Assembly (NCBI GenBank): GCA_963847445.1
Contig: CAWJZV010000007.1
Location: 64,001 to 128,000, forward strand
Direction of reading: 5' to 3'
DNA: 64,000 nt
Source of the DNA: an uncultured delta proteobacterium
GTDB lineage: Bacteria; Desulfobacterota; Binatia; UBA9968
The position numbers and the translations under genes are program-made. The notes under the pieces are model-generated. The model did not search any database and was not told the DNA's origin. It worked only from the letters and a program-made list of their open reading frames with translations. Positions 1-64,000 of the stretch are shown here, piece after piece. Each line of letters starts with the position of its first letter. The first letter of the stretch is position 1.

Positions 1-1344
1 ATCATTTCAGCTGAGCGTAAGCAAAAAGATCAACAGGCCGAAGCCCTGACTGAAATAAACATATCGGCGGTTTACCGCTCGTCCAGAGATCCCGTCTTGC
101 AAGCGAGATAAACCAGTGCCAGTGAAACAAACGCGCTGCTCCAGAACAAAATCGCGATGCTATCGTAGCGCCCGCGGATAATCTTGGGAAAGATCTCGGG
201 CGCGATCACCCCGGCGGCCGAGTAGATGAACAATGAACTTAAAACAACCCAGCTCGCGCCGAAGCCATAGCGGCAGGCGGTCTTGAGAATCGCTCAATAG
301 GCGACTCACGGCGACACCGAGCAAAATCGCCAGTGGTGGAAAGCTCGGCAAAATGTAATGCGGCAACTTGGACTTGGACATCGAGAAAAACAAGATCGGC
401 AAGATCGCCCACAAGATCAACCACAAGGTCCGATCGTCGAGCCGGCGGCGCCAATGATACTTTACCGTCGCCGGAAGCAGGAAGGTCCAAGGCAATAATC
501 CCAGCGGCACGACATAGAGGTAGAAGTACCAGGGACTGGAACGGTCAAACTTCTCAGTCGCAGAAACGGCCGAAATGCTCTTCCAAAAAATAGTAACGGA
601 GATAACCGGGATTATGCCGCTCGGCCAAAATATACCAAGGCATTACGATCAGGAGGAACAGCACAACGCCGGGAAACAAGCGTATCTTTCCCAAGACTCC
701 TCCAGCTGTTGCTAAGCAGGAGATAAAAGAAAACGATAAGACCCGGCACGACCAGACCGACAAGCCCCTTGGTTAGCGTCGCGGCGCCGAGAGCGCCGTA
801 TAAAATCGCACAGGTGGTCCAGTTAGCAGTCGAGCCTGGTGTCGTGGGCAGCGTGGTAAAAAGCGCACAATGCTAGCATGATGAAGGCGGTCAAAGTCAT
901 GTCGAAAATCACCAGGCGGGAGAAGACAAAATAACCCGCGCTGGTGACTAGAGCCAAGACGCTCCACCGGGCTTCCCATTCGCCCCACCAGTGGCGGACG
1001 AAGACGTAGACCATGACGATAGAGCCAAAGGCAGCCAGCGCCGATGGCAATCTAGCCGCCCATTCGGAAACGCCGAAGAGTTTGTAAGAAAGCGCAATCA
1101 GCCAATAAAAAAATATCGGCTTATCGAGCACGGCATGGAAGTTTTCATGGGGCGTGATCCAGTCGTTCAAGACGAGAATCTCGCGCGCCTTCTCGGCGTT
1201 GCGGCCTTCGTCGGGTTCAAACAAGACGGGCCCGCCGAGTCGATAAAACAGAATCAACAGGACAAAGCTGAACAATGCCCAGGGGAACCACCGATCGGCC
1301 GGAGATTGCTGGGCCGGGTCGCTGCCTTTACGTGAAATTGTCAT
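1..1344 (-). CDS. ArnT/PMT-like glycosyltransferase family 39 membrane protein (frameshifted, runs off window start)
   Basis: Pieces 823-1359, 554-763, 160-510 carry GT39 motifs: LFEPDEGRNAEKAREI, DKPIFFYWL, GVSEWAARLPSAL, FFSMSKSKLPHYILPSFPPLA. Confidence 0.85.
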
Positions 1345-1520
1345 TGATGCTGGAGGCACAGAATAACTGCGTAGCTTTCGCCGGTGAATTTACCTAACGC
1401 TGAACTTACCGGACTGTGCCAGATTATCAAGGTAAAGCGCGATCAAACGGTACCTCGAGTCGCCTGGTCGATGATCGATCGCAGAAATTGCGATCGACTG
1501 ATGGCCGCGCGATAACTGAA

Positions 1521-1549
1521 TTGACATCCCCAACCCCCTGGCGTAGCCT
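1521..1549 (+). promoter_or_regulatory. sigma70-type promoter of the repeat-protein/TonB-ExbBD operon
   Basis: TTGACA (1521-1526), 17-nt spacer, TAGCCT (1544-1549). A 9-bp inverted repeat TCGATCGCA-N5-TGCGATCGA lies at 1475-1497. Confidence 0.5.
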
Positions 1550-1579
1550 GACGATCGCCTGACGGATTGTAGATTTCCC

Positions 1580-2755
1580 ATGACGCGGTACTTCGCCATG
1601 ACCGCCAAATTTTTGCTGGTAACAGTGTTTCTGCTGCAATCAGCCCCGCCAACCTTCGGCCAGCAAGCCATCGCCAGCTTTTACTATGACGAGCGCGGCA
1701 GCGTCGTGCGCCAGGAGCAGGACACCAACGGCGACGGCAAAATGGATCGTTGGACTTATTACAATAAGCCAGGCCAGGTCGAAAGGGTGGAACAGGATCT
1801 CAACTTTGACGGCAAGGCCGACACCATCGCTTACTATGAATCGGGCCAGCCAGTGCGCCAAGAGGTCGCCAGTAAAAACGACGGCCAGATCGACACTTGG
1901 TATTTCTACGACGCGGCTGGCGAGATCGAACGGCGCGGCCAAGACCCGAGCCGTTCCGGCAAGGCGACGGTTTGGGTTTACTACCAGAACGGCCAAGCGG
2001 TGCGCAGCGAGGAAGATAGCAAATCAACGGGCAAGTCCAACCGCACCGTCCATTTGCGCGATGGCCAGATCAGCCACGTCGATGAAGACACCAACGGCGA
2101 CGGCAAGCCGGATAGTTTTTCGTATTATGAGAACGGCCAACTGGTGCGCAAGGAGTTGGACCGCAAGTTCAACGGCAAGATCGATCTCTGGGGTTACTAT
2201 CAAGGCAGCCGCTTGGTCAAACAAGAGGAAGATCTGCGCGGCGACGGCAAAGTGAGCCGGATCGTCTATTTTGACGGCGAGCAGGTTTTACGCCGGGAGG
2301 AGGACACCGGCCGGCGCGGCCGCATGGATATAATCGAGACTTTTGCTCAGGGCAAGGTCGTCAAACGGCTGCGCGACACCAAAGGCACCGGCAAATGGGA
2401 TATCGTTTACGAATTTGACAATAGCGAGCTCGTGCGCGAAGAGCGCGACACCGACGGCGATGGATTTTTCGATCTGAGGATTCTCTACGAAAAAGGCCGA
2501 ATCCGCGCCCAAGAAGCCGACACCAATGGCGACCGGCGCGTCGATGTCTGGGTGAATTTTACCAACGGCGAGCGAGTCGAACAGCTTGAAGATCTAAAGG
2601 CCGAGGGTAAGATAACCGCACGCTATGTTTTCGCAGGCGGACAGGTGATCAGTCAAGAAGCGGTCGCCGATGGCGAACCGCCGCGGGCGTCGCCCGCCTT
2701 CGGAACCGTTGCGGAAGAGCACCGGGCTATGGCGCTGACACCGCCGCCGGCGTAG
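1580..2755 (+). CDS. Exported repeat protein with about 13 units of roughly 24 aa built on D-x-N-x-D-G-K-x-D-x-W (CglC/GltK-like)
   Basis: Signal-peptide-like N-terminus; repeats DTNGDGKMDRW, DLNFDGKADTI, DTNGDGKPDSF, DRKFNGKIDLW, DTDGDGFFDLR, DTNGDRRVDVW, separated by YYxxGxLVRxE strands. Start may be 1598. Confidence 0.85.
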   Translation: MTRYFAMTAKFLLVTVFLLQSAPPTFGQQAIASFYYDERGSVVRQEQDTNGDGKMDRWTYYNKPGQVERVEQDLNFDGKADTIAYYESGQPVRQEVASKNDGQIDTWYFYDAAGEIERRGQDPSRSGKATVWVYYQNGQAVRSEEDSKSTGKSNRTVHLRDGQISHVDEDTNGDGKPDSFSYYENGQLVRKELDRKFNGKIDLWGYYQGSRLVKQEEDLRGDGKVSRIVYFDGEQVLRREEDTGRRGRMDIIETFAQGKVVKRLRDTKGTGKWDIVYEFDNSELVREERDTDGDGFFDLRILYEKGRIRAQEADTNGDRRVDVWVNFTNGERVEQLEDLKAEGKITARYVFAGGQVISQEAVADGEPPRASPAFGTVAEEHRAMALTPPPA

Positions 2756-2830
2756 GCTTTGAGAGCCCGCATTACCGGGTTGCCCAGGGACATTGAAATC
2801 TAGTAGGATCGTGTAGGTTGGCAAAGTTTA

Positions 2831-3952
2831 ATGAGAAGGCTCGCTGCATTCATAATATTAGGTCTCATCGCCCAGGGTTGCGAAACCGCGGTAACCCAGA
2901 ATCCGCCGGGTTCCGGGCAAGTTCCTGGCGCAACTGCCAACCCCCAACAGGCTAAAATCGACAATGATCGACGCTGGGCTCATGCGGTTGAGAGTGCTCA
3001 GAAAGCGGCCTTTCTCGGCGGCATTTTCGGCGGACCCTTCGGTGCGCCGGCAAGCATGGTCATGGGTGTGATCGGCTTCACCTACGGCATGTTTAGCGCC
3101 GATTCGAAGATCGCCGAAGAGAAGGCTCAAGCCCAGGTGCGCTATCAAAGGGAATCCGACAAAGACCGCGTCTTGGAAAGTGCCATCGAGCAGGAAATCG
3201 AACGTCAGCGCGCCTTGGAAAATCAGATTGCCGGAGTGACTGGGCAGCCGGTCAGCACGCAACCGGCGCGCCTGCCACCCCAAGTAAATCAACCGGCACC
3301 GGCCGTGTCGAATCCTCCGCCGCAGTCGGGTAATCCTGCTGGCGCCATCACGGTTGCCCGCACCAGCACCCCGCCGTCGCCGCCGCCGTTTCGCAATGTC
3401 GAAGTCCGCGATATCAACAATGACGGCGTGCCCGATATTTGGATTTACTACAATCCGCAGAAGCCAGGCGAGATTATCCGCCAGGAAGAAGCGACCAAGA
3501 ACGATGGTCGCGTCGATGCCTGGAGCTATTTCCAAGATGGCCAGATGGTCCGGCGCGATGTCGATCGTCGCGGCAGCGGTCGCCCCGACACCATTTATTA
3601 TTACGAGATGGATAAGATCGTCCGTGAAGAGCGCGACGAGACCGGACAAGGCCGCATGACCTATCGCGCAAGCTATCAGAACGGCCGCATTGAGAAAGTA
3701 GAGAAGGATTCCACCGGCCAAGGACGGACGGATCTATGGATCTTCTACGACATTTCTAGAGACGGAGAGATCGTTCTGAAAGAAGAGCGCGACTTAAACG
3801 GTGACGGCGTCGCCGATCTTTGGTCTTTCTACGATAACGGCAGGCTAGTGCGCCGGGATGTCAATGCTCCAGGACTGGAGATCCTGTCCAAACAAGATCA
3901 AGTGCCCCTGCCTACCAGCGAAATTAGACCTCTCGCGACTCCCGGCAGCTAA
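2831..3952 (+). CDS. Lipoprotein: glycine-zipper-like segment, coiled coil, Pro-rich linker, about 6 DxNxDGxxD repeats
   Basis: Lipobox-like LIAQG|C; AAFLGGIFGGPFGAPASMVMGVIG; DINNDGVPDIW ... DLNGDGVADLW. Confidence 0.85.
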   Translation: MRRLAAFIILGLIAQGCETAVTQNPPGSGQVPGATANPQQAKIDNDRRWAHAVESAQKAAFLGGIFGGPFGAPASMVMGVIGFTYGMFSADSKIAEEKAQAQVRYQRESDKDRVLESAIEQEIERQRALENQIAGVTGQPVSTQPARLPPQVNQPAPAVSNPPPQSGNPAGAITVARTSTPPSPPPFRNVEVRDINNDGVPDIWIYYNPQKPGEIIRQEEATKNDGRVDAWSYFQDGQMVRRDVDRRGSGRPDTIYYYEMDKIVREERDETGQGRMTYRASYQNGRIEKVEKDSTGQGRTDLWIFYDISRDGEIVLKEERDLNGDGVADLWSFYDNGRLVRRDVNAPGLEILSKQDQVPLPTSEIRPLATPGS

Positions 3953-3953
3953 A

Positions 3954-4974
3954 ATGACCTACGATTCCTCGTCAAGCGAAGATGCTGGGTTGCTATCGCT
4001 CTTCCGCAGCCCGTTTTTATTGCCGTCGTTGATCTTCCATGGGCTATTATTTCTCTTAGCTTTACGCACAGCGGCGCTGACGATCGTCAAGCCCGCCGCC
4101 GAAACGCCGATCTCTGTGCAACTGATGGAAGTGCGCACTGGTAGCTCGGAAACCAAGAGTATCGGTCCCGGCCAAGGCGCCGGCGGGCCGAAAACGATGC
4201 CCAAGCTTGGTCTGCCAATCCCGCCGCGGCAACAGACCGGCAAACTAGACAGCGGCACCGTCGAGAGCACCGCGCCGTCGACCAAATCAGAAGCCGCTCC
4301 AGAACCCAAAGCCGTCCCATTGCCAGGACCCAAAGTGCTCGCCACCGACAGCCGAGAAACGATCAATGCTAAGGAAACTTCGCCGGATTCTCTGGTGAGT
4401 TTGCCGACAAAGGCAGCGCCATCAAATCTCCCCGGTAGTACTGCCAGTGAACTGGCGCTCACTCAGCAAAGTCTCGCCGCGCTCAAGGGCAGCGGGGAAG
4501 GGCCAGGTATCAAAGCGTTGAAAGAAGGCGCGCAGGTTCCCGGTGCCTTAAAGGGTACGGGGAGCGGCGCCGCGCCCTATGGCGTGCCCGGTGGCACTAA
4601 AGGCGGAACTGGCATCGCCGGTGGCGGCACCGGGATAGGTAGCGGGGGTGGCAGCAGCACCGGCTTGAAAGGCATTCCGGCGGCTGATTTCAATAATTAT
4701 TTCAATCAACTCAAACGCCGGGTTGAGTCCGTGTGGAAATTCCCCGATGGCGTTTCCGGGTTGCAGAAAGGTCGGCGTGGTCTTTACCCTCGACCGCAGC
4801 GGCAAATTGATCAAAGCCGATGTCTTGGAATCGTCAGACCCGCGGCTCAACGCCGGCGCCGTGGAAGCGATGAAAAAAGCGTCGCCCTTCCCGCCCATTC
4901 CGGAGAGCTTGAAAGATCTCGCCAACGAACCGCTGCGCATGCAGTTTACCGTGACCGTTGGCATTCGCGGTTAG
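3954..4974 (+). CDS. TonB/TolA-family energy transducer (frameshift near 4770)
   Basis: N-terminal TM helix with S-x3-H (PSLIFHGLL), Pro/Gly-rich linker, TonB_C-type end (YFNQLKRRVESVW...VVFTLDRSG...ESSDPRLNAGAVEAMKKASPFPPIP). Confidence 0.85.
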
Positions 4975-5063
4975 TCCAGTCCTGGCGCGCGTTGTTCGTG
5001 GCGATTCGTTGAATTAGTTGTCATTTTCGTTCATCTTCGTTGGAGTAACCGGAAAGGTCTTCC

Positions 5064-5692
5064 ATGCAACCGCAAGGTCTGGATCTCGTAGCGATCATTA
5101 ATCAAGGCGCCATCGCCACCTATCCGCTGATCTTGTTGTCGATCATCAGCGTCACCGTCGTATTCGAACGGCTGTGGTCGCTGCGTAATCTTGAGCTCAA
5201 TGACTCTGCGGATCGCCGATTCCCTGCACGAACCGCTCAAGAAGGGCCAGCGCGATCTCGCCGTGGCGATCTGTAAGCAGAACTCGAACTCCCCGGCCGG
5301 CAGAATTTTTTTGAATATTCTCGAGTCACGAAAAGATCTCTCACCCGACCGAGCCAACAGCATCGCCACCGAGGCGATGTTCGAAGAAACCCAGAAGCTG
5401 AAAAAACATCTTATGGATCCTCGGCACCGTCGCCAGCAGCGCGCCGTTCATCGGCTTGTTGGGCACGGTTATCGGCATCATTCGCTCCTTCGAGAGCATG
5501 GCGGTCGCCGGCACCGGCGGGTTTGCGGTCGTCGCTGCGGGTATTTCCGAAGCCTTGGTCGCCACTGCGTTAGGTCTCGCGGTCGCCATCATCGCGGTAA
5601 TTTTTTACAACTATTTTCAGACCCGCATCGGCAGCTTGAATGCGCTTTTTCGCATCCAGGTCGGCAAGGTTCTCCAGAATGCCAGCCTTTAA
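5064..5692 (+). CDS. MotA/TolQ/ExbB proton channel protein (2 frameshifts)
   Basis: [20 protein letters not shown]; [25 protein letters not shown]; [17 protein letters not shown]. Confidence 0.92.
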
Positions 5693-5701
5693 GGTATTGC
5701 C

Positions 5702-6127
5702 ATGGCGATGACACCCCTGGGCGGCGGCGAGGACAACGGCGATATCGTTGCCGAGATCAATATCACGCCGCTCACCGATATCTTTCTCGTCTTGCTGATC
5801 ATTTTCATGATTACCAGCTCGGCGATGATCGAGTCCGGCGGCAAAGTGAATTTGCCCAAGGCGGTGGCGACCCAAACCGAAAGCCGCGGCACAACCGTGA
5901 CTTTGACACCGAAGAAAGAAATCTTTGTCAATCAAAAGAAGGTCAGCGAGGAAAGCTTAGAAAAAGCCCTTCAGGAAGCTCTCAATAATAACGCCAACAA
6001 GACCGTCATTCTCCGCGGCGATAAAGACGTCTTACTCGGCGAGACTGTCAAAGTGATGTCGATCATCAAGCGCGCCGGCGCCACCGAGATCGCCATCGCC
6101 GCCGAAGCCGAACGCAAGACGCGCTGA
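5702..6127 (+). CDS. ExbD/TolR family protein
   Basis: AEINITPLTDIFLVLLIIFMI with the conserved TM Asp; VILRGDK motif. Confidence 0.95.
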   Translation: MAMTPLGGGEDNGDIVAEINITPLTDIFLVLLIIFMITSSAMIESGGKVNLPKAVATQTESRGTTVTLTPKKEIFVNQKKVSEESLEKALQEALNNNANKTVILRGDKDVLLGETVKVMSIIKRAGATEIAIAAEAERKTR

Positions 6128-6160
6128 CAACGGTTAGCGGCGAATTTTTGAGTCGGAGAA

Positions 6161-7453
6161 TTAGCGCGGCGGACCTTCGTTGGACGGCGGTAATTGTTGC
6201 GGCCGGCGCAAGCCTTCTTGCCGCTGGCGCTCGACGTCTCGCTGAATCTCTTCTGGAGTTTTGCCCAATCTGCTCAACTTCTAACTTTAGCTTCTTCTCT
6301 CTTTCCAGAAAGATTTCGAGCTCCAAGGACTTCTGGGTTCCCGACTGGTAGAAGACAGATGATTGAAGCGCGGCTGTTCGAGCCGTCGCTGGAACGCGCC
6401 AGGACATCGATCTGATTCTTGCCCTCGACCACCGGCAATGCCGCCGCAAAAAAACCGTCCGCCGCCAGACGTAAGTTCGCCGCCTTCTGTCCCGAGGTTT
6501 GGTTAACGATCTGGACAAAGTCGACGCCGACGACGGAGATTTGATCCATAATCGCCAAGACATCAGCCGGGCGCGATAGCGGCGTGTAGGTGCCAGCCGC
6601 TCTCCTTGGCGATCCCTTGAACCGCCCAAGGAAAGTTGACGACCTCGTCGCCGAGGCCAAAGACGTGAATTTTAATGCCGGCGCGGCCGGCCAATCGTGC
6701 GGCGTTGACAGTGAGCTGGACATCGGTTTCGGCCACGCCCCGGCCGTCACCGGTCGGCAATGACGGTAAGCCGTCGGTCAAGAAAAACTGCGCTTTGATC
6801 GCATCTTGCCGTTTGGCGCTCTGGCCAAGTCCCAAAAGCTCAGCTGATGCCAAGGCGGATGCCTTCCACCATGTTGGTGCCGCCGTTGGGTCCGGCCCAA
6901 TAGACTTCATCGAGTACCCGGCGCACTTGCTCGAAATCATTCGTCAGCGGCTGAACCAAGCGCCCCTCCTTCGCGAAGGTGATGACTCCGACTCGGGTCG
7001 ATTGCGGATTCAACTGGGTCAGCAAACGGCGCGAAGCGACGACCTCAGCGCCAAGAATTGAATGACGTAAGTTGATCCGCGTTGATTCGAAGGTAGGGGC
7101 GCCCATTCCCATGCCGCGCCGCGAAATCGAGATCTGCGGTTGCAGGCTCGGCGCGCCGCCAAAGAGCATACTTATCCGGGAGTTCGGCTTGATTGGCAAA
7201 TTCGGCGCCGGCGGAGTTGACCGTACTCCCGGAAGTATCGAGAATTAAAAATATATCGACATTGGCCGAGCGTGACATTATCGCTCGCGACTTTGCCGCT
7301 AATCAGGATCGTTTTTTGGTCTTCGGCGATCTGCGAACCGTCTTTGGGCGAAAGGATTTGAATCTTAGGCTCGGCGGCCCGGCCCAGGCTCACCGTGGCA
7401 GCGAGGATAAAGGAAAGGGATAAAACAACCATTCGGGTCGATTTTTCGGTCAT
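6161..7453 (-). CDS. Exported VWA-domain protein with Ig-like flanking segments (several frameshifts)
   Basis: Signal-peptide-like N-terminus; MIDAS elements FLILDTSGST, GGTNMVEGI, FFLTDG; IKIHVFGLG; reconstructed C-terminus ...EGPPR* ends at 6161. Confidence 0.85.
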
Positions 7454-7571
7454 GCCATTCTTGCCCCCAGGGACTAAAACGCTAACACGAACCAGCTACC
7501 CTGTAAATGTCACCTGTGCCCCACGATCGAAACAGTACAACTGAGCGCGGCGCCGTGGTATAATCGGTGAC

Positions 7572-8351
7572 ATGATCATCAAGACAACCGCGACAGTGGC
7601 CCTGTTGATTGCGCTCTTCTGGATCAGCCAGTCCGAAGCGCAGTATGTTTTGATTTTAAATAACGGCCGGCAAATTTCCGTACAGGATTACCGTGAAGAA
7701 TCAGGAATGATCAAATTTCACGGGTTTGGCGGCGAGATCGGCATCAGCAAAAGTCAGGTCAAGGCGATTCGCAAGTCTGCCGAGACGGCTGACGAGGGAT
7801 TAACTATACCTGCTTCGATGCCGGAGCCCGTCAACACAGCGGATTCAAGTTCACCGCCTCCCTTGCCATCGGCGACAAGACCGGAACCACCGCTGTCGCC
7901 GGAAGAACAACGAGCTAAGGAAGAGCAGGATTATCAACAGAAACTAATCGACGTCAATGAACGACTAAAAGCGGCAAGGGATAGTTACTCCGAGACGATC
8001 CGTGGCACAACCAGTTCAGACCCGAGTCTGCTAACCACCGAAGCGCAGATGAAAGCGCGCCAAGACGACATCGTTTCGCGCGCGCTCGATGCGCAATACA
8101 AACCCAGCGATCCCACCGGGACGAGACTGGTAACACCGTCACCGTTTAGTACTCTCCCACCAACCATCGTCGATACCCGGCCCCCGCCCGAGGCTACGCC
8201 GCGTTACGACACCACCCTGCCGCAATATACGCCGCGGCAAAAAGAGCTCAGCGAGTTGCGCAGCCAGACCATCGATCTGGAGAAGGAACGAGATAGATTA
8301 ATCGACGAGATGAATAAGAAAAATTTTGGCAGCGGCAAGCTGTTTGAATAA
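7572..8351 (+). CDS. Exported hypothetical protein (small beta domain, Pro-rich linkers, coiled coils)
   Basis: 259-aa intact ORF with signal peptide ending SEA|QY. Confidence 0.7.
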   Translation: MIIKTTATVALLIALFWISQSEAQYVLILNNGRQISVQDYREESGMIKFHGFGGEIGISKSQVKAIRKSAETADEGLTIPASMPEPVNTADSSSPPPLPSATRPEPPLSPEEQRAKEEQDYQQKLIDVNERLKAARDSYSETIRGTTSSDPSLLTTEAQMKARQDDIVSRALDAQYKPSDPTGTRLVTPSPFSTLPPTIVDTRPPPEATPRYDTTLPQYTPRQKELSELRSQTIDLEKERDRLIDEMNKKNFGSGKLFE

Positions 8352-8363
8352 CATTTTTTTCGC

Positions 8364-8806
8364 CTAAAGGCCCGCCACGGCAGCACGCAATCCCAACAGA
8401 TAACTATCCAATCCGAATCCCGCGATTTGCCCGACCGCCACCTCGGCGATAAACGAGTGATGGCGAAATTGCTCACGCTTGTGAATGTTGGAAATATGAA
8501 TTTCGATGGTCGGTAATACCCACGGCGGAAATCGCATCGCGCATCGCCAGGCTCGTGTGGGTGTAGGCCGCCGGATTAATCACGAGGGCGGCGAACTTGC
8601 CGGCCGCTTGTTGAATCCAGGTGACCAATTCGCCTTCGTTATTGGATTGGCGAAAGTCGATTTCCACCGCCAACTCCTTGGCCAGGGCGCGCACTCGTTT
8701 TTCGATCTGCGCCAACGTTAATTTGCCGTAGATATCCGGCTGTCGAGTTCCCAAAAGATTTAAATTAGGTCCGTTGAGAATCAGAATTTTGGGTTTCTTT
8801 CGCCAT
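8364..8806 (-). CDS. aroQ: Type II 3-dehydroquinate dehydratase (frameshifted)
   Basis: [45 protein letters not shown]. Confidence 0.95.
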
Positions 8807-8825
8807 CGTTGATTCCCGCTTTCCG

Positions 8826-9924
8826 CTAGCCGTGGATAACTGTGACTACGCACCGAGCCCGCGCAAGATTTCGCTCGGCACCAACCAGTGAAATCGCGTT
8901 TTGCCGATCCCTTCGCACATCACGAACTTGATTTGCGCCGCCGGCTGCCTTCTTGTCGACTTCCATCGCTTGAATTAAGCCAGTCAGTGAAACATCGCCG
9001 GGGATCTCGCTTGGCAATCCGGCGTTCTCGATCAACTGAACGATGCGCTGCAAACTCTGAGCATCGCAAAAACCGTGGCGCGCCGATAGTAGCCGCAGCT
9101 TTAGCCATGCCGACTGCCACCGCCTCACCGTGGAGAAACTGGGTATAACCTGTGACCGCTTCCAAGGCGTGACCGATCGTGTGACCGAAGTTGAGCACGG
9201 CACGATAATCGTCTTCGCGCTCGTCGACTTCGACGACCCGCGCTTTGATGGCGCAGGAAGTCGCGATCGTCTCGATCAGTAAATCTTCATCGAGCCGCGC
9301 TAGCGCAGCGATTTCTTGCTCAAGCAGGCGAAAAAACTGAGCGTCTTCAATAACACCGTATTTAATCACTTCGGCCAGACCGGCGCAGAGTTCCCGGCGC
9401 GGCAGCGTGCGCAACACCGAGACATCGATCAACACCAGTCTCGGCTGATAAAAAGCACCGATGAGGTTCTTACCGTCGGCGTGGTTGACACCGGTCTTGC
9501 CGCCGACGCTGGAGTCAACTTGGGCCAACAACGTTGTCGGCACCTGGACATAGGGCACACCGCGCAAATAGGTCGCCGCGGCGAATCCTGCCATGTCGCC
9601 GACCACACCGCCGCCCAGCGCCAGCACGCAAGACTTGCGCTCGAAGCGTTGGGCGATCAGGCAGTCGTAAATGGTTTGAAGCGATTTGACAGTTTTGTAT
9701 TCCTCACCGTCAGGAATGAGCACTGGGATAACCGCGAATCCCGACTCCTCGAGCGCGTTGCCGACGGTATCGAGGTAAAGTTGGGCCACGGTTGGATTGG
9801 TCACCACCGCGACTTTGCCGCGCAATCCAGCTTGTTCGAGAAATTCGCCGATGCGTGGCAAATTACCCGCGCCGATATGGATCGGGTAAGAACGGTCGCC
9901 AAGATTGACATTTAAGCTTTGCAT
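8826..9924 (-). CDS. aroB: 3-dehydroquinate synthase (frameshifted near 3' end)
   Basis: [49 protein letters not shown]. Confidence 0.97.
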
Positions 9925-10450
9925 CGTTTTATCGAGACCTGTCCAACCGCTGCGACAATCTGGTCGACCACCTGTTCAAGCGTCAGTTCACTGGTATCGA
10001 CGGATGACATGAGCTTGAGCGTATTTATCGGCCCGGTGTGCCATCAGCTCTTCGATGCGCTCGCGCCGATTGGGTCCTTTGAGCAGCGGTCTCTTGGAGC
10101 TGTTACCCACTCGCGCCATGATTGTCTCCGTCGATGCGGTTAGGCAGACGAGCAGCGTTTTATCTTTGAGCAAGTGAAGACTTCTCCTCGTCCATCACCA
10201 CGCCGCCGCCGGTGGCGATCACATGTCCCGGCTGCTGCACCAAGTCGGCGAGCGTCTGTTTTTCCAATTCGCGAAAGTACGGCTCGCCTTTTAGCTCGAA
10301 GATTTCCCGAACCTTGAGGCCGGCACGCTTTTCGATCATGCGGTCGAGATCGATAAAGCGCCGGCGCAAACGTTTGGCCAGATTGCGCCCCACGGCGCTC
10401 TTGCCCACCGCCATGAAACCGATCAGCGCAATGTTTTGCAGGTCCGGCAA
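9912..10450 (-). CDS. aroK: Shikimate kinase (frameshifted)
   Basis: NIALIGFMAVGKSAVG P-loop, GEPYFRELE, VIATGGG, RPLL. Confidence 0.95.
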
Positions 10451-10452
10451 GT

Positions 10453-11653
10453 TCAGTAGTTTTTGATCTGCTCGAGATAGTTTTCGTAGTTGCGCTTAAT
10501 CTCGCGCAGGGAGTCGCCGCCGAATTTTTCCAGAAACGCTTTGGCCACTTCGAAGGCGACCACACTCTCGCCGACCACCGCTGCGGCCGGTGCGGCGCAG
10601 ACATCGGAACGTTCCACCGAGGCATCGGTGGGTTGCTTCGAACGCGTGTCGACGGATTGCAACGGACTCATCAGGGTCGAGATCGGTTTCATCGCCACTC
10701 GGACGACTAGAGGCGAACCATTGGTCATGCCACCTTCAGTGCCGCCTGAGTTGTTGCTACCGCGATAAAAACCGGTGGGGACGATGCGCGGTGTGCTTTC
10801 GGTCACCATTTTCGCCGGATCGAAAAAATATCTCGTCGTGGACTTGCGATCCACGGCGGCGCGCCATTTCGAAACCGAGGCCGATCTCCACACCTTTCAT
10901 TGCCTGAATGCTCATCAGATGCCTGCGCCAGCCGGCCGTCGAGCTTACGGTCCCATTGGGTGTGGCTACCCAGACCCGGCGGTAGACCGAGGGTGACGAC
11001 TTCAAACACGCCGCCCAGAGTATTGCCTTCTTTTTTGCACTCCTCGATGAGCGCGATCATTTTTTCTTCGGCGTTTTTGTCGGCGGTGCGCACTGGCGAC
11101 TCTTCGGCAGCGTTCGAAGGTCTCACCGTAGGTCAGGCCATCCAGATTGGCGGTAATCCCGCCGAGGGAACGAATATAGCCCATGATGCGAATGCCAAAT
11201 GGCGCGAGCAATTGCTTGGCAAAGGAACCAACCGCGGTTCGAGCGACAGTTTCACGGGCACTAGCCCGTTCAAGAATATCGCGAATATCGGTGCGGTCGT
11301 ATTTGAGCACACCGTTCAGGTCGGCGTGGCCTGGCCGTGGCTTGGTGACAGCGATCTTATCGTCGCGGTCCTCTGGCTTGGCGGACATTTTCTTTGTCCA
11401 GTTTTTCCAATCGCGGTTCTCGATGCCCAAGAGCGATCGGCGACCCCATGGTCTCGCCCCAACGGATGCCCGAACGGATCTCCGCCTCGTCTTTTTCGAT
11501 AAGCATGCGGCCGCCCCGGCCATAGCCCTGCTGACGGCGCCAAAGATCGTGATTGATTTGGGAAATCTGGACAGGGAAACCGGCCGGCACCCCATCGATG
11601 ATCATGGTTAGGCAGGGGCCATGCGATTCCCCCGCGGTGAAATAGCGCAACAT
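10453..11653 (-). CDS. aroC: Chorismate synthase (multiple frameshifts)
   Basis: [53 protein letters not shown]. Confidence 0.97.
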
Positions 11654-11744
11654 GGGCGTATCCTACATTATCACGCCACGCAGTGCCATAACGGGCGGAG
11701 CTACGCCCAAGCCGAATCAAGGATAGGACACAATAGGCAACGAG

Positions 11745-12419
11745 CTAATTACCGACTAGAATGAGTTCAAAATCGCGGTCGTTGCTGAAGCCTTTGAAAG
11801 AGGGATCGTTTTTCACTGAAGCCAGGTCTTTGTAGCCCTGCCGGCGCGCGCGCTCGAGCCATTGCAAGGCCGCTTCGCGGTTACCGTAGTGCGCGTGCAG
11901 GCGCGCCACATGAAAGCTTGCTTGCGGATCCTTGGGATTTATTGCAGCGGCGTTTTCCGCCTTTTGAATTTGTGCCTGGCGTTCTTGAATCGCTGCATTG
12001 TTCTTCCTAGCGGTTGCAAGATTATTTTTAGCGCCGGCATTATTGGGATCGATTCTGCTGGCGCTGTCAAACGCCGCAATCGCCTCATCGTAGCGCCCCT
12101 GCTTGTCGTAGAGCACGCCGAGGTTATTGTAGGCGAAATAGCTGTTCGGTTGGATTTCTGTAACGCGTCGATATTCAGCGATCGCCTCGTCCGTCGAACC
12201 CAGCCGGTCGTAGGCGAAGGCCAAATGCAAGCGTACCTCTGCGTCGGCGGAGTTTTTTTGCAGCGATTTTTGCAGCTCGGGAATGGCTTCGCGTAGACTG
12301 CCCTGGCGAAACAGCTTTAATGCCTGCACCCTCGGTGAGATTTCCGGAACTTCGGACTGGGCACTCGCGGGGCCAATTGCAATTAGCAGGACGAGGACAA
12401 CAGCACCAGAGAGTTGCAT
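11745..12419 (-). CDS. Exported tetratricopeptide-repeat protein
   Basis: Signal peptide MQLSGAVVLVLLIAIGPASA; TPR helices (AYNNLGVLYDKQGRYDEAIAAF); ATG overlaps the pilY1 stop (TGATG). Confidence 0.88.
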   Translation of the reverse strand: MQLSGAVVLVLLIAIGPASAQSEVPEISPRVQALKLFRQGSLREAIPELQKSLQKNSADAEVRLHLAFAYDRLGSTDEAIAEYRRVTEIQPNSYFAYNNLGVLYDKQGRYDEAIAAFDSASRIDPNNAGAKNNLATARKNNAAIQERQAQIQKAENAAAINPKDPQASFHVARLHAHYGNREAALQWLERARRQGYKDLASVKNDPSFKGFSNDRDFELILVGN

Positions 12420-15324
12420 CAAAACACCTCGCGCCAACCGATTAGCTTGCGTAGCGCGACCAGCGGTATTTGGGTCGTCGAGATCTGCTGGTTCGTCGTA
12501 CCAGATATTACGTAGGGTGTTCCCTGATTGCCCTGCTGACTCATGATAATGATCGGTTTGGACGGAATACCCGATCCGATAGTCTTGGCCAGCGTTAGAG
12601 CCGCGGTTCCGGCAACAGCAACCGCCCCAGTCGTCAAGTTGAGCGCGGCGTCACCGGTGGTCATGTTGATCGAGTACAGCTTAGCATCACCGCCACCGCC
12701 GCCACAGACCGCCGCGGTCGACGGCGTGAAACTGGTAAAAAGCACCACGGAATTAAACACATCCGCCGATGCTAGAATTTTTTCATTGCTATTCAGGGGC
12801 ACATACCAGCCTTGGGTAACCGTCCCAGTCCCGCTGCTGACATTGGTCAAACTGGATTCTGTCAAGGTACTCCCATTGGCCATGGTCGTGTCTTCCTTGA
12901 TCCCATAGAAACGATTCGACGCCGTGCTGTTCGGGTGATAGCGGTCGCCGGAGCCGATGAACAGCCATAGGTTGCGATTACCGTCATAGGCGAGCGTCGG
13001 CGGTGAATACATTCCTTGGGCGGGATAATACTGTCCTGCGGCCGGTGGATTAGCTTGACTCGATGCCGCGGCGAATAATCGTTTGCCCATCCAGCAATCG
13101 GTATCGGTGGTTGACGAACAGTTCTTCACCGTTCCACTGACAAGGGACGCCGCTTTGGACATATCGAACTTCCAAATTTGCCCGCCGACGTCGGCGATAT
13201 AGACTCGATCGATATAACCGTCGCCATCGAGATCCACCGCCGTCGGCGCGGCCGGGAGACTAAAATTCATCTAGGCAGCGTCGGCCGAGTTCGCCACGGT
13301 CGACGAGAATTCCCAAAGCTTGGAGCCGTTCGATAGGTCGATTGCAAAAAAGGCTTCGCTGACGACGTTGCTGCTTCCGTAGTTGGCGAACGTGCTATCG
13401 AAACCGCCGCCGACAAAGGCCACCCATTTGTCGGTGCCATCGTCATTTTGATTTTGCCAATCGCCGGCTCCGACCAGGTCTCGCCCAAGGCGGGCATCGG
13501 TTGAAGGTCCACAGATACAGCGGATTGGTGGTGTCGGTGATGTCGAGAGCATAGTAATTCGTTACCGCCGCGGCGCTGACCGAAGATCACGATGGTTTTC
13601 CAGCTGCCGCCGATCTTGACATCGGCAGCAATCGGACTGGAGTCGACCTGTATTCATGTGCGCCCGAAGCGTGCCGTCATGTCAACAAGATCGTCGAGGA
13701 CATCGGGCGGGATGAAAGCCCCACAGCTCAGCGCCGTCGCTTTCTTTAAAAGCGTGCAGCATGCCGTCGTTGGCCCCAGCGATCAGCACCGACGTCCGAC
13801 TCGCTTGAGCGGCTTTAAAGGTATTGTAGGTTGAGTCGGATGACGCCCGGAAGGGCGGCGAAACCAAGCACGGGGTCGAGTGAAATATGTCGCCGAGCTT
13901 CCAAGGTCGATCTTCCGTTGGTGATGCCATCGCCATCCTCGTCGTTGGTGTCCGGCGTACCACGGAGATAATTGATCACGCTGTTCTTTTCTGTGCTGAC
14001 CTGAGACGCCCAACAAGAGTATCGGTAATAGCCGAGTTGCTAGTTGTGAAACTTTCCCTTGCGCCACTGACTACAGTGTAGATGGTTCGACTTGCCGGCG
14101 TCTTGGTGCTAAGCGCCTGACCGGCGTCCCAGGCCGGGGTCCCGGAAGGCAGTCCGTTAACGTCAACGGGTATCAGACCATTGGAGTCACGGTTATAGGC
14201 TTTCAAGTAACCCTGCCAGAATGGGCGCGACGGGTTGGACTGGAATGACGCGAGATACGCTCGGCTGGTGCCGCTCGTTCCAGTGGTCGGCACCACCGGT
14301 GTCGCGAAGGAAAAAGTCGCCGCCATGAATCTGGCTGATCGCATTCTCAAGCGCTTGTTCCAGCGCCGTTTCGGTGTCGCGGTGTAATAACTGCCGCCGC
14401 CATTCTTGGCCGTGCGTTTTGAGATTCAGCGTTCCGCCAGCGTGCAATGTCCGCGCGACAGACCGAAGCCTACTGTATGAACGATGACATTCTGCTTACC
14501 GGTGAAACGCCATGGAATGGTCCTGGGTGTAGCGATTGGTCGCTTCCGTGTGAACGTCCAGCGAACCGTTTTGCTGGCCGTCGGTCATGAGAATAACAAA
14601 GTTAGGCTGACAATAATATTGGATTGGGCTACTGTAGCCCGTGTAGGTTCCCTTGAAATAATTACCGGCATCCCGCAATTGCTCGCCTAGCGGCGTGCTA
14701 CCATTTGGCGTGAGGCGCATTGACGGCGGTCAATAATCGTCGAGATGCTCGAACCGATCTCAGCGACCATCGTCGCGCCATTTGGGCTATACTTGAATTT
14801 CATCACGCCGAAGCGAACTCCCTCCACGTTGGTAATTAGATTGTTAACGACCCGTTTCGCTACCACGATCTTTTTTCATCCGCCTGGCAAGGCGTACATT
14901 TCGAATAGTTCAGATAGTTGCCGACAAAGAGATCTACACTCGATCCGGAGATTTTTCCACTCCAATAGCCAGCGGAGTTGAGAGCCGTCTGCGCCGACGA
15001 GCTGCTCACAGCGCTGACCGTACTGGCATATTCTTTGTAGCAAGGTGTGCTACTGGGCTTACAAGACTTTTTCTTAGTATACTTTCGATAGACCTTGGCC
15101 GTGGTGTAGGTGTTAGGCGTTGTGTAGGTCGTGGAGGAGTTGTAACCGCTCGCCGGCACTTTGTCATCCATACTGCCGGAGTCATCGAAAAGAATGAGGA
15201 CGTTCGGCGCAATGTTGCTGCCGAAGATATCGCTATCGTCCGCCCTAGCCATGCGAACATGACTGACATTTAGGAAGATAATGCAAACGATCTGGACCAA
15301 CGCTAAAGCTTTTCTGATTTTCAT
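12419..15324 (-). CDS. pilY1: PilY1/PilC type IV pilus tip adhesin (vWA plus beta-propeller; multiple frameshifts)
   Basis: PNVLILFDDSGSM, TPLGEQL, CQPNFVILMTDG, LGDIFHSTP, GANDGMLHAF, LGETWSEP, DLDGDGYIDRVY Ca-binding loop, terminal WRE; follows minor pilins. Confidence 0.92.
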
Positions 15325-15335
15325 AAATGAAACTC

Positions 15336-15821
15336 CTACTGGGCGACTGGACCGTACAGTGCGAGGGCTTCGACCTCGCGCGCAGCCGATTCATTGCCTA
15401 CCGATGGACACCCCGATGCGAGACTATAAGTGCCGGTAACATTCACTTGGTACTGATAGAACGAATAACCGGAAACATTGTAGCCGGTGCCGGACCCGAG
15501 CGAGTAACCCACTTCGTTCTTCATAGTCGGAGTCATGGACGGAAGTGTGCCATCCCGTTTGCCGAACCGGTAACAAAGATTACTCCCCAAAGTCACCGGC
15601 GTTGATGACGGCGTCGCGCCGGGAGTGACCGACAGGGCGATCGCCAACATGCCCGTGTCGGCAGCGTTGAACGCTCGAGAACCGGTTCGATAATTCATCG
15701 CCACTTTGGTGTTGATCCCGCTAAAAATGAGGCCAGCGCTGATTACCGTGAGCAGGATCGCCATCACCATCAACACGACGACGAGGCTGATTCCTTGATT
15801 ATTGTTGAGCCTGGCTTTCAT
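15336..15821 (-). CDS. pilX: Minor pilin PilX-like
   Basis: Prepilin G|ISLVV lacking Glu5 as typical of PilX; AFNAADTG motif. Confidence 0.85.
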   Translation of the reverse strand: MKARLNNNQGISLVVVLMVMAILLTVISAGLIFSGINTKVAMNYRTGSRAFNAADTGMLAIALSVTPGATPSSTPVTLGSNLCYRFGKRDGTLPSMTPTMKNEVGYSLGSGTGYNVSGYSFYQYQVNVTGTYSLASGCPSVGNESAAREVEALALYGPVAQ

Positions 15822-15859
15822 GCTTTGCCCTCGATAGGTTTTCGCCCGTCCCGTGACGG

Positions 15860-16501
15860 TCAGACTCCATGGTTCCGCAAATCCGCGGTCAACGTCATGG
15901 TCACCGGGGAGCCGGTAAAGTTGCTGTCGGTACTCTTCGGCGCGACCGTCAGCGCGATGGTGATCTTCTGCACGGTCTTGTAATTTGACGACAAAGTCCC
16001 ACTACAACCGGACGGTACGTTGGCTGAGACACAGTAGGGCGCTGGCGCGCTGCTCGTTGTCTGCTGCGGATAATAGGTGAACTCTACCGCCGTGACGTTT
16101 CCATCCGAAAGTGCTACGCCGTTGCGCGTGACGTTCATATTGGCGCTATCGTAGGCAAAGGCGACGATCTCGTCATCACCGCTGCACGCGCCGTTGCTGT
16201 TTTTGTCGTATTGAATGGTTATACCCGTGGCCGTTGCCGCCGTGATCCCACCCGTTGCATCGCACGCGGTGGTTGGAAAATATCCGGCGTTCCGGACTTC
16301 TCGCACCACCATGTCGGCCACCGTAAGCGCGTATTCGTTCGCTTCCATTTTGCTTTCTTGGCCTTTGACCGTATGGGTTTGGGCGCGAAACAAGCTGCCG
16401 ACACCGGCCAACACGAACAGGGATAACCCCATGGAGACCAGAAGTTCCGTCAGGGTAAATCCCCGCTGGTTTTTGAGCGCTAGCGATGGCCATTTTGTCA
16501 T
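15860..16501 (-). CDS. pilW: Minor pilin PilW-like
   Basis: Prepilin QRG|FTLTELLV; EVRNAGY motif. Confidence 0.88.
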   Translation of the reverse strand: MTKWPSLALKNQRGFTLTELLVSMGLSLFVLAGVGSLFRAQTHTVKGQESKMEANEYALTVADMVVREVRNAGYFPTTACDATGGITAATATGITIQYDKNSNGACSGDDEIVAFAYDSANMNVTRNGVALSDGNVTAVEFTYYPQQTTSSAPAPYCVSANVPSGCSGTLSSNYKTVQKITIALTVAPKSTDSNFTGSPVTMTLTADLRNHGV

Positions 16502-16531
16502 TCGGCTGAGGGTAGAAATTCATTGGGCTTT

Positions 16532-16936
16532 TCACTGTGCGACCGACGAGGAGAATGTCATACTCTGAGCCGTGTAGTCCGTCCAATTGATTTTGACATC
16601 GATCTTATTCATACCGGCAGCTGGAGAGTTCGCTGTGATCATCCAACTTCGAGTATACGTGAAGCCTGACGCGGCCTGGGTATCAGAACACCCAGACGTC
16701 GAATAGTTTGGGCATGACAAGGCGGTAAAAGCTGTGTTTTTCATCGCTCTGAGTTCTTCCAACTTCGCCTGCGCGAGATTGATCGCAGCGGCGTTCAAAT
16801 GACTGTTGTTATTGGTGCGCGTGATCGTCACCGTACCGACGGCTAGACCGAGCACCGCAAAGGTGAAGATGGTCAAGGCGACCAATATTTCCACCAGGGT
16901 GAATCCCGCTGAACTCTTGAGTTGTTTGATCTGCAT
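16532..16936 (-). CDS. pilV: Minor pilin PilV-like
   Basis: Prepilin AG|FTLVEILVAL; AINLAQAKLEELR. Confidence 0.88.
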   Translation of the reverse strand: MQIKQLKSSAGFTLVEILVALTIFTFAVLGLAVGTVTITRTNNNSHLNAAAINLAQAKLEELRAMKNTAFTALSCPNYSTSGCSDTQAASGFTYTRSWMITANSPAAGMNKIDVKINWTDYTAQSMTFSSSVAQ

Positions 16937-16953
16937 TGGATGGTACGAGTACC

Positions 16954-17421
16954 TTAGGTGCAAACGCTATCCTGAATCTTAATCCTACCGATCACCGTCA
17001 CGCAGACCCACTTGCTCGTTGTGCCATTGCTCAGGCGAATCGTCGTCGCTGCCGGCACCGTGCCGCGAGTTTGAAACTGCGGGGAAGTCCCAGGAGGCGT
17101 TATGGTTATACCTTCCGGGATGGCCATGTTGCCGCCGTCGTCAGCGCAGGTACCGTTACAGCGCTGAACGATGTAGGTCGACGTCGAGAAATTGATCTGA
17201 TGGGGTATGCTTTGGGCGATCGCTTTCATCCGCACCTGCTGCAATTCCGTGGCAACCTGGCGTGCTGCGTCATTAAGCCGAAGCCTCGGTAGGGTACTTC
17301 TAAAAGCCGGGATCGCGATGACCATCAACAGCCCGCCTACGCCCAGAGTCGCCATCAATTCGATCAGCGTGAAGCCACGACCATTCGTCGCGCCTTGAAA
17401 GATTCGCAGCCTCTTTTTCAT
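16954..17421 (-). CDS. fimU: FimU/FimT (GspH-like) minor pilin
   Basis: Prepilin RG|FTLIELM; LNDAARQVATELQQVRMKAI; C-terminal GRIKI. Confidence 0.85.
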   Translation of the reverse strand: MKKRLRIFQGATNGRGFTLIELMATLGVGGLLMVIAIPAFRSTLPRLRLNDAARQVATELQQVRMKAIAQSIPHQINFSTSTYIVQRCNGTCADDGGNMAIPEGITITPPGTSPQFQTRGTVPAATTIRLSNGTTSKWVCVTVIGRIKIQDSVCT

Positions 17422-17479
17422 ACCCAAATTTCGCTTCGAGTGTCGTCGGTCGATCATTGGTTTCTCGATCCACCGAATG

Positions 17480-17496
17480 AGCTATTAGCATGCCAA
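17480..17496 (-). promoter_or_regulatory. sigma54 (-24/-12) promoter of the minor pilin cassette
   Basis: Minus strand TTGGCATGCTAATAGCT: GG-N10-GC spacing, about 60 nt upstream of fimU. Confidence 0.7.
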
Positions 17497-17562
17497 GCAA
17501 GCGCGATCGTACTTTCAAGATGATCCCGGGAAATTGACGTAGTCTGGGAAGGTCAGAGTGAT

Positions 17563-17608
17563 TCCGACGCTAGCGTCGGACCACTGAGGCGCTGACAATT
17601 TTTGTCAG
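17563..17608. promoter_or_regulatory. Two palindromes, candidate enhancer sites
   Basis: TCCGACGCTAGCGTCGGA (perfect 18 bp, 17563-17580) and CTGACAA-N3-TTGTCAG (17592-17608), upstream of the sigma54 site. Confidence 0.5.
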
Positions 17609-17825
17609 AATGCCGAAAACCGACGAATGTGAGGCTTAGAAAACTATCGCAATTGTCGTTAGTTTCGGAAAACGGCGGACTTTAGAAAAGATGAGGTTCG
17701 TCAAACCCCGAGGGGTGTTAAAAATTGTGACTGGCACAGTTGTCAGCTACTGGGGAAGTGCGAGGGCCCGCTAAACCGGCAAGTGAAAATGCCAATCCTC
17801 CGGGCCAAACTAGGGATTCATCGGG

Positions 17826-19853
17826 CTACGGCGCGATGCGCGGCGGAAATGACTGGTCTCCATAGGTTTTCCCCATTTGCTCGCGCCAGATCTGTTCCGC
17901 GGACGGGAGATTTGACGCGCCGGCGTCGATAATTCTTGGGGTGATAAAAACCATCAGCTCTTCAAAGTTTTTTTGTATCGCTTCACTCTTAAAGAGCCAC
18001 CCCAAGACTGGAATATTTCTTAGATAGGGCACGCCCCCGGTTGATTCCGAGCTCGTGTCCTTCAAAATACCACCCAAGACAATCGTTTCACCGTCCTTGA
18101 CCAAAACATTGGCTACTACTTCGCGATTAATCTCATCGAACGGGATCACGCTCGTAGAGCCAGTAACTGTCGGCGAATCCGCGATCGTACTGGATTTGAC
18201 ATTGATATTCATCGAGATATAGCCGTCGCTCGAAACTTGAGGTGTTACGGTAAGGATAATACCAACTGGGACTTTTTCCGTTGCCACCGCGGCACCAGCC
18301 GCCGAAGAACCGCTACCCGTTGCGATGTTTGTCGAACTGGGCAAGCTAATTCTCAAGATCTTCTCGCTGCGAATTGTCGAAGCGATATTGTTAAGCGTGA
18401 CTACCGACGGGCGCGAGATGATTCGCGCGTTGCCTTCCTTTTCAGCCGCTTCAAGCGTCGCTGATAGATTTCTAAAACCGCCCAACACACTTTGAATAAC
18501 CGAGACGGTACCGCCAAATCCACCGGGGGCTAGAGGGAAAGCCGAGCTGTTTCCGGCGAACGGCGATCCGGCTCCTTGAGCACTGCTGAAGTTAGCCCCC
18601 CCGCTGTTAAATTGGAGTCGCAGCCCGAGCGCCCGGGCGAAGGTCGGTGTCGTTTCAATTAAATTGGATTCAATCAAGATCTGCGGGGTTCGGGTGTCCA
18701 GTTTGCTGACCAGCGTACTCGCGTCCTCGATGGTTTTTTTTACGTCGCGAATCATGATCGTATTACTGCGTTCATCGATCACCAGCGAGACATCCGGCCG
18801 CTTGCTCAAGACCGTTTTTATTTTCGCCTCGAGATCCTTGGCCTTAGCATAGTTGACATTGAAATAAACGGTCAGGAGCGGTTCGAGGTTCTCCTCCGAC
18901 TTGCGTGCTGCCGCCACAGCATCGCGCTCGGTTTTGAGGGTGCCCGCGGTCGAGATGCGCACGACATTGCCGATTTGCTCCTTGCCAAGACCATTGGTAT
19001 TGATCAGAAGTTCGAGCGCTTGATCCCAGGGAACCTCCACCAAGCGCAGGGTTACCTTGCGATTGACGTCGGCCGTCACGATGATATTGAGACCGCTGAT
19101 TTCGGCGAGAAGTCGGAAGATGTTTTTGATATCGGCGTCCTTGAAATCGAAGGACAGTTTTTGCCCGGTGTACCTTTTCTCGTCAGGAATATTAACCCCG
19201 CTTGTTGAGGCGGAAGCCAGGCTGTCGCCCAACGCCACCCGCGCTTGGCCGACCACGTTATCCATCCGCTTGCTGCCGAGCACTAGCGTACGCTCCTGTG
19301 TGCCGGGAATTTTTGGATCGTCGCTGCCGATGACGATGCGCAGGCCGTTGTTTTCCGGCGTCACGGTATAGACCGGCGGCGTGCTCGGAATCAGGTCCGC
19401 GGTGAGTCTCAAGGAGCCTTGTGCTGAACTGAATCGCACAGTGCCGACCAATTGTGTGCCGACACGAAAGGTTTCAAGATCCGCTGGTGTTCTGGCGTCG
19501 CCGATAATATCCAGAACAATTCTTGCCGGCTGGATCAATGGAAAATGACGATACTGCGAGATCGGCTTGGAAAGTTTTAGTAGCAAAATCGTCTGCCCAG
19601 ACTGCTCACGAACCGAAAAATCTTGAATCTGTAGTTGTTCCTCGTCGGCGCGAGCGGACGGCTGTGGCGGTGTTGGTGTTTTAGCCGTGGGGCTTGGTTG
19701 CGGTTCCACCGAGGTGACGTTCGAGCAAGCGCTGCCATAAATGACTACCAGGACAGCTAGTAGCAACAAAGGTAGATAACGTAACGGCCGCGTGTAATGG
19801 CTTCTGAGCGAGCCTGCGGATTTTTGCCGATGATATGAGTCGATTCTATTCAT
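17826..19853 (-). CDS. pilQ: Type IV pilus secretin PilQ
   Basis: YTGQKLSFDFKDADI, VTLRLVEVPWDQAL, secretin core PQILIE...VPYLRNIPVLGWLFK...ELMVFITPRI; possible lipobox GSA|C. Confidence 0.96.
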   Translation of the reverse strand: MNRIDSYHRQKSAGSLRSHYTRPLRYLPLLLLAVLVVIYGSACSNVTSVEPQPSPTAKTPTPPQPSARADEEQLQIQDFSVREQSGQTILLLKLSKPISQYRHFPLIQPARIVLDIIGDARTPADLETFRVGTQLVGTVRFSSAQGSLRLTADLIPSTPPVYTVTPENNGLRIVIGSDDPKIPGTQERTLVLGSKRMDNVVGQARVALGDSLASASTSGVNIPDEKRYTGQKLSFDFKDADIKNIFRLLAEISGLNIIVTADVNRKVTLRLVEVPWDQALELLINTNGLGKEQIGNVVRISTAGTLKTERDAVAAARKSEENLEPLLTVYFNVNYAKAKDLEAKIKTVLSKRPDVSLVIDERSNTIMIRDVKKTIEDASTLVSKLDTRTPQILIESNLIETTPTFARALGLRLQFNSGGANFSSAQGAGSPFAGNSSAFPLAPGGFGGTVSVIQSVLGGFRNLSATLEAAEKEGNARIISRPSVVTLNNIASTIRSEKILRISLPSSTNIATGSGSSAAGAAVATEKVPVGIILTVTPQVSSDGYISMNINVKSSTIADSPTVTGSTSVIPFDEINREVVANVLVKDGETIVLGGILKDTSSESTGGVPYLRNIPVLGWLFKSEAIQKNFEELMVFITPRIIDAGASNLPSAEQIWREQMGKTYGDQSFPPRIAP

Positions 19854-19854
19854 C

Positions 19855-20436
19855 CTACTGCTCCACCGCCAGCCTCATGCTGACTTCGCGTCTCTTTTTC
19901 GCGCCGTATAAATCGACGAAAAACTCCTCGACGATTAGACTATCGCGCCTAACCTCTCTTACCTTGCCATCGTTTGAACCGATCGGCGTACCGACTTTGA
20001 CCATGTAACCGAGCCCCGAGCTATCTTCGACCAAGGCCGTCGGTTCTTTAACGTTCCAAACGACGCCGACGAGTTTAAGCTGGCCGATTTCGAAGCGCTC
20101 GAGAGGGGATAGGTTTTCCCGACGACGTGTGTTCGTGCGCACATTCAACGTAATTGGACGAAACGGATCGCGCCTCCCCGGCGCCAATCGTAGCGCCTCC
20201 GGTGCTTCGGCTTTGGTCTCTGAGGCCCCGGAGACGCCTTCGGTTGAAGGCGCAACCGCGGTCGATTTCTCCGCCTTCTCTGCTTTACTTACGGGTTGGG
20301 CCGCCGCAACCGTCTTTGCGGTCTCTACAGCTTTTGCGGCCATTGGCGGAGCACTTGATTGTGCTAGCACTGGGACTACCGGCCAAGAGAATGAGTGAGG
20401 CGGTAAGTGTATTTTTGATCGTTCGCAACACGGCAA
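19855..20436 (-). CDS. pilP: Type IV pilus assembly protein PilP (5' end uncertain)
   Basis: RRDPFRP, SPLERFEIGQLKLVGVVW, GYMVKVGTPIG; position between pilO and pilQ. Confidence 0.9.
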   Translation of the reverse strand: MPCCERSKIHLPPHSFSWPVVPVLAQSSAPPMAAKAVETAKTVAAAQPVSKAEKAEKSTAVAPSTEGVSGASETKAEAPEALRLAPGRRDPFRPITLNVRTNTRRRENLSPLERFEIGQLKLVGVVWNVKEPTALVEDSSGLGYMVKVGTPIGSNDGKVREVRRDSLIVEEFFVDLYGAKKRREVSMRLAVEQ

Positions 20437-20437
20437 T

Positions 20438-21052
20438 CTATTTCTTGGTTTTGACTTTATCGGCGGCGAACTTCTTACGCTCGGCGTCATCGAGAAAGCG
20501 ATAGGTGGTCGCCAGGTTGGAGATATCCATCGTCATCTGATCGTTGACAACCTTGGGATTGCGAAATTCGATATTATCGATATTGACGATGCGATTTAGT
20601 TTGCCGACTTCGTCAAAAAACCCCACTGCATTATGGAAGCCGCCGCGCACCACGATGTCCACCGGGACTTCCGCGTAGAACTCCTGGAACGCTTCATTGC
20701 GCGGACGGAACAGGACGATTTCCAAGCCTGCCTCCCGCGCTTTGTTAGAAAGATTGGTCAACAGGTCGGGAATTTCCTTGCGATCAGGCAGTTGAGCGAC
20801 CGCTTCCTTGAGCTTCGTTTCCATGTCCCGAAGCTCTTTCTCAAGCCGCGCCAGGTTACCGGCTTTTTTTTCTTTGACCAACTTTTCATTGCGGGCGATT
20901 TGGACACTTTCGGCTAAGTTAGCGATAGCGTCAGAATTCGGACTGTAAACGAAACTGATATACAACCCATACGCCAAACAGATAATCCCCGCCACGATGC
21001 CAATTTTTCTGGCGACCGACTGTTCGAGGAATTTGTCGAGTAGCTGGTTCAA
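20438..21052 (-). CDS. pilO: Type IV pilus assembly protein PilO
   Basis: LPDRKEIPDLL, FYAEVPVDIVVRGGFH, LNRIVNI. Confidence 0.95.
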   Translation of the reverse strand: MNQLLDKFLEQSVARKIGIVAGIICLAYGLYISFVYSPNSDAIANLAESVQIARNEKLVKEKKAGNLARLEKELRDMETKLKEAVAQLPDRKEIPDLLTNLSNKAREAGLEIVLFRPRNEAFQEFYAEVPVDIVVRGGFHNAVGFFDEVGKLNRIVNIDNIEFRNPKVVNDQMTMDISNLATTYRFLDDAERKKFAADKVKTKK

Positions 21053-21654
21053 CCGCGTTGCTCCTGTTTGGTCGACGGATTAACGCCAGGCGCAGCCGCC
21101 GCGGCCGCAGGTGGCAAATACGACACCGAAGCTCTGATCGCGAAACGCTTGTAAGGACCGGCGTCTTGGCTACTTTGAGCCGTCTCCACTAATTCGACAT
21201 CTCGGAAATAGGGATATTTTGCCAACGCCTTGAGAAAGTCCGCCACGGTTTGGTTATCCGCCGCGATACCGTTCATGGTGAGCCGACCGCCGATTTCTTT
21301 AAACTCGGTAAGCCAAAGTCGCGTCGGTGTCGCGTCGGACAAGCTTTGCATGACACCTACCGGACCGGCTTTTTTTCGGTTGAGATCGGTGATGACCTTG
21401 TGTTTGGCGGTGAACTCTTTGATTCGATTTTGTAAGTCGCCGACCTGCTTCACCTTGGTATTGAGTGCCTGGATTTCGTTACGCAGGGTCGCCAGCTCGG
21501 AATTGAGTGACGTGAGTTGATAATACTGATGGGCGAACAGAACCGCGATAATCAGTCCGGCGATCCCGAGCACGATACCGCCAATGGTCATCTCGCGCCG
21601 CCGGCGTATGGCTGCCAACAATTCTTTTACTGGAAGTAAATTGACGCGGATCAT
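21049..21654 (-). CDS. pilN: Type IV pilus assembly protein PilN
   Basis: MIRVNLLP motif, TM helix, coiled coil. Confidence 0.95.
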   Translation of the reverse strand: MIRVNLLPVKELLAAIRRRREMTIGGIVLGIAGLIIAVLFAHQYYQLTSLNSELATLRNEIQALNTKVKQVGDLQNRIKEFTAKHKVITDLNRKKAGPVGVMQSLSDATPTRLWLTEFKEIGGRLTMNGIAADNQTVADFLKALAKYPYFRDVELVETAQSSQDAGPYKRFAIRASVSYLPPAAAAAAPGVNPSTKQEQRG

Positions 21655-22752
21655 TTGTCTCCTGGCCTGCGGATCGACAGCCCTGTCGCGACCGCATATA
21701 CCGGCGCATTCTCAGCCAGATAATTCCGGTCTATCTTTCTGCCGACATTGAAAACCTTAAACGGTTCACTGAGCTTCACCGGAACGCTCATACGCTCTTC
21801 CAGCATCGCGCGCAGGCCGGTTAGCCGCGCCCCGCCACCGCTTAGATAAATTGCCTTCAGCCCGTCGTTATCGTCAGATGGCACGGCACCATACAGACTT
21901 ACCGTCCGGCGAATCTCTTCGGCCAACTCCTCTGAAATGGGATGTAACGCGGACTCAAGGTCTACACCCACAGCCTTTTCCGAAACTCCAGTGATCTTGA
22001 AGCTCTCGGCTTGTTCGCGTGATAGATTTAAATGCTGTGAAAGTCTGTCGGTAAAATAGCCACCTCCGGTGGATAGATCGCCGGTAAATGTCGATACGCC
22101 ATTTTGCAGCAGCGATATGCTGGTATTCTCCGCGCCAATATGAATCAAACCGGTCACGCCCTTAATGCCGTCGGCTTCATAGTTAGCTTCAAACATGTTT
22201 TCCAGCGCGAAATAATCGACGTCCATCAGAGTAGGGGTCAGGCCAGCTTCCGAGATCGCATCGGTGTAGCTATTGACGATTTCTTTCTTGACTGCCACCA
22301 GAAGGATTTCCATCCGGTTGCCATCCTCCGTTTGGCTTAACACCTGGTAATCTAGATTGACATTCTCGATGTTCTCCGGAATCACATTCTGCGCTTCAAA
22401 TTCAATGTTATTTTCCAACTCGGCCGACTCTTGTTTCGGCATCTGGAATTTTTTCATGATGACAGCGCGACCCGGCACCGCGGAGATGACCTGTTTCGAC
22501 GTCACGCCGCTTTGTTGAATCAGGCGCTTGATGGCATCGACGATCGGCCCAGGTTCGACGATCATATTATTTTTGATCGCGTTGCTTGGCAGCGGCACAA
22601 CACCTAGATTCAAAAGATGATAACCATTCTTGTCGATTGCGGTTTCGACCATCTTTATCGAGGTCGAGCCGATGTCGAGGGCAACATATCCGCTACCCCC
22701 AGCCCAGGGAGCCGAGAACGCCGAATTTAAGTTTGTTCCAGAGTGGCGTCAT
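21651..22752 (-). CDS. pilM: Type IV pilus assembly protein PilM (frameshift near 22697)
   Basis: VALDIGSTSIKMVE upstream in frame with ORF 21651-22652; actin-like motifs IHIGA and YLSGGGA. Confidence 0.95.
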
Positions 22753-22757
22753 TAAAA

Positions 22758-22958
22758 TTATTGCTTGAAGAGTGAATTTTTTTGCTCGATCGACAATCCC
22801 AAAGCCAACAGGATCTTGCGTTTGGTGGCCATGCGGCAGTCCTTGCCTTTTTCAATGCGATCGAGAGTCAACGGCGATATACCCGCCAAACGAGCGAGTT
22901 CAGCCTTGCTCAACATCTTCGCTTCGCGAACCTTTTTGACGTTATTACTGTGAGCCAT
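22758..22958 (-). CDS. Small XRE/Cro helix-turn-helix protein
   Basis: NNVKKVREAKMLSKAELARLAGISPLTLDRIEKG; 5 nt upstream of pilM. Confidence 0.9.
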   Translation of the reverse strand: MAHSNNVKKVREAKMLSKAELARLAGISPLTLDRIEKGKDCRMATKRKILLALGLSIEQKNSLFKQ

Positions 22959-23278
22959 CGCTAGAGGCCGTTTGATAGAGGATGGAAACTATTGGCAAGA
23001 GTGAGCATTACGCAACCAAAGGGACCCCTTAAGTCAACTAAAATTATATCTAAATTATGTATAGTTATAGAACTTCTATGCTGCTTTCATAAGCAAACCG
23101 ACTGCCAAGGGACTCCCCAGCAGCGCCGTGGCACCTTAGGGATAGTTAAGGCAGTTTCATGCCATTTTACCCACCCCAACTGGGTTACTGCTAAGCGACG
23201 AGTTCGCACGATCATGAGGTTCTTGGACAATTTTGCGCAAAGTTGCATTTGCCGGGAGGCGCCGGTAAGAAACTACCC

Positions 23279-25561
23279 ATGCACGAGGCGCAGAAGTTCG
23301 CTTGGGTCGTCGTGCCGTCATCCCACAGAGAGCCGCTGATCTATCGCCTGCCCGGCGCGCTGCTAGCCAATCTTGCGCCCGGCACGCGCGTGCTAGTGCC
23401 GCTGCAGAAACGCCAAGTGACCGGAGTGGTGCTGAGCATCGTCGATGAATCGCCACATAGTATGGTCAAAGACGTGAGCGAGATTCTCGACGACCAGCCG
23501 ATTATCGATGCCGATCTGCTAAAACTGGCACAGTGGATTTCGCAGTACTATCTCGCCCCGTTGGGCGACGTGGTTGCAACAATTCTACCGCCCAATTCGC
23601 GCCGCGACAGTCAACGGTTGGTAATCTTGCAGCAACGCGATGCGATCCCAGAGGACGAGTTGGAAAGCGAGGTATTGCAGGAACTCAGCAAACGTAGAGG
23701 CAAAGTTAGCCTTAAGACGTTAATTGGGCTGTTCTCAGGTCGGCGCATTGACCGGGCCCTGGCAAAACTGGAGATCCGTGGGGTGGTAAGCCAGGCTGAG
23801 CACTTGGCCAAAATCCGGCGCCGTAAAGTTCCCCTGCTTTTGACACCGGTCTCCGACATCGATGCGCCGGTGACGCTTAAACTAAATTCGCAACAAGCGC
23901 TTGCCATGGACACCGTCGCGGCGGCAATCGATCAGGGTGGTTTTGAAACCTTTTTGCTCCATGGCATCACCGGCAGCGGCAAGACCGAAGTGTATCTACG
24001 CGCCATGGGATACGCACGCGAACGCGGCCGGCGCAGTATAATTCTAATTCCAGAAATTTCCCTGACGCCACAACTTTTGGACCAAATGCACCGTTATTTC
24101 CCGGGAAAAGTCGGCGTGCTGCATAGTGCGCTCACCGGCGCCGAGCGTTGGGCCCAATGGTGGCGGATTCTGCGCGGCGAGGTCGATGTTGTCGTCGGCG
24201 CGCGCTCGGCGGTCTTCGCGCCGCTGGCGAATCTCGGCCTGATCATCGTCGATGAAGAACATGACTCGTCGTACAAACAAGAAGAAGGTCTGCGTTACAA
24301 CGGCCGCGATGTCGCGGTGGTGCGCGGCAAACAGTTGGGCTGTCCGGTAGTCTTGGGTTCCGCTACTCCGGCCCTGGAAAGCTACGAGAATTGCCGCCAG
24401 GGGCGTTATAAGCTGGTCGAACTGACCCAACGAGTGGAGCAGCGTCCGTTGCCAGCGGTGGAAACCATCGATATGCGCTACCAGTTCGTCAAACCGGCTG
24501 CACCAGAGAAGCCTTCCGAGGCGTTACAGAAGAATGCTAAAAAGATGGTCAAGCCGCGCTTGATGGCCGAAAGCTTTATCGCAGCGATCAAGCAAAACCT
24601 TCTCGACAAGCGCCAGACTCTGATATTTCTCAATCGCCGCGGCTTCGCCAATTTCTTGCAGTGCGGCTTATGCGGCCATGTCTGGCACTGTCCGCATTGC
24701 AGCGTGACACTAACGCTGCATCTGCGGCGTAAACTGCTGGCTTGCCACCACTGCGACTATCGCCGCGCCATGAGCGACGTTTGTCCGGAGTGTAAAAATC
24801 CAAGCCTGGCCCCAGTGGGGACCGGTACGGAGCAGGTTGAAGAGGCACTCCGCGAACTGCTGCCCGAGGCCAGAGTGGCGAGAATGGACCGCGACACCAC
24901 CAGCAAGCGAGGCTCTCAAGAGGCATTGATCAGGCGCTGGGAGCGCGGTGACATCGACATCTTGGTCGGCACCCAGATGATCACCAAAGGCCACGATGTC
25001 GCCGGCGTGACACTAGTCGGCGCTCTCTCCGCGGACCTGTCGTTGAACTTACCCGACTTCCGCGCCGCCGAGCGGACTTTTCAACTGCTCAGCCAAGTCG
25101 CCGGGCGCGCCGGACGGGGCAACGATCCGGGCCGCATGGTGATTCAAACTTACTCCCCCGATCATTATGCGATTCAGCACCTGCCGAACCATGATTATAA
25201 GGGTTTCTTCGCCGTCGAGAGCGAATTCCGCCAGGCGCTTAACTATCCGCCCTTCGCCAAATTAATTAATTTACGCTTCGACGGTCCCAAGGCTGAAGAA
25301 GTTGAGAGGCGCGCGAAATCCGTAGCTGCACAGTTACGCCGACTCCAAGTCCGCGAGCCAAAGTTTAACGCCGGCATCGAAGTGCTCGGCCCCGCGGCCG
25401 CGCCCATCGAAAAACTGCGCAATCGCTTTCGCTGGCAGCTCCTGCTCAAAGGGAAAAATAGCACCAGCCTGTTGGAATTTGCCAACCACGCCCGCAGGTT
25501 CTCTCCCGATGGCCGCGGCGGGCGCCTGCAGATTGATGTCGATCCTTACAGCATGTTATAA
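23279..25561 (+). CDS. priA: Primosomal protein N' helicase
   Basis: GITGSGKTEVY, DEEH, four CxxC zinc motifs, DVDP C-terminus. Confidence 0.98.
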   Translation: MHEAQKFAWVVVPSSHREPLIYRLPGALLANLAPGTRVLVPLQKRQVTGVVLSIVDESPHSMVKDVSEILDDQPIIDADLLKLAQWISQYYLAPLGDVVATILPPNSRRDSQRLVILQQRDAIPEDELESEVLQELSKRRGKVSLKTLIGLFSGRRIDRALAKLEIRGVVSQAEHLAKIRRRKVPLLLTPVSDIDAPVTLKLNSQQALAMDTVAAAIDQGGFETFLLHGITGSGKTEVYLRAMGYARERGRRSIILIPEISLTPQLLDQMHRYFPGKVGVLHSALTGAERWAQWWRILRGEVDVVVGARSAVFAPLANLGLIIVDEEHDSSYKQEEGLRYNGRDVAVVRGKQLGCPVVLGSATPALESYENCRQGRYKLVELTQRVEQRPLPAVETIDMRYQFVKPAAPEKPSEALQKNAKKMVKPRLMAESFIAAIKQNLLDKRQTLIFLNRRGFANFLQCGLCGHVWHCPHCSVTLTLHLRRKLLACHHCDYRRAMSDVCPECKNPSLAPVGTGTEQVEEALRELLPEARVARMDRDTTSKRGSQEALIRRWERGDIDILVGTQMITKGHDVAGVTLVGALSADLSLNLPDFRAAERTFQLLSQVAGRAGRGNDPGRMVIQTYSPDHYAIQHLPNHDYKGFFAVESEFRQALNYPPFAKLINLRFDGPKAEEVERRAKSVAAQLRRLQVREPKFNAGIEVLGPAAAPIEKLRNRFRWQLLLKGKNSTSLLEFANHARRFSPDGRGGRLQIDVDPYSML

Positions 25562-25574
25562 AATTCAGTAAGTT

Positions 25575-26117
25575 ATGGCTATTTTAAAAATTCTTAAATA
25601 CCCGGAGCCGGCACTTAAAAAGGTCGCGTCACCGGTGCGCGAATTCGGCGCGAAAACCGTCCAGCTGGTCAACGACATGCTCGAGACTATGTATGCCGCG
25701 CCGGGTGTCGGCCTCGCCGCGCCGCAGGTCGGCGTATCTCAGCGTGTAGTGGTTCTCGACACCGATCACGAGAATCCCGGCAAGCAGGTTTATAAGCTCA
25801 TCAATCCAGTGATAACCCACGCGGAGGGTTCAGTGATCTGGGAAGAGGGTTGTCTCAGTGTCGTCGACTTCACCGCCGAGGTGAAGCGCGCGGCGCAAGT
25901 GCAAGTCAGCGCTTTCAATGAGCAGCAAAAAGAGATCAAGATCGAAGCTGAAGGTTTGCTGGCAGTGGCCTTGCAGCATGAGATCGATCACCTCGATGGC
26001 AAACTATTCATCGACCGGATCAGCCGGTTAAAGCGTGAGCTCTATACCCGCAAGCGTATCAAGAGTCTGCGCAGCGGCGTCGAGCCGGCACACGAATCAG
26101 CGCACATCATGATCTAA
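25575..26117 (+). CDS. def: Peptide deformylase
   Basis: GVGLAAPQ, EGCLS, QHEIDHL. Confidence 0.98.
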   Translation: MAILKILKYPEPALKKVASPVREFGAKTVQLVNDMLETMYAAPGVGLAAPQVGVSQRVVVLDTDHENPGKQVYKLINPVITHAEGSVIWEEGCLSVVDFTAEVKRAAQVQVSAFNEQQKEIKIEAEGLLAVALQHEIDHLDGKLFIDRISRLKRELYTRKRIKSLRSGVEPAHESAHIMI

Positions 26118-26172
26118 TCGCGTCCGTCAAGTTTCTAAAATATCAGCCGCATCGTTTCGTCGAGTCTTTTTC

Positions 26173-27115
26173 ATGGCAGCACCCTGGCGCATCATCTTTA
26201 TGGGCACGCCGCAAATCGCCGCGGCGACTTTGGCGCAACTCCTCACCGGCCCAGATACCATCGTCGGCGTGGTCACCCAGCCGGATAGCAGCGCCGGGCG
26301 CGGCCAGAAAAGTTCCGCCTCGCCGGTACGAAAATTGGCCGAGTCACATGCCATCCCGGTTCTTGCCGCGGAAAAAATTCGCACCCCGGAATTTCTTCAA
26401 TCGCTGCGCAATTGGCTGCCCGACATCATTGTGGTGGTTGCCTACGGCCGTATCTTGCCGAAATCGATTCTCGAGCTGGCTCCCCACGGCTGCGTCAACG
26501 TACATTACTCGCTCCTGCCGAAATACCGCGGCGCCGCGCCGGCCGCCTGGACGATTATCAACGGCGAAGCGGAAGCCGGCGTCAGCACCATGAAGCTAGT
26601 GGAAAAAATGGATGCCGGGGCGATCTATTTGCAAGAGGCTATCAGGCTCAGCGGTGAGGAAACCACCGGATCGCTACAAACCGAGCTAACACCCATCGGC
26701 GCCCGGCTGCTGCTGGATACTTTGCGCCGGCTCAAAGACAGGAACGCTCAGCGCAACCGAACAAGATGAAAGCCTGGCGACCCTTGCGCCAATCTTAAAG
26801 AAAGAAAACGGCCTCATCGACTGGCAACGCCCGGCGATAGAAATCGAGCGGCGGATTCGCGGCTTCGACCCTTGGCCGGGAAGTTTCACGCATTTCGCCG
26901 GCAAAATGCTGAAGGTTCATCGCGCCAGCATTGTCAGCACCGAGCGGCGCGGCGCCCCTGGCGAAATCATCCGCGCCGATGGCGCCGGATTTTGGCTCGC
27001 GACCGCGTCGGGGGTCTTGAGCCTGGAAGAAGTGCAGCAAGAAAACAAGAGACGGCTGGCGGGCGTCGAGTTTATCAAGGGCGCGAGGATTAAACCCGGT
27101 GACCGCCTTGGATGA
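26173..27115 (+). CDS. fmt: Methionyl-tRNA formyltransferase (frameshifted)
   Basis: IIFMGTP, VVTQPD, NVHYSLLPKYRGAAP. Confidence 0.96.
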
Positions 27116-28465
27116 CGGTAAGAACGTCCGCCAAATCGCCGGCGAGATCCTGCACAAAGTCGAGATTCAGACGGCCTACGCCGACCTACTGCTCGATCAC
27201 CATTTGCGCAGCGATGATCTTAAAGACGCCGACCGCGGGCTTTTGACAGAGTTGACCTACGGGACGCTGCGCTGGCGCGGCAGGATCGACTCCAAGCTTG
27301 TACCGTTGCTTAACCGGTCGCTCTCCGATACCGATCCGTTTATTCGCAATTTACTCCGGGTCACCCTCTATCAATTGCTCTTTCTCGACAAGATTCCTGC
27401 CTATGCCGCGGTCAACGAAGCCGTCGAGATCGCCAAAGCTACACAGCCCAAAAGCGCCGGTTTCGTCAACGGCGTCCTGCGCAGTTTTCTCAGGCAATTG
27501 GCGAAGAGGGCAAGGGGAGGGAGATCAAGAGTTCAGCTGCGAACCTAGCCGATGAGTATTCGCATCCCCAATGGTTGGTGGATCGCTGGCTCGAATACTT
27601 TGGCGATGAGCAAGCGAAAGCATTAATGCTCGCGAGCAATCAAAGAACGCCGCTGGTGGTACGGGTCAACTCACGGTAAGACAGCCGCGAGAATTACTCG
27701 CAACGCTGGCAGCGAACAGCACATCGTCGCCGAACCCACCGCCGTCTCGCCGCAAGCCATTCGGTTGCCCATTGGCGCGAGCATCGAGACTTTACCGGGC
27801 TTTACCGAAGGACTACTTTCAAGTCCAAAGCGAAGCCGTCGCAACTGGTATCATACCTGGTCGGCCCGGCGTCCGGCAGACCTGATTCTTGACGCATGCG
27901 CCGCGCCAGGTGGCAAAGCAACCCATCTCGCCGAGTTGATCGGCGATCGAGGTAAAGTCGTGGCCATCGATACTTCGGCCCGCGGCGTTGCGAGAATCGC
28001 TCAAAATGCCGAGCGCTTGGGGCTCGACTTCGATTCAAGCCATGTGCGCCGACGCGAGTAAAGCATTGCCGGCCAACCTTGCTGGTCCATACGATCGCAT
28101 CCTCGTCGACGCGCCATGCAGCGGTCTCGGCACTTTGCGCTCTCACCCCGAGATCAAATGGCAGCGCGACGATAGCGACATCGCCCGGCTCTGCGCGCTG
28201 CAAGCGCGGATTCTGCAATCCGTGGCGCAGCACTTGAAAACTGGCGGCGTTCTCGTCTATTCCACCTGTACGTTGACGGTCGACGAGAACGAGCAAGTCG
28301 TCGAGAATTTCCTGCGCGAAAATAGCCAGTTTGAGTTGACCGATGCGGCGCGCTATCTTCCCGAATCAGCGCGCCACATGGTGCGCGATAAATATTTTCA
28401 GGCACTGCCCCAGCGCGACGACACCGATGGTTTTTTTGCCGCGCGCATGAGAAAGGTTGACTTAG
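27099..28465 (+). CDS. rsmB: 16S rRNA m5C967 methyltransferase (frameshifted)
   Basis: NusB-like N-terminus (AVNEAVEIAK, GFVNGVLR), DACAAPGGKATH, DAPCSGLG, LVYSTCT, DGFF. Confidence 0.94.
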
Positions 28466-29126
28466 ATGCCAGCGATGAAAATCGCTCCGTCGATTTTGTC
28501 GGCGGATTTCAGCCGATTGAAAGACGAGATCCAGGCGGTGGAAGCGGCCGGCGCCGATTGGATTCATGTCGATGTTATGGACGGCCACTTCGTGCCCAAT
28601 ATCACCATCGGCCCGGTGGTGGTCGAGTGGGTGCGCAAGGTTACGACAATCACCGTCGATGTTCATCTCATGATCACCGACCCCGACAAGTACGCGCCGG
28701 AATTCATCAAAGCCGGCGCCGACTGGGTGTCGATCCATCCCGATACCTGCATCGATCCCAACACTACATTGAAAAAAATTCGCGAGCTCGGCGCCAAGCC
28801 ATCGATCGCGGTCAATCCAGATGTGCCGCTCGGCAATGTCGCCGGCTGCTTTGGCGATAGTCGATATGATTCTGATGATGACGGTCTTCCCAGGTTTCGG
28901 CGGCCAAGCGTTCATCGCCGACGTGCTGCCGAAAATCACCGAAGTTCGGAAGTTAATCGATGCCCGTAAACCAGGCGTGCTCATCGAGGTCGACGGTGGC
29001 ATTAAGACTGACAACATCGCCAGAGTGGTCCAAGCCGGTGGCGAGGTGATCGTTTCCGGCTCAGGAATCTTCAAAACGCCAAATTACACCGACACCATTC
29101 GCCAGATGCGCCAAGCCGTGGGCTAA
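28466..29126 (+). CDS. rpe: Ribulose-phosphate 3-epimerase (frameshifted)
   Basis: IAPSILSADF, IHVDVMDGHFVPN, PGFGGQ, IEVDGG. Confidence 0.97.
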
Positions 29127-29148
29127 CCCACACCCCCACCGCGCCGCC

Positions 29149-29241
29149 AATTCCAAATTTAAAATTCCAGATTCCAAACGCGTCCTTCCGACAATCTGTA
29201 ATATGGAATTTGTAATCTGCAATGCCTCGCTTCACGAGGCA
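29149..29241. repeat. Inverted array of 7-bp tandem repeats followed by a small hairpin
   Basis: AATTCCA AATTTAA AATTCCA GATTCCA ... TGTAATA TGGAATT TGTAATC TGCAAT; then TGCCTCG-N5-CGAGGCA. Confidence 0.7.
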
Positions 29242-29278
29242 GTTGTTTTCCCTCTGCGGTGTGTTAGTTTGTCCGGGT

Positions 29279-29355
29279 CGGGGCGTGGCTCAGCTTGGTA
29301 GAGCGCACGGTTCGGGTCCGTGAAGTCGGTGGTTCAAATCCACTCGCCCCGACCA
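29279..29355 (+). tRNA. tRNA-Pro(CGG)
   Basis: CGGGGCG acceptor stem, D-arm GCTCAGCTTGGTAGAGC, anticodon arm CACGG-TTCGGGT-CCGTG, T-loop GGTTCAAATCC, encoded CCA. Confidence 0.98.
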
Positions 29356-29541
29356 TTTTTCTTCTCTCTTCCACTCATTTTCATCAACCGTTTGACCCAC
29401 TTTAGACGCACCATCATTGGTTTCGGTGCCTCAGGGTTCGACAAAGTTGCGAACTTGGTCCTGAGGGAGCGCGCTTTTACCGTTTCCAGAAGTTTCTTCT
29501 GAGCAGGGAATTTCTTAGGATGATGGCGGGTTCTAAGGGTC

Positions 29542-30267
29542 CTACCAACCGAAGAGGTAGCTAAGCCGGACGTTAATTTGATGCATCCCCTGGAGATCAA
29601 CTTTGTTGATCACCGGGCCGAGACCACTACCTAAGCCGCCCACGGAGTGCTTTTCCGAACCAAGGCCTAAGTAATTGTATTCGGTTCCGAGAATGATGTT
29701 GGGTGTGACTCGGAATTCGATTCCTGGCCCCATGACGAATCCATGGTGGCGTTCGGAGCTCCTTCCGTCACCTTGTTCTATACCGACGGTATCGACCAAA
29801 CGTGTCTTGACGCTACCGGAGGCGTAACCAACTTTGAGATAAGTTAGCCATCTATCGGTCGCATAACCGGCTCGCAGAACGGTTGAGAACAGGTGATTGA
29901 TCCTTGTAGTATACTCATCGTCACCCGACCCGGTATTGCTTCTCGACCCATCGTGAAAATGGCCGGCGGAATAGGAAGGTTCGATACCGAAAACCAGCGA
30001 TCCAACTTGATAATTGAAACCTAGGTGGCCGCCGCCGAACACCCCACTTACCGGGTGTGAGGTAATGCGGGCTCCCTGATTATAGTCGACCACCGGCGAC
30101 GGCGCGCTGATGCTGGTCCAAATGGCCCGATCCCACCCGTAACCCAAATGACCACCGACGTAGAGGCCAGTCCAAGATGTGGGCTTGTCAGGTAGCGGCT
30201 CAGCAGCAAATGCCGGGCCCGTCAGAAAAACAACAACGGTAATGATTACAACGACGATTCGTACCAT
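29542..30267 (-). CDS. Outer-membrane beta-barrel protein, Omp25/RopB-like
   Basis: Signal peptide; SWTGLYVGGHLGYGW, GGHLGFNYQ, LRAGYATDRWLTY, terminal LSYLF beta-signal. Confidence 0.85.
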   Translation of the reverse strand: MVRIVVVIITVVVFLTGPAFAAEPLPDKPTSWTGLYVGGHLGYGWDRAIWTSISAPSPVVDYNQGARITSHPVSGVFGGGHLGFNYQVGSLVFGIEPSYSAGHFHDGSRSNTGSGDDEYTTRINHLFSTVLRAGYATDRWLTYLKVGYASGSVKTRLVDTVGIEQGDGRSSERHHGFVMGPGIEFRVTPNIILGTEYNYLGLGSEKHSVGGLGSGLGPVINKVDLQGMHQINVRLSYLFGW

Positions 30268-30532
30268 TATATTCTCCCAATGTTTATATAACTCAATTTT
30301 AGTAAAATTGACAGATTTAAAATCTTATATTGATTGAGAGATGAGCTCCGTAAGAAATGGAATTTTGTCAATAATACCCGCAACAATTTAGTGGATGCAT
30401 GTTGTCATGGGCGGCCCACGTGGAGTCGGCTTTAATTGAACCGTAGTGCAGTCCAAACCGCCACTAAATCAAGAAATTGGTGTTTTTGCCGAGGGAGAGG
30501 TGATCGCTCAGTGACGGAAAGGTAATGCGCTG

Positions 30533-31798
30533 CTAGACCGACAACTGCCGAATCGCATTGATCCGCTCAACCGCTGTTGGGTGGGAGTAGTGGTATGCGG
30601 AATACCAAGGGTGCGGCGTCAGGTTCGACAGATTCTTCACCGTCAAATTAATCAGCGCTTCTTCCATCGCCTTACCGTCGCGCAGGGTCTTTACGGCGAA
30701 TCCGTCGGCTTCATATTCATGCTTACGCGACAGGCGGTTCACGAATGGCGCCAAGTAAAAGGTAAAGGGACCGGCGACCAGCGAAAACAGCACCAGCGCG
30801 CCGTGGTTGGACGGCGCCAGACCGAAAGGGGCAAAAAATGGCGCGTAGTCGACGAGTAAACTGAGAATGTAGAGCCCGCCAAAGAGAAAAATCATCTGCA
30901 CCAATAGCATGCGACGGATATGTTTCATTTTGTAGTGGCCCATCTCGTGGGCCAACACGGCCAGTCCTTGAGCGGTCGACATCTGGTCGATTAGAGTGTC
31001 GAACAGGACGATGCGCTTCGCTTTACCGATGCCGGTAAAATACGCGTTGGAGTGGGCCGAGCGCCTGGAGCCGTCCATCGAGTAAATGCCGCTGGTCTTG
31101 AAACCGATCTGTTCCGCCAAGGCTAAAATGCGCTGGCGCAGTTCGCCCTCCTTGAGCGGCTCGAACTTGTTGAACCAGGGCGCAATGAAGGTCGGGAAAA
31201 TCACGATCATCAACAGTTGAAATGCCGAGATAAAGGCAAAAGCCCAAAGCCACCAAGCCCGCCCCATGATATCCATCAACCACAACACCACCAGCAAAAA
31301 GGGCACGCCGATTAGCAAACCTAAGACGAGTCCTTTGAGTTTGTCGCTCAGGTAAAGCCCGATGGTGGTTTTGTTGAAGCCAAACTTAGCTTCGATGCCA
31401 AAGGTCGAATAGAGCTCGGTCGGCAGCGCCGTTAGGCTGAGGATCGCGCCGACGGCGCAGCAGAAAATAATTCCTTGGCCATAGCCGCCGAACGAGAAAC
31501 TACTTGCCCAATGAGCCGACCACCGATCGACCATACCAAGTAAGCCGCTCAGCAGCACGATTAACAAAATGGCACTGCCGTAGATTTCAGACCAGCGCTG
31601 AAACCGGCCGTTGGACAGTGTGTACTCGACGGATTTTGCGTAATCCTGCAGGGCGATTTTGCCGTGGAAAGGTTCAGGAATCGCGTTTCTGGCGGAGCTG
31701 GCTTCAACATGGCGTAGGTTTAACTCATTGAGCCCAAACTCAATGGCGAAATGACTAGCAAAGAGCGCCAGAAAGAACGTGAGAATGGACTGGTCCAT
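30533..31798 (-). CDS. M48 family (Ste24-like) membrane zinc peptidase
   Basis: DGSRRSAHSNAYFTG, LAHEMGH, EYEAD, YSHPT. Confidence 0.95.
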   Translation of the reverse strand: MDQSILTFFLALFASHFAIEFGLNELNLRHVEASSARNAIPEPFHGKIALQDYAKSVEYTLSNGRFQRWSEIYGSAILLIVLLSGLLGMVDRWSAHWASSFSFGGYGQGIIFCCAVGAILSLTALPTELYSTFGIEAKFGFNKTTIGLYLSDKLKGLVLGLLIGVPFLLVVLWLMDIMGRAWWLWAFAFISAFQLLMIVIFPTFIAPWFNKFEPLKEGELRQRILALAEQIGFKTSGIYSMDGSRRSAHSNAYFTGIGKAKRIVLFDTLIDQMSTAQGLAVLAHEMGHYKMKHIRRMLLVQMIFLFGGLYILSLLVDYAPFFAPFGLAPSNHGALVLFSLVAGPFTFYLAPFVNRLSRKHEYEADGFAVKTLRDGKAMEEALINLTVKNLSNLTPHPWYSAYHYSHPTAVERINAIRQLSV

Positions 31799-31853
31799 GA
31801 AAAAGCCGGCGCACGAGTAAGCGAAAGCGCCCGGTCAGAAATCGCCGACCGGT

Positions 31854-34142
<2,289 letters not shown>

Positions 34143-34145
34143 TGT

Positions 34146-34454
34146 TTACGCCTCTTCCAATGTGCACTTCAGTGGATATTCATGCTGGCGCGCCAGGTTT
34201 TCGACCAGCGTGACTTTGGTTTCCGCGATCTCATAAGTATAGACGCCGGCGACGCCGATGCCTTTTTTGTGAACGTGGAGCATGATCTGCAGCGCTTCAG
34301 CCTGCTCCTTGTGAAAGACATACTGCAAAACCTGCACGACGAACTCCTTAGTAGTGTAATCGTCGTTATGCAGCAATACTTTATAAAGCGGTGGCCGTTT
34401 GACCTTTTTCTTGGTCTCGGTGACTACCTCGGATTCCGGTTCTCTGCGGCTCAT
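34146..34454 (-). CDS. clpS: ClpS adaptor
   Basis: PPLYKVLLHNDDYT, IMLHVHKKG, YPLKCTLE. Confidence 0.97.
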   Translation of the reverse strand: MSRREPESEVVTETKKKVKRPPLYKVLLHNDDYTTKEFVVQVLQYVFHKEQAEALQIMLHVHKKGIGVAGVYTYEIAETKVTLVENLARQHEYPLKCTLEEA

Positions 34455-34636
34455 GGATTCCTTGGCCTCCCTGAAACATAAGAAATCTAACATGCTGCCA
34501 AGCCAGCCCGCAATGCTCGCCGGCTCCTTGGCAATAATTCTTGTGGCCGCCGATTACAACAGTGATATAGTCGTTTGGGCGTTTGTTGAAGTCTCCGGGT
34601 GCGCTAAAGCGTCGTCCATCATTCAGGAGGTGCTCC

Positions 34637-35499
34637 ATGCTGTCCAACAAAGTCAGCGAGATCATGACCACCGACTTGGTCAAGGCAAAGGTTTCCGCGA
34701 CGGTCGAGAGCGTCATGGCCACCATGGTCGCCGAGGACGTCGGGCGTATCATCATCACCGATGACGAGGTGCCGGTGGGGATCTTCACCGAGAAGGATGT
34801 GCTCAAACGCATCCTTGGCACGGCCATCGATGCCAAAAGCACCAGCATAAAGGATGTCATGACCGCGCCGGTGCGGGCTGTGCGCGAAGAAACCCACATC
34901 GTCGACGCCTTCGCTAGGATGTATCGCGGCAAATACCGCCATCTGCTGGTACGCGGCCGGCGCGGTAAGATCATCGGCATCGTTTCCATGCGCCGCATTC
35001 TCAATATCGCCGTGGAACTGGGTCAGGGAATCAGCGAATCGCGAACCGTGGGCGATATCCCGACCGCGCCGATCGTCACCGTCGACGAATCCTCAACGGT
35101 CCATACCACGGTGAATTTGATGAATCAGCAGGGCCTGACCGCGGTAATTGTTACCGCCGCGGGAACGCCCACGGGCATCTTTACCGAGCGCGACGTGCTG
35201 AGACGGGTCGCGACGATGAATATGGATCGCCAGCATACGCCGGTGAAGCAAGTCATGACCGCGCCGCTGATTGCCATGCCGCGCGCTACCTTAGTGGGCG
35301 ATGTGCTTGGCCGAAATGTATCGCCGCGACATTCGCAATATGCCGATCAGAGGACAAGCCAAACCAACTGCTTGGTCTGATCGCCATGCCGGAGATTCTC
35401 CAATACGCTCAAGCGTTTAACATCGATGAGCAGGTGCGCCGGAGTTGGCAGGAAGTCGCCCAGGCCCTCGACACCGACGATCAGTATACTCCCGGCTAG
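34637..35499 (+). CDS. CBS-domain protein with four CBS motifs (frameshift near 35310)
   Basis: AGGAGG RBS; duplicated GIFTEKDVL/GIFTERDVL and VMTAP motifs. Confidence 0.9.
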
Positions 35500-35577
35500 A
35501 GGACCCTAAATCGTTGTCTTTCAAAGCGCTTATGTTAGAATCGGAGAGCTGCCAGATAGTCCTAAGGAGGCTGTATT

Positions 35578-37399
35578 TTGGAGACACCGTTAATCAATGA
35601 CTTAAACATCTGCGTCGCCACCGAAAATGGTTCCGGTAGCGCGTCGTCGAACAACATTCTGTTCAAGGCGATTTTCAAGATGGGCATACCCTGTTCATCG
35701 AAAAATATGTTCCCGTCGAACATTCAGGGCCTGCCCACTTGGTACCAGATTCGCGCCAACGGCGACGGCTATATGAGCCGCAAGGATGTCATCGACGTGA
35801 TGGTGATGTTCAACGACACTACGGCAGCGAAAGACATCTATCGCGTGCGCGATGGCGGGGTGCTTTTGTACGATGACTCGACAGCGCTTTCGCCGACGTT
35901 GAAGCGCGACGGGGTTCAATACATCGGCTTTCCGGCGAACAAACTCGTGGCCAAGCTGGTCCCGGCTTCGCCGTTGCGCGCCAAACAGCGCAACATGGTT
36001 TATGTCGGCGCGTTGGCCTATCTGTTCGGCATCGACATGTCGGTCATCAAAGCGGTGCTCGAAGATACTTTCGGCAAGAAACCGGCGGTTATCGAATCGA
36101 ACCTGGTCTGCATCGACGCCGGCTATCAATACTGCAAAGAACAAGGCTACAAACAGAACATCGCTCGATCTCGAGCCGATCCCCGACGGCAACAAAGGCA
36201 AAATCATCACCGAAGGCAACACCGCAGCCGCTCTCGGCGCGGTTTACGGCGGCGCCTCGGTAATCTGCTGGTATCCGATCACGCCTTCGAGTTCGCTCGC
36301 CGAAGCCATGGAGTATTACCTGCCGCGCCTGCGCAAGCAGATCGATGGCAAAAAGACTTATGCCATCGTCCAGGCGGAAGACGAAATCGCCTCTGCCGGT
36401 ATGATCGTCGGCGCCGGTTGGGCTGGCGCTCGTTCCATGACCTCGACCTCGGGGCCGGGCGTGTCGCTGATGAACGAGTCCATCGGTCTCGCCTACTACG
36501 CTGAGATTCCCTGCGTATTTTTCATCATTCAGCGCGGCGGACCGTCTACGGGTTTACCAACGCGTACACAGCAGGCCGATATGTCGTTGATGTACGGCGC
36601 TTCCCATGGCGACACCCGCCATATTATTCTGATTCCCCATGACATGAATTCCTGTTTCGACCTCGCGCGCCAGAGTTTCAATTACGCCGACCGCTTCCAG
36701 ACACCGGTATTTGTCGCCATGGATCTCGACCTGGGCATGAACATGTGGTCGTCGGAACCACTCAAATTGAACCAGGAACCCTACGATCAAGGCAAACGGT
36801 TAAGCGCCCAGGATTTGGATGAGTGGACCAAAGCCGGCAAGAAATTCCGCCGCTATTTCGACCAAGACGGCGATGGCATTCCTTATCGCACCGTGCCCGG
36901 TAACGAGAATCGCCTGGCCTCCTACTTCACCCGCGGTTCGGGCCACGACGCCGACGCCAAGTATTCCGAGGACGAGCATGACTATAAGTACATTCTCGAC
37001 CGTCTGCGCAAGAAGTTCGACACCTCCCGCAAGTTTGTTCCCAAGCCGATCATTGAAAAAGAGCGCGGCGTTAAGACCGGCATCATTTGTTACGGCTCGA
37101 GCTACGAGCCCGTGCGCGAAGCCCGCGATCGATTGAAGGCACGCGGCTTGAAAACCAATCACATGCTGATCCGCGCGCTGCCGCTGACTAGCGAAGTAAT
37201 GGATTTCTTGGCCGAGCACGACACGATCTATCTGGTCGAGCAAAACCGCGATGCCCAGATGGCCGCGATCATAAAAGACGAGAACCCGCTGCTCGGTGCC
37301 AAGATTACCAGCATTCTCGTCTACAACGGTCTCCCCGTCAGTGCCGGCGAAGTCGTCAAGCAGATCTTCGACGCCGCCCAAACAGCGAAAACCGCCTAA
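35578..37399 (+). CDS. 2-oxoacid:ferredoxin oxidoreductase alpha subunit with fused gamma domain (frameshifted)
   Basis: NGSGSAS, FPSNIQGLPTW, WYPITPSS, QAEDE, TSGPG, RGGPSTGLPTRTQQAD. Confidence 0.94.
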
Positions 37400-37418
37400 C
37401 GACAATAAGGATACGACA

Positions 37419-38448
37419 ATGGCAGAAGCAAAAGTGAATCGCCTGAATCTTACGGAAAAAGACTACGACGGCGCGGCGTCGACCATGTGCAAAGGTTGCG
37501 GCCATGACGCAATCTCCGCGTCGGTCCAGCGCGCCTATTACGAAAGCAGCATCGACCCGCGCAAGGTGGTCAAACTCAGCGGTATCGGCTGCTCATCGAA
37601 AACTCCGGCCTATTTTTTGAGCCAATCCTTTGGCTTCAACGCCGTGCATGGCCGCATGTCCGCGGTTGCCACCGGCGCTAATTTGGCGAACCATACGCTG
37701 CTGCCGATCGGCGTCTCCGGCGACGGCGACACCTCAGCCATCGGCCTCGGCAACTTCTGCCACATGATGCGGCGCAATGTGAACATCACCTACATCATCG
37801 AAAACAACGGCGTCTATGGCCTGACCAAAGGGCAGTTCTCCGCGACAGCCGATGTCGGTTCAGTCATGAAAGGCGGCAAAGTCAACGACATTCCCGCCAT
37901 CGATTTAGCCGAGTTGGCGATCACCCTCGGCGCCACCTACGTCGCGCGCAGCTTTTCCGGCGACCGCAAGCAGCTCACGCCGCTCGTGCAGGGCGCCCTC
38001 GCGCACAAAGGTAGCGCGATCCTCGACGTCATCAGTCCCTGCGTGACGTTTAACAACCACGAGGGATCGACGAAGAGTCTGAAATACGTCAAAGGCCACC
38101 TCGATCCGATTCACGATTTAGACTTTGTGCCGCCCTATGAAAATATCGAGGCTGATTACGACGAAGGCACGGATCATGAAGTTGCGATGCACGACGGCTC
38201 GCGCATTATTCTCCATAAACTCAGCAAGCATTATGATCCGACCAGCAAAGCCAATGCGATTCAAGCCATCCATGGCGCCATCGCCGAAGGCAAGTTTCTC
38301 ACCGGTTTGATCTACTACAACCCCAACCGCAAGGAATTTGCCGAAGAACTTAATCTTTGCGACACACCGCTGTCGGAATTGGGACAGGACTATCTTGCAG
38401 CCGCCAGTCGAAGCGTTGGAACGAATCAACGCCGACATGATGAAGTAG
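37419..38448 (+). CDS. 2-oxoacid:ferredoxin oxidoreductase beta subunit
   Basis: CKGCG, SGIGCSSK, HGR, GDGD...NN TPP motif, SPCVTFN. Confidence 0.95.
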
Positions 38449-38470
38449 ACTGAGAAAAATACTCTCAACT

Positions 38471-38506
38471 AAAAAAAGCCCGGTAGATGTCCTACCGGGC
38501 TTTTTT
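38471..38506. terminator. Bidirectional intrinsic terminator
   Basis: A7-GCCCGGTAG-ATGTC-CTACCGGGC-T6 between convergent genes. Confidence 0.92.
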
Positions 38507-38537
38507 ATTGTGCATTAAATAATCCGAATCGGAAGTA

Positions 38538-39188
38538 TTAGAGCCCAGGCGCTTGTTTGGCCGGCAGATCGCGCCAAGTTTCGATGATCTCATTTGACGA
38601 CGCGACCAGGCCGAAGTGACGGCGCATGTTATCCAGCGTGCTGAGATGTAACTTCGCTTCGTAGGCGGCGGAACAGTCGTCGATCATGGTCACGTAATAA
38701 TCGTACATGTAGGCGTCCCGCGCGGTGGTTTCGACGCACACATTGGTAGCCACGCCGCAAACCAGAACGCTTTGAATATTGCGCGCCTTGAGCACCGTGT
38801 TGAGATCGGTGTTGATGAACGCGCTATAGCGGTGCTTGATCACCACCCGCTCCGATGGCAAAGGCGAAATACCGTCATAGAGCTCCGCGCCCCAACTCCC
38901 TTCCCGGCAAGTGCTCAGCCCGCTCTTTTGCGACGTCCGATAGATCCACGACGGCGTGTCGGTCCATTCGCTATGGGTGGTGCGAATGTAAACGATGGTC
39001 AGCCCGATCCGCCGCGCCTCGTCAATCAAATGTAACAGATTCGGCACCATCGCTAGCGCCGCGCTGCAATCCTCACCGCGCTTGCCTGCGCTGCCGTCGG
39101 GGCTAACGAAATCGTTCTGCACGTCGACGACGATCAACGCGGCAGTCTTCGGGTCGCAACGTTCTTTCAAAGTTCGTAACACATCCAT
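38538..39188 (-). CDS. Isochorismatase-family cysteine hydrolase (RutB-like)
   Basis: ALIVVDVQNDF, KHRYSAF, GVATNVCVETTARDA (Asp-Lys-Cys triad). Confidence 0.92.
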   Translation of the reverse strand: MDVLRTLKERCDPKTAALIVVDVQNDFVSPDGSAGKRGEDCSAALAMVPNLLHLIDEARRIGLTIVYIRTTHSEWTDTPSWIYRTSQKSGLSTCREGSWGAELYDGISPLPSERVVIKHRYSAFINTDLNTVLKARNIQSVLVCGVATNVCVETTARDAYMYDYYVTMIDDCSAAYEAKLHLSTLDNMRRHFGLVASSNEIIETWRDLPAKQAPGL

Positions 39189-39209
39189 AACTTCTCTCCC
39201 GTTAACGCC

Positions 39210-39269
39210 GAGGATGGAGGATCGAAGATCGAGGATAGCGATTCCTGCCATCCTCAATCTTCGATCCTC
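39210..39269. repeat. Inverted array of 7-bp tandem repeats (hairpin)
   Basis: GAGGATG GAGGATC GAAGATC GAGGATA GC-loop-GC CATCCTC AATCTTC GATCCTC. Confidence 0.8.
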
Positions 39270-39277
39270 AGTTTCCT

Positions 39278-40274
39278 TCAATGATCATGCTTCTTCGCCA
39301 AGCCGCCATGGCCCATCGCCATGATATCGGCACGCGTGATTTTCTCACCGGCGATCAAGCGCGGCAGCAAAGCGTCGAAGGCGGTGAACGGATCGTGCAG
39401 CACGCAACCGGACAATCCCATCACTGGCGTCTCGCCAAGATAAGCCATCAAGAACATCGAGCCGGGCAAAATCGGAAATCCATGGGTCTCCACGATCGCG
39501 CCGCTGCGCCGAATTCCTTCGGGCGTTTTATCGTCGGGGTCCACGGACATGCCACCACTGACGAGAATCACGTCTGCGCCCGCCTGCTTGGCGTCGTTAA
39601 TATAAGCCGGCAATCACATCCGGATCGTCCGGCGCCAGCTTCACCGACTCGACAGTCGAACCCAGCTCGCCGACCTTTTTGGTCACCACTGGGACCGAAA
39701 CCGTCTTTGATTCTGTCCGGTGAATGACTTCGCTGCCGGTCACCACCAGATGAACTTTGCTTCGCCGGCATCGGCAGAATCGCCACGATCGGCTTGGTCC
39801 TTGCACAGCGCTTCGGCTTTTTGCACCAGATCCTCTTTGACCAGCCACGGGAATCGTCCGCGTGCCAGCGACTACCGTGCCTTCTTTGACGTAGCGATCG
39901 CCTGGCAACGTCGCGAGCATGAGATCGCCGAGAGAATTGAAACGATAGAGCAGATCGACATCGACCTTGAGCAAACCGGAAATGGTCGCGACCAGATTGA
40001 TTCGACCTTCGCTCGGATCGGTTAATTTTAAATTCGCCCCAGCCGCGGCTTTAGCCAAGCGGCGCGCCGCATCTTCTTCGTGCAGTTCGTCCGGCTCCAG
40101 GTTCATGACATAAATATTCGCCTTGCCGACGTCCAAGAGTTTCGACACATCTTCCGGACGAATGATATGGCCGCGCCGAAACGCCGGCCCTTTATGTTTG
40201 CCGGGAATGATTTCGGTGATGTCGTGCGCCAGCGGCAAACCGACCGCTTCTTCGACGGGAATGACTTTGAGCAT
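39278..40274 (-). CDS. Molybdopterin-binding protein (MoeA/MogA-like domain; frameshifted)
   Basis: AVGLPLAHDITEI, LHEEDAA, VVTGSEV, SGGMSVDPDDKTP, PILPGSMF. Confidence 0.88.
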
Positions 40275-40370
40275 GTGAATGACTCCTCGCTAATATCTCT
40301 AGTAAATCCGCGGTGATTTTTCCACCGGGGACTGGTCCTGTCCGGACAGCCTGTGCTATTAGCCGGGGGC

Positions 40371-41534
40371 ATGACGCTTGCTGAACTGGTCCGGTACTTT
40401 CTCTACCTCGGCACCTTTGGCTTCGGTGGCCCAGTGGCCTTGGTCGGTTTCATGCACCGCGATCTAGTCGAGAAACGAGGATCCATCACCGAAGATACTT
40501 ATAAGCTGTCCTTGGCGCTCGCCCAGATCATGCCCGGACCTTTGGCCGCGCAAGTCGCCATAGCCATCGGTTATTTCGAGGCCGGCATCGCCGGTGCGAC
40601 CTTGGCTGGAATCGCCTTCGTTTTGCCTTCGTTTCTAATGGTCGTTGGCATCTCGCTGGTTTACGTCGCCTACGGCGGGCTCTGGTGGATGCAGGCGCTG
40701 TTCTATGCGATCGGCGCAACCGTCATTGCGATCATCGCCATCGCGGCTTACAAGCTCGCCCGCAGCACCAACAAGCGCGATCCCTTGCTCTGGGGAATCT
40801 TTGCCGTACTTACCGCGGTCACTCTATGGGCCCAGGCGGAACTGGCGGAGTTTTTTATACTCGCCGGGCTCGTCGTTCTCGTTGTCAAGGCTTGGCCAGG
40901 AGCGAAGCAAGGATCCCTCATGGTTTTCGGCGGAGTCGTGCTCGGCTTGCTCATTTGGCTGCTCGAAGCATGGCTGCGCCAAACCGGTTCGGCAGCCGAT
41001 TCCGGCAACATGCTCGTGCAAATTCTTTTGTTCTTCACCAAAGCCGGTGCTTTTGTCTTTGGCAGTGGTCTGGCGATCATTCCGTTCTTGCAGCAAGGCG
41101 TCGTTCAGCAATTCCACTGGTTGACCGATCATCAGTTCCTCGACGCCGTCGCCGTGGCGATGATCACGCCCGGACCTGTCGTCATTACCGTCGCCTTCAT
41201 CGGCTTTATCGTTGCCGGCTTCGCTGGAGCGGTGATGGCCGCCATCGGCATCTTTCTGCCGGTTTACATCTTCACCATCGTTCCTGCCCCCTGGTTTAAA
41301 CGCCATCGCGACAACCCGCAACTCAAGGCCTTTGTCGACGGCGCCACCGCCGCGGCCACCGGCGCCATCACTGGCGCGGTCTTGGTGCTCGGCACCCGGG
41401 CGATTAAAGACGTACCCACAGCGCTGATCGCCATCGTCAGCTTGGCGATCCTTTGGCGCTACAAAATCCCCGAGCCGGTCATTGTTTCAGTCGCCGGTCT
41501 GGTCGGTTTGATTCTTTACCCGATTCTTCATTGA
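40371..41534 (+). CDS. chrA: Chromate ion transporter (CHR family, long chain)
   Basis: GTFGFGGP, AQIMPGP, GAFVFGSG, AMITPGP. Confidence 0.93.
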   Translation: MTLAELVRYFLYLGTFGFGGPVALVGFMHRDLVEKRGSITEDTYKLSLALAQIMPGPLAAQVAIAIGYFEAGIAGATLAGIAFVLPSFLMVVGISLVYVAYGGLWWMQALFYAIGATVIAIIAIAAYKLARSTNKRDPLLWGIFAVLTAVTLWAQAELAEFFILAGLVVLVVKAWPGAKQGSLMVFGGVVLGLLIWLLEAWLRQTGSAADSGNMLVQILLFFTKAGAFVFGSGLAIIPFLQQGVVQQFHWLTDHQFLDAVAVAMITPGPVVITVAFIGFIVAGFAGAVMAAIGIFLPVYIFTIVPAPWFKRHRDNPQLKAFVDGATAAATGAITGAVLVLGTRAIKDVPTALIAIVSLAILWRYKIPEPVIVSVAGLVGLILYPILH

Positions 41535-41543
41535 GAGGGTCGC

Positions 41544-41985
41544 ATGAAGTGGGTCACGCGCAAACAGATTCGCGTCAACCGGGTCGCCACCGCCTGGCTG
41601 ATCCGCCGGTTTCATCGACCGCCAGGCCGAATTTATCTTCGTTGAGCCGGCGGACGTTGCCGAAGTACAAAAACGTGAAAAGGCCCAAGGCTTCGATGCC
41701 CCCGGCGCGACCTATCCGCATAAAGACAGTCAGGGCCGCTGCTCCTTCGAAGCCCTGGTTAGCGAATACTGTTCGAGCGATGCCGTGCTCAAGGAAATGG
41801 CGCGCATGGTGCGCGGCGCCGACTTTGCCGATGAATCTCACTTGACCGAAGAATCGGTGGGAATTCGCACGATCTCCCAAGGCTTTCCGCTGGTCACCAA
41901 CGACGATCACGAGACCGTCGAAAAAGCATCTTTTCTCTACGACGCCCTCTACGCGTCGATCCAAGCACAGCCACCGAGCAACTAG
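41544..41985 (+). CDS. ChrB C-terminal-domain chromate resistance protein (frameshifted)
   Basis: MKWVTRKQIRVNRVATAWLIRRF, FDAPGATYPH...CSFEAL, VRGAD, LYDALY. Confidence 0.85.
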
Positions 41986-42019
41986 AAGATTGCTAGACAC
42001 AGAATCGCCGGGGCGGCGA

Positions 42020-43402
42020 TCACGGTGTCTGATTACCGATCCCGCTCGGTGTTTTTGGCTGGGATTGCGACGCGCTTTCCGGCGCAGCATTTACGGAGTC
42101 GACAGCGTCCTTGGACAGCACCAGCACTTTGTCGATGCGCTTGCCGTCCATGTCGACGATCTCGAAGCGTAATCCCCGCCATTCGAAGGACTCTGCTACC
42201 GCTGGGACGCGGCCCATCTGGGTGAAAATAAAACCGCCCAAGGTCTGGAACGCATCGCGCTTTTCCCCCGGCAGGGTCTCGACATGAAAGATTTCCTTGA
42301 AGTCATCGACGCTCAACATGCCGTCGAGCAACCAAGAGCCATCATGGCGCCGCACCGCTTTTGGATCGGCGGCCTTTTCGCCGATGGGAATATCGCCGGC
42401 AATCGCTTCGAGGATGTCGTGGTGGGTTAGCAGCCCCTCGATACCGCCGTATTCATCGACGACGAGCGCGATATGTTTGTTGCTTTTTTTGAACGAGTCC
42501 AACAATTCTAAAGCGGAAATGGTTCGCGGCACGAACAGCGGCTGCTGCATCAGAGCATTGAGATCGATCGGCTTGCCAGTCAGAGTATGCGCCAGTAAAT
42601 CCTTCGCCTGGACCACGCCGGTAACATTATCGAGACTGCCAGCGGCCACCGGGAAACGGGAGTGACCGCTCTCGGCGATCTTCGCGCACACCTGTTCCAG
42701 GGTATTTTCCAGGTCGAGCCATGCGATCTGCGTGCGCGGCGTCATCAGCGAGCGCGCGGTTTTAGCGCCGAGACGGAGCACCGCATCGACCATGTCCTCC
42801 GCGGTTTCTTCAAAGATGCCGGCTTCGGCTCCCTGCTGCACCAACGTCGTGATTTCCTCCTGAGTCACCGGCGCCTGCTGTGCCGGCGCTCGGCCAAACA
42901 GTCGGCAGACGAGTTCCGTCGACGCGCTGAGTAAATGCACCATCGGTGCTGACAGCCAGGCAAAGCCGCGTAGCGGCATGGCGACCCACGTGGCGATGCT
43001 TTCGGGATGGCGCATGGCCAACCGTTTGGGCACCAATTCGCCAATCACGAGAGAAAAGAAGGTGATGATCAGTACGACTAGGCCCAGAGCCATTTCTTGG
43101 TGGTAATGCTCAAGACCGGGCAACGCCTTGAGATACTCCGCCAACCACGCCGCCGCGCCGCGGCCGGCGAAGGCGCCGGTCAGGATACCGATGAGTGTGA
43201 TGCCGATCTGCACCGACGAGAGCAATCGATTGGGCGTTTGCGCCAGCTCCAGCGCGACTTTAGCGCGGGCGTTGCCTTTGTTGACCCAATCCTGCAGCCG
43301 CGACTTCCGAGCGGTGATGACGGCCATTTCAGACATCGCAAACACGCCGTTCGCCAGGATCAATACAGAGATAGTCAATATCTCCCCACCAATATCTGCC
43401 AT
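42020..43402 (-). CDS. HlyC/CorC (CNNM + CBS + CorC) metal transporter
   Basis: NGVFAMSEMA, QIGITL, GELVPKRLA, MTPR, VVDEYGG, TLGGF. Confidence 0.94.
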   Translation of the reverse strand: MADIGGEILTISVLILANGVFAMSEMAVITARKSRLQDWVNKGNARAKVALELAQTPNRLLSSVQIGITLIGILTGAFAGRGAAAWLAEYLKALPGLEHYHQEMALGLVVLIITFFSLVIGELVPKRLAMRHPESIATWVAMPLRGFAWLSAPMVHLLSASTELVCRLFGRAPAQQAPVTQEEITTLVQQGAEAGIFEETAEDMVDAVLRLGAKTARSLMTPRTQIAWLDLENTLEQVCAKIAESGHSRFPVAAGSLDNVTGVVQAKDLLAHTLTGKPIDLNALMQQPLFVPRTISALELLDSFKKSNKHIALVVDEYGGIEGLLTHHDILEAIAGDIPIGEKAADPKAVRRHDGSWLLDGMLSVDDFKEIFHVETLPGEKRDAFQTLGGFIFTQMGRVPAVAESFEWRGLRFEIVDMDGKRIDKVLVLSKDAVDSVNAAPESASQSQPKTPSGIGNQTP

Positions 43403-43532
43403 TGCCTTTACTCCTCTGCCCAACCATAGCAGGAAGAGCGCCAATTCGCAGCAGCGCCGGAGCAGTTACCCAACCCCTCGGATCGCGCCACCATCATCCC
43501 GATCAATGCCTAATTGAGTTAAAAATCGGTGC

Positions 43533-43572
43533 TTGACGGAAACCTAGGATAGCGATATATCGCATTTCGATA
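43533..43572 (+). promoter_or_regulatory. sigma70 promoter with overlapping palindromic operator (candidate PadR site)
   Basis: TTGACG at 43533; AT-rich -10 near 43555; TATCG-N5-CGATA at 43558-43572, just before the padR ATG. Confidence 0.55.
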
Positions 43573-43577
43573 ACGAA

Positions 43578-43916
43578 ATGCAGAAGTCAAAAAAGCAGGA
43601 GAATCAGGATCGACGGGATCAGGATCTTTACGGCGGTTTGATCCGCCTGCACATCCTGCACCACGCCTCAAAGGAACCGGTATTCGGCTTATGGTTCATC
43701 GAGGAACTTGGAAGGCATGGATACAAGCTCAGTCCGGGCACTCTTTATCCACTGCTGCACGGCCTCGAGCGGAAGGGGTATCTGCGATCGTCCAATGAGC
43801 GCTCGGGCAAAAGCTCGCGGCGAATGTATCAAGCGACTCTTCTTGGGCGAAAAGCCTTGGCCGTCGCGCGGCAGAAAGTTAGCGAGCTGTTCGGGGAATT
43901 GCTGGAAGACGAATGA
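43578..43916 (+). CDS. PadR-family transcriptional regulator
   Basis: IRLHILHHA, EELGRHGYKLSPGTLYPLLHGLERKGYL. Confidence 0.93.
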   Translation: MQKSKKQENQDRRDQDLYGGLIRLHILHHASKEPVFGLWFIEELGRHGYKLSPGTLYPLLHGLERKGYLRSSNERSGKSSRRMYQATLLGRKALAVARQKVSELFGELLEDE

Positions 43917-43973
43917 TCCGCCGATCGTAATTTCTTTAAACGGCGCTTTGGTCCGACTATCCGGGAGATCAAT

Positions 43974-44543
43974 ATGAAGGCAAGAGCCTTTCTATCAGGG
44001 GTCTTAATTCTTTTCGGGATTTTGATCGCAGTGTTGTTTTTTCGAGTTCTTACCCTGGAATCGCGGCTCCGCGAATCCGGCATTGCTAACGGGGGCGGCG
44101 TCGCGGCTGGTCAAGCGTCTTTGAAGCGCGTGGAAACGGAGCTTGCCACGGTCAAGGACCTGGCGCCGGGGCTCGGCGAATATATGACGACGATCCAGTT
44201 GCACGCGGGAAAACTTTGGTTTGCCGCTAAAGCTGCGAATTGGGACCTCGCCGTCTACGAGCTCCATGAGCTGGAGGAGACCATGGAAGCGGTCAAGAAG
44301 TTAAACGCAGAAAAAAACGGCGTGAAAATTTCCGGCGTGATGGATGCCGTTCTGCGAACCCAGATTGCTCAACTGGAGCAAGCGATAAAGCGGAAGAATC
44401 CTGGCGAATTTCAGAAAGCCTATGACGAGACGTTGAGCGCGTGCAACGGCTGCCACACCGAGTCGGGGCACAAGTTTATTCAGATTATTCGACCTACGGT
44501 GCCGCCGGTGACCAATCAAAAGTGGCAGATGTCGGACCAATGA
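43974..44543 (+). CDS. Membrane-anchored helical c-type cytochrome (single C-terminal CxxCH)
   Basis: N-terminal TM helix, helical body, ACNGCH near the C-terminus as in class II cytochromes c. Confidence 0.75.
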   Translation: MKARAFLSGVLILFGILIAVLFFRVLTLESRLRESGIANGGGVAAGQASLKRVETELATVKDLAPGLGEYMTTIQLHAGKLWFAAKAANWDLAVYELHELEETMEAVKKLNAEKNGVKISGVMDAVLRTQIAQLEQAIKRKNPGEFQKAYDETLSACNGCHTESGHKFIQIIRPTVPPVTNQKWQMSDQ

Positions 44544-44588
44544 CTGTCGCGATGAGACAATCGCAAGTGGAAATGGCCGCGGCAAATT

Positions 44589-45821
44589 ATGAGTGAACCC
44601 GGACAAATTGCCGCCGAAGACGCGCTGGCCGACCAATACCCGGGATCATTTCTCGAGGTTCTCTGGGTTTCGACACGCCTGGGCCTAACCTCCTTTGGCG
44701 GTCCCATCGCTCACCTCGGCTATTTTCATGAGGAGTACGTAAAGCGAAGAAAATGGATCGATGAGCAAAGCTACGCCGACCTCGTAGCTCTTTGCCAGTT
44801 TCTGCCCGGGCCAGCTAGCAGTCAGGTGAGTATCGCCATCGGTATTGCCCGCGCGCGTCTGCTCGGTGGCATCGCCGCGTGGCTGGGCTTTACCATGCCA
44901 TCGGCACTGGCGCTGATCGCCTTCGCCTTTGGGATCGGCGCGTTTGCCAGCGCGGCCGACGCCGGCTGGTTGCACGGCCTCAAAGTCGTCGCCGTAGCAG
45001 TCGTTGCCCAAGCCGTGTGGGGCATGGCCCGCTCGCTCTGTCCGGATCGTGAACGCGCAACCATTGCTGTTCTCGCTTCAATAGTCACGCTCGCATGGCC
45101 CACCGCAGTTGGGCAGCTTTCATCGATTGCCATCGCCGGTATTGTTGGCTTGATCATCTTTCCAGGACGGCTTCTTCTTCACTCTCCCATATACGCTTTC
45201 CCATCGGGAAAAAAACCGGAATCGCCGCTTGGGAGCATCTTTTTCGCGCTTCTCATTGGGTTACCGCTGCTCCGGCAGATGCAGCCCAGCCATACGTTAG
45301 AGGTTTTCGATAGTTTTTTCCGTGTCGGCTCGTTGGTTTTCGGTGGCGGTCATGTGGTTCTGCCGCTGCTTCAAACCGAAGTGGTTGGACCGGGTTGGAT
45401 TACCAACGAGCAATTCGTCGCTGGCTATGGCGCTACTCAGGCCGTGCCGGGACCGTTATTTACATTCTCCGCTTACCTCGGCGCCGTGATGGGTCCTGAA
45501 CCCAATGGTTGGACCGGAGCCTTCCTCGCCCTCGTGGCGATTTTTCTTCCATCCTTTTTATTGGTCGTCGGCGCGCTTCCTTTTTGGGATTCTCTTCGCT
45601 CGGCACCGGTCTTCCAGTCTGCTCTGAAAGGGATCAACGCGGCTGTCGTCGGATTGCTGCTGACAGCACTGTACAAACCTGTCTGGACAAGCGCGATCTA
45701 CTCCCCCGCGGACTTCGGCCTTGGACTCGTTGCTTTCGGACTCTTGATGTTTTGGAAATGTCCCCCCTGGCTGGTGGTTGTCCTGACCGCTGTTGGAGGG
45801 GAAGTCATCGCGCGCATATAA
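44589..45821 (+). CDS. chrA: Second chromate ion transporter (CHR family)
   Basis: GLTSFGGPIAH, CQFLPGPASSQ, GSLVFGGGHVVLPLL, QAVPGPLF. Confidence 0.95.
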   Translation: MSEPGQIAAEDALADQYPGSFLEVLWVSTRLGLTSFGGPIAHLGYFHEEYVKRRKWIDEQSYADLVALCQFLPGPASSQVSIAIGIARARLLGGIAAWLGFTMPSALALIAFAFGIGAFASAADAGWLHGLKVVAVAVVAQAVWGMARSLCPDRERATIAVLASIVTLAWPTAVGQLSSIAIAGIVGLIIFPGRLLLHSPIYAFPSGKKPESPLGSIFFALLIGLPLLRQMQPSHTLEVFDSFFRVGSLVFGGGHVVLPLLQTEVVGPGWITNEQFVAGYGATQAVPGPLFTFSAYLGAVMGPEPNGWTGAFLALVAIFLPSFLLVVGALPFWDSLRSAPVFQSALKGINAAVVGLLLTALYKPVWTSAIYSPADFGLGLVAFGLLMFWKCPPWLVVVLTAVGGEVIARI

Positions 45822-45834
45822 GAGGAGGAACGTT

Positions 45835-45963
45835 ATGTCGATCACCCCGGTACATCAACGAGGCTACGCAAATCCGCAACTGCTTGCTGAAACGGAATGG
45901 CTCGCGAAACATATGGACGATCCCGCCGTCCGCATCGTCGATGCCCGTCCACCAGAGTTTTAG
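45835..45963 (+). pseudogene. N-terminal fragment of a rhodanese/sulfurtransferase
   Basis: AGGAGG RBS then MSITPVHQRGYANPQLLAETEWLAKHMDDPAVRIVDARPPEF*; the convergent MFS gene ends about 25 nt later. Confidence 0.75.
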
Positions 45964-45987
45964 CAATTCGATCACGCAATCCCGCAA

Positions 45988-47199
45988 CTACTGACTCTCC
46001 TCTGGCGGCCTCACATGGCGGAACACGGCGAAGATCCACAGATCGTAGACAATCTTGATTCCGCCCGCCAGCAGGAACGGCAATCCTAATGCTGGAACCG
46101 CGAGAATCGCGCCGGTGAATAACGGCGCAACCGCGGCGCCGGCGTTGCGCGCGACGGAGAGCACACCGGCCGCCGCGGCCCGCTCGTCGGCATCGACAAC
46201 GGCCATGGTGTAAGACTGCCGCGTCGGCACGTCCATTTGCGAGAGCGAGTAACGTAGCAGTAAAACCGCGGTGGCCCATTCCACGTTGGGCATCAGTGGC
46301 ACCAACAGAATCAGCAAGTTTGACGGCAGGTGGGTGAACACCATCGTGTTGAGTAAACCGATTCGGCGCGCGATCGCCGGCGCGGCGAGAAAGGACAGGG
46401 CGGCGAAAATATTGGTGCCGAAAAAGATCCCGCCCAGGGCGTTCAGATCGGTTTGGTAACGCAGATAAAACCAGTAAGCGACGATGCTCTGGACGATGAA
46501 TGCTCCGGCGAAAGCGTCGAGAGCGAAAAGCCCGGCGAGCTTGATGACGATGCCGCGGGATTTTTGCAGACCGAGCTGGCGTGCTGACGGTCGGGTTTTC
46601 TTTGGCGCTTCGACTTCAGGTGAGAGCAGGGTGAACAGCCCGGCAAGTAAAAGTGCCGAAGCGACGTAACCCCAGATCAAGAATCGGTAACCGGCAATCG
46701 CGGTCGTCAATGAGAAGAGCGACGGCAGGCTGACCGTCAACGCGCCCAGCGCGCCGGCGAAGGAGCCGACCAGATTGTACGCCGAGAAAACCGCGGTGCG
46801 GTGCCGATCGCTGGTGGCCTGCGGCAAGATCGCTTGTTCGAGTGAGAGAAACGGCCCGACTTCTTTTCCCGACGGGCTGATGGTGCCGAAGATTGCCGCG
46901 AGCGTCAGCACCATCGGATTGTCGCTGACGGCAAACGCCAAGCCGGCAAGCGCCATCAGCACTGCGCCGACGATCAGCAAAGTCTTTCGCCCAAAGCTGT
47001 CAGCCACCGCAGTGATGACGATCGTCATCACCGCGCCGCCGGCAAGGGCCGCAGTGAATATCCAGCCGATCGCCGTCGCGCTTAGGCCAATGGCGTCGAG
47101 ATAAAGTCCAAGGATGACCGAGAGAAAACCATACGCCAAAGAACGCACGCCGCAGCTGGCGAACAATAACCAACCGTCCCGGGAGAGGGGAAAACCCAT
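45988..47199 (-). CDS. MFS transporter
   Basis: About 12 TM segments; ADSFGRK motif A, GPFLSLEQA, SQMDVPTRQSY. Confidence 0.93.
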   Translation of the reverse strand: MGFPLSRDGWLLFASCGVRSLAYGFLSVILGLYLDAIGLSATAIGWIFTAALAGGAVMTIVITAVADSFGRKTLLIVGAVLMALAGLAFAVSDNPMVLTLAAIFGTISPSGKEVGPFLSLEQAILPQATSDRHRTAVFSAYNLVGSFAGALGALTVSLPSLFSLTTAIAGYRFLIWGYVASALLLAGLFTLLSPEVEAPKKTRPSARQLGLQKSRGIVIKLAGLFALDAFAGAFIVQSIVAYWFYLRYQTDLNALGGIFFGTNIFAALSFLAAPAIARRIGLLNTMVFTHLPSNLLILLVPLMPNVEWATAVLLLRYSLSQMDVPTRQSYTMAVVDADERAAAAGVLSVARNAGAAVAPLFTGAILAVPALGLPFLLAGGIKIVYDLWIFAVFRHVRPPEESQ

Positions 47200-47219
47200 C
47201 GAACTCGCTTGGGATCAGT

Positions 47220-47963
47220 TCACCGCGAACTGCCGCTGCCCATGGAGTTTAGCCGGCCGCCGTCCACCGGCAAGATCGAATTGGTAATGTAGCTCGCTTT
47301 ATCCGAGGCAAGAAACAACGCGGCCTCGGCGACATCTTCCGGCTGACCGATGCGGCGCAGGGGAATGATGTCGTATTCCGGTTTACGGCTGCCCATGTCC
47401 TTGGCACCGATCGGCGTACCGACCAGGCCGGAGATCAAACCATTAACCCGGATCGTTGGCGCCAGGTCGGCGGCGGCTTGTCGGGTTAGGGAATTCACCG
47501 CGCCCTTGGAAATCGAGTAGGCCGCGCCACCGGGGCTCGATCGCTCGCCGGAGGCGGCGGAAATATTGATGATGCTACCGTTGCCCTGCGCTTTCATCAT
47601 TTTGCCGGCATGTTGAATGCAGAGAAAGTAGCCGGTCAGGTTGATCGCCAGTATGCGGTTCCATTCTTCCAACGTAATGTCGAGGATACCGCCCTTGCTC
47701 GAGTGGGCGACGTTGTTGACGAGAATATCCAGGCCGCCATGTTTGGTCTTGATGTGATCGAACATCGCCTTGACTTGTTCAGCATCGGACACATCGGCGG
47801 CGAAAAAATCGCCGCCGATCTCCTCGGCAACTTTCTTGGCGTCCGCTTCATGGCGCGAATGCACCACGACTTTAGCGCCCTCGCGGGCGAACGCCCGCGC
47901 GATCGCCAGGCCGATATTATGAGTGGAGCCGGTAACCAAAGCGATTTTGTCTGCGAGCAACAT
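47220..47963 (-). CDS. Short-chain dehydrogenase/reductase
   Basis: ALVTGSTHNIG, DILVNN, YSISK catalytic motif. Confidence 0.93.
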   Translation of the reverse strand: MLLADKIALVTGSTHNIGLAIARAFAREGAKVVVHSRHEADAKKVAEEIGGDFFAADVSDAEQVKAMFDHIKTKHGGLDILVNNVAHSSKGGILDITLEEWNRILAINLTGYFLCIQHAGKMMKAQGNGSIINISAASGERSSPGGAAYSISKGAVNSLTRQAAADLAPTIRVNGLISGLVGTPIGAKDMGSRKPEYDIIPLRRIGQPEDVAEAALFLASDKASYITNSILPVDGGRLNSMGSGSSR

Positions 47964-48108
47964 GCAATACTCCTTGGGCTGTTGAAAGTTTGTAGCTATC
48001 TCAAGCCCGAGTGGCGGGCAATAATTTTTGCCGTAACGCTAATAGTGGACTAACCGTTGCGTCTAACCAACTGAAACCTCCATGCTGTGACAAACTGGAG
48101 TCTACAAT

Positions 48109-48393
48109 ATGACCAACCAAGGTTTCGCCGGCACCGTCGGTCTCAGTTCGGCGATGGCAATCCTTCTTGCCTTCACCGGCTGCTCAAGCCGATCGACTAA
48201 GCTGATTCACCCGCAAAGCGGCGCCACCGCCGAGTGCAGCGCCAACGGTTTCGCTGTCGGCGTCAGCATCGCCGACGGCATCGTCGGCGGCTGCAGCCGG
48301 GCCTACGAAGAGCGCGGCTACGTGCCGTTGGAACGGCTCCAACCCGATGAGCGCGCCAGTCTGGAGCGGCGCGGCCTGCTGGGTAAAAATTAG
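48109..48393 (+). CDS. Small lipoprotein
   Basis: GGAG RBS, lipobox FTG|C, two further Cys. Confidence 0.7.
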   Translation: MTNQGFAGTVGLSSAMAILLAFTGCSSRSTKLIHPQSGATAECSANGFAVGVSIADGIVGGCSRAYEERGYVPLERLQPDERASLERRGLLGKN

Positions 48394-48449
48394 TTGCGGG
48401 CAAATCCGTAGCGGCAACGGTCGAACACTAGGCAGCCGGCGAAGCTGCG

Positions 48450-49460
48450 TCATCCGCCGAGCGAGATCATTTCGATTTTCTTATGGTTTTTGGGATCGTA
48501 GTTCGACGAATTGAGCGCGGTCAGACGATCGGCTGAATAACGGTCGGTGCGCCCAGACCAGATCTTAGCGATGAACTGGCCAATCTCGTCGTCGCTGGCA
48601 CCGCTGCGTAGCTGCGCCTTCAAGTCATGACCGACATCGGAAAATAGGCAGGTGACGAATTTCCCGTCGGCGGTAATCCGCGACCGCGTGCAGCTTGAAC
48701 AAAATGGTTCGGTCACCGAAGCGATCACGCCGATATCGCCCTGGCCGTCGAGGAATTCGTAATCCACCGACGGCGCGCTGCCCTGGTCGCGGCCGATTTC
48801 CCGCAGCGGATAGCGGGCGTGGATCGTTTCGATAATCTGTTTTTTCGCCACCAATTTTGCCGAAGTCCAGTTGTTCGAGTTGCCGACATCCATGTACTCG
48901 ATGAAACGCATGGCAAAGCCGTTGGCGCGGGAGAACTCCACGAGCGGCAAGATATCGTCGTCGTTGACGCCGCGCTCGATCACGGCGTTGAGCTTGAGCG
49001 GCGCCATACCGGCGGCTTTGGCGGCAAAGATTCCTTCGAGCACTTTGTCGAGGTCGCCGCGCTTGGTCATGCGTTTGAACTTATCGGCATCCAGGGTATC
49101 GATGCTGACATTCACCCGTTTCAGTCCGGCTTTGGCGAGGGCGCCGATTTGACTGGCCAACAGCGCGCCATTGGTGGTCAGACAAAGGTCCATGAGGCCG
49201 TCCAGCGGCGCGAGTTTTTCGATCAATCGATGCAGGTCTTGGCGCACCAGCGGCTCGCCGCCGGTGAGGCGAATCTTTTCGACGCCGCGCTCGATAAAGA
49301 GCTTGGCGATGCGGGCGATTTCTTCGAAGGTCAAAATCTCTTTCTTATCGATCCACTCGTACTCATCCATCGGCATGCAGTAGGTGCAGCGGAAATTACA
49401 CCGGTCGGTGACCGAAATGCGCAGGTCCTTGAGCGGCCGATTGAAGCTGTCGGTGATCAT
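48450..49460 (-). CDS. moaA: GTP 3',8-cyclase
   Basis: LRISVTDRCNFRCTYCM, FCSSCTRSR...CLF, C-terminal GG. Confidence 0.97.
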   Translation of the reverse strand: MITDSFNRPLKDLRISVTDRCNFRCTYCMPMDEYEWIDKKEILTFEEIARIAKLFIERGVEKIRLTGGEPLVRQDLHRLIEKLAPLDGLMDLCLTTNGALLASQIGALAKAGLKRVNVSIDTLDADKFKRMTKRGDLDKVLEGIFAAKAAGMAPLKLNAVIERGVNDDDILPLVEFSRANGFAMRFIEYMDVGNSNNWTSAKLVAKKQIIETIHARYPLREIGRDQGSAPSVDYEFLDGQGDIGVIASVTEPFCSSCTRSRITADGKFVTCLFSDVGHDLKAQLRSGASDDEIGQFIAKIWSGRTDRYSADRLTALNSSNYDPKNHKKIEMISLGG

Positions 49461-49565
49461 CGCAGTAACTATGCAACAAAGGGGTAGGGGGTTCAAGCTC
49501 GCGCTTTTTTCGCTGGAAAATCATTGCTTTGCCGGATTTGGCCGATCTGTTATTCTATTTCGGCA

Positions 49566-51104
49566 ATGAGCCTGCGCCAGCAACAAATCGCCGTCTTTTG
49601 CGCCACGGTGGTAGTCATTTTCGGCCTACTCGGTGCCGGTATCTGGTTGATCGCCCAGCGCTTAACCGCCGAAGCGACCTTGCAGACCGCGTTGTTAATG
49701 GCGCGCCAGGTCGAGATCGCCCTGGCTGATAGCTTGCGCGAGCGCCCGGTGATCGTCCAGCGCCAGCAGCAGGCACAAAAAGCGCCGGCGTCATTCTGGG
49801 GATTTCTCGGCAATGTTTTCGATGGCCGCCGGTCGGCACCATCCTCGACCACCACGACCACCCGCTACAGCGCGCCGCGCCATGACGATGTCCGCGGCCT
49901 GATGCGCGCCTTCGTCGACCGGAGCGCCAGTATCGAAGCCATGTGGGTGGTCAACGGCGACGGGCAGTTGCTGTACACGTCAGTCGCTGGCGATGGCGAG
50001 AAGTCGCCGTCGACGACTCTGGTCATGAATAAATTGCGCAACGGCGAAACTCTCACCAGCACCAAACGCCAGGGCAATAACGACTATTACGATGTCTGGG
50101 TGCCCTTGCAGATGCCTCAAGGCGTGCGCAGTCCAGGCGGGTTGCGGCTCTGGCTCAACCCAGCCGATTGGACGGGGCTGCTATCCGGACTATGGCACCA
50201 GCTGACTTTACTGTTCGTCCTCGGCGGTGGCGTGGCGCTGGTGGCGGCGTTTCTGACCACGACGCTCTATACGCGCCGTTTTCGCCTGATCGCCGACACC
50301 CTGCGCCAAGCCGAAGCCGGCACCTACGCGGCCCGTCCGCAGTATGGCAGCCAGGACGAAGTCGGCGTTAGTTTGGACTTGATCGATCGCCTGGTCATGA
50401 AGCAGCGCAAAAACGTCGGCGCGCCCGCGCCGGTACAGCGGCTAGCGATCGCGGCGCGAACGCTGGCCCATGAAGTCAAAACGCCGCTCAACGCCTTGGC
50501 CATCCATCTCGAAGTCTTGCGCAACAAGTTGACGTCGGAAGAGGACAACGATCAGCAATCCCAACGCTCGATCACCGCCTTGGACTCGAGCATTCGCCAG
50601 GTCGACCGTCTGGTGCGCGACTTTACCGACTATTCCGCGCCGGTAACCATGGAGCGGAAACCGATCGACGTCGCCGCCGTGTTGCACACCAGCTTGGAAG
50701 CGATCGGTTCGGCGTGCCAGGCGAAGAAGATAAATTTAATGAAAGAACTCGCCCCCGGCCCCTGGCAGGTTTCCGGCGATGCCACGCGTTTGCGCCAGAC
50801 CTTCGACAATCTTTTGCGCAACGCCATGGAAGCCCAGCCCGACGGCGGCGAAGTCATTGTCAGCGCCAAAGCGCAAAGCGCTCAGCTGATCATCGACATC
50901 AGCGACGCCGGCCCCGGCGTGCCGCCCGACCAGCGTGGCGAAATCTTCGAGTTCGGCAAAACCACCAAAGCCACAGGCAGCGGCATCGGCTTGCCGTTGA
51001 GTCAGTTGATCGTCGAATCCCACGGCGGCTCGCTGGTTTATCAAGAGCGCAACGGCAGCGGCGCGACCTTTCGTGTGCAATTACCCATGGAGGCAGTTGT
51101 TTAA
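49566..51104 (+). CDS. Membrane sensor histidine kinase
   Basis: Two TM segments, H-box LAHEVKTPLNAL, NLLRNA, DAGPG, GSGIGL. Confidence 0.94.
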   Translation: MSLRQQQIAVFCATVVVIFGLLGAGIWLIAQRLTAEATLQTALLMARQVEIALADSLRERPVIVQRQQQAQKAPASFWGFLGNVFDGRRSAPSSTTTTTRYSAPRHDDVRGLMRAFVDRSASIEAMWVVNGDGQLLYTSVAGDGEKSPSTTLVMNKLRNGETLTSTKRQGNNDYYDVWVPLQMPQGVRSPGGLRLWLNPADWTGLLSGLWHQLTLLFVLGGGVALVAAFLTTTLYTRRFRLIADTLRQAEAGTYAARPQYGSQDEVGVSLDLIDRLVMKQRKNVGAPAPVQRLAIAARTLAHEVKTPLNALAIHLEVLRNKLTSEEDNDQQSQRSITALDSSIRQVDRLVRDFTDYSAPVTMERKPIDVAAVLHTSLEAIGSACQAKKINLMKELAPGPWQVSGDATRLRQTFDNLLRNAMEAQPDGGEVIVSAKAQSAQLIIDISDAGPGVPPDQRGEIFEFGKTTKATGSGIGLPLSQLIVESHGGSLVYQERNGSGATFRVQLPMEAVV

Positions 51105-52462
51105 ATGGCCCGTCCACGTCCCACGTTCTGGTCGTCGATGACGATCGCAGCGACCCGCCAGGGTCTAACCGTTTTACTCGACAGCTGGGGTTATCAGGCC
51201 AGCGAGGCCGAAGACGGCAAGGCTGCGCTGGCCGCTTGCGACCGAGAACTGCCCCAAGCGATCGTCACCGACTTGATGATGCCGGGGATGACCGGCTTGG
51301 AGTTCGTCGCTGCCCTGGGCGAGCGCGTGCAACAAGCCGCGGTGGTTTTCGTCACCGGTCAGGCGGCCATCGACACCGCGGTCCAAGCGATCAAGCTTGG
51401 CGCCTATGATTACCTGTCGAAACCTTTGGAGCCACAGCGCTTGCGCGACGGTGCTCGAAAAAGCTCTGAAGCAAATTACCCTGTCGCGTGAAACCGGCGC
51501 GCTGCGCCAGCGGTTGGAGTCGCCGCTCGGTTCCTACGGCGCCTTGATCGGCAAGTCGGCGCCCATGCGCAAGCTCTATCAACAGATCGGCCAGATCGCC
51601 GCCACCGATGCGGCGGTGCTGGTGAGCGGCGAGAGCGGCACGGGTAAAGAATTGGTCGCGCAAACTTTGCACGATCTATCGCCGCGCCGCGATGGCAACT
51701 TTCTCGCCCTCAACTGCGCGGCGATCTCACCGACGCTGATGGAAAGCGAGCTGTTCGGTCACGAGAAGGGCGCCTTTACCAGCGCCGTCGATCGTCATCT
51801 CGGCTGTTTCGAACAAGCCGACGGCGGCACGCTGTTTCTCGACGAAATCACCGAAATGGCGTTGGAGGTGCAGCCAAAATTCTTGCGCGTGCTCGAGGAA
51901 GGCCAGATACGGCGTATCGGCGGCAATAAAAATATTCAAGTTTCCGTGCGCGTGGTCGCGGCGACCAACCGCCAACCTTTAACAGCCGTAAAAGACGGCA
52001 AGCTGCGCCAGGATCTGTTTTACCGGCTGAACGTGTTTTATCTGGAACTGCCGCCTCTGCGCGAGCGCGGCTGAGGATATCGAGCTGCTCGCCGGATATT
52101 TTCTCGAATCCTTCGCGGCGAAGTATCAAAAGGCCAAACTCCCTTGGTCAAGCGATTTTGGCGCCGCCTTGCGCAGCCATCACTGGCCCGGCAACGTCCG
52201 CGAGTTGCGCAATGCCATGGAGCGCTTGACGGTTTTAACTAGCGGAGCGAGTTTGACCGCAGCGGACTTCAAACAGTTTTGCCTGTCGACGTTGGTCGAA
52301 GAAGCCTCCGATCTCGCGCCCATGTCCCTCGCCGAAGCCGAGCGCGTCGCGATCGAACGCGCGCTTGCGGCGACGGCTGGGAATAAGACCCACGCCGCCC
52401 AGCTGCTCGGCATCACGCCGAAAACATTGAACGCCAAACTGACCCTCTACTCGCACGAGTAA
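51105..52462 (+). CDS. sigma54-dependent (NtrC-type) response regulator (frameshifted)
   Basis: Receiver [39 protein letters not shown], Fis-type HTH. Confidence 0.95.
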
Positions 52463-52515
52463 TTTTCTCCCTCGGCATAACTTTTTTTCCATTCCTATCC
52501 GCGCCTGGCGCGCGC

Positions 52516-52528
52516 CAAGTGGTTGATT
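52516..52528 (-). promoter_or_regulatory. IHF binding site
   Basis: Minus strand AATCAACCACTTG matches WATCAANNNNTTR exactly, just upstream of a sigma54 site. Confidence 0.65.
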
Positions 52529-52546
52529 CTATTTCCATCCGTGCCT

Positions 52547-52562
52547 TTGGCATAGCCATTGC
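52547..52562 (+). promoter_or_regulatory. sigma54 promoter
   Basis: TTGGCATAGCCATTGC (GG-N10-GC). Confidence 0.8.
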
Positions 52563-52625
52563 CATGCGTTAGAAGCGGAAGGCTGAGCAGAACCTTGGCG
52601 CAAACTCTGAGCGAGGAGCGGAGCG

Positions 52626-53287
52626 ATGGAGAAATATTTAAGGACTTTGCTGTTGCTGCAAGCGTTGCTGGTGGTTTTTGCCACATCCGGCGCGCACGCC
52701 TTGCGCAAGGATCGGCGCGATGCCGAGCGTGCTAAACCCCGCGCCGAACAGCAGTTGGATCGAATTCGCAGTGTCATGCTGCCGCTCTTGCAGGCGACCG
52801 ATCAGCGCATCGCCGTTGAAGATGTTCGGCTCACCATCGTCGATGAAGCCAAGATCAACGCCGCCAGTGGCGGCAATGGCCAGTTCTACGTCACCACCGG
52901 CTTACTACGGCAAGCCAGCGACGAGCAACTGCGCGGCGTCCTCGCCCATGAGATCGCCCATGAAGATCTCGGTCATCCCACCAAAGCGCAGGTGCTCGGC
53001 GCTGGGGTCGGCTTGGGTGCAGCTTTGTTGGAAAAAGTATTTCCCGGCTAGCGGTGCCATCGCACCCATCGCGGGAACCCTGGTCACCGGCCACTATAGC
53101 CGGCCCATGGAATTGGCCGCCGACCGCCACGCCATCAAGCTGCTCCAGCGCGCCGGCTATTCGAAGAACACCATGCTCAATACCCTCGCCTGGCTGATGC
53201 AGCTGTAATGGCGACACCGGCGGCGGTATTTTCGCCACCCATCCGGCCATCTCGGAGCGCATTCAGGCCTTGCAAGCGCGCCGTTAA
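52626..53287 (+). CDS. Exported M48 metallopeptidase (LoiP/BepA-like domain; frameshifted)
   Basis: Signal peptide, INAA, LAHEIAH, YSRPMELAAD, FATHP...ERI. Confidence 0.88.
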
Positions 53288-53380
53288 ACGGTTGGTAATT
53301 TCTTCTTGGCAGCACCCGTTATTACCAAGCTAGATTCCTACGTCGATTCGCTAAGCGGTTGGAATATTGACGATTCTCTC

Positions 53381-53397
53381 TTGGCATTGGGGTTGCT
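53381..53397 (+). promoter_or_regulatory. sigma54 promoter
   Basis: TTGGCATTGGGGTTGCT (GG-N10-GC); inverted repeat TTGGTAAT-N21-ATTACCAA at 53292-53328. Confidence 0.8.
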
Positions 53398-53442
53398 GTA
53401 TAGGTCAATCAGAGACCTAGCAGGCGAAAGGAGATAGCGATC

Positions 53443-53607
53443 ATGAGTAGCAATAGTCCAGTGAAGATTTTAGCACTGCTTGGGGAAATGGCGCGCTGCC
53501 TCAATCAGAACCTGTCCAAGGTAAGAATTACCCCGATCGATTCGGCGTTTACTGTCAGCCCAACCACGGCAATAGCGACGCCTTCGGCGCAATCTTCGCA
53601 AGACTAA
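53443..53607 (+). CDS. 54-aa small protein of unknown function
   Basis: AGGAG RBS after the sigma54 promoter; MSSNSPVKILALLGEMARCLNQNLSKVRITPIDSAF...; below the ORF-track cutoff. Confidence 0.5.
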   Translation: MSSNSPVKILALLGEMARCLNQNLSKVRITPIDSAFTVSPTTAIATPSAQSSQD

Positions 53608-53619
53608 AGAGGTTCGGTC

Positions 53620-53910
53620 GTGAAGCTGAAAAACCGTACCGTTGTTATGCTGATTCTCGGTGCGCTGCTAATCAGTGCCGGCAGTCAAGCCGCGGCCAAA
53701 GATCAGAGTAAACATTTAACCAACCACCGCGACGACAAAGCCGCTACCCAGATGAGCGGCAAGGGCAGCGCGAATCACAATGCCCAGTGGTCCGCCGATC
53801 CGACCCGCGGTTGGGTGCGGGCTGACGAGCGGCAGGAACTGCGGAAACCGAGCGTGGCGGCGAAAATCGCGACAAAGCGAAACGAGAAAACTAAAGGAAA
53901 AGGCTATTAG
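53620..53910 (+). CDS. Small exported basic protein
   Basis: Signal peptide ending AAA; Lys/Arg-rich; GAGG RBS. Confidence 0.65.
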   Translation: MKLKNRTVVMLILGALLISAGSQAAAKDQSKHLTNHRDDKAATQMSGKGSANHNAQWSADPTRGWVRADERQELRKPSVAAKIATKRNEKTKGKGY

Positions 53911-53935
53911 GGGAGAGATCGAGAGGAAGAAGCAT

Positions 53936-54293
53936 ATGATAAGCAGGAAAGCATTATATCAGAGGAACGGCAGCGAGCATGATGACGGTGACAATTCTAT
54001 TGTCGGGTTGCTCCGGCGGCTCGCTCAGCACCAGAGAAAAAGGTGCGGGTATCGGTGCCCTCGGCGGCGCAGCGGCCGGAGGAATCGTCGGCGCCGCGGT
54101 GCGGCGGCCGGCGGCGGGAGCTCTCATCGGCGGCGCCCTGGGTCTCGGTGCCGGCGCTCTGGTCGGCGATCAGCTGCAAGGCCATGAGAACACCAACTCC
54201 CAGCAGCAGCAGCAGATCAATCGCAACCAAGCCGAGATCGAGCGCCAGCGTCAAGAGATCCAGCGCATGCAGCGCCAGCGTGCCGAGTACTAA
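53936..54293 (+). CDS. Glycine-zipper lipoprotein (5' frameshift)
   Basis: LLSG|C lipobox, STREKGAGIGALGGAAAGGIVG...GALIGGALG, Gln-rich coiled coil. Confidence 0.85.
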
Positions 54294-54353
54294 CTCGCGC
54301 CACAGTTAAATAAACCAGCTTCTTGCGATTGACAGAATCCATCCGGAGTGACT

Positions 54354-54396
54354 AATCTCGGGCCGTTGATCACTTCAACGGCCCGAGATTTTTTTT
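54354..54396 (+). terminator. Intrinsic terminator
   Basis: Perfect 16-bp stem AATCTCGGGCCGTTGA / TCAACGGCCCGAGATT, 5-nt loop, T-run. Confidence 0.85.
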
Positions 54397-54410
54397 CAGG
54401 AGGATTAACC

Positions 54411-55415
54411 ATGAATACCATCGATGCCGACGGCCATATCGTCGAGACCAATAGCGATATCAGAAAATATCTTGTCGATCCCTACAATAAGCGCGGCGGT
54501 CCGCTGCTGCCGTCGGACGGTTTGGACACGGGGCTGGGCGGTTTGGTTGGCGGTCTAGAACACGTCGACATCCCGACCCGACTCAGTGACATGGACAAAG
54601 AGGGGATCGATGTCGCGGTGCTTTTTCCCACCAGCAGTTTCGCCGTCAACGGTTTCATGGAACGGGACTATGCGGTGGCTTACGCCCGCGCGTACAATGA
54701 TTATGTCGCCGACGTGTGTAAACAAAGTCCGCGTCTCAAAGCGGTCGGGTTGGTCGCGTTGCAGGATCCCGAGGCGGCGGTCGCCGAGGCCAATCGCGCG
54801 GTAACCAAGCTTGGCCTCAGTTCGATCGCGGTGGCGACCCAAGGCATGAAAGAGCATCTGGGATCGAAGAGTTTCTGGCCGCTTTATGAAGAAATGCAGC
54901 GATTGAATGTCCCGCTCAGCGTGCACAATCGGCGCGAGGGTCCCGCGGGTGACAAACGTTTCGACAGTTTTATTTTCATGCACACCATCGGTCGTCCCGT
55001 CGAGACTTTCATTCAGTTTGCCGGTTTGATGTATGCCGGCATTCCCGAGAAGTTTCCCAAACTGCGGGTCTCGTTTCTCGAATGCGGCGTGGGTTGGGCT
55101 CCCTATTGGATCGAACGGATGGATGAGGAATGGGAGAAGCGCGGCAAAGTCGAAACGCCGCTGTGCAAACACAAGCCAAGTGAATATATCGGCCAGGGCA
55201 ACTGGTTTTTCGCCTTCGAGCCGGAGGAAGAGACGCTGCCCTACGCCATCGAACGCATTGGCGACGACAAGATCCTTTTCGCCTCGGACTATCCGCACTG
55301 GGACGGCATGTTTCCTAATGTGACGAAAACCATTCGCGGCCGTAAGGATATTTCCGAACAAGCGAAAAACCGGCTCTTGGGAGAAAATGCCAAACGGCTC
55401 TACGGCTGGAACTAA
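54411..55415 (+). CDS. Amidohydrolase_2 family protein
   Basis: IDADGH, DMDKEGIDVAVLFPT, SVH, FLECG, FASDYPHWD. Confidence 0.92.
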   Translation: MNTIDADGHIVETNSDIRKYLVDPYNKRGGPLLPSDGLDTGLGGLVGGLEHVDIPTRLSDMDKEGIDVAVLFPTSSFAVNGFMERDYAVAYARAYNDYVADVCKQSPRLKAVGLVALQDPEAAVAEANRAVTKLGLSSIAVATQGMKEHLGSKSFWPLYEEMQRLNVPLSVHNRREGPAGDKRFDSFIFMHTIGRPVETFIQFAGLMYAGIPEKFPKLRVSFLECGVGWAPYWIERMDEEWEKRGKVETPLCKHKPSEYIGQGNWFFAFEPEEETLPYAIERIGDDKILFASDYPHWDGMFPNVTKTIRGRKDISEQAKNRLLGENAKRLYGWN

Positions 55416-55419
55416 TTCG

Positions 55420-56424
55420 ATGGGCCGTCGATGGTTCGGTTTCTTGTTGCTGGCGCTGAGCCTTGTTCCAGCAGCCTCCGCCTTCGCGGCCGATGCTCAG
55501 CCCCTGCGCAAAGTGCGCATGGCGTTCACCTCGCTGTCGTCGGTCATGTGTCCGCCTTGGATCGCCCGCGAGCTGGGGATTTTCAATAAACATGGCTTGG
55601 ACGTCGAAGTCATCGCCACTCCCACCGGCGTCGAAGGCATGAACGCGCTGATCGCCGGCGAAGTGCAGTTCTTGCAAATCTCCGGCGGCACCACCGCCAG
55701 CGCGGCCTTGGGCGGCGCCGATGTCATGGTCGTCGGCACGACCCTCGACGCGCTCGTGCAAAGTCTGATGGCGCGGCCGGAGATCGAGAAGGCGGAACAG
55801 CTCAAAGGCAAATCCGTCGGCATCACCCGCTTCGGCACGTCAATCGATGTCGGCGCGCGCATGGCGCTCAAGCATTTCGGTCTGGTGCCGGAGAAAGAAG
55901 TCGCCATCGTCCAGGTCGGCGGCATGGAGTCGATGGTCACCGCATTGCAGACCAATCGCATTCAAGCCGGCATTCTTTCCTATCCGGCGATCACCCAGGC
56001 CTTGAAGCTTGGCCACCACACGCTTACTCGACGTCGCGTCGTTGGGCATTCCTTACGCCTTCACCGGCATGACCACCCGCGGCCGTTTGATTAAAGAGGA
56101 CGCCGATCTGGTGCGCCGCTACATGATGGCGCAGACCGAAGCGATCGCCCGCGCCAAGCGCGACAAGAATCATGGCCCTCAAAGTCATGGGCAAATATCT
56201 GCGCACGACCAATCCCAACGCCCTCGCCGAGTCCTATGACATCGACGTGCAAAAATACCTGCTGCGCGTGCCGCTGACCACGGCGGAAGCGATGAAATCG
56301 GTGCTCGACGATCTCGCCGGGAGAATCCCGAAAGCCAAGGACGCCGACCCGAAGAAAATTCTTCGACGACAGCTTCGTGCGGCAAATGCAGTCCAGCGGT
56401 TTCATCGACGCCCTCTACAAATAG
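55420..56424 (+). CDS. NMT1/SsuA-like ABC substrate-binding protein (frameshifted)
   Basis: Signal peptide (AFA), WIARELGIFNKHGLDVE, LKGKSVGITRFG. Confidence 0.88.
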
Positions 56425-56532
56425 CTGCGCGTGCTATCGCAAACGTCAAAATCCAACCCATGGCGCGGTTTGACCCCACGCTCTCTGCCTGTTATATAAG
56501 AAATTATCGATAGATGCTGGAGGTAGGGTTTC

Positions 56533-57673
56533 ATGCGTGTCATCGATGCCGACGGCCATGTTGAAGAAAATCCGCTTACTTTTAGCGACAAGTACTTCGA
56601 CCCGGCCTTTCGCGCCCATCGTCCAGTCGTCGTTCCGGGAACCGAAGAAGGCCTCGCCTATTGGATGATCGACGAGCAGTTGTTTCCGCGCCGCGTCGGC
56701 CGCGGCTGCAATAACCTCGGCACGCCGGCAAGTTATAACGGCAAACCGGTGCGCCATGCCCAGCGCAAGCCCGATACCCTCGGCAGCATGGAGCTGACTA
56801 ACTTGAAGCGAGCGGCTGCAGATCATGGACGAGGAGAACATCGACCTCCAAGTGCTTTATCCGACGCTGTTCCTCGCCTATCCGCTGAGCAGCAATCCCG
56901 CTTACACCAGCGCCATGTGCCACGCCTATAATCGCTGGCTCGGCGACGTGCTTGTCCGGCCAGGAGCGGTTGAAGTGGGTCGGCGTGGCCAATCTCGACG
57001 ACATTCCCGGCGCGGTAAAACAAGTTAAGGAAGCGAAACAGCTCGGCGCCGTCGGCATGATGATCCTCGGCACGGCCGGCGATCGGCTGCTCGACGACGA
57101 TAGTCTGTTGCCGTTTTACGAAGCGGTCGCCAGTGAAGAGCTGCCGTTAGCGGTTCATGTCGGCTGGGCCTGCCCGGCGCTCAATAATCTCTACACCCAT
57201 ATTTATCCGTCCGGCGTGATTCCGTTCTTGATGCCGGTGCTCATGGGCATGGTGTCGATGATGAGCGGCGGCATCTTCGACCGGTATCCCGAATCTGCGC
57301 GTGGTCTATCTCGAAGCCGGCTGCCTGTGGGTTCATTTCATTCTCGAGCGGCTGCATCATCGCTTCGAGCATTCGGGGAAAAACCTTGCCAACGTCGTGT
57401 CGCGCACCGCGCCGATCGAAAAGCTTGCGCCGATGGATTACATCAAGCAGGGCAACATTTATTTCAGCTCGGAAGTGGAAGACGTTCTGTTGCCGCATGT
57501 GCTGGATCTAGTCGGCGACGGGCAAATGATGTTCGCCTCCGACATGCCCCATGGCGACCGCGAACGTTTCGCCGCCAAGACGCTGCAGGATCGCCAGCGA
57601 TATCAGCGCCGCGGCCAAGACCAAGATCCTGGAAGCCAATCCAGCGAAGTTTTATCGCTTACCGGGTTTCTAG
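56533..57673 (+). CDS. Amidohydrolase_2 family protein (frameshifted)
   Basis: VIDADGHVEE, MDEENIDLQVLYPT, AVH, YLEAG, FASDMPH. Confidence 0.9.
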
Positions 57674-57789
57674 CAGCTCGCGAAGGATCAGATTAAATTC
57701 AACCAATCGATGCGGCGAGAGTTCACCTCGCTCTCGGCTACGTTACCTCCGATAAACGCGTAGTGTTTCTGCAACCAAATTTATCGTCA

Positions 57790-58650
57790 ATGGCCGAATA
57801 CTACGCCTTCCAAGCCGCACTCTGTTTCTCCATCGCGCATATCTTTGTCCGCCGTGGTTTAGATGGCTCCAATGCATTCACTGGGTCGGTGATCTCTCTG
57901 GGCACCAGTACGGTGATTTTCTGGACCCTTGCCAGTCTGTTGGCGCCGCTTTCGTTGTTGGCTCCCCGACGATCGGCTACTTCATGGCCGGCGGCTTCTT
58001 TGCCCCGGCCATCGGTCAAACCTTGGGTTACATCGGCATGGAACGCATCGGCGTGGCGCGCTCCTCGCCGATCGTCAATACCTCGCCGATGTTTTCATCG
58101 ATCTTCGCCGTGCTATTTGCTCGGCGAGATTTGGCTGGCACAAAATATCCTCGGCACCTGTCTGGTCATTTTAGGTGTCGTCATCCTATCGACCAGCCGG
58201 CCGGCGAGCGGAGAGTGGGACAAAAAGGATGTTATCTACCCGCTCTTGGCCGCTCTCGCATTCGGTATCTCAACGACGCTCCGCAAGAGCGGCTTGATGG
58301 CGATTCACGTGCCGTTGCTGGCCGCCGCTGTAACCGTGGGCACGGCCTTTGTCGTTCTACTCGCCATCGTTTGGTTCAGGGGCGGCAGCGCCGTCTTACG
58401 CTTTAACCGACAAAGCAGCGCTTGGCTCTTCGGCGGCGCGCTGATTAACAGCGCGGCGATCCTGTCGTTCTTCTCCGCGCTCAACGTCGGCACCGTCGTT
58501 CGGGTGGAACCGCTGGTCGCCTGCAATCCGCTATTGACCCTAGTCTGGGCTTCGATCTTTCTTCGGCAATTGGAGACGCTTTCCTGGCGGGTTGTGGCCG
58601 GCGCGCTGGTGACGGTGGCGGGTACGGTGCTGGTGGTAACGGTGCAATAA
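57790..58650 (+). CDS. DMT/EamA transporter (frameshifted)
   Basis: About 10 TM segments; IGVARSSPIVNTSPMF, VVRVEPLVACNPL. Confidence 0.88.
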   Translation: MAEYYAFQAALCFSIAHIFVRRGLDGSNAFTGSVISLGTSTVIFWTLASLLAPLSLLAPRRSATSWPAASLPRPSVKPWVTSAWNASAWRAPRRSSIPRRCFHRSSPCYLLGEIWLAQNILGTCLVILGVVILSTSRPASGEWDKKDVIYPLLAALAFGISTTLRKSGLMAIHVPLLAAAVTVGTAFVVLLAIVWFRGGSAVLRFNRQSSAWLFGGALINSAAILSFFSALNVGTVVRVEPLVACNPLLTLVWASIFLRQLETLSWRVVAGALVTVAGTVLVVTVQ

Positions 58651-59521
58651 ATGAACTTGGCTGTCTATTTTTCATTTCAAGCCGCGCTGTGCTTTTCCAT
58701 CGCGCATATTCTGATTCGCCGCGGTCTTGGTCGATTCCAACGCCATGACCGGTTCGCTGATATCGCTAACCATGAGCGCGGTGGTGCTGTGGTGCGCATT
58801 GCCGTTTTTCGTGCCGCTGTCGGCCCTGGCTGAATCCGGCCCTGCTGATATTTGTCGCGGCGGGAGTTTTCGCCCCAGGAATCGGCCGCACGCTCAGTTA
58901 CGTCGGCATCGAGAAAATCGGCGTCGCCCGCTCGGTGCCGATCGCCAACTCATCGCCGATCTTCGCTTCGATCTTCGCCGTGATCTTTCTCGCCGAAACC
59001 TGGGTGCTGCAAAACATCGTCGGCACGCTGCTGGTGATCGGCGGCGTCATCGTTCTGTCGATGGCCAAGCCAGCCCAGGGCAAGTGGCGCAAGTTCGATG
59101 TGATCTACCCGCTGGTCGGCGCAGTCGCATTCGGGGTTTCGGCGATCTTGCGCAAAGCAGGTCTGGAACTGGTTAACATTCCGCTTCTGGCCGCCGCCGT
59201 CACTGCCGGAATCGCGGCGTTGTTTTCTTTTGCGCTGCTGCAAATCCAGGGCGGCAGGCAAAGTTTTCAAACTGACCCGCCGCAGCGCGTCGTGGCTATT
59301 TACCGCCGGGGTCTTCAATACCGCTGCCATGCTGTCGGTGTTCTTTGCGCTCAGCCACGGCAAAGTGGTTATCGTCGAGCCCTTGGTCAGTTCCAATCCG
59401 GTGATGACACTTCTTGCTCACGTCAATCTTTCTCCGCGATGTCGAGTCCTTGACCTTGCGCGTCCTCATCGGCGCCGCCTTGACGGTCACCGGAACGATC
59501 CTGGTCGTGCTCGTCAAGTGA
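58651..59521 (+). CDS. DMT/EamA transporter, paralogue of the preceding gene (frameshifted)
   Basis: FQAALCFSIAHI shared with the first copy; IGVARSVPIANSSPIF. Confidence 0.88.
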
Positions 59522-59588
59522 GCGGTTTTAATTCGAATTTCCAAGGTGATATGACTGTCGAGAAGAAATCTCTGGAGGGCTCACGGTA

Positions 59589-60728
59589 ATGTCCAAAGCG
59601 ATGCAAGCGGAAAGAAGAATGTGGAGCAAGTTTTACTCCTACGACGAGTGGATGGAGGCCCAGGGAATTCCCATCTACCGCGGTTACTACATCGAAGACC
59701 TGCGGACATTGGAATTGAAATGGTGGGACGCCCGCGAGTGTAACTCGGCTTTCATCCAACTGGTCGGCCAGGAAGGGGTCACTTCGGCGCGCGTCACCGA
59801 GATTCCTCCCGGTAAAAGTCTACCGCCGCTGAAATTCGCCCTCGATGAAATCGTCTACGTCGTCGAGGGGCGTGGCCTCAGTACGATTTGGGCCGGCGAG
59901 AAACGGCCGAAGAAAACATTCGAGTGGCAAAAACACAGCATGTTTCTGCTGCCGCACAACTATACCCATCAGTTCACCAACATGCAGGGCGACAAGCCGG
60001 TGCGCTTGCTGCATTACAATTACATGCCGCTGACCTTGTCCGGCGTGCGCGATGTCAATTTTATCTTCGGCAATGGCTACGAGGGCGCCGACATTCAGAA
60101 CGAGATGGATTTTTATTCCGAAGCCAAGATGGTCTCGCAAAACAATCTCGACGAGAGCTGGGGCCGGCGCGCCTACTGGTACGGCAACTTTTTTCCTGAC
60201 ATGAAAGCCTGGGATAAGCTCGATAGCAACGCCCGGCGCGGCGCCGGCGGGCGCAGCGTTTATATTCAGTTCCCCGACTCGGAGATGTCCTGCCACATGT
60301 CGGTGTTCGACGCGCGCTTATACAAAAAAGCCCACCGCCATGGTCCCGGCCGGGTGATCGTCATTCCCGTCGGCGAAGGCTACTCGATCATGTGGGAAGA
60401 GGGCAAAGACAAAGTCGTCGTGCCCTGGCATGAAGCGAGTCTGTTCGTGCCGCCGAATAAATGGTTTCACCAGCACTTCAACGCCGGCGGCGAGCCGGCG
60501 CGCTACCTGGCGCTCCATCCGCCCATGCAGTTCCACGGCCACGCGGAAAAGGTCGAAGACCGCGCCAAAGACCAGATCGAATACTGCAACGAAGACAAAT
60601 GGGTGCGCGAAAAATTCGAAGGCGAAATGGCCAAACGCGGGATTACGTCATTAATGCCGCCCGAAGCCTACACCGATCCGAACTTCGAATGGAACTGGAA
60701 ACCGTTCGTCCAGCAAAACCAAAAGTAA
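59589..60728 (+). CDS. Bicupin protein (gentisate dioxygenase-like fold)
   Basis: Two cupin barrels: EIVYVVEGRG and KAHRHGPG...WFHQHFN. Confidence 0.85.
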   Translation: MSKAMQAERRMWSKFYSYDEWMEAQGIPIYRGYYIEDLRTLELKWWDARECNSAFIQLVGQEGVTSARVTEIPPGKSLPPLKFALDEIVYVVEGRGLSTIWAGEKRPKKTFEWQKHSMFLLPHNYTHQFTNMQGDKPVRLLHYNYMPLTLSGVRDVNFIFGNGYEGADIQNEMDFYSEAKMVSQNNLDESWGRRAYWYGNFFPDMKAWDKLDSNARRGAGGRSVYIQFPDSEMSCHMSVFDARLYKKAHRHGPGRVIVIPVGEGYSIMWEEGKDKVVVPWHEASLFVPPNKWFHQHFNAGGEPARYLALHPPMQFHGHAEKVEDRAKDQIEYCNEDKWVREKFEGEMAKRGITSLMPPEAYTDPNFEWNWKPFVQQNQK

Positions 60729-60864
60729 GCTGTCACAGTTTTCACGGCGCAAAACAAAAAGCCCCACACCGAGTGCGATATGGTCAACACAACCATTCCG
60801 GAATGGCAACAAAATGCTACGGATAGGTACGGATATTATCGGAGCCGCAACCGGAGCGGGCCGA

Positions 60865-60894
60865 CGCTAAATGTTCGCCAGGCAACATTTAGCG
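60865..60894. terminator. Hairpin between convergent genes
   Basis: CGCTAAATGTT-N8-AACATTTAGCG (11-bp perfect stem), no clear U-tract. Confidence 0.45.
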
Positions 60895-60942
60895 ATTCGA
60901 AGACCAGCGCAATCTGTCAATCTGACCCGCCAGTGACCCGAA

Positions 60943-61287
60943 CTATTTGCCGTCGTCGATGCTGACGACGATGATTGCGTTGGCAATCAGCCAACCGTCA
61001 TCGCCCTTTTCATTGAGGACCTGCAGTCCGCCCTGGACGACGTTGACGTGGCCGCCACCGTGCGGCAGCGATTCCAGCACCGCCTGGCGATCCACCGCCT
61101 CGGGTTTGGGCACGCCGATAGTTACGTCCACCCGCATATCGTCTGCGGTCTTGCCCACCAGTCGCGGAAATCCCAAGCTGCTGTGGTGAATCGCATCGAA
61201 TACCGCCCGCTTGGCAGCAGCGGTGTAATCCAATCCGTGTACATCCACTCCCATACCCATTTCTGTAACGCACCGTACCAAGGCCAT
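60943..61287 (-). CDS. Lin0512-family protein
   Basis: EMGMGVDVHGLDYTAAAKRAVFDAIHHSSL, VTIGVPKP, LPHG. Confidence 0.88.
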   Translation of the reverse strand: MALVRCVTEMGMGVDVHGLDYTAAAKRAVFDAIHHSSLGFPRLVGKTADDMRVDVTIGVPKPEAVDRQAVLESLPHGGGHVNVVQGGLQVLNEKGDDGWLIANAIIVVSIDDGK

Positions 61288-61419
61288 GCTAGTCACCTCC
61301 ACCTGCTAGATCCAGTCGAACCGATTCTTTGTTGCTATTCTTCATTGCGCTGTTGGTAGTTTATCGCGAGTAACCCACCACGATGGGCACGAAGGGTTCG
61401 GCTGACCAAATCTCCAAAG

Positions 61420-61443
61420 AGGGCGGGTTTCAAACCCGACCCT
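61420..61443. repeat. REP-like palindromic element
   Basis: AGGGCGGGTTTCAAACCCGACCCT hairpin in an intergenic region. Confidence 0.55.
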
Positions 61444-61575
61444 GCGCTTGTCCGGCCGACGGACGGTCTCCAGACGTCTTGTTTCTGCGCAACGCTTTGA
61501 ACTGGAGCGAATGCGGTAAACACTCCGAATCCGACTCTTTCATTTTGTTATCGGCGCCCGCTCGTCGCCTTGCTG

Positions 61576-62481
61576 CTACGCGTTCAGGTTGACGAGATCG
61601 TTCGCGCACGGCGCGGTCTCGAGGAAATCCCAGCTCTTCATCCAATCGTAGGTGCGTTGAAGTTCATCGGCCGGTATCGGCGCTGGATCGACCAGATAGA
61701 GGCGGCTCTCGCGCAGATCGTCAATCGTAAGCTGGCTGATCTGCGGATCCTTATCGCGATAGTAGTCGATGAAGTAGTGCATATAGGCGCGCTTGTTCGC
61801 CATGACACGCCGGACCGCCTCGCGGATCGCGCGGTTGAAGGCGGCGTAAGTTTCAGCATCGACACGATCGGACGCCACATCGGTGCCGTGGTGGAAAGCG
61901 GAAATAACCACCCGGCAGCCGATTTTTTCCGCCAACGAAATATACGGTTCGGTCAGGGTCGTCGCTTCGATGGTCTTATCCATCAGCATCTTGAAGCGGT
62001 AATTGGAGCCATTCGGCACCCGGCCGATCTTGATCAGCTCGCGCGGCACGAAGCCTTCCAGCATCTGCAAAGCCAGGTAGTGCGTGCCGCTGTAAAAGGG
62101 GATGCCGATCTGCACGTTGGCGAATTGCTGGGGCACCTGCACCGGCGAATCGGCGCGGACGACGAGGGCGGCGAAATTCACCATGGAACGACGGCCAAGC
62201 TGCCGGCTGCCAACGCTGGAGGTTTCTACCCTCGAGTAATTGCCCCACTCGCAAGCGTTGTAGAGGTCAGCCTGGCCGGATTCCATCATGCGGCCGTGGC
62301 TGGTGTAACGCGAGGCGTCCTTATGATCGGTGATGTGCAGCTGCGGGTTCTTGTCGAGGCCTTTCTCACGGTCCAGCCACTCGATCTGGATGCCTTCTTT
62401 CTCGAACAGACCCTCGTCATAGGCCACCAGCTCGGCCAAGCCTTGGAACGGCGCAGTGGTTTCCAATCGCAGTGTCTTCAT
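61576..62481 (-). CDS. NMT1/THI5-like periplasmic-binding-fold protein without signal peptide
   Basis: VAYDEGLFEKEGIQIE, LVVRADSP, LTEPY; hydrophilic N-terminus MKTLRLETT after a GGAGAGGA RBS. Confidence 0.8.
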   Translation of the reverse strand: MKTLRLETTAPFQGLAELVAYDEGLFEKEGIQIEWLDREKGLDKNPQLHITDHKDASRYTSHGRMMESGQADLYNACEWGNYSRVETSSVGSRQLGRRSMVNFAALVVRADSPVQVPQQFANVQIGIPFYSGTHYLALQMLEGFVPRELIKIGRVPNGSNYRFKMLMDKTIEATTLTEPYISLAEKIGCRVVISAFHHGTDVASDRVDAETYAAFNRAIREAVRRVMANKRAYMHYFIDYYRDKDPQISQLTIDDLRESRLYLVDPAPIPADELQRTYDWMKSWDFLETAPCANDLVNLNA

Positions 62482-62687
62482 AGATTCCTCTCCATGGGGC
62501 GTCAGCTAACTTCCTTGTATATAGTGGCATTCTAACTTCTGTCAAACCACCCTTGCGGGTAGAAAATCCTGGCATCGACAATGACTCAGTTAAAACTTGA
62601 AATGAACGCTTGGGATAAGTCCAGAATACAAGTTCGGTTCGGATGGCGGAAGTCATTGGGGCACGCACTTTCGTCTCGGTCCAAGAA

Positions 62688-62903
62688 TCAGAGGGGTCCG
62701 CCGCCGGGGTCGACACCATGTAGCTGGTAGTGGTCGCTCATCAAAAAAGGCATTGATCTCAACTTTCCAGAGCCGGGCGAACTCGGCGAATCAGTCGAGA
62801 AAACTTTGCCGTCCTTGGTCTTGCAGAAAGAGGTCCCGGCGCGATTGGCATGATTAATAACGTGGTAGAACGCCCCCGGGAATTCAATGCGCAGCTGGTC
62901 CAT
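62688..62903 (-). pseudogene. Decayed Y1/HUH (RAYT, IS200-like) transposase N-terminus
   Basis: LRIEFPGAFYHVIN and FLMSDHYQL (degenerate HUH motif); truncated. Confidence 0.75.
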
Positions 62904-63012
62904 GCGGATCGTTTATTTCATGCCCGGTCGTCCGTGAAGAGTTAAACGTAGACTTGTTTTTGTTCCGCCGCGGATGCAGTTTCCCCGCGCGGAAAATTAC
63001 TAGCTGCAGGCT

Positions 63013-63041
63013 TTGACTTTAGCGACCGCGAATCCTATTAG
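63013..63041 (+). promoter_or_regulatory. sigma70-type promoter
   Basis: TTGACT-N17-TATTAG upstream of the Bug/TctC gene. Confidence 0.45.
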
Positions 63042-63133
63042 GTAGCCTTGCGGGGGAATTGGCGGTGCGCCGAATTCACCGACTCGACCGCGCATCTGTC
63101 CACCTAACTCCAGCGCGAAGAAAGGTGATCGCG

Positions 63134-64000
63134 ATGAGAACTGGAAATGCTCGTTTAGATGCAATTGCTGGGTTGGCGATTGGCATATCTTTGGCGATGC
63201 CGCAGTGGGCTTTCGGGCAGGCGTCGTTTTATGAGGGCAAGACGATTACGATCATCCAGGCGCGCGCGGCCGGCGGCACGGGAGACCTGCGCGTGCGCGC
63301 GCAGACGCCGTTTCTGCGAAAATATCTTCCGGGCAATCCGACCATCGTTCACGAGTTCATGGATGGCGGCGGCGGCCGAAAAGCCGCCAATCACATATAT
63401 CGAACGGCCCGCCCGGACGGCCTGACCATCGGTGCCATGACGCCGGGATTTGTGCCGAGCGCTGTGCTTGGCGAGACCGGTGTTTTATACGACCTCGACA
63501 AAACCATTTATCTAGGCTCCCCCGACGGCGGCGCTCAATGGATCTTCGCGACGCGCAAAGCTCTCGGCGCCGACAGTTTAGCCAAACTACGGGCCCTATC
63601 GGGATTGCGCATCGGCGCCCAGGCAGTGGGGCATCCGATTTATCTTACCGGCCGCCTGTTCGCCTACTTGCTCGGCCTCAAGGATCCGAGATTCGTCACG
63701 GGTTACACCACGCAGGAAATCGATATCGCGTTGCTGCGCGGCGAGGTGGACGGCAGATCTAACCTGGCTGAGACCGTCGTCCATCGCAGCCCCGAGTGGA
63801 TTTCCAAGCAGCTCGTCGACTTCCACGCGATCATCGAAGTGCAAAAAGGCATCCGGCCGTCTCAGTTTGCCCAGGTGCCCGAGCTCGAGACCTTCACTAA
63901 AACGGATCTTGACAGAAAGATCCTGGCGCTGCTGCGCGGATTCCGGGCCACCGGATCGCCCAACATTCTGCCGCCGGGAACGCCCAAAGACCGGGTGCAA
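63134..64000 (+). CDS. Bug/TctC-family tripartite tricarboxylate transporter binding protein (runs off window end)
   Basis: Not in the ORF track (no stop). Translates MRTGNARL...AFGQASFYEGKTITII...AGGTGD...KYLPGNPTIV...GGGGRKAANHIY...PDGLTIG...PPGTPKDRVQ. Confidence 0.9.
   Translation, partial: MRTGNARLDAIAGLAIGISLAMPQWAFGQASFYEGKTITIIQARAAGGTGDLRVRAQTPFLRKYLPGNPTIVHEFMDGGGGRKAANHIYRTARPDGLTIGAMTPGFVPSAVLGETGVLYDLDKTIYLGSPDGGAQWIFATRKALGADSLAKLRALSGLRIGAQAVGHPIYLTGRLFAYLLGLKDPRFVTGYTTQEIDIALLRGEVDGRSNLAETVVHRSPEWISKQLVDFHAIIEVQKGIRPSQFAQVPELETFTKTDLDRKILALLRGFRATGSPNILPPGTPKDRVQ

Follow-up and report, generated by a model that had tools for sequence, protein, structure and literature searches.

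Complexes of the ExbB-ExbD family gain movement from proton flow through an Asp residue of ExbD. In the Tol-Pal system, a channel of the TolQ/TolR type and a transducer, which consists of an S-x3-H helix, an extended linker and the TolA C-terminal domain, share their locus with a lipoprotein and two periplasmic proteins, one soluble and all-beta and the other coiled-coil, and in the Ton system ExbB, ExbD and TonB energise TonB-dependent receptors. The Agl-Glt gliding apparatus of Myxococcus xanthus has AglQ and AglS as two TolR-like subunits, the lipoprotein CglB as its VWA protein, the GltA/B/H barrels and the GltC/D/E TPR proteins. It combines a TolQR-kind motor driven by the proton-motive force with TonB_C-type proteins, a lipoprotein and a MIDAS-VWA protein (PMC9946355, PMC4488436). 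Furthermore, motor-coupled vWA "force transducers" have been described, which are genetically coupled to a TolQ/TolR-like motor and replace TonB/TolA by means of a tethering helix with an SHLS/His motif or a TolR-like Asp; partners with hairpin repeats or of the MORN, EF-hand or DUF6802 kind are not mentioned in that paper (Mol Biol Evol 2025, PMC12204202).

The cluster analyzed herein, which lies in a 64-kb window (the whole stretch of DNA analyzed, C7:64001-128000), likewise encodes the channel, the helix, the linker, the TolA-like C-terminal domain and the all-beta, lipoprotein and coiled-coil components seen in Tol-Pal, but has neither a TolB propeller nor an OmpA-type peptidoglycan-binding Pal, and possesses hairpin-ribbon and VWA partners instead. 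With the Ton system it has the three inner-membrane parts in common, whereas it adds a lipoprotein and a VWA protein. Genetic coupling of a VWA protein to the motor is a feature shared with the vWA force transducers (PMC12204202), and in one family of relatives (f2) exbB-exbD follow immediately after the VWA gene on the same strand; in contrast to those proteins, however, the N-terminal helix of the present VWA protein contains neither His nor Asp, and a separate TonB/TolA-type transducer is encoded. The cluster looks like an undescribed variant of the Ton/Tol-kind machines rather than kin of the gliding apparatus of Myxococcus. We regard it, with about even confidence, as a Tol-like device that transmits force across the envelope and is self-contained, its partners being its own ribbon and VWA proteins and not a TonB-dependent receptor.

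Gene content and protein architecture

The six genes that a preliminary description had placed in this cluster were recovered at the same positions, in the same order and on the same strands (Table 1). Its statement that receptor, TolB and Pal genes are missing was also confirmed, as the 64-kb window gave no match to TonB-dependent receptors, Plug, TolB_N or OmpA/Pal; since Ton genes are often unlinked from receptor genes, the absence of a receptor is weak evidence. The terminator-like hairpin came from a consensus scan that gave 12 such sites in the region against a shuffle mean of 10.1, which is not above the shuffles. Type IV pilus genes are also present in the window.

Table 1. Features of the cluster (window positions) and other motor loci of the genome.
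Feature	Location	Strand	Description
rep1	1580-2755	+	Exported protein, 391 aa, N-terminal signal sequence; open reading frame; built of some 13.5 units 24 residues long, each of them a beta-hairpin bearing a DxNxDG loop
rep2	2831-3952	+	Repeat lipoprotein, 373 aa; open reading frame
TonB/TolA-type transducer	3954-4974	+	339 aa in relatives; broken here by +1 insertion at 4766
ExbB/TolQ-type proton channel subunit	5064-5692	+	208 aa in relatives; broken here by +1 insertions at 5189 and 5410
ExbD/TolR-type subunit	5702-6127	+	141 aa, intact; transmembrane Asp26
Terminator-like hairpin, then T run	6122-6139	+	At exbD stop codon; consensus scan only
VWA protein	6161-7453	-	Convergent; 427-428 aa in relatives; six +1 insertions here (6272, 6360, 6597, 6844, 7167, 7276)
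orfY	7572-8351	+	Exported, 259 aa; divergent from VWA gene
TolQ-TolR-TolA-TolB-Pal-CpoB	contig C15		Housekeeping Tol-Pal locus
ExbBD-TonB adjoining receptors	contigs C34 and C45		Two receptor-linked sets
Two flagellar MotAB sets	contig C14		

Within rep1, 12 repeat units were picked out at a spacing of 22-26 aa with one 48-aa gap, and their consensus reads D-x-N/K-x-D-G-K-x-D-x-W-x-Y-Y-x-x-G-x-x-V-R-x-E; in the orthologues, the conserved start QQPVASFYYDE comes after a cleavage site of the AxA type. The AlphaFold2 model of rep1 (pLDDT 90.9) predicted 28 strands forming 14 beta-hairpins in a long single-layer sheet, with EF-hand-like DxNxDG loops. The best fold matches of this model were the single-layer sheets of OspA (Z 11.2 and 10.4), followed by the CPAP G-box (Z 9.1) and MORN1 (Z 8.9), with identities of 6-15%, and the fold class is common to OspA, the CPAP G-box and the MORN-type sheets of MORN1 and junctophilin (Z 8.9-11.2). 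As for family models, only Pfam MORN_2 and DUF6802 and NCBIfam Lsa25.6 register, all below their cut-offs. The repeat length of 22-26 residues is likewise shared with these sheets and families, whereas a DxNxDG loop in each repeat is a feature of rep1 and not of MORN repeats. To our knowledge, the MORN-type, OspA, DUF6802, MORN_2 and Lsa25.6 families have no tie to Ton/Tol motors, and a full-text literature search found no mention of DUF6802. Among the precomputed Pfam matches listed for rep1-family homologues, EF-hand_5 and Dockerin fall on the same DxNxDG loops; these loops probably bind Ca2+, which would stiffen the ribbon.

In rep2, the second repeat protein, a lipobox with Cys17 (invariant in the alignment of eight orthologues) is followed by a hydrophobic segment rich in Gly, for which no glycine-zipper family of Pfam gave a match (E up to 1), and then by a coiled coil, a linker rich in Pro, the repeats and a tail, ...RRDVxAxGLEILSKQ, invariant in the same eight orthologues. 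Its C-terminal half carries five to six hairpin repeats of the rep1 type, and hhalign related the two proteins with a probability of 99.8% (E 7e-30). The VWA protein begins with a hydrophobic helix (signal peptide or anchor), which is followed by an Ig-like domain, the VWA domain, an Ig-like beta-sandwich, a coiled coil and a Pro-rich tail; its MIDAS is complete, the D-x-S-x-S, T and D elements being invariant in all nine orthologues. Next to it, orfY encodes an N-domain resembling DUF903/YgdI-YgdR at a score under the cut-off, a central part rich in Pro and a C-terminal coiled coil. This gene is syntenic in 9/9 inspected relative loci and in four of five further cluster-bearing loci; no match was found at L033, where the sequence stops within the aroQ match. 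This synteny makes orfY a candidate for a seventh gene of the module.

Affinity of the motor and the nutrient-uptake alternative

The genome has six MotA/ExbB matches and exactly four ExbD genes, one for each non-flagellar ExbB/TolQ locus. Because a complete TolQRA-TolB-Pal locus and two receptor-linked ExbBD-TonB sets exist elsewhere, the motor of the cluster is an extra one, a third ExbB/TolQ-ExbD/TolR proton channel that is neither the housekeeping motor nor a receptor-linked one. Its subunits matched Pfam MotA_ExbB (E 7.5e-20) and ExbD (E 1.8e-29), and the transducer comprises a transmembrane helix, some 200 aa of Pro/Gly-rich linker and a C-terminal domain of divergent sequence, for which the intact orthologue gave TonB_2 at E 9e-9 and TonB_C at E 9e-5. 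The S-x3-H motif and the transmembrane Asp pointed out previously were well conserved, Ser25 and His29 of the transducer being invariant in 10/10 sequences and Asp26 of ExbD in 12/12.

The best NCBIfam models for the motor were tolQ and tolR, although all scores fell under the tolQ, tolR and tolA equivalog cut-offs; ExbB reached 110.5 bits for tolQ (cut-off 221) and 80.8 bits for exbB (cut-off 206). In a tree of 20 rows, in which branches were long and deep nodes open, ExbB grouped with the TolQ of the same genome at moderate support (85/91), and the two receptor-linked ExbBs grouped together elsewhere. The C-terminal domain of the transducer was likewise nearer to the genome's own TolA (hhalign 96.4%, E 1.4e-9) than to its receptor-linked TonB (73%, E 3e-5). 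These comparisons lend moderate support to the view that the motor is closer to Tol than to the receptor-linked Ton sets of the genome. Against solved structures, ExbB matched ExbB and TolQ equally (61 bits).

The cluster might instead serve ordinary Ton nutrient uptake with periplasmic accessories, ExbBD and the TonB-like protein energizing receptors encoded elsewhere and the repeat proteins acting as scaffolds or binding proteins. In favor of this explanation, which we consider rather unlikely, the transducer exceeds the NCBIfam tonB_Cterm cut-off (35.2 vs 27.1 bits), its best solved relatives are TonB chains (E 1.7e-4, compared with E 0.1 for TolA chains), and a Plug receptor on contig C6 has its own TonB without adjoining ExbBD. 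On the other hand, that receptor and the other two Plug receptors of the genome each adjoin a strong TonB_C protein (75-88 bits), whereas the transducer scores 25.7 bits, and the nearest relatives of its C-terminal domain and of ExbB within the genome are TolA and TolQ as described above.

The repeat family outside the lineage bears on this question in both directions. In 14 genomes of a Desulfobacteraceae-related order, a rep1 homologue of about 580 aa (28% identity, E 1e-28) lies directly upstream of exbB-exbD at 14/14 loci, within tonB-exbB-exbD cassettes that carry canonical TonB_C proteins, and a repeat homologue occupies the same position in 5/7 loci sampled from the window's own phylum. 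A TonB-dependent receptor occurs nearby in three of eight contexts of the former order, and others contain cobalt, Slp or DUF4198 genes, metal-uptake genes being among the neighbors; in that branch, the family thus seems to take part in ordinary uptake. However, neither the lipoprotein copy nor the VWA protein was found in these eight contexts (Pfam E up to 1e-4 or 1e-7), and no receptor was found in the nine inspected loci of relatives of the present genome (tblastn gene maps, with Pfam scans for L019 and L024 only).

Inheritance of the gene set and proposed mode of action

Within the genus, all seven inspected loci share the gene order with every gene intact. In family f2 (two loci, plus L036), tonB-rep1-rep2 and VWA-exbB-exbD lie on opposite strands, and the motor belongs to another ExbB/ExbD lineage (ExbD 29-30% identical, ExbB of 268 aa); thus, the gene set stays together through rearrangement and change of motor type, and the partnership is not tied to one specific motor clade. 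Over 40 relatives, rep1 and the VWA gene were both present in 22 and both absent in 16 (38/40 concordant), the two discordant cases being MAGs of 60% and 67% completeness, and the transducer was found in 20 of the 22 relatives with both genes and in none of the 16 without, although these counts overstate independence because the relatives are kin. Within genus g2, one genome (G029) has the gene set and a closed genome (G025) has none of it. The set is conserved in relatives and has been gained or lost as a unit.

As a Tol-like force transducer, the cluster would operate as follows. Proton flow via the ExbD Asp would set the ExbB-ExbD complex in movement, and the transducer, as its conserved motif suggests, would dock on this complex through the S-x3-H helix and span the periplasm with the linker. 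Its C-terminal domain would then engage rep1, rep2 or both; it could plausibly add a beta-strand to the single-layer sheets at their open edge, or to the conserved tail of rep2. We envisage rep2 as held at a membrane by its lipid and rep1 as a soluble 28-strand ribbon with putatively Ca2+-stiffened loops, while the MIDAS metal site of the VWA protein may grip an acidic ligand that belongs to a partner or to the envelope. Most likely, the system would, like Tol-Pal, position a complex anchored in the envelope or do mechanical work on it, and would not import nutrients.

The preliminary description had suggested a resemblance of the repeats to GltK and had proposed a reduced Agl-Glt-like gliding or adhesion machine, with the motor as AglRQS, the TonB-like protein as GltG/J, rep2 as GltK and the VWA protein as CglB. 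It was supported in that the motor is neither the housekeeping TolQRA nor a receptor-linked ExbBD and the gene set is conserved, whereas the specific Agl-Glt assignment, as judged by homologue names and descriptions, found no support, and we consider it highly improbable. A formal parallel does exist in the TolQR-type motor, the TonB_C-type protein, the lipoprotein and the VWA/MIDAS protein; motors of this type are known to work with VWA proteins (PMC9946355, PMC12204202), and two of the three nearest VWA clusters in a protein atlas carry the label "Myxococcota". However, the name CglC/GltK appeared neither among 98 short repeat-domain homologues nor among the longer ones, of which 120 out of 257 were listed, and CglC is described as a protein of 172 aa without known domain (PMC4488436). 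Nor did CglB appear among the 120 listed of 913 VWA homologues, which were labeled only "VWA domain-containing protein", von Willebrand/Glucodextranase domain, "Mg-chelatase subunit ChlD" or "hypothetical protein", and the orthologue alignment of the VWA protein showed no conserved lipobox. Furthermore, the locus has a single ExbD gene where Agl-Glt has two TolR-like genes, the cluster lacks OmpA-like GltA/B-type and GltH barrels and TPR genes of the GltC/D/E type, the genome carries flagellar genes besides the type IV pilus genes of the window, and in other lineages the repeat family goes with Ton cassettes of the uptake type.

Frameshifts in the assembly

Relative to the closest relative, nine unpaired +1 insertions break three of the six genes (Table 1), and exbB has a compensating pair at 5318/5343 in addition; rep1, rep2 and exbD are intact as assembled. 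The three broken genes had escaped the preliminary description. Public contigs (four runs, each from a different study; 92-99% alike) were compared at the sites from 4766 to 6273, and the extra base is absent in 3/4 runs at 4766, 3/4 at 5189, 4/4 at 5410 and two of the three runs with cover at 6273. Housekeeping genes elsewhere in the assembly, among them those for PGK, UPF0182, glycogen synthase and a receptor, are split likewise, as are aroC and aroB in the window. That the cluster is a decaying remnant with real frameshifts, as the location of all nine insertions outside homopolymer runs might suggest, is hardly credible in view of these housekeeping genes and public contigs. Since G004 and further relatives have undisrupted copies of the six genes, the insertions are probably assembly errors.

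Layout, integrity and conservation of the module

The six genes of the module were confirmed at the positions, in the order and on the strands given in the preliminary description, as was the lack of genes for a TonB-dependent receptor, TolB or Pal within the window. Their coordinates within the window, which spans C7:64001–128000 of the assembly (7.19 Mb, 48 contigs), are summarized in the table below, together with those of the other features discussed here.

Features of the window, of its genome and of the compared loci
Feature	Location	Strand	Remark
rep1	1580–2755	+	First of five closely spaced genes
rep2	2831–3952	+	Lipoprotein; repeats in C-terminal half
TonB/TolA-type transducer	3954–4974	+	Start two bases past the rep2 stop
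exbB/tolQ	5064–5692	+	Pfam MotA_ExbB
exbD/tolR	5702–6127	+	Pfam ExbD
VWA gene	7453 down to 6161	−	Convergent to the five-gene run
orfY	7572–8351	+	Exported protein; divergent from the VWA gene
Single-base insertion, transducer	4766
Single-base insertions, exbB	5189, 5410
Single-base insertions, VWA gene	6272, 6360, 6597, 6844, 7167, 7276
ArnT/PMT_2-type glycosyltransferase gene	160–1359	−	~580 aa, fragmented here; upstream of and divergent from rep1
aroC, aroK, aroB, aroQ	within 8473–17457	−	Last genes of the stretch downstream of the pil cluster
TPR protein	11748–12437	−	Between pil and aro genes
ORF, no family match	12422–13270	−	Between pil and aro genes
Five ORFs, no family match	14863–17457	−	Same strand, after pilM-N-O-P-Q
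Type IV pilus assembly cluster pilM-N-O-P-Q	17829–22652	−	Pfam PilM_2, PilN, PilO, PilP, Secretin
Two chromate-transporter (ChrA-type) genes	40353–41531, 44589–45818	+	Less than 5 kb apart; side observation
TolQ-TolR-TolA-TolB-Pal-CpoB	contig C15		Complete
ExbB-ExbD-TonB	contig C34		Beside receptor and iron genes
ExbB-ExbD-TonB	contig C45		Beside Plug receptor and NikR
Two flagellar MotAB pairs	contig C14
HEAT-repeat giants, other genomes	L040:10633–14079, L056:11123–14695, L057:3417–6860, L062:10853–15088

All relatives inspected had the aro genes conserved next to the module. The ArnT/PMT_2-type gene (160–1359 and L006) was syntenic in the genus, and a Cdc48-like AAA ATPase gene occupied its place in family f2. 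The promoter and terminator scan returned site counts not above those of shuffled sequences, the hairpin at the exbD stop being a consensus match only, and tRNA-Pro was all that searches of the window with Rfam and for tRNAs identified. The synteny of orfY was kept in all nine relative loci and in four of the five further cluster-bearing loci, with two copies in the relative G029, and orfY may be a member of the module. Its product combines a DUF903/YgdI-YgdR-like N-domain (below the cut-off) with a central Pro-rich part and ends in a coiled coil.

Nine unpaired single-base insertions, all of them +1 and none inside a homopolymer run, set the window apart from its closest relative, G003 (90% identity across the region), as did a compensating pair in exbB (5318/5343). 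While rep1, rep2 and exbD were free of insertions, the three other genes were broken as assembled; the gene set was present as described, but its interruption had gone unmentioned. The uniform +1 insertions suggested a systematic error of the assembly or consensus, since the genes for PGK, UPF0182, glycogen synthase and a receptor elsewhere, as well as aroC and aroB in the window, were split alike, since all six genes were intact in G004 and other relatives, and since, at the sites given below, the extra base was mostly absent from contigs of four public runs. In these contigs, which derive from four studies and represent close strains (92–99% alike) from samples other than the window's own, the extra base was absent in 3/4 at 4766 and 5189, in 4/4 at 5319 and 5410, and in two of the three runs with cover at 6273.

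A draw of 41 genomes of relatives, the window's own included, contained rep1 in 24 cases (20/24 in the genus, 3/5 in family f2 and 0/11 in family f3). Ten 15-kb relative loci were fetched and nine mapped, the G005 locus (L028) being left out of all locus analyses. The conservation of the gene set was borne out in these loci: all seven from the genus shared the order ArnT-like (−), rep1-rep2-tonB-exbB-exbD (+), VWA (−), orfY (+) and aroQ-aroB (−), and the two from f2 were rearranged but whole, one strand carrying tonB-rep1-rep2 and the opposite strand VWA-exbB-exbD. In f2, the VWA stop lay 5–9 bases from the exbB start, and the motor was of another lineage, having an ExbB of 268 aa with an N-terminal extension and an ExbD that was 29–30% identical. 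The full set also occurred in five more public MAG loci, one of them titled Chloroflexota and the others Deltaproteobacteria or Candidatus Binatia (L029, the same record as G003's contig, was left out of this comparison). Across 40 relatives, rep1 and the VWA gene were both present in 22, both absent in 16 and discordant in two (MAGs 60% and 67% complete), and the transducer accompanied them in 20 of these 22 genomes but was not found in any of the 16 that lack both; these counts, which include G005, are descriptive because the genomes are kin. Presence and absence of the set were both seen inside genus g1, and likewise inside g2.

The motor between Tol and Ton

The motor and transducer domains were confirmed by Pfam and NCBIfam models. 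With MotA_ExbB (cut-off 22.9), the intact ExbB/TolQ orthologue scored 112.8 bits and the window fragment 71.4 bits, and ExbD/TolR reached 102.9 bits with Pfam ExbD (cut-off 25.4). The transmembrane Asp noticed earlier in ExbD/TolR corresponds to Asp26, invariant in all 12 aligned sequences including the window's, and the S-x3-H motif in the N-terminal transmembrane helix of the transducer to Ser25 and His29, invariant in 10/10, where the window reads PSLIFH. With the in-frame orthologue at L019:6750-7766 as reference, the transducer C-terminal domain matched TonB_2 (35.8 bits, cut-off 22) and NCBIfam tonB_Cterm (35.2 bits, cut-off 27.1), and TonB_C gave 23.3 bits on the orthologue, below the cut-off of 24.6, and 26.7 bits on the window fragment. 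The intact VWA orthologue was recognized by VWA (34.9 bits, cut-off 23.8) and VWA_2 (30.4 bits, cut-off 27), and its MIDAS residues D71, S73, S75, T191 and D225 were invariant in 9/9 orthologues, in accordance with the initial reading. A structure model of the VWA protein, built from nine aligned sequences, was unusable (pLDDT 42.7).

The genome contained six MotA/ExbB matches and four ExbD matches, one of the latter per ExbB/TolQ locus. The possibility that the cluster is merely the housekeeping TolQRA does not apply, since a complete Tol-Pal locus is encoded on C15, the only place in the genome with a TolB_N match; no OmpA match was found inside the window. The TolQ of C15 passed the tolQ equivalog (232.4), and the cluster proteins did not reach the Tol equivalog cut-offs (tolQ 110.5 vs 221, tolR 94.3 vs 127.3, tolA_full 26.1 vs 59.45). 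The C15 locus and the relatives together confirmed the proposal of a conserved additional proton-motive-force (PMF) module distinct from the housekeeping Tol system.

Several comparisons placed the cluster nearer to Tol. Profile comparison ranked TolA (96.4%, E 1.4e-9) above the TonB of C34 (73%, E 3e-5) for the transducer C-terminal domain, and in the genome-wide TonB_C search the transducer (25.7 bits) fell near the genome's TolA (29.7 bits). In a 20-row ExbB tree, which has long branches and open deep nodes, the genus motor grouped with the genome's TolQ (85/91), and the two receptor-linked ExbBs paired separately. Among solved structures, the cluster ExbB matched ExbB and TolQ alike, at 61 bits each, and the transducer matched TonB chains better than TolA chains. 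The label "Tol-like" hence expresses a leaning and no membership, because the structures do not split ExbB from TolQ, because they favour TonB chains, and because the tolQ, tolR and tolA scores lie below their cut-offs. The best explanation, which we rate as an even call, is that the cluster encodes a Tol-like force transducer partnered by ribbon proteins of its own and by the VWA protein.

Its main rival would be a Ton system of the uptake type, in which the ribbon proteins are accessories and the receptors served are encoded elsewhere. Ton function does not require gene linkage to a receptor, and the genome has three Plug receptors outside the window, to which such a system could be directed. 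No TonB-dependent receptor was found in the window or in the nine relative loci inspected, and each of the three Plug receptors is adjoined by a strong TonB_C gene of its own (75–88 bits). We regard the uptake system as rather improbable and retain the Tol-like transducer as the preferred reading.

Ribbon proteins and their linkage to exbB-exbD

The repeat noticed at the outset proved real: rep1 and the C-terminal half of rep2 both carry it, as a 24-residue unit DxNxDGKxDxWxYYxxGxxVRxE. The AlphaFold2 model of rep1, built from a 31-row alignment (pLDDT 90.9, pTM 0.78), comprised a signal helix followed by 28 strands forming 14 hairpins. Foldseek retrieved Rhs/YD and teneurin shells and engineered OspA sheets with E-values down to 4e-10 and TM-scores of 0.14–0.35, and a Foldseek-independent fold search placed OspA single-layer sheets at the top (Z 11.2 and 10.4), followed by a TarM/GtfA-type hairpin domain (Z 9–9.9), the CPAP G-box (9.1), MORN1 (8.9) and junctophilin (8.1). 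Z-values of about 8–11 are common for repeats, and from these matches we take the architecture alone: rep1 is predicted to form a single layer of antiparallel strands, elongated and open at its edges, and not a propeller.

Each repeat contains a D-x-N/D-x-D-G loop of the EF-hand/DxDxDG kind, and EF-hand_5 or Dockerin hits appeared in some homologues; judging from these sequence features, the loops probably bind Ca2+. In rep2, the lipobox Cys and the tail are invariant, and between them lie a Gly-rich hydrophobic stretch, a coiled coil, a Pro-rich linker and the repeats. A glycine zipper was rejected for the Gly-rich segment, as no Pfam glycine-zipper family registered at E up to 1. The sole family models registering on the repeats were DUF6802, MORN_2 and Lsa25.6, with which the fold class agrees; for rep1 they remained below their curated cut-offs (18.5 vs 27, 20.5 vs 29.6 and 57.5 vs 150, respectively), and rep2 gave 28.7 with Lsa25.6 (cut-off 150). 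A profile of ten orthologues recovered 4225 cluster representatives at E<=1e-3, 1649 at E<=1e-10 and 105 at E<=1e-30.

The finding that most changed our reading, and the part most worth following up, is the linkage of ribbon genes to exbB. A locus titled Desulfobacteraceae showed the order tonB, a gene for a 576-aa repeat protein (28% identical to rep1, E 1e-28), exbB and exbD. When the order was searched with this 576-aa protein, a homologue was found in 23 of the 81 genomes, and the repeat gene lay directly upstream of exbB-exbD in all 14 loci returned, which came from 14 genomes, the query's own included. Of these 14 short loci, 10 had a tonB gene adjoining the cassette by tblastn, as did all seven longer contexts scanned by Pfam (eight were fetched; L058 was left out of the scan). 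In a sample of the window's phylum, 7 of the 151 genomes gave a hit at 1e-10, and exbB came right after the repeat gene in five of the seven loci examined from the six other genomes of that sample. The three motor lineages (genus, f2 and the other order) did not form one clade in the small ExbB tree.

The TonB of the Desulfobacteraceae-type cassettes was canonical (TonB_C E 1e-9 to 1e-17), and no VWA gene was detected in these cassettes at the thresholds used. Their neighbours in the eight contexts included a TonB-dependent receptor in three, CbiMQO in one, Slp in two (with DUF4198 beside one) and a HEAT-repeat giant in four. The giants, of 1150–1400 aa, are encoded directly after exbD, which is unusual for a Ton motor.

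As the repeat gene stands beside exbB-exbD in most of the sampled loci, the ribbon proteins appear to be companions dedicated to ExbB-ExbD motors, with an uptake setting in the Desulfobacteraceae-type branch. The linkage (14/14 and 5/7 loci) leads to the hypothesis that these motors have in the ribbon protein either their fourth subunit or a new partner that receives the force. It is conceivable, if on the doubtful side, that the DxNxDG ribbons constitute a new class of dedicated periplasmic ExbB/TolQ-ExbD/TolR partners, acting as a fourth Ton subunit in Desulfobacteraceae-related lineages and as part of a new PMF machine in that of the window. Part of the repeat family is not motor-linked, since lone rep2-like proteins in two public MAG records (L034 and L035) had no motor gene nearby; none was found near the rep2-like or weaker repeat proteins of L037–L039 and L041 either. 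The lone proteins of L034 and L035 had genes for glucose-6-phosphate dehydrogenase and ion transport as neighbours. A weaker repeat hit in a Polyangiaceae MAG (L038:10273–11529) was separated by ~1.2 kb from a MoxR ATPase resembling those of MoxR-vWA-beta-propeller ternary systems.

Comparison with known systems and proposed operation

Ton and Tol-Pal are the two textbook routes by which inner-membrane energy reaches the outer membrane of Gram-negatives. In the Agl-Glt system, the AglRQS motor is composed of one TolQ-like subunit (AglR) and two TolR-like subunits (AglQ and AglS), and CglB is an outer-membrane lipoprotein. The preliminary description had viewed the cluster as a candidate reduced Agl-Glt-like machine with repeats resembling CglC/GltK, a reading based on parallels between the component types. 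The homology found no support: the locus has a single exbD in contrast to the two TolR-like subunits of AglRQS, the VWA protein, unlike CglB, shows no conserved Cys or lipobox after its N-terminal helix in nine aligned orthologues, and neither GltA/B/H barrels nor GltC/D/E TPR proteins are encoded within the cluster. No Cgl/Glt name occurred among 98 short and 120 listed longer repeat homologues or among 120 listed VWA homologues, a weak check because most database proteins are unnamed. CglC/GltK is described as a 172-aa lipoprotein with no known domains (PMC4488436) and its His-tagged construct as being of 17.5 kDa (PMC9946355).

The general idea of VWA proteins working with such motors is backed by a survey of periplasmic force transducers, which describes vWA proteins tethered beside TolQR-like motors (PMC12204202). 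Those vWA proteins take the place of TonB/TolA, and their helix bears either the SHLS/His motif or an Asp as in TolR. The cluster differs from the transducers covered there in that the N-terminal hydrophobic segment of its VWA protein has no conserved His or Asp (nine orthologues), and in that a separate TonB/TolA-type transducer is present. Hairpin-repeat, MORN, EF-hand, calcium or DUF6802 partners are not mentioned in the survey (PMC12204202). Among the papers listed by a full-text literature search on MORN/YwqK-type repeats or VWA with ExbB/ExbD/TonB, titles and abstracts described no such linkage; YwqK with TonB returned Fusobacterium papers only, and DUF6802 returned none.

In the rather doubtful scheme of ribbons as dedicated partners, a single ribbon protein would serve as the fourth subunit of Ton cassettes in Desulfobacteraceae-related lineages. 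In the window's lineage, the ribbon gene would have been duplicated and one copy lipid-anchored, a MIDAS-VWA protein would have joined, and the transducer would have turned TolA-like, so that force would be exerted on Ca2+-stiffened beta-ribbons and not on a receptor plug or Pal. If true, Ton, Tol-Pal and Agl-Glt would be joined by a trans-envelope machine of a new kind, likewise driven by the PMF. The cataloguing of further uses of Ton/Tol motors, Agl-Glt gliding and motor-coupled vWA proteins among them, has only recently begun, and to these the cluster adds a conserved, co-inherited partner set of putative calcium-loop beta-ribbon proteins and a MIDAS-VWA protein, no description of which was found in the full-text literature searched or in PMC12204202. 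More than 900 VWA homologues were found in public metagenome and MAG data, those named among the 120 listed being labelled Candidatus Binatia or Deltaproteobacteria, and from this count and these labels the module is probably common in the environments of this little-studied lineage.
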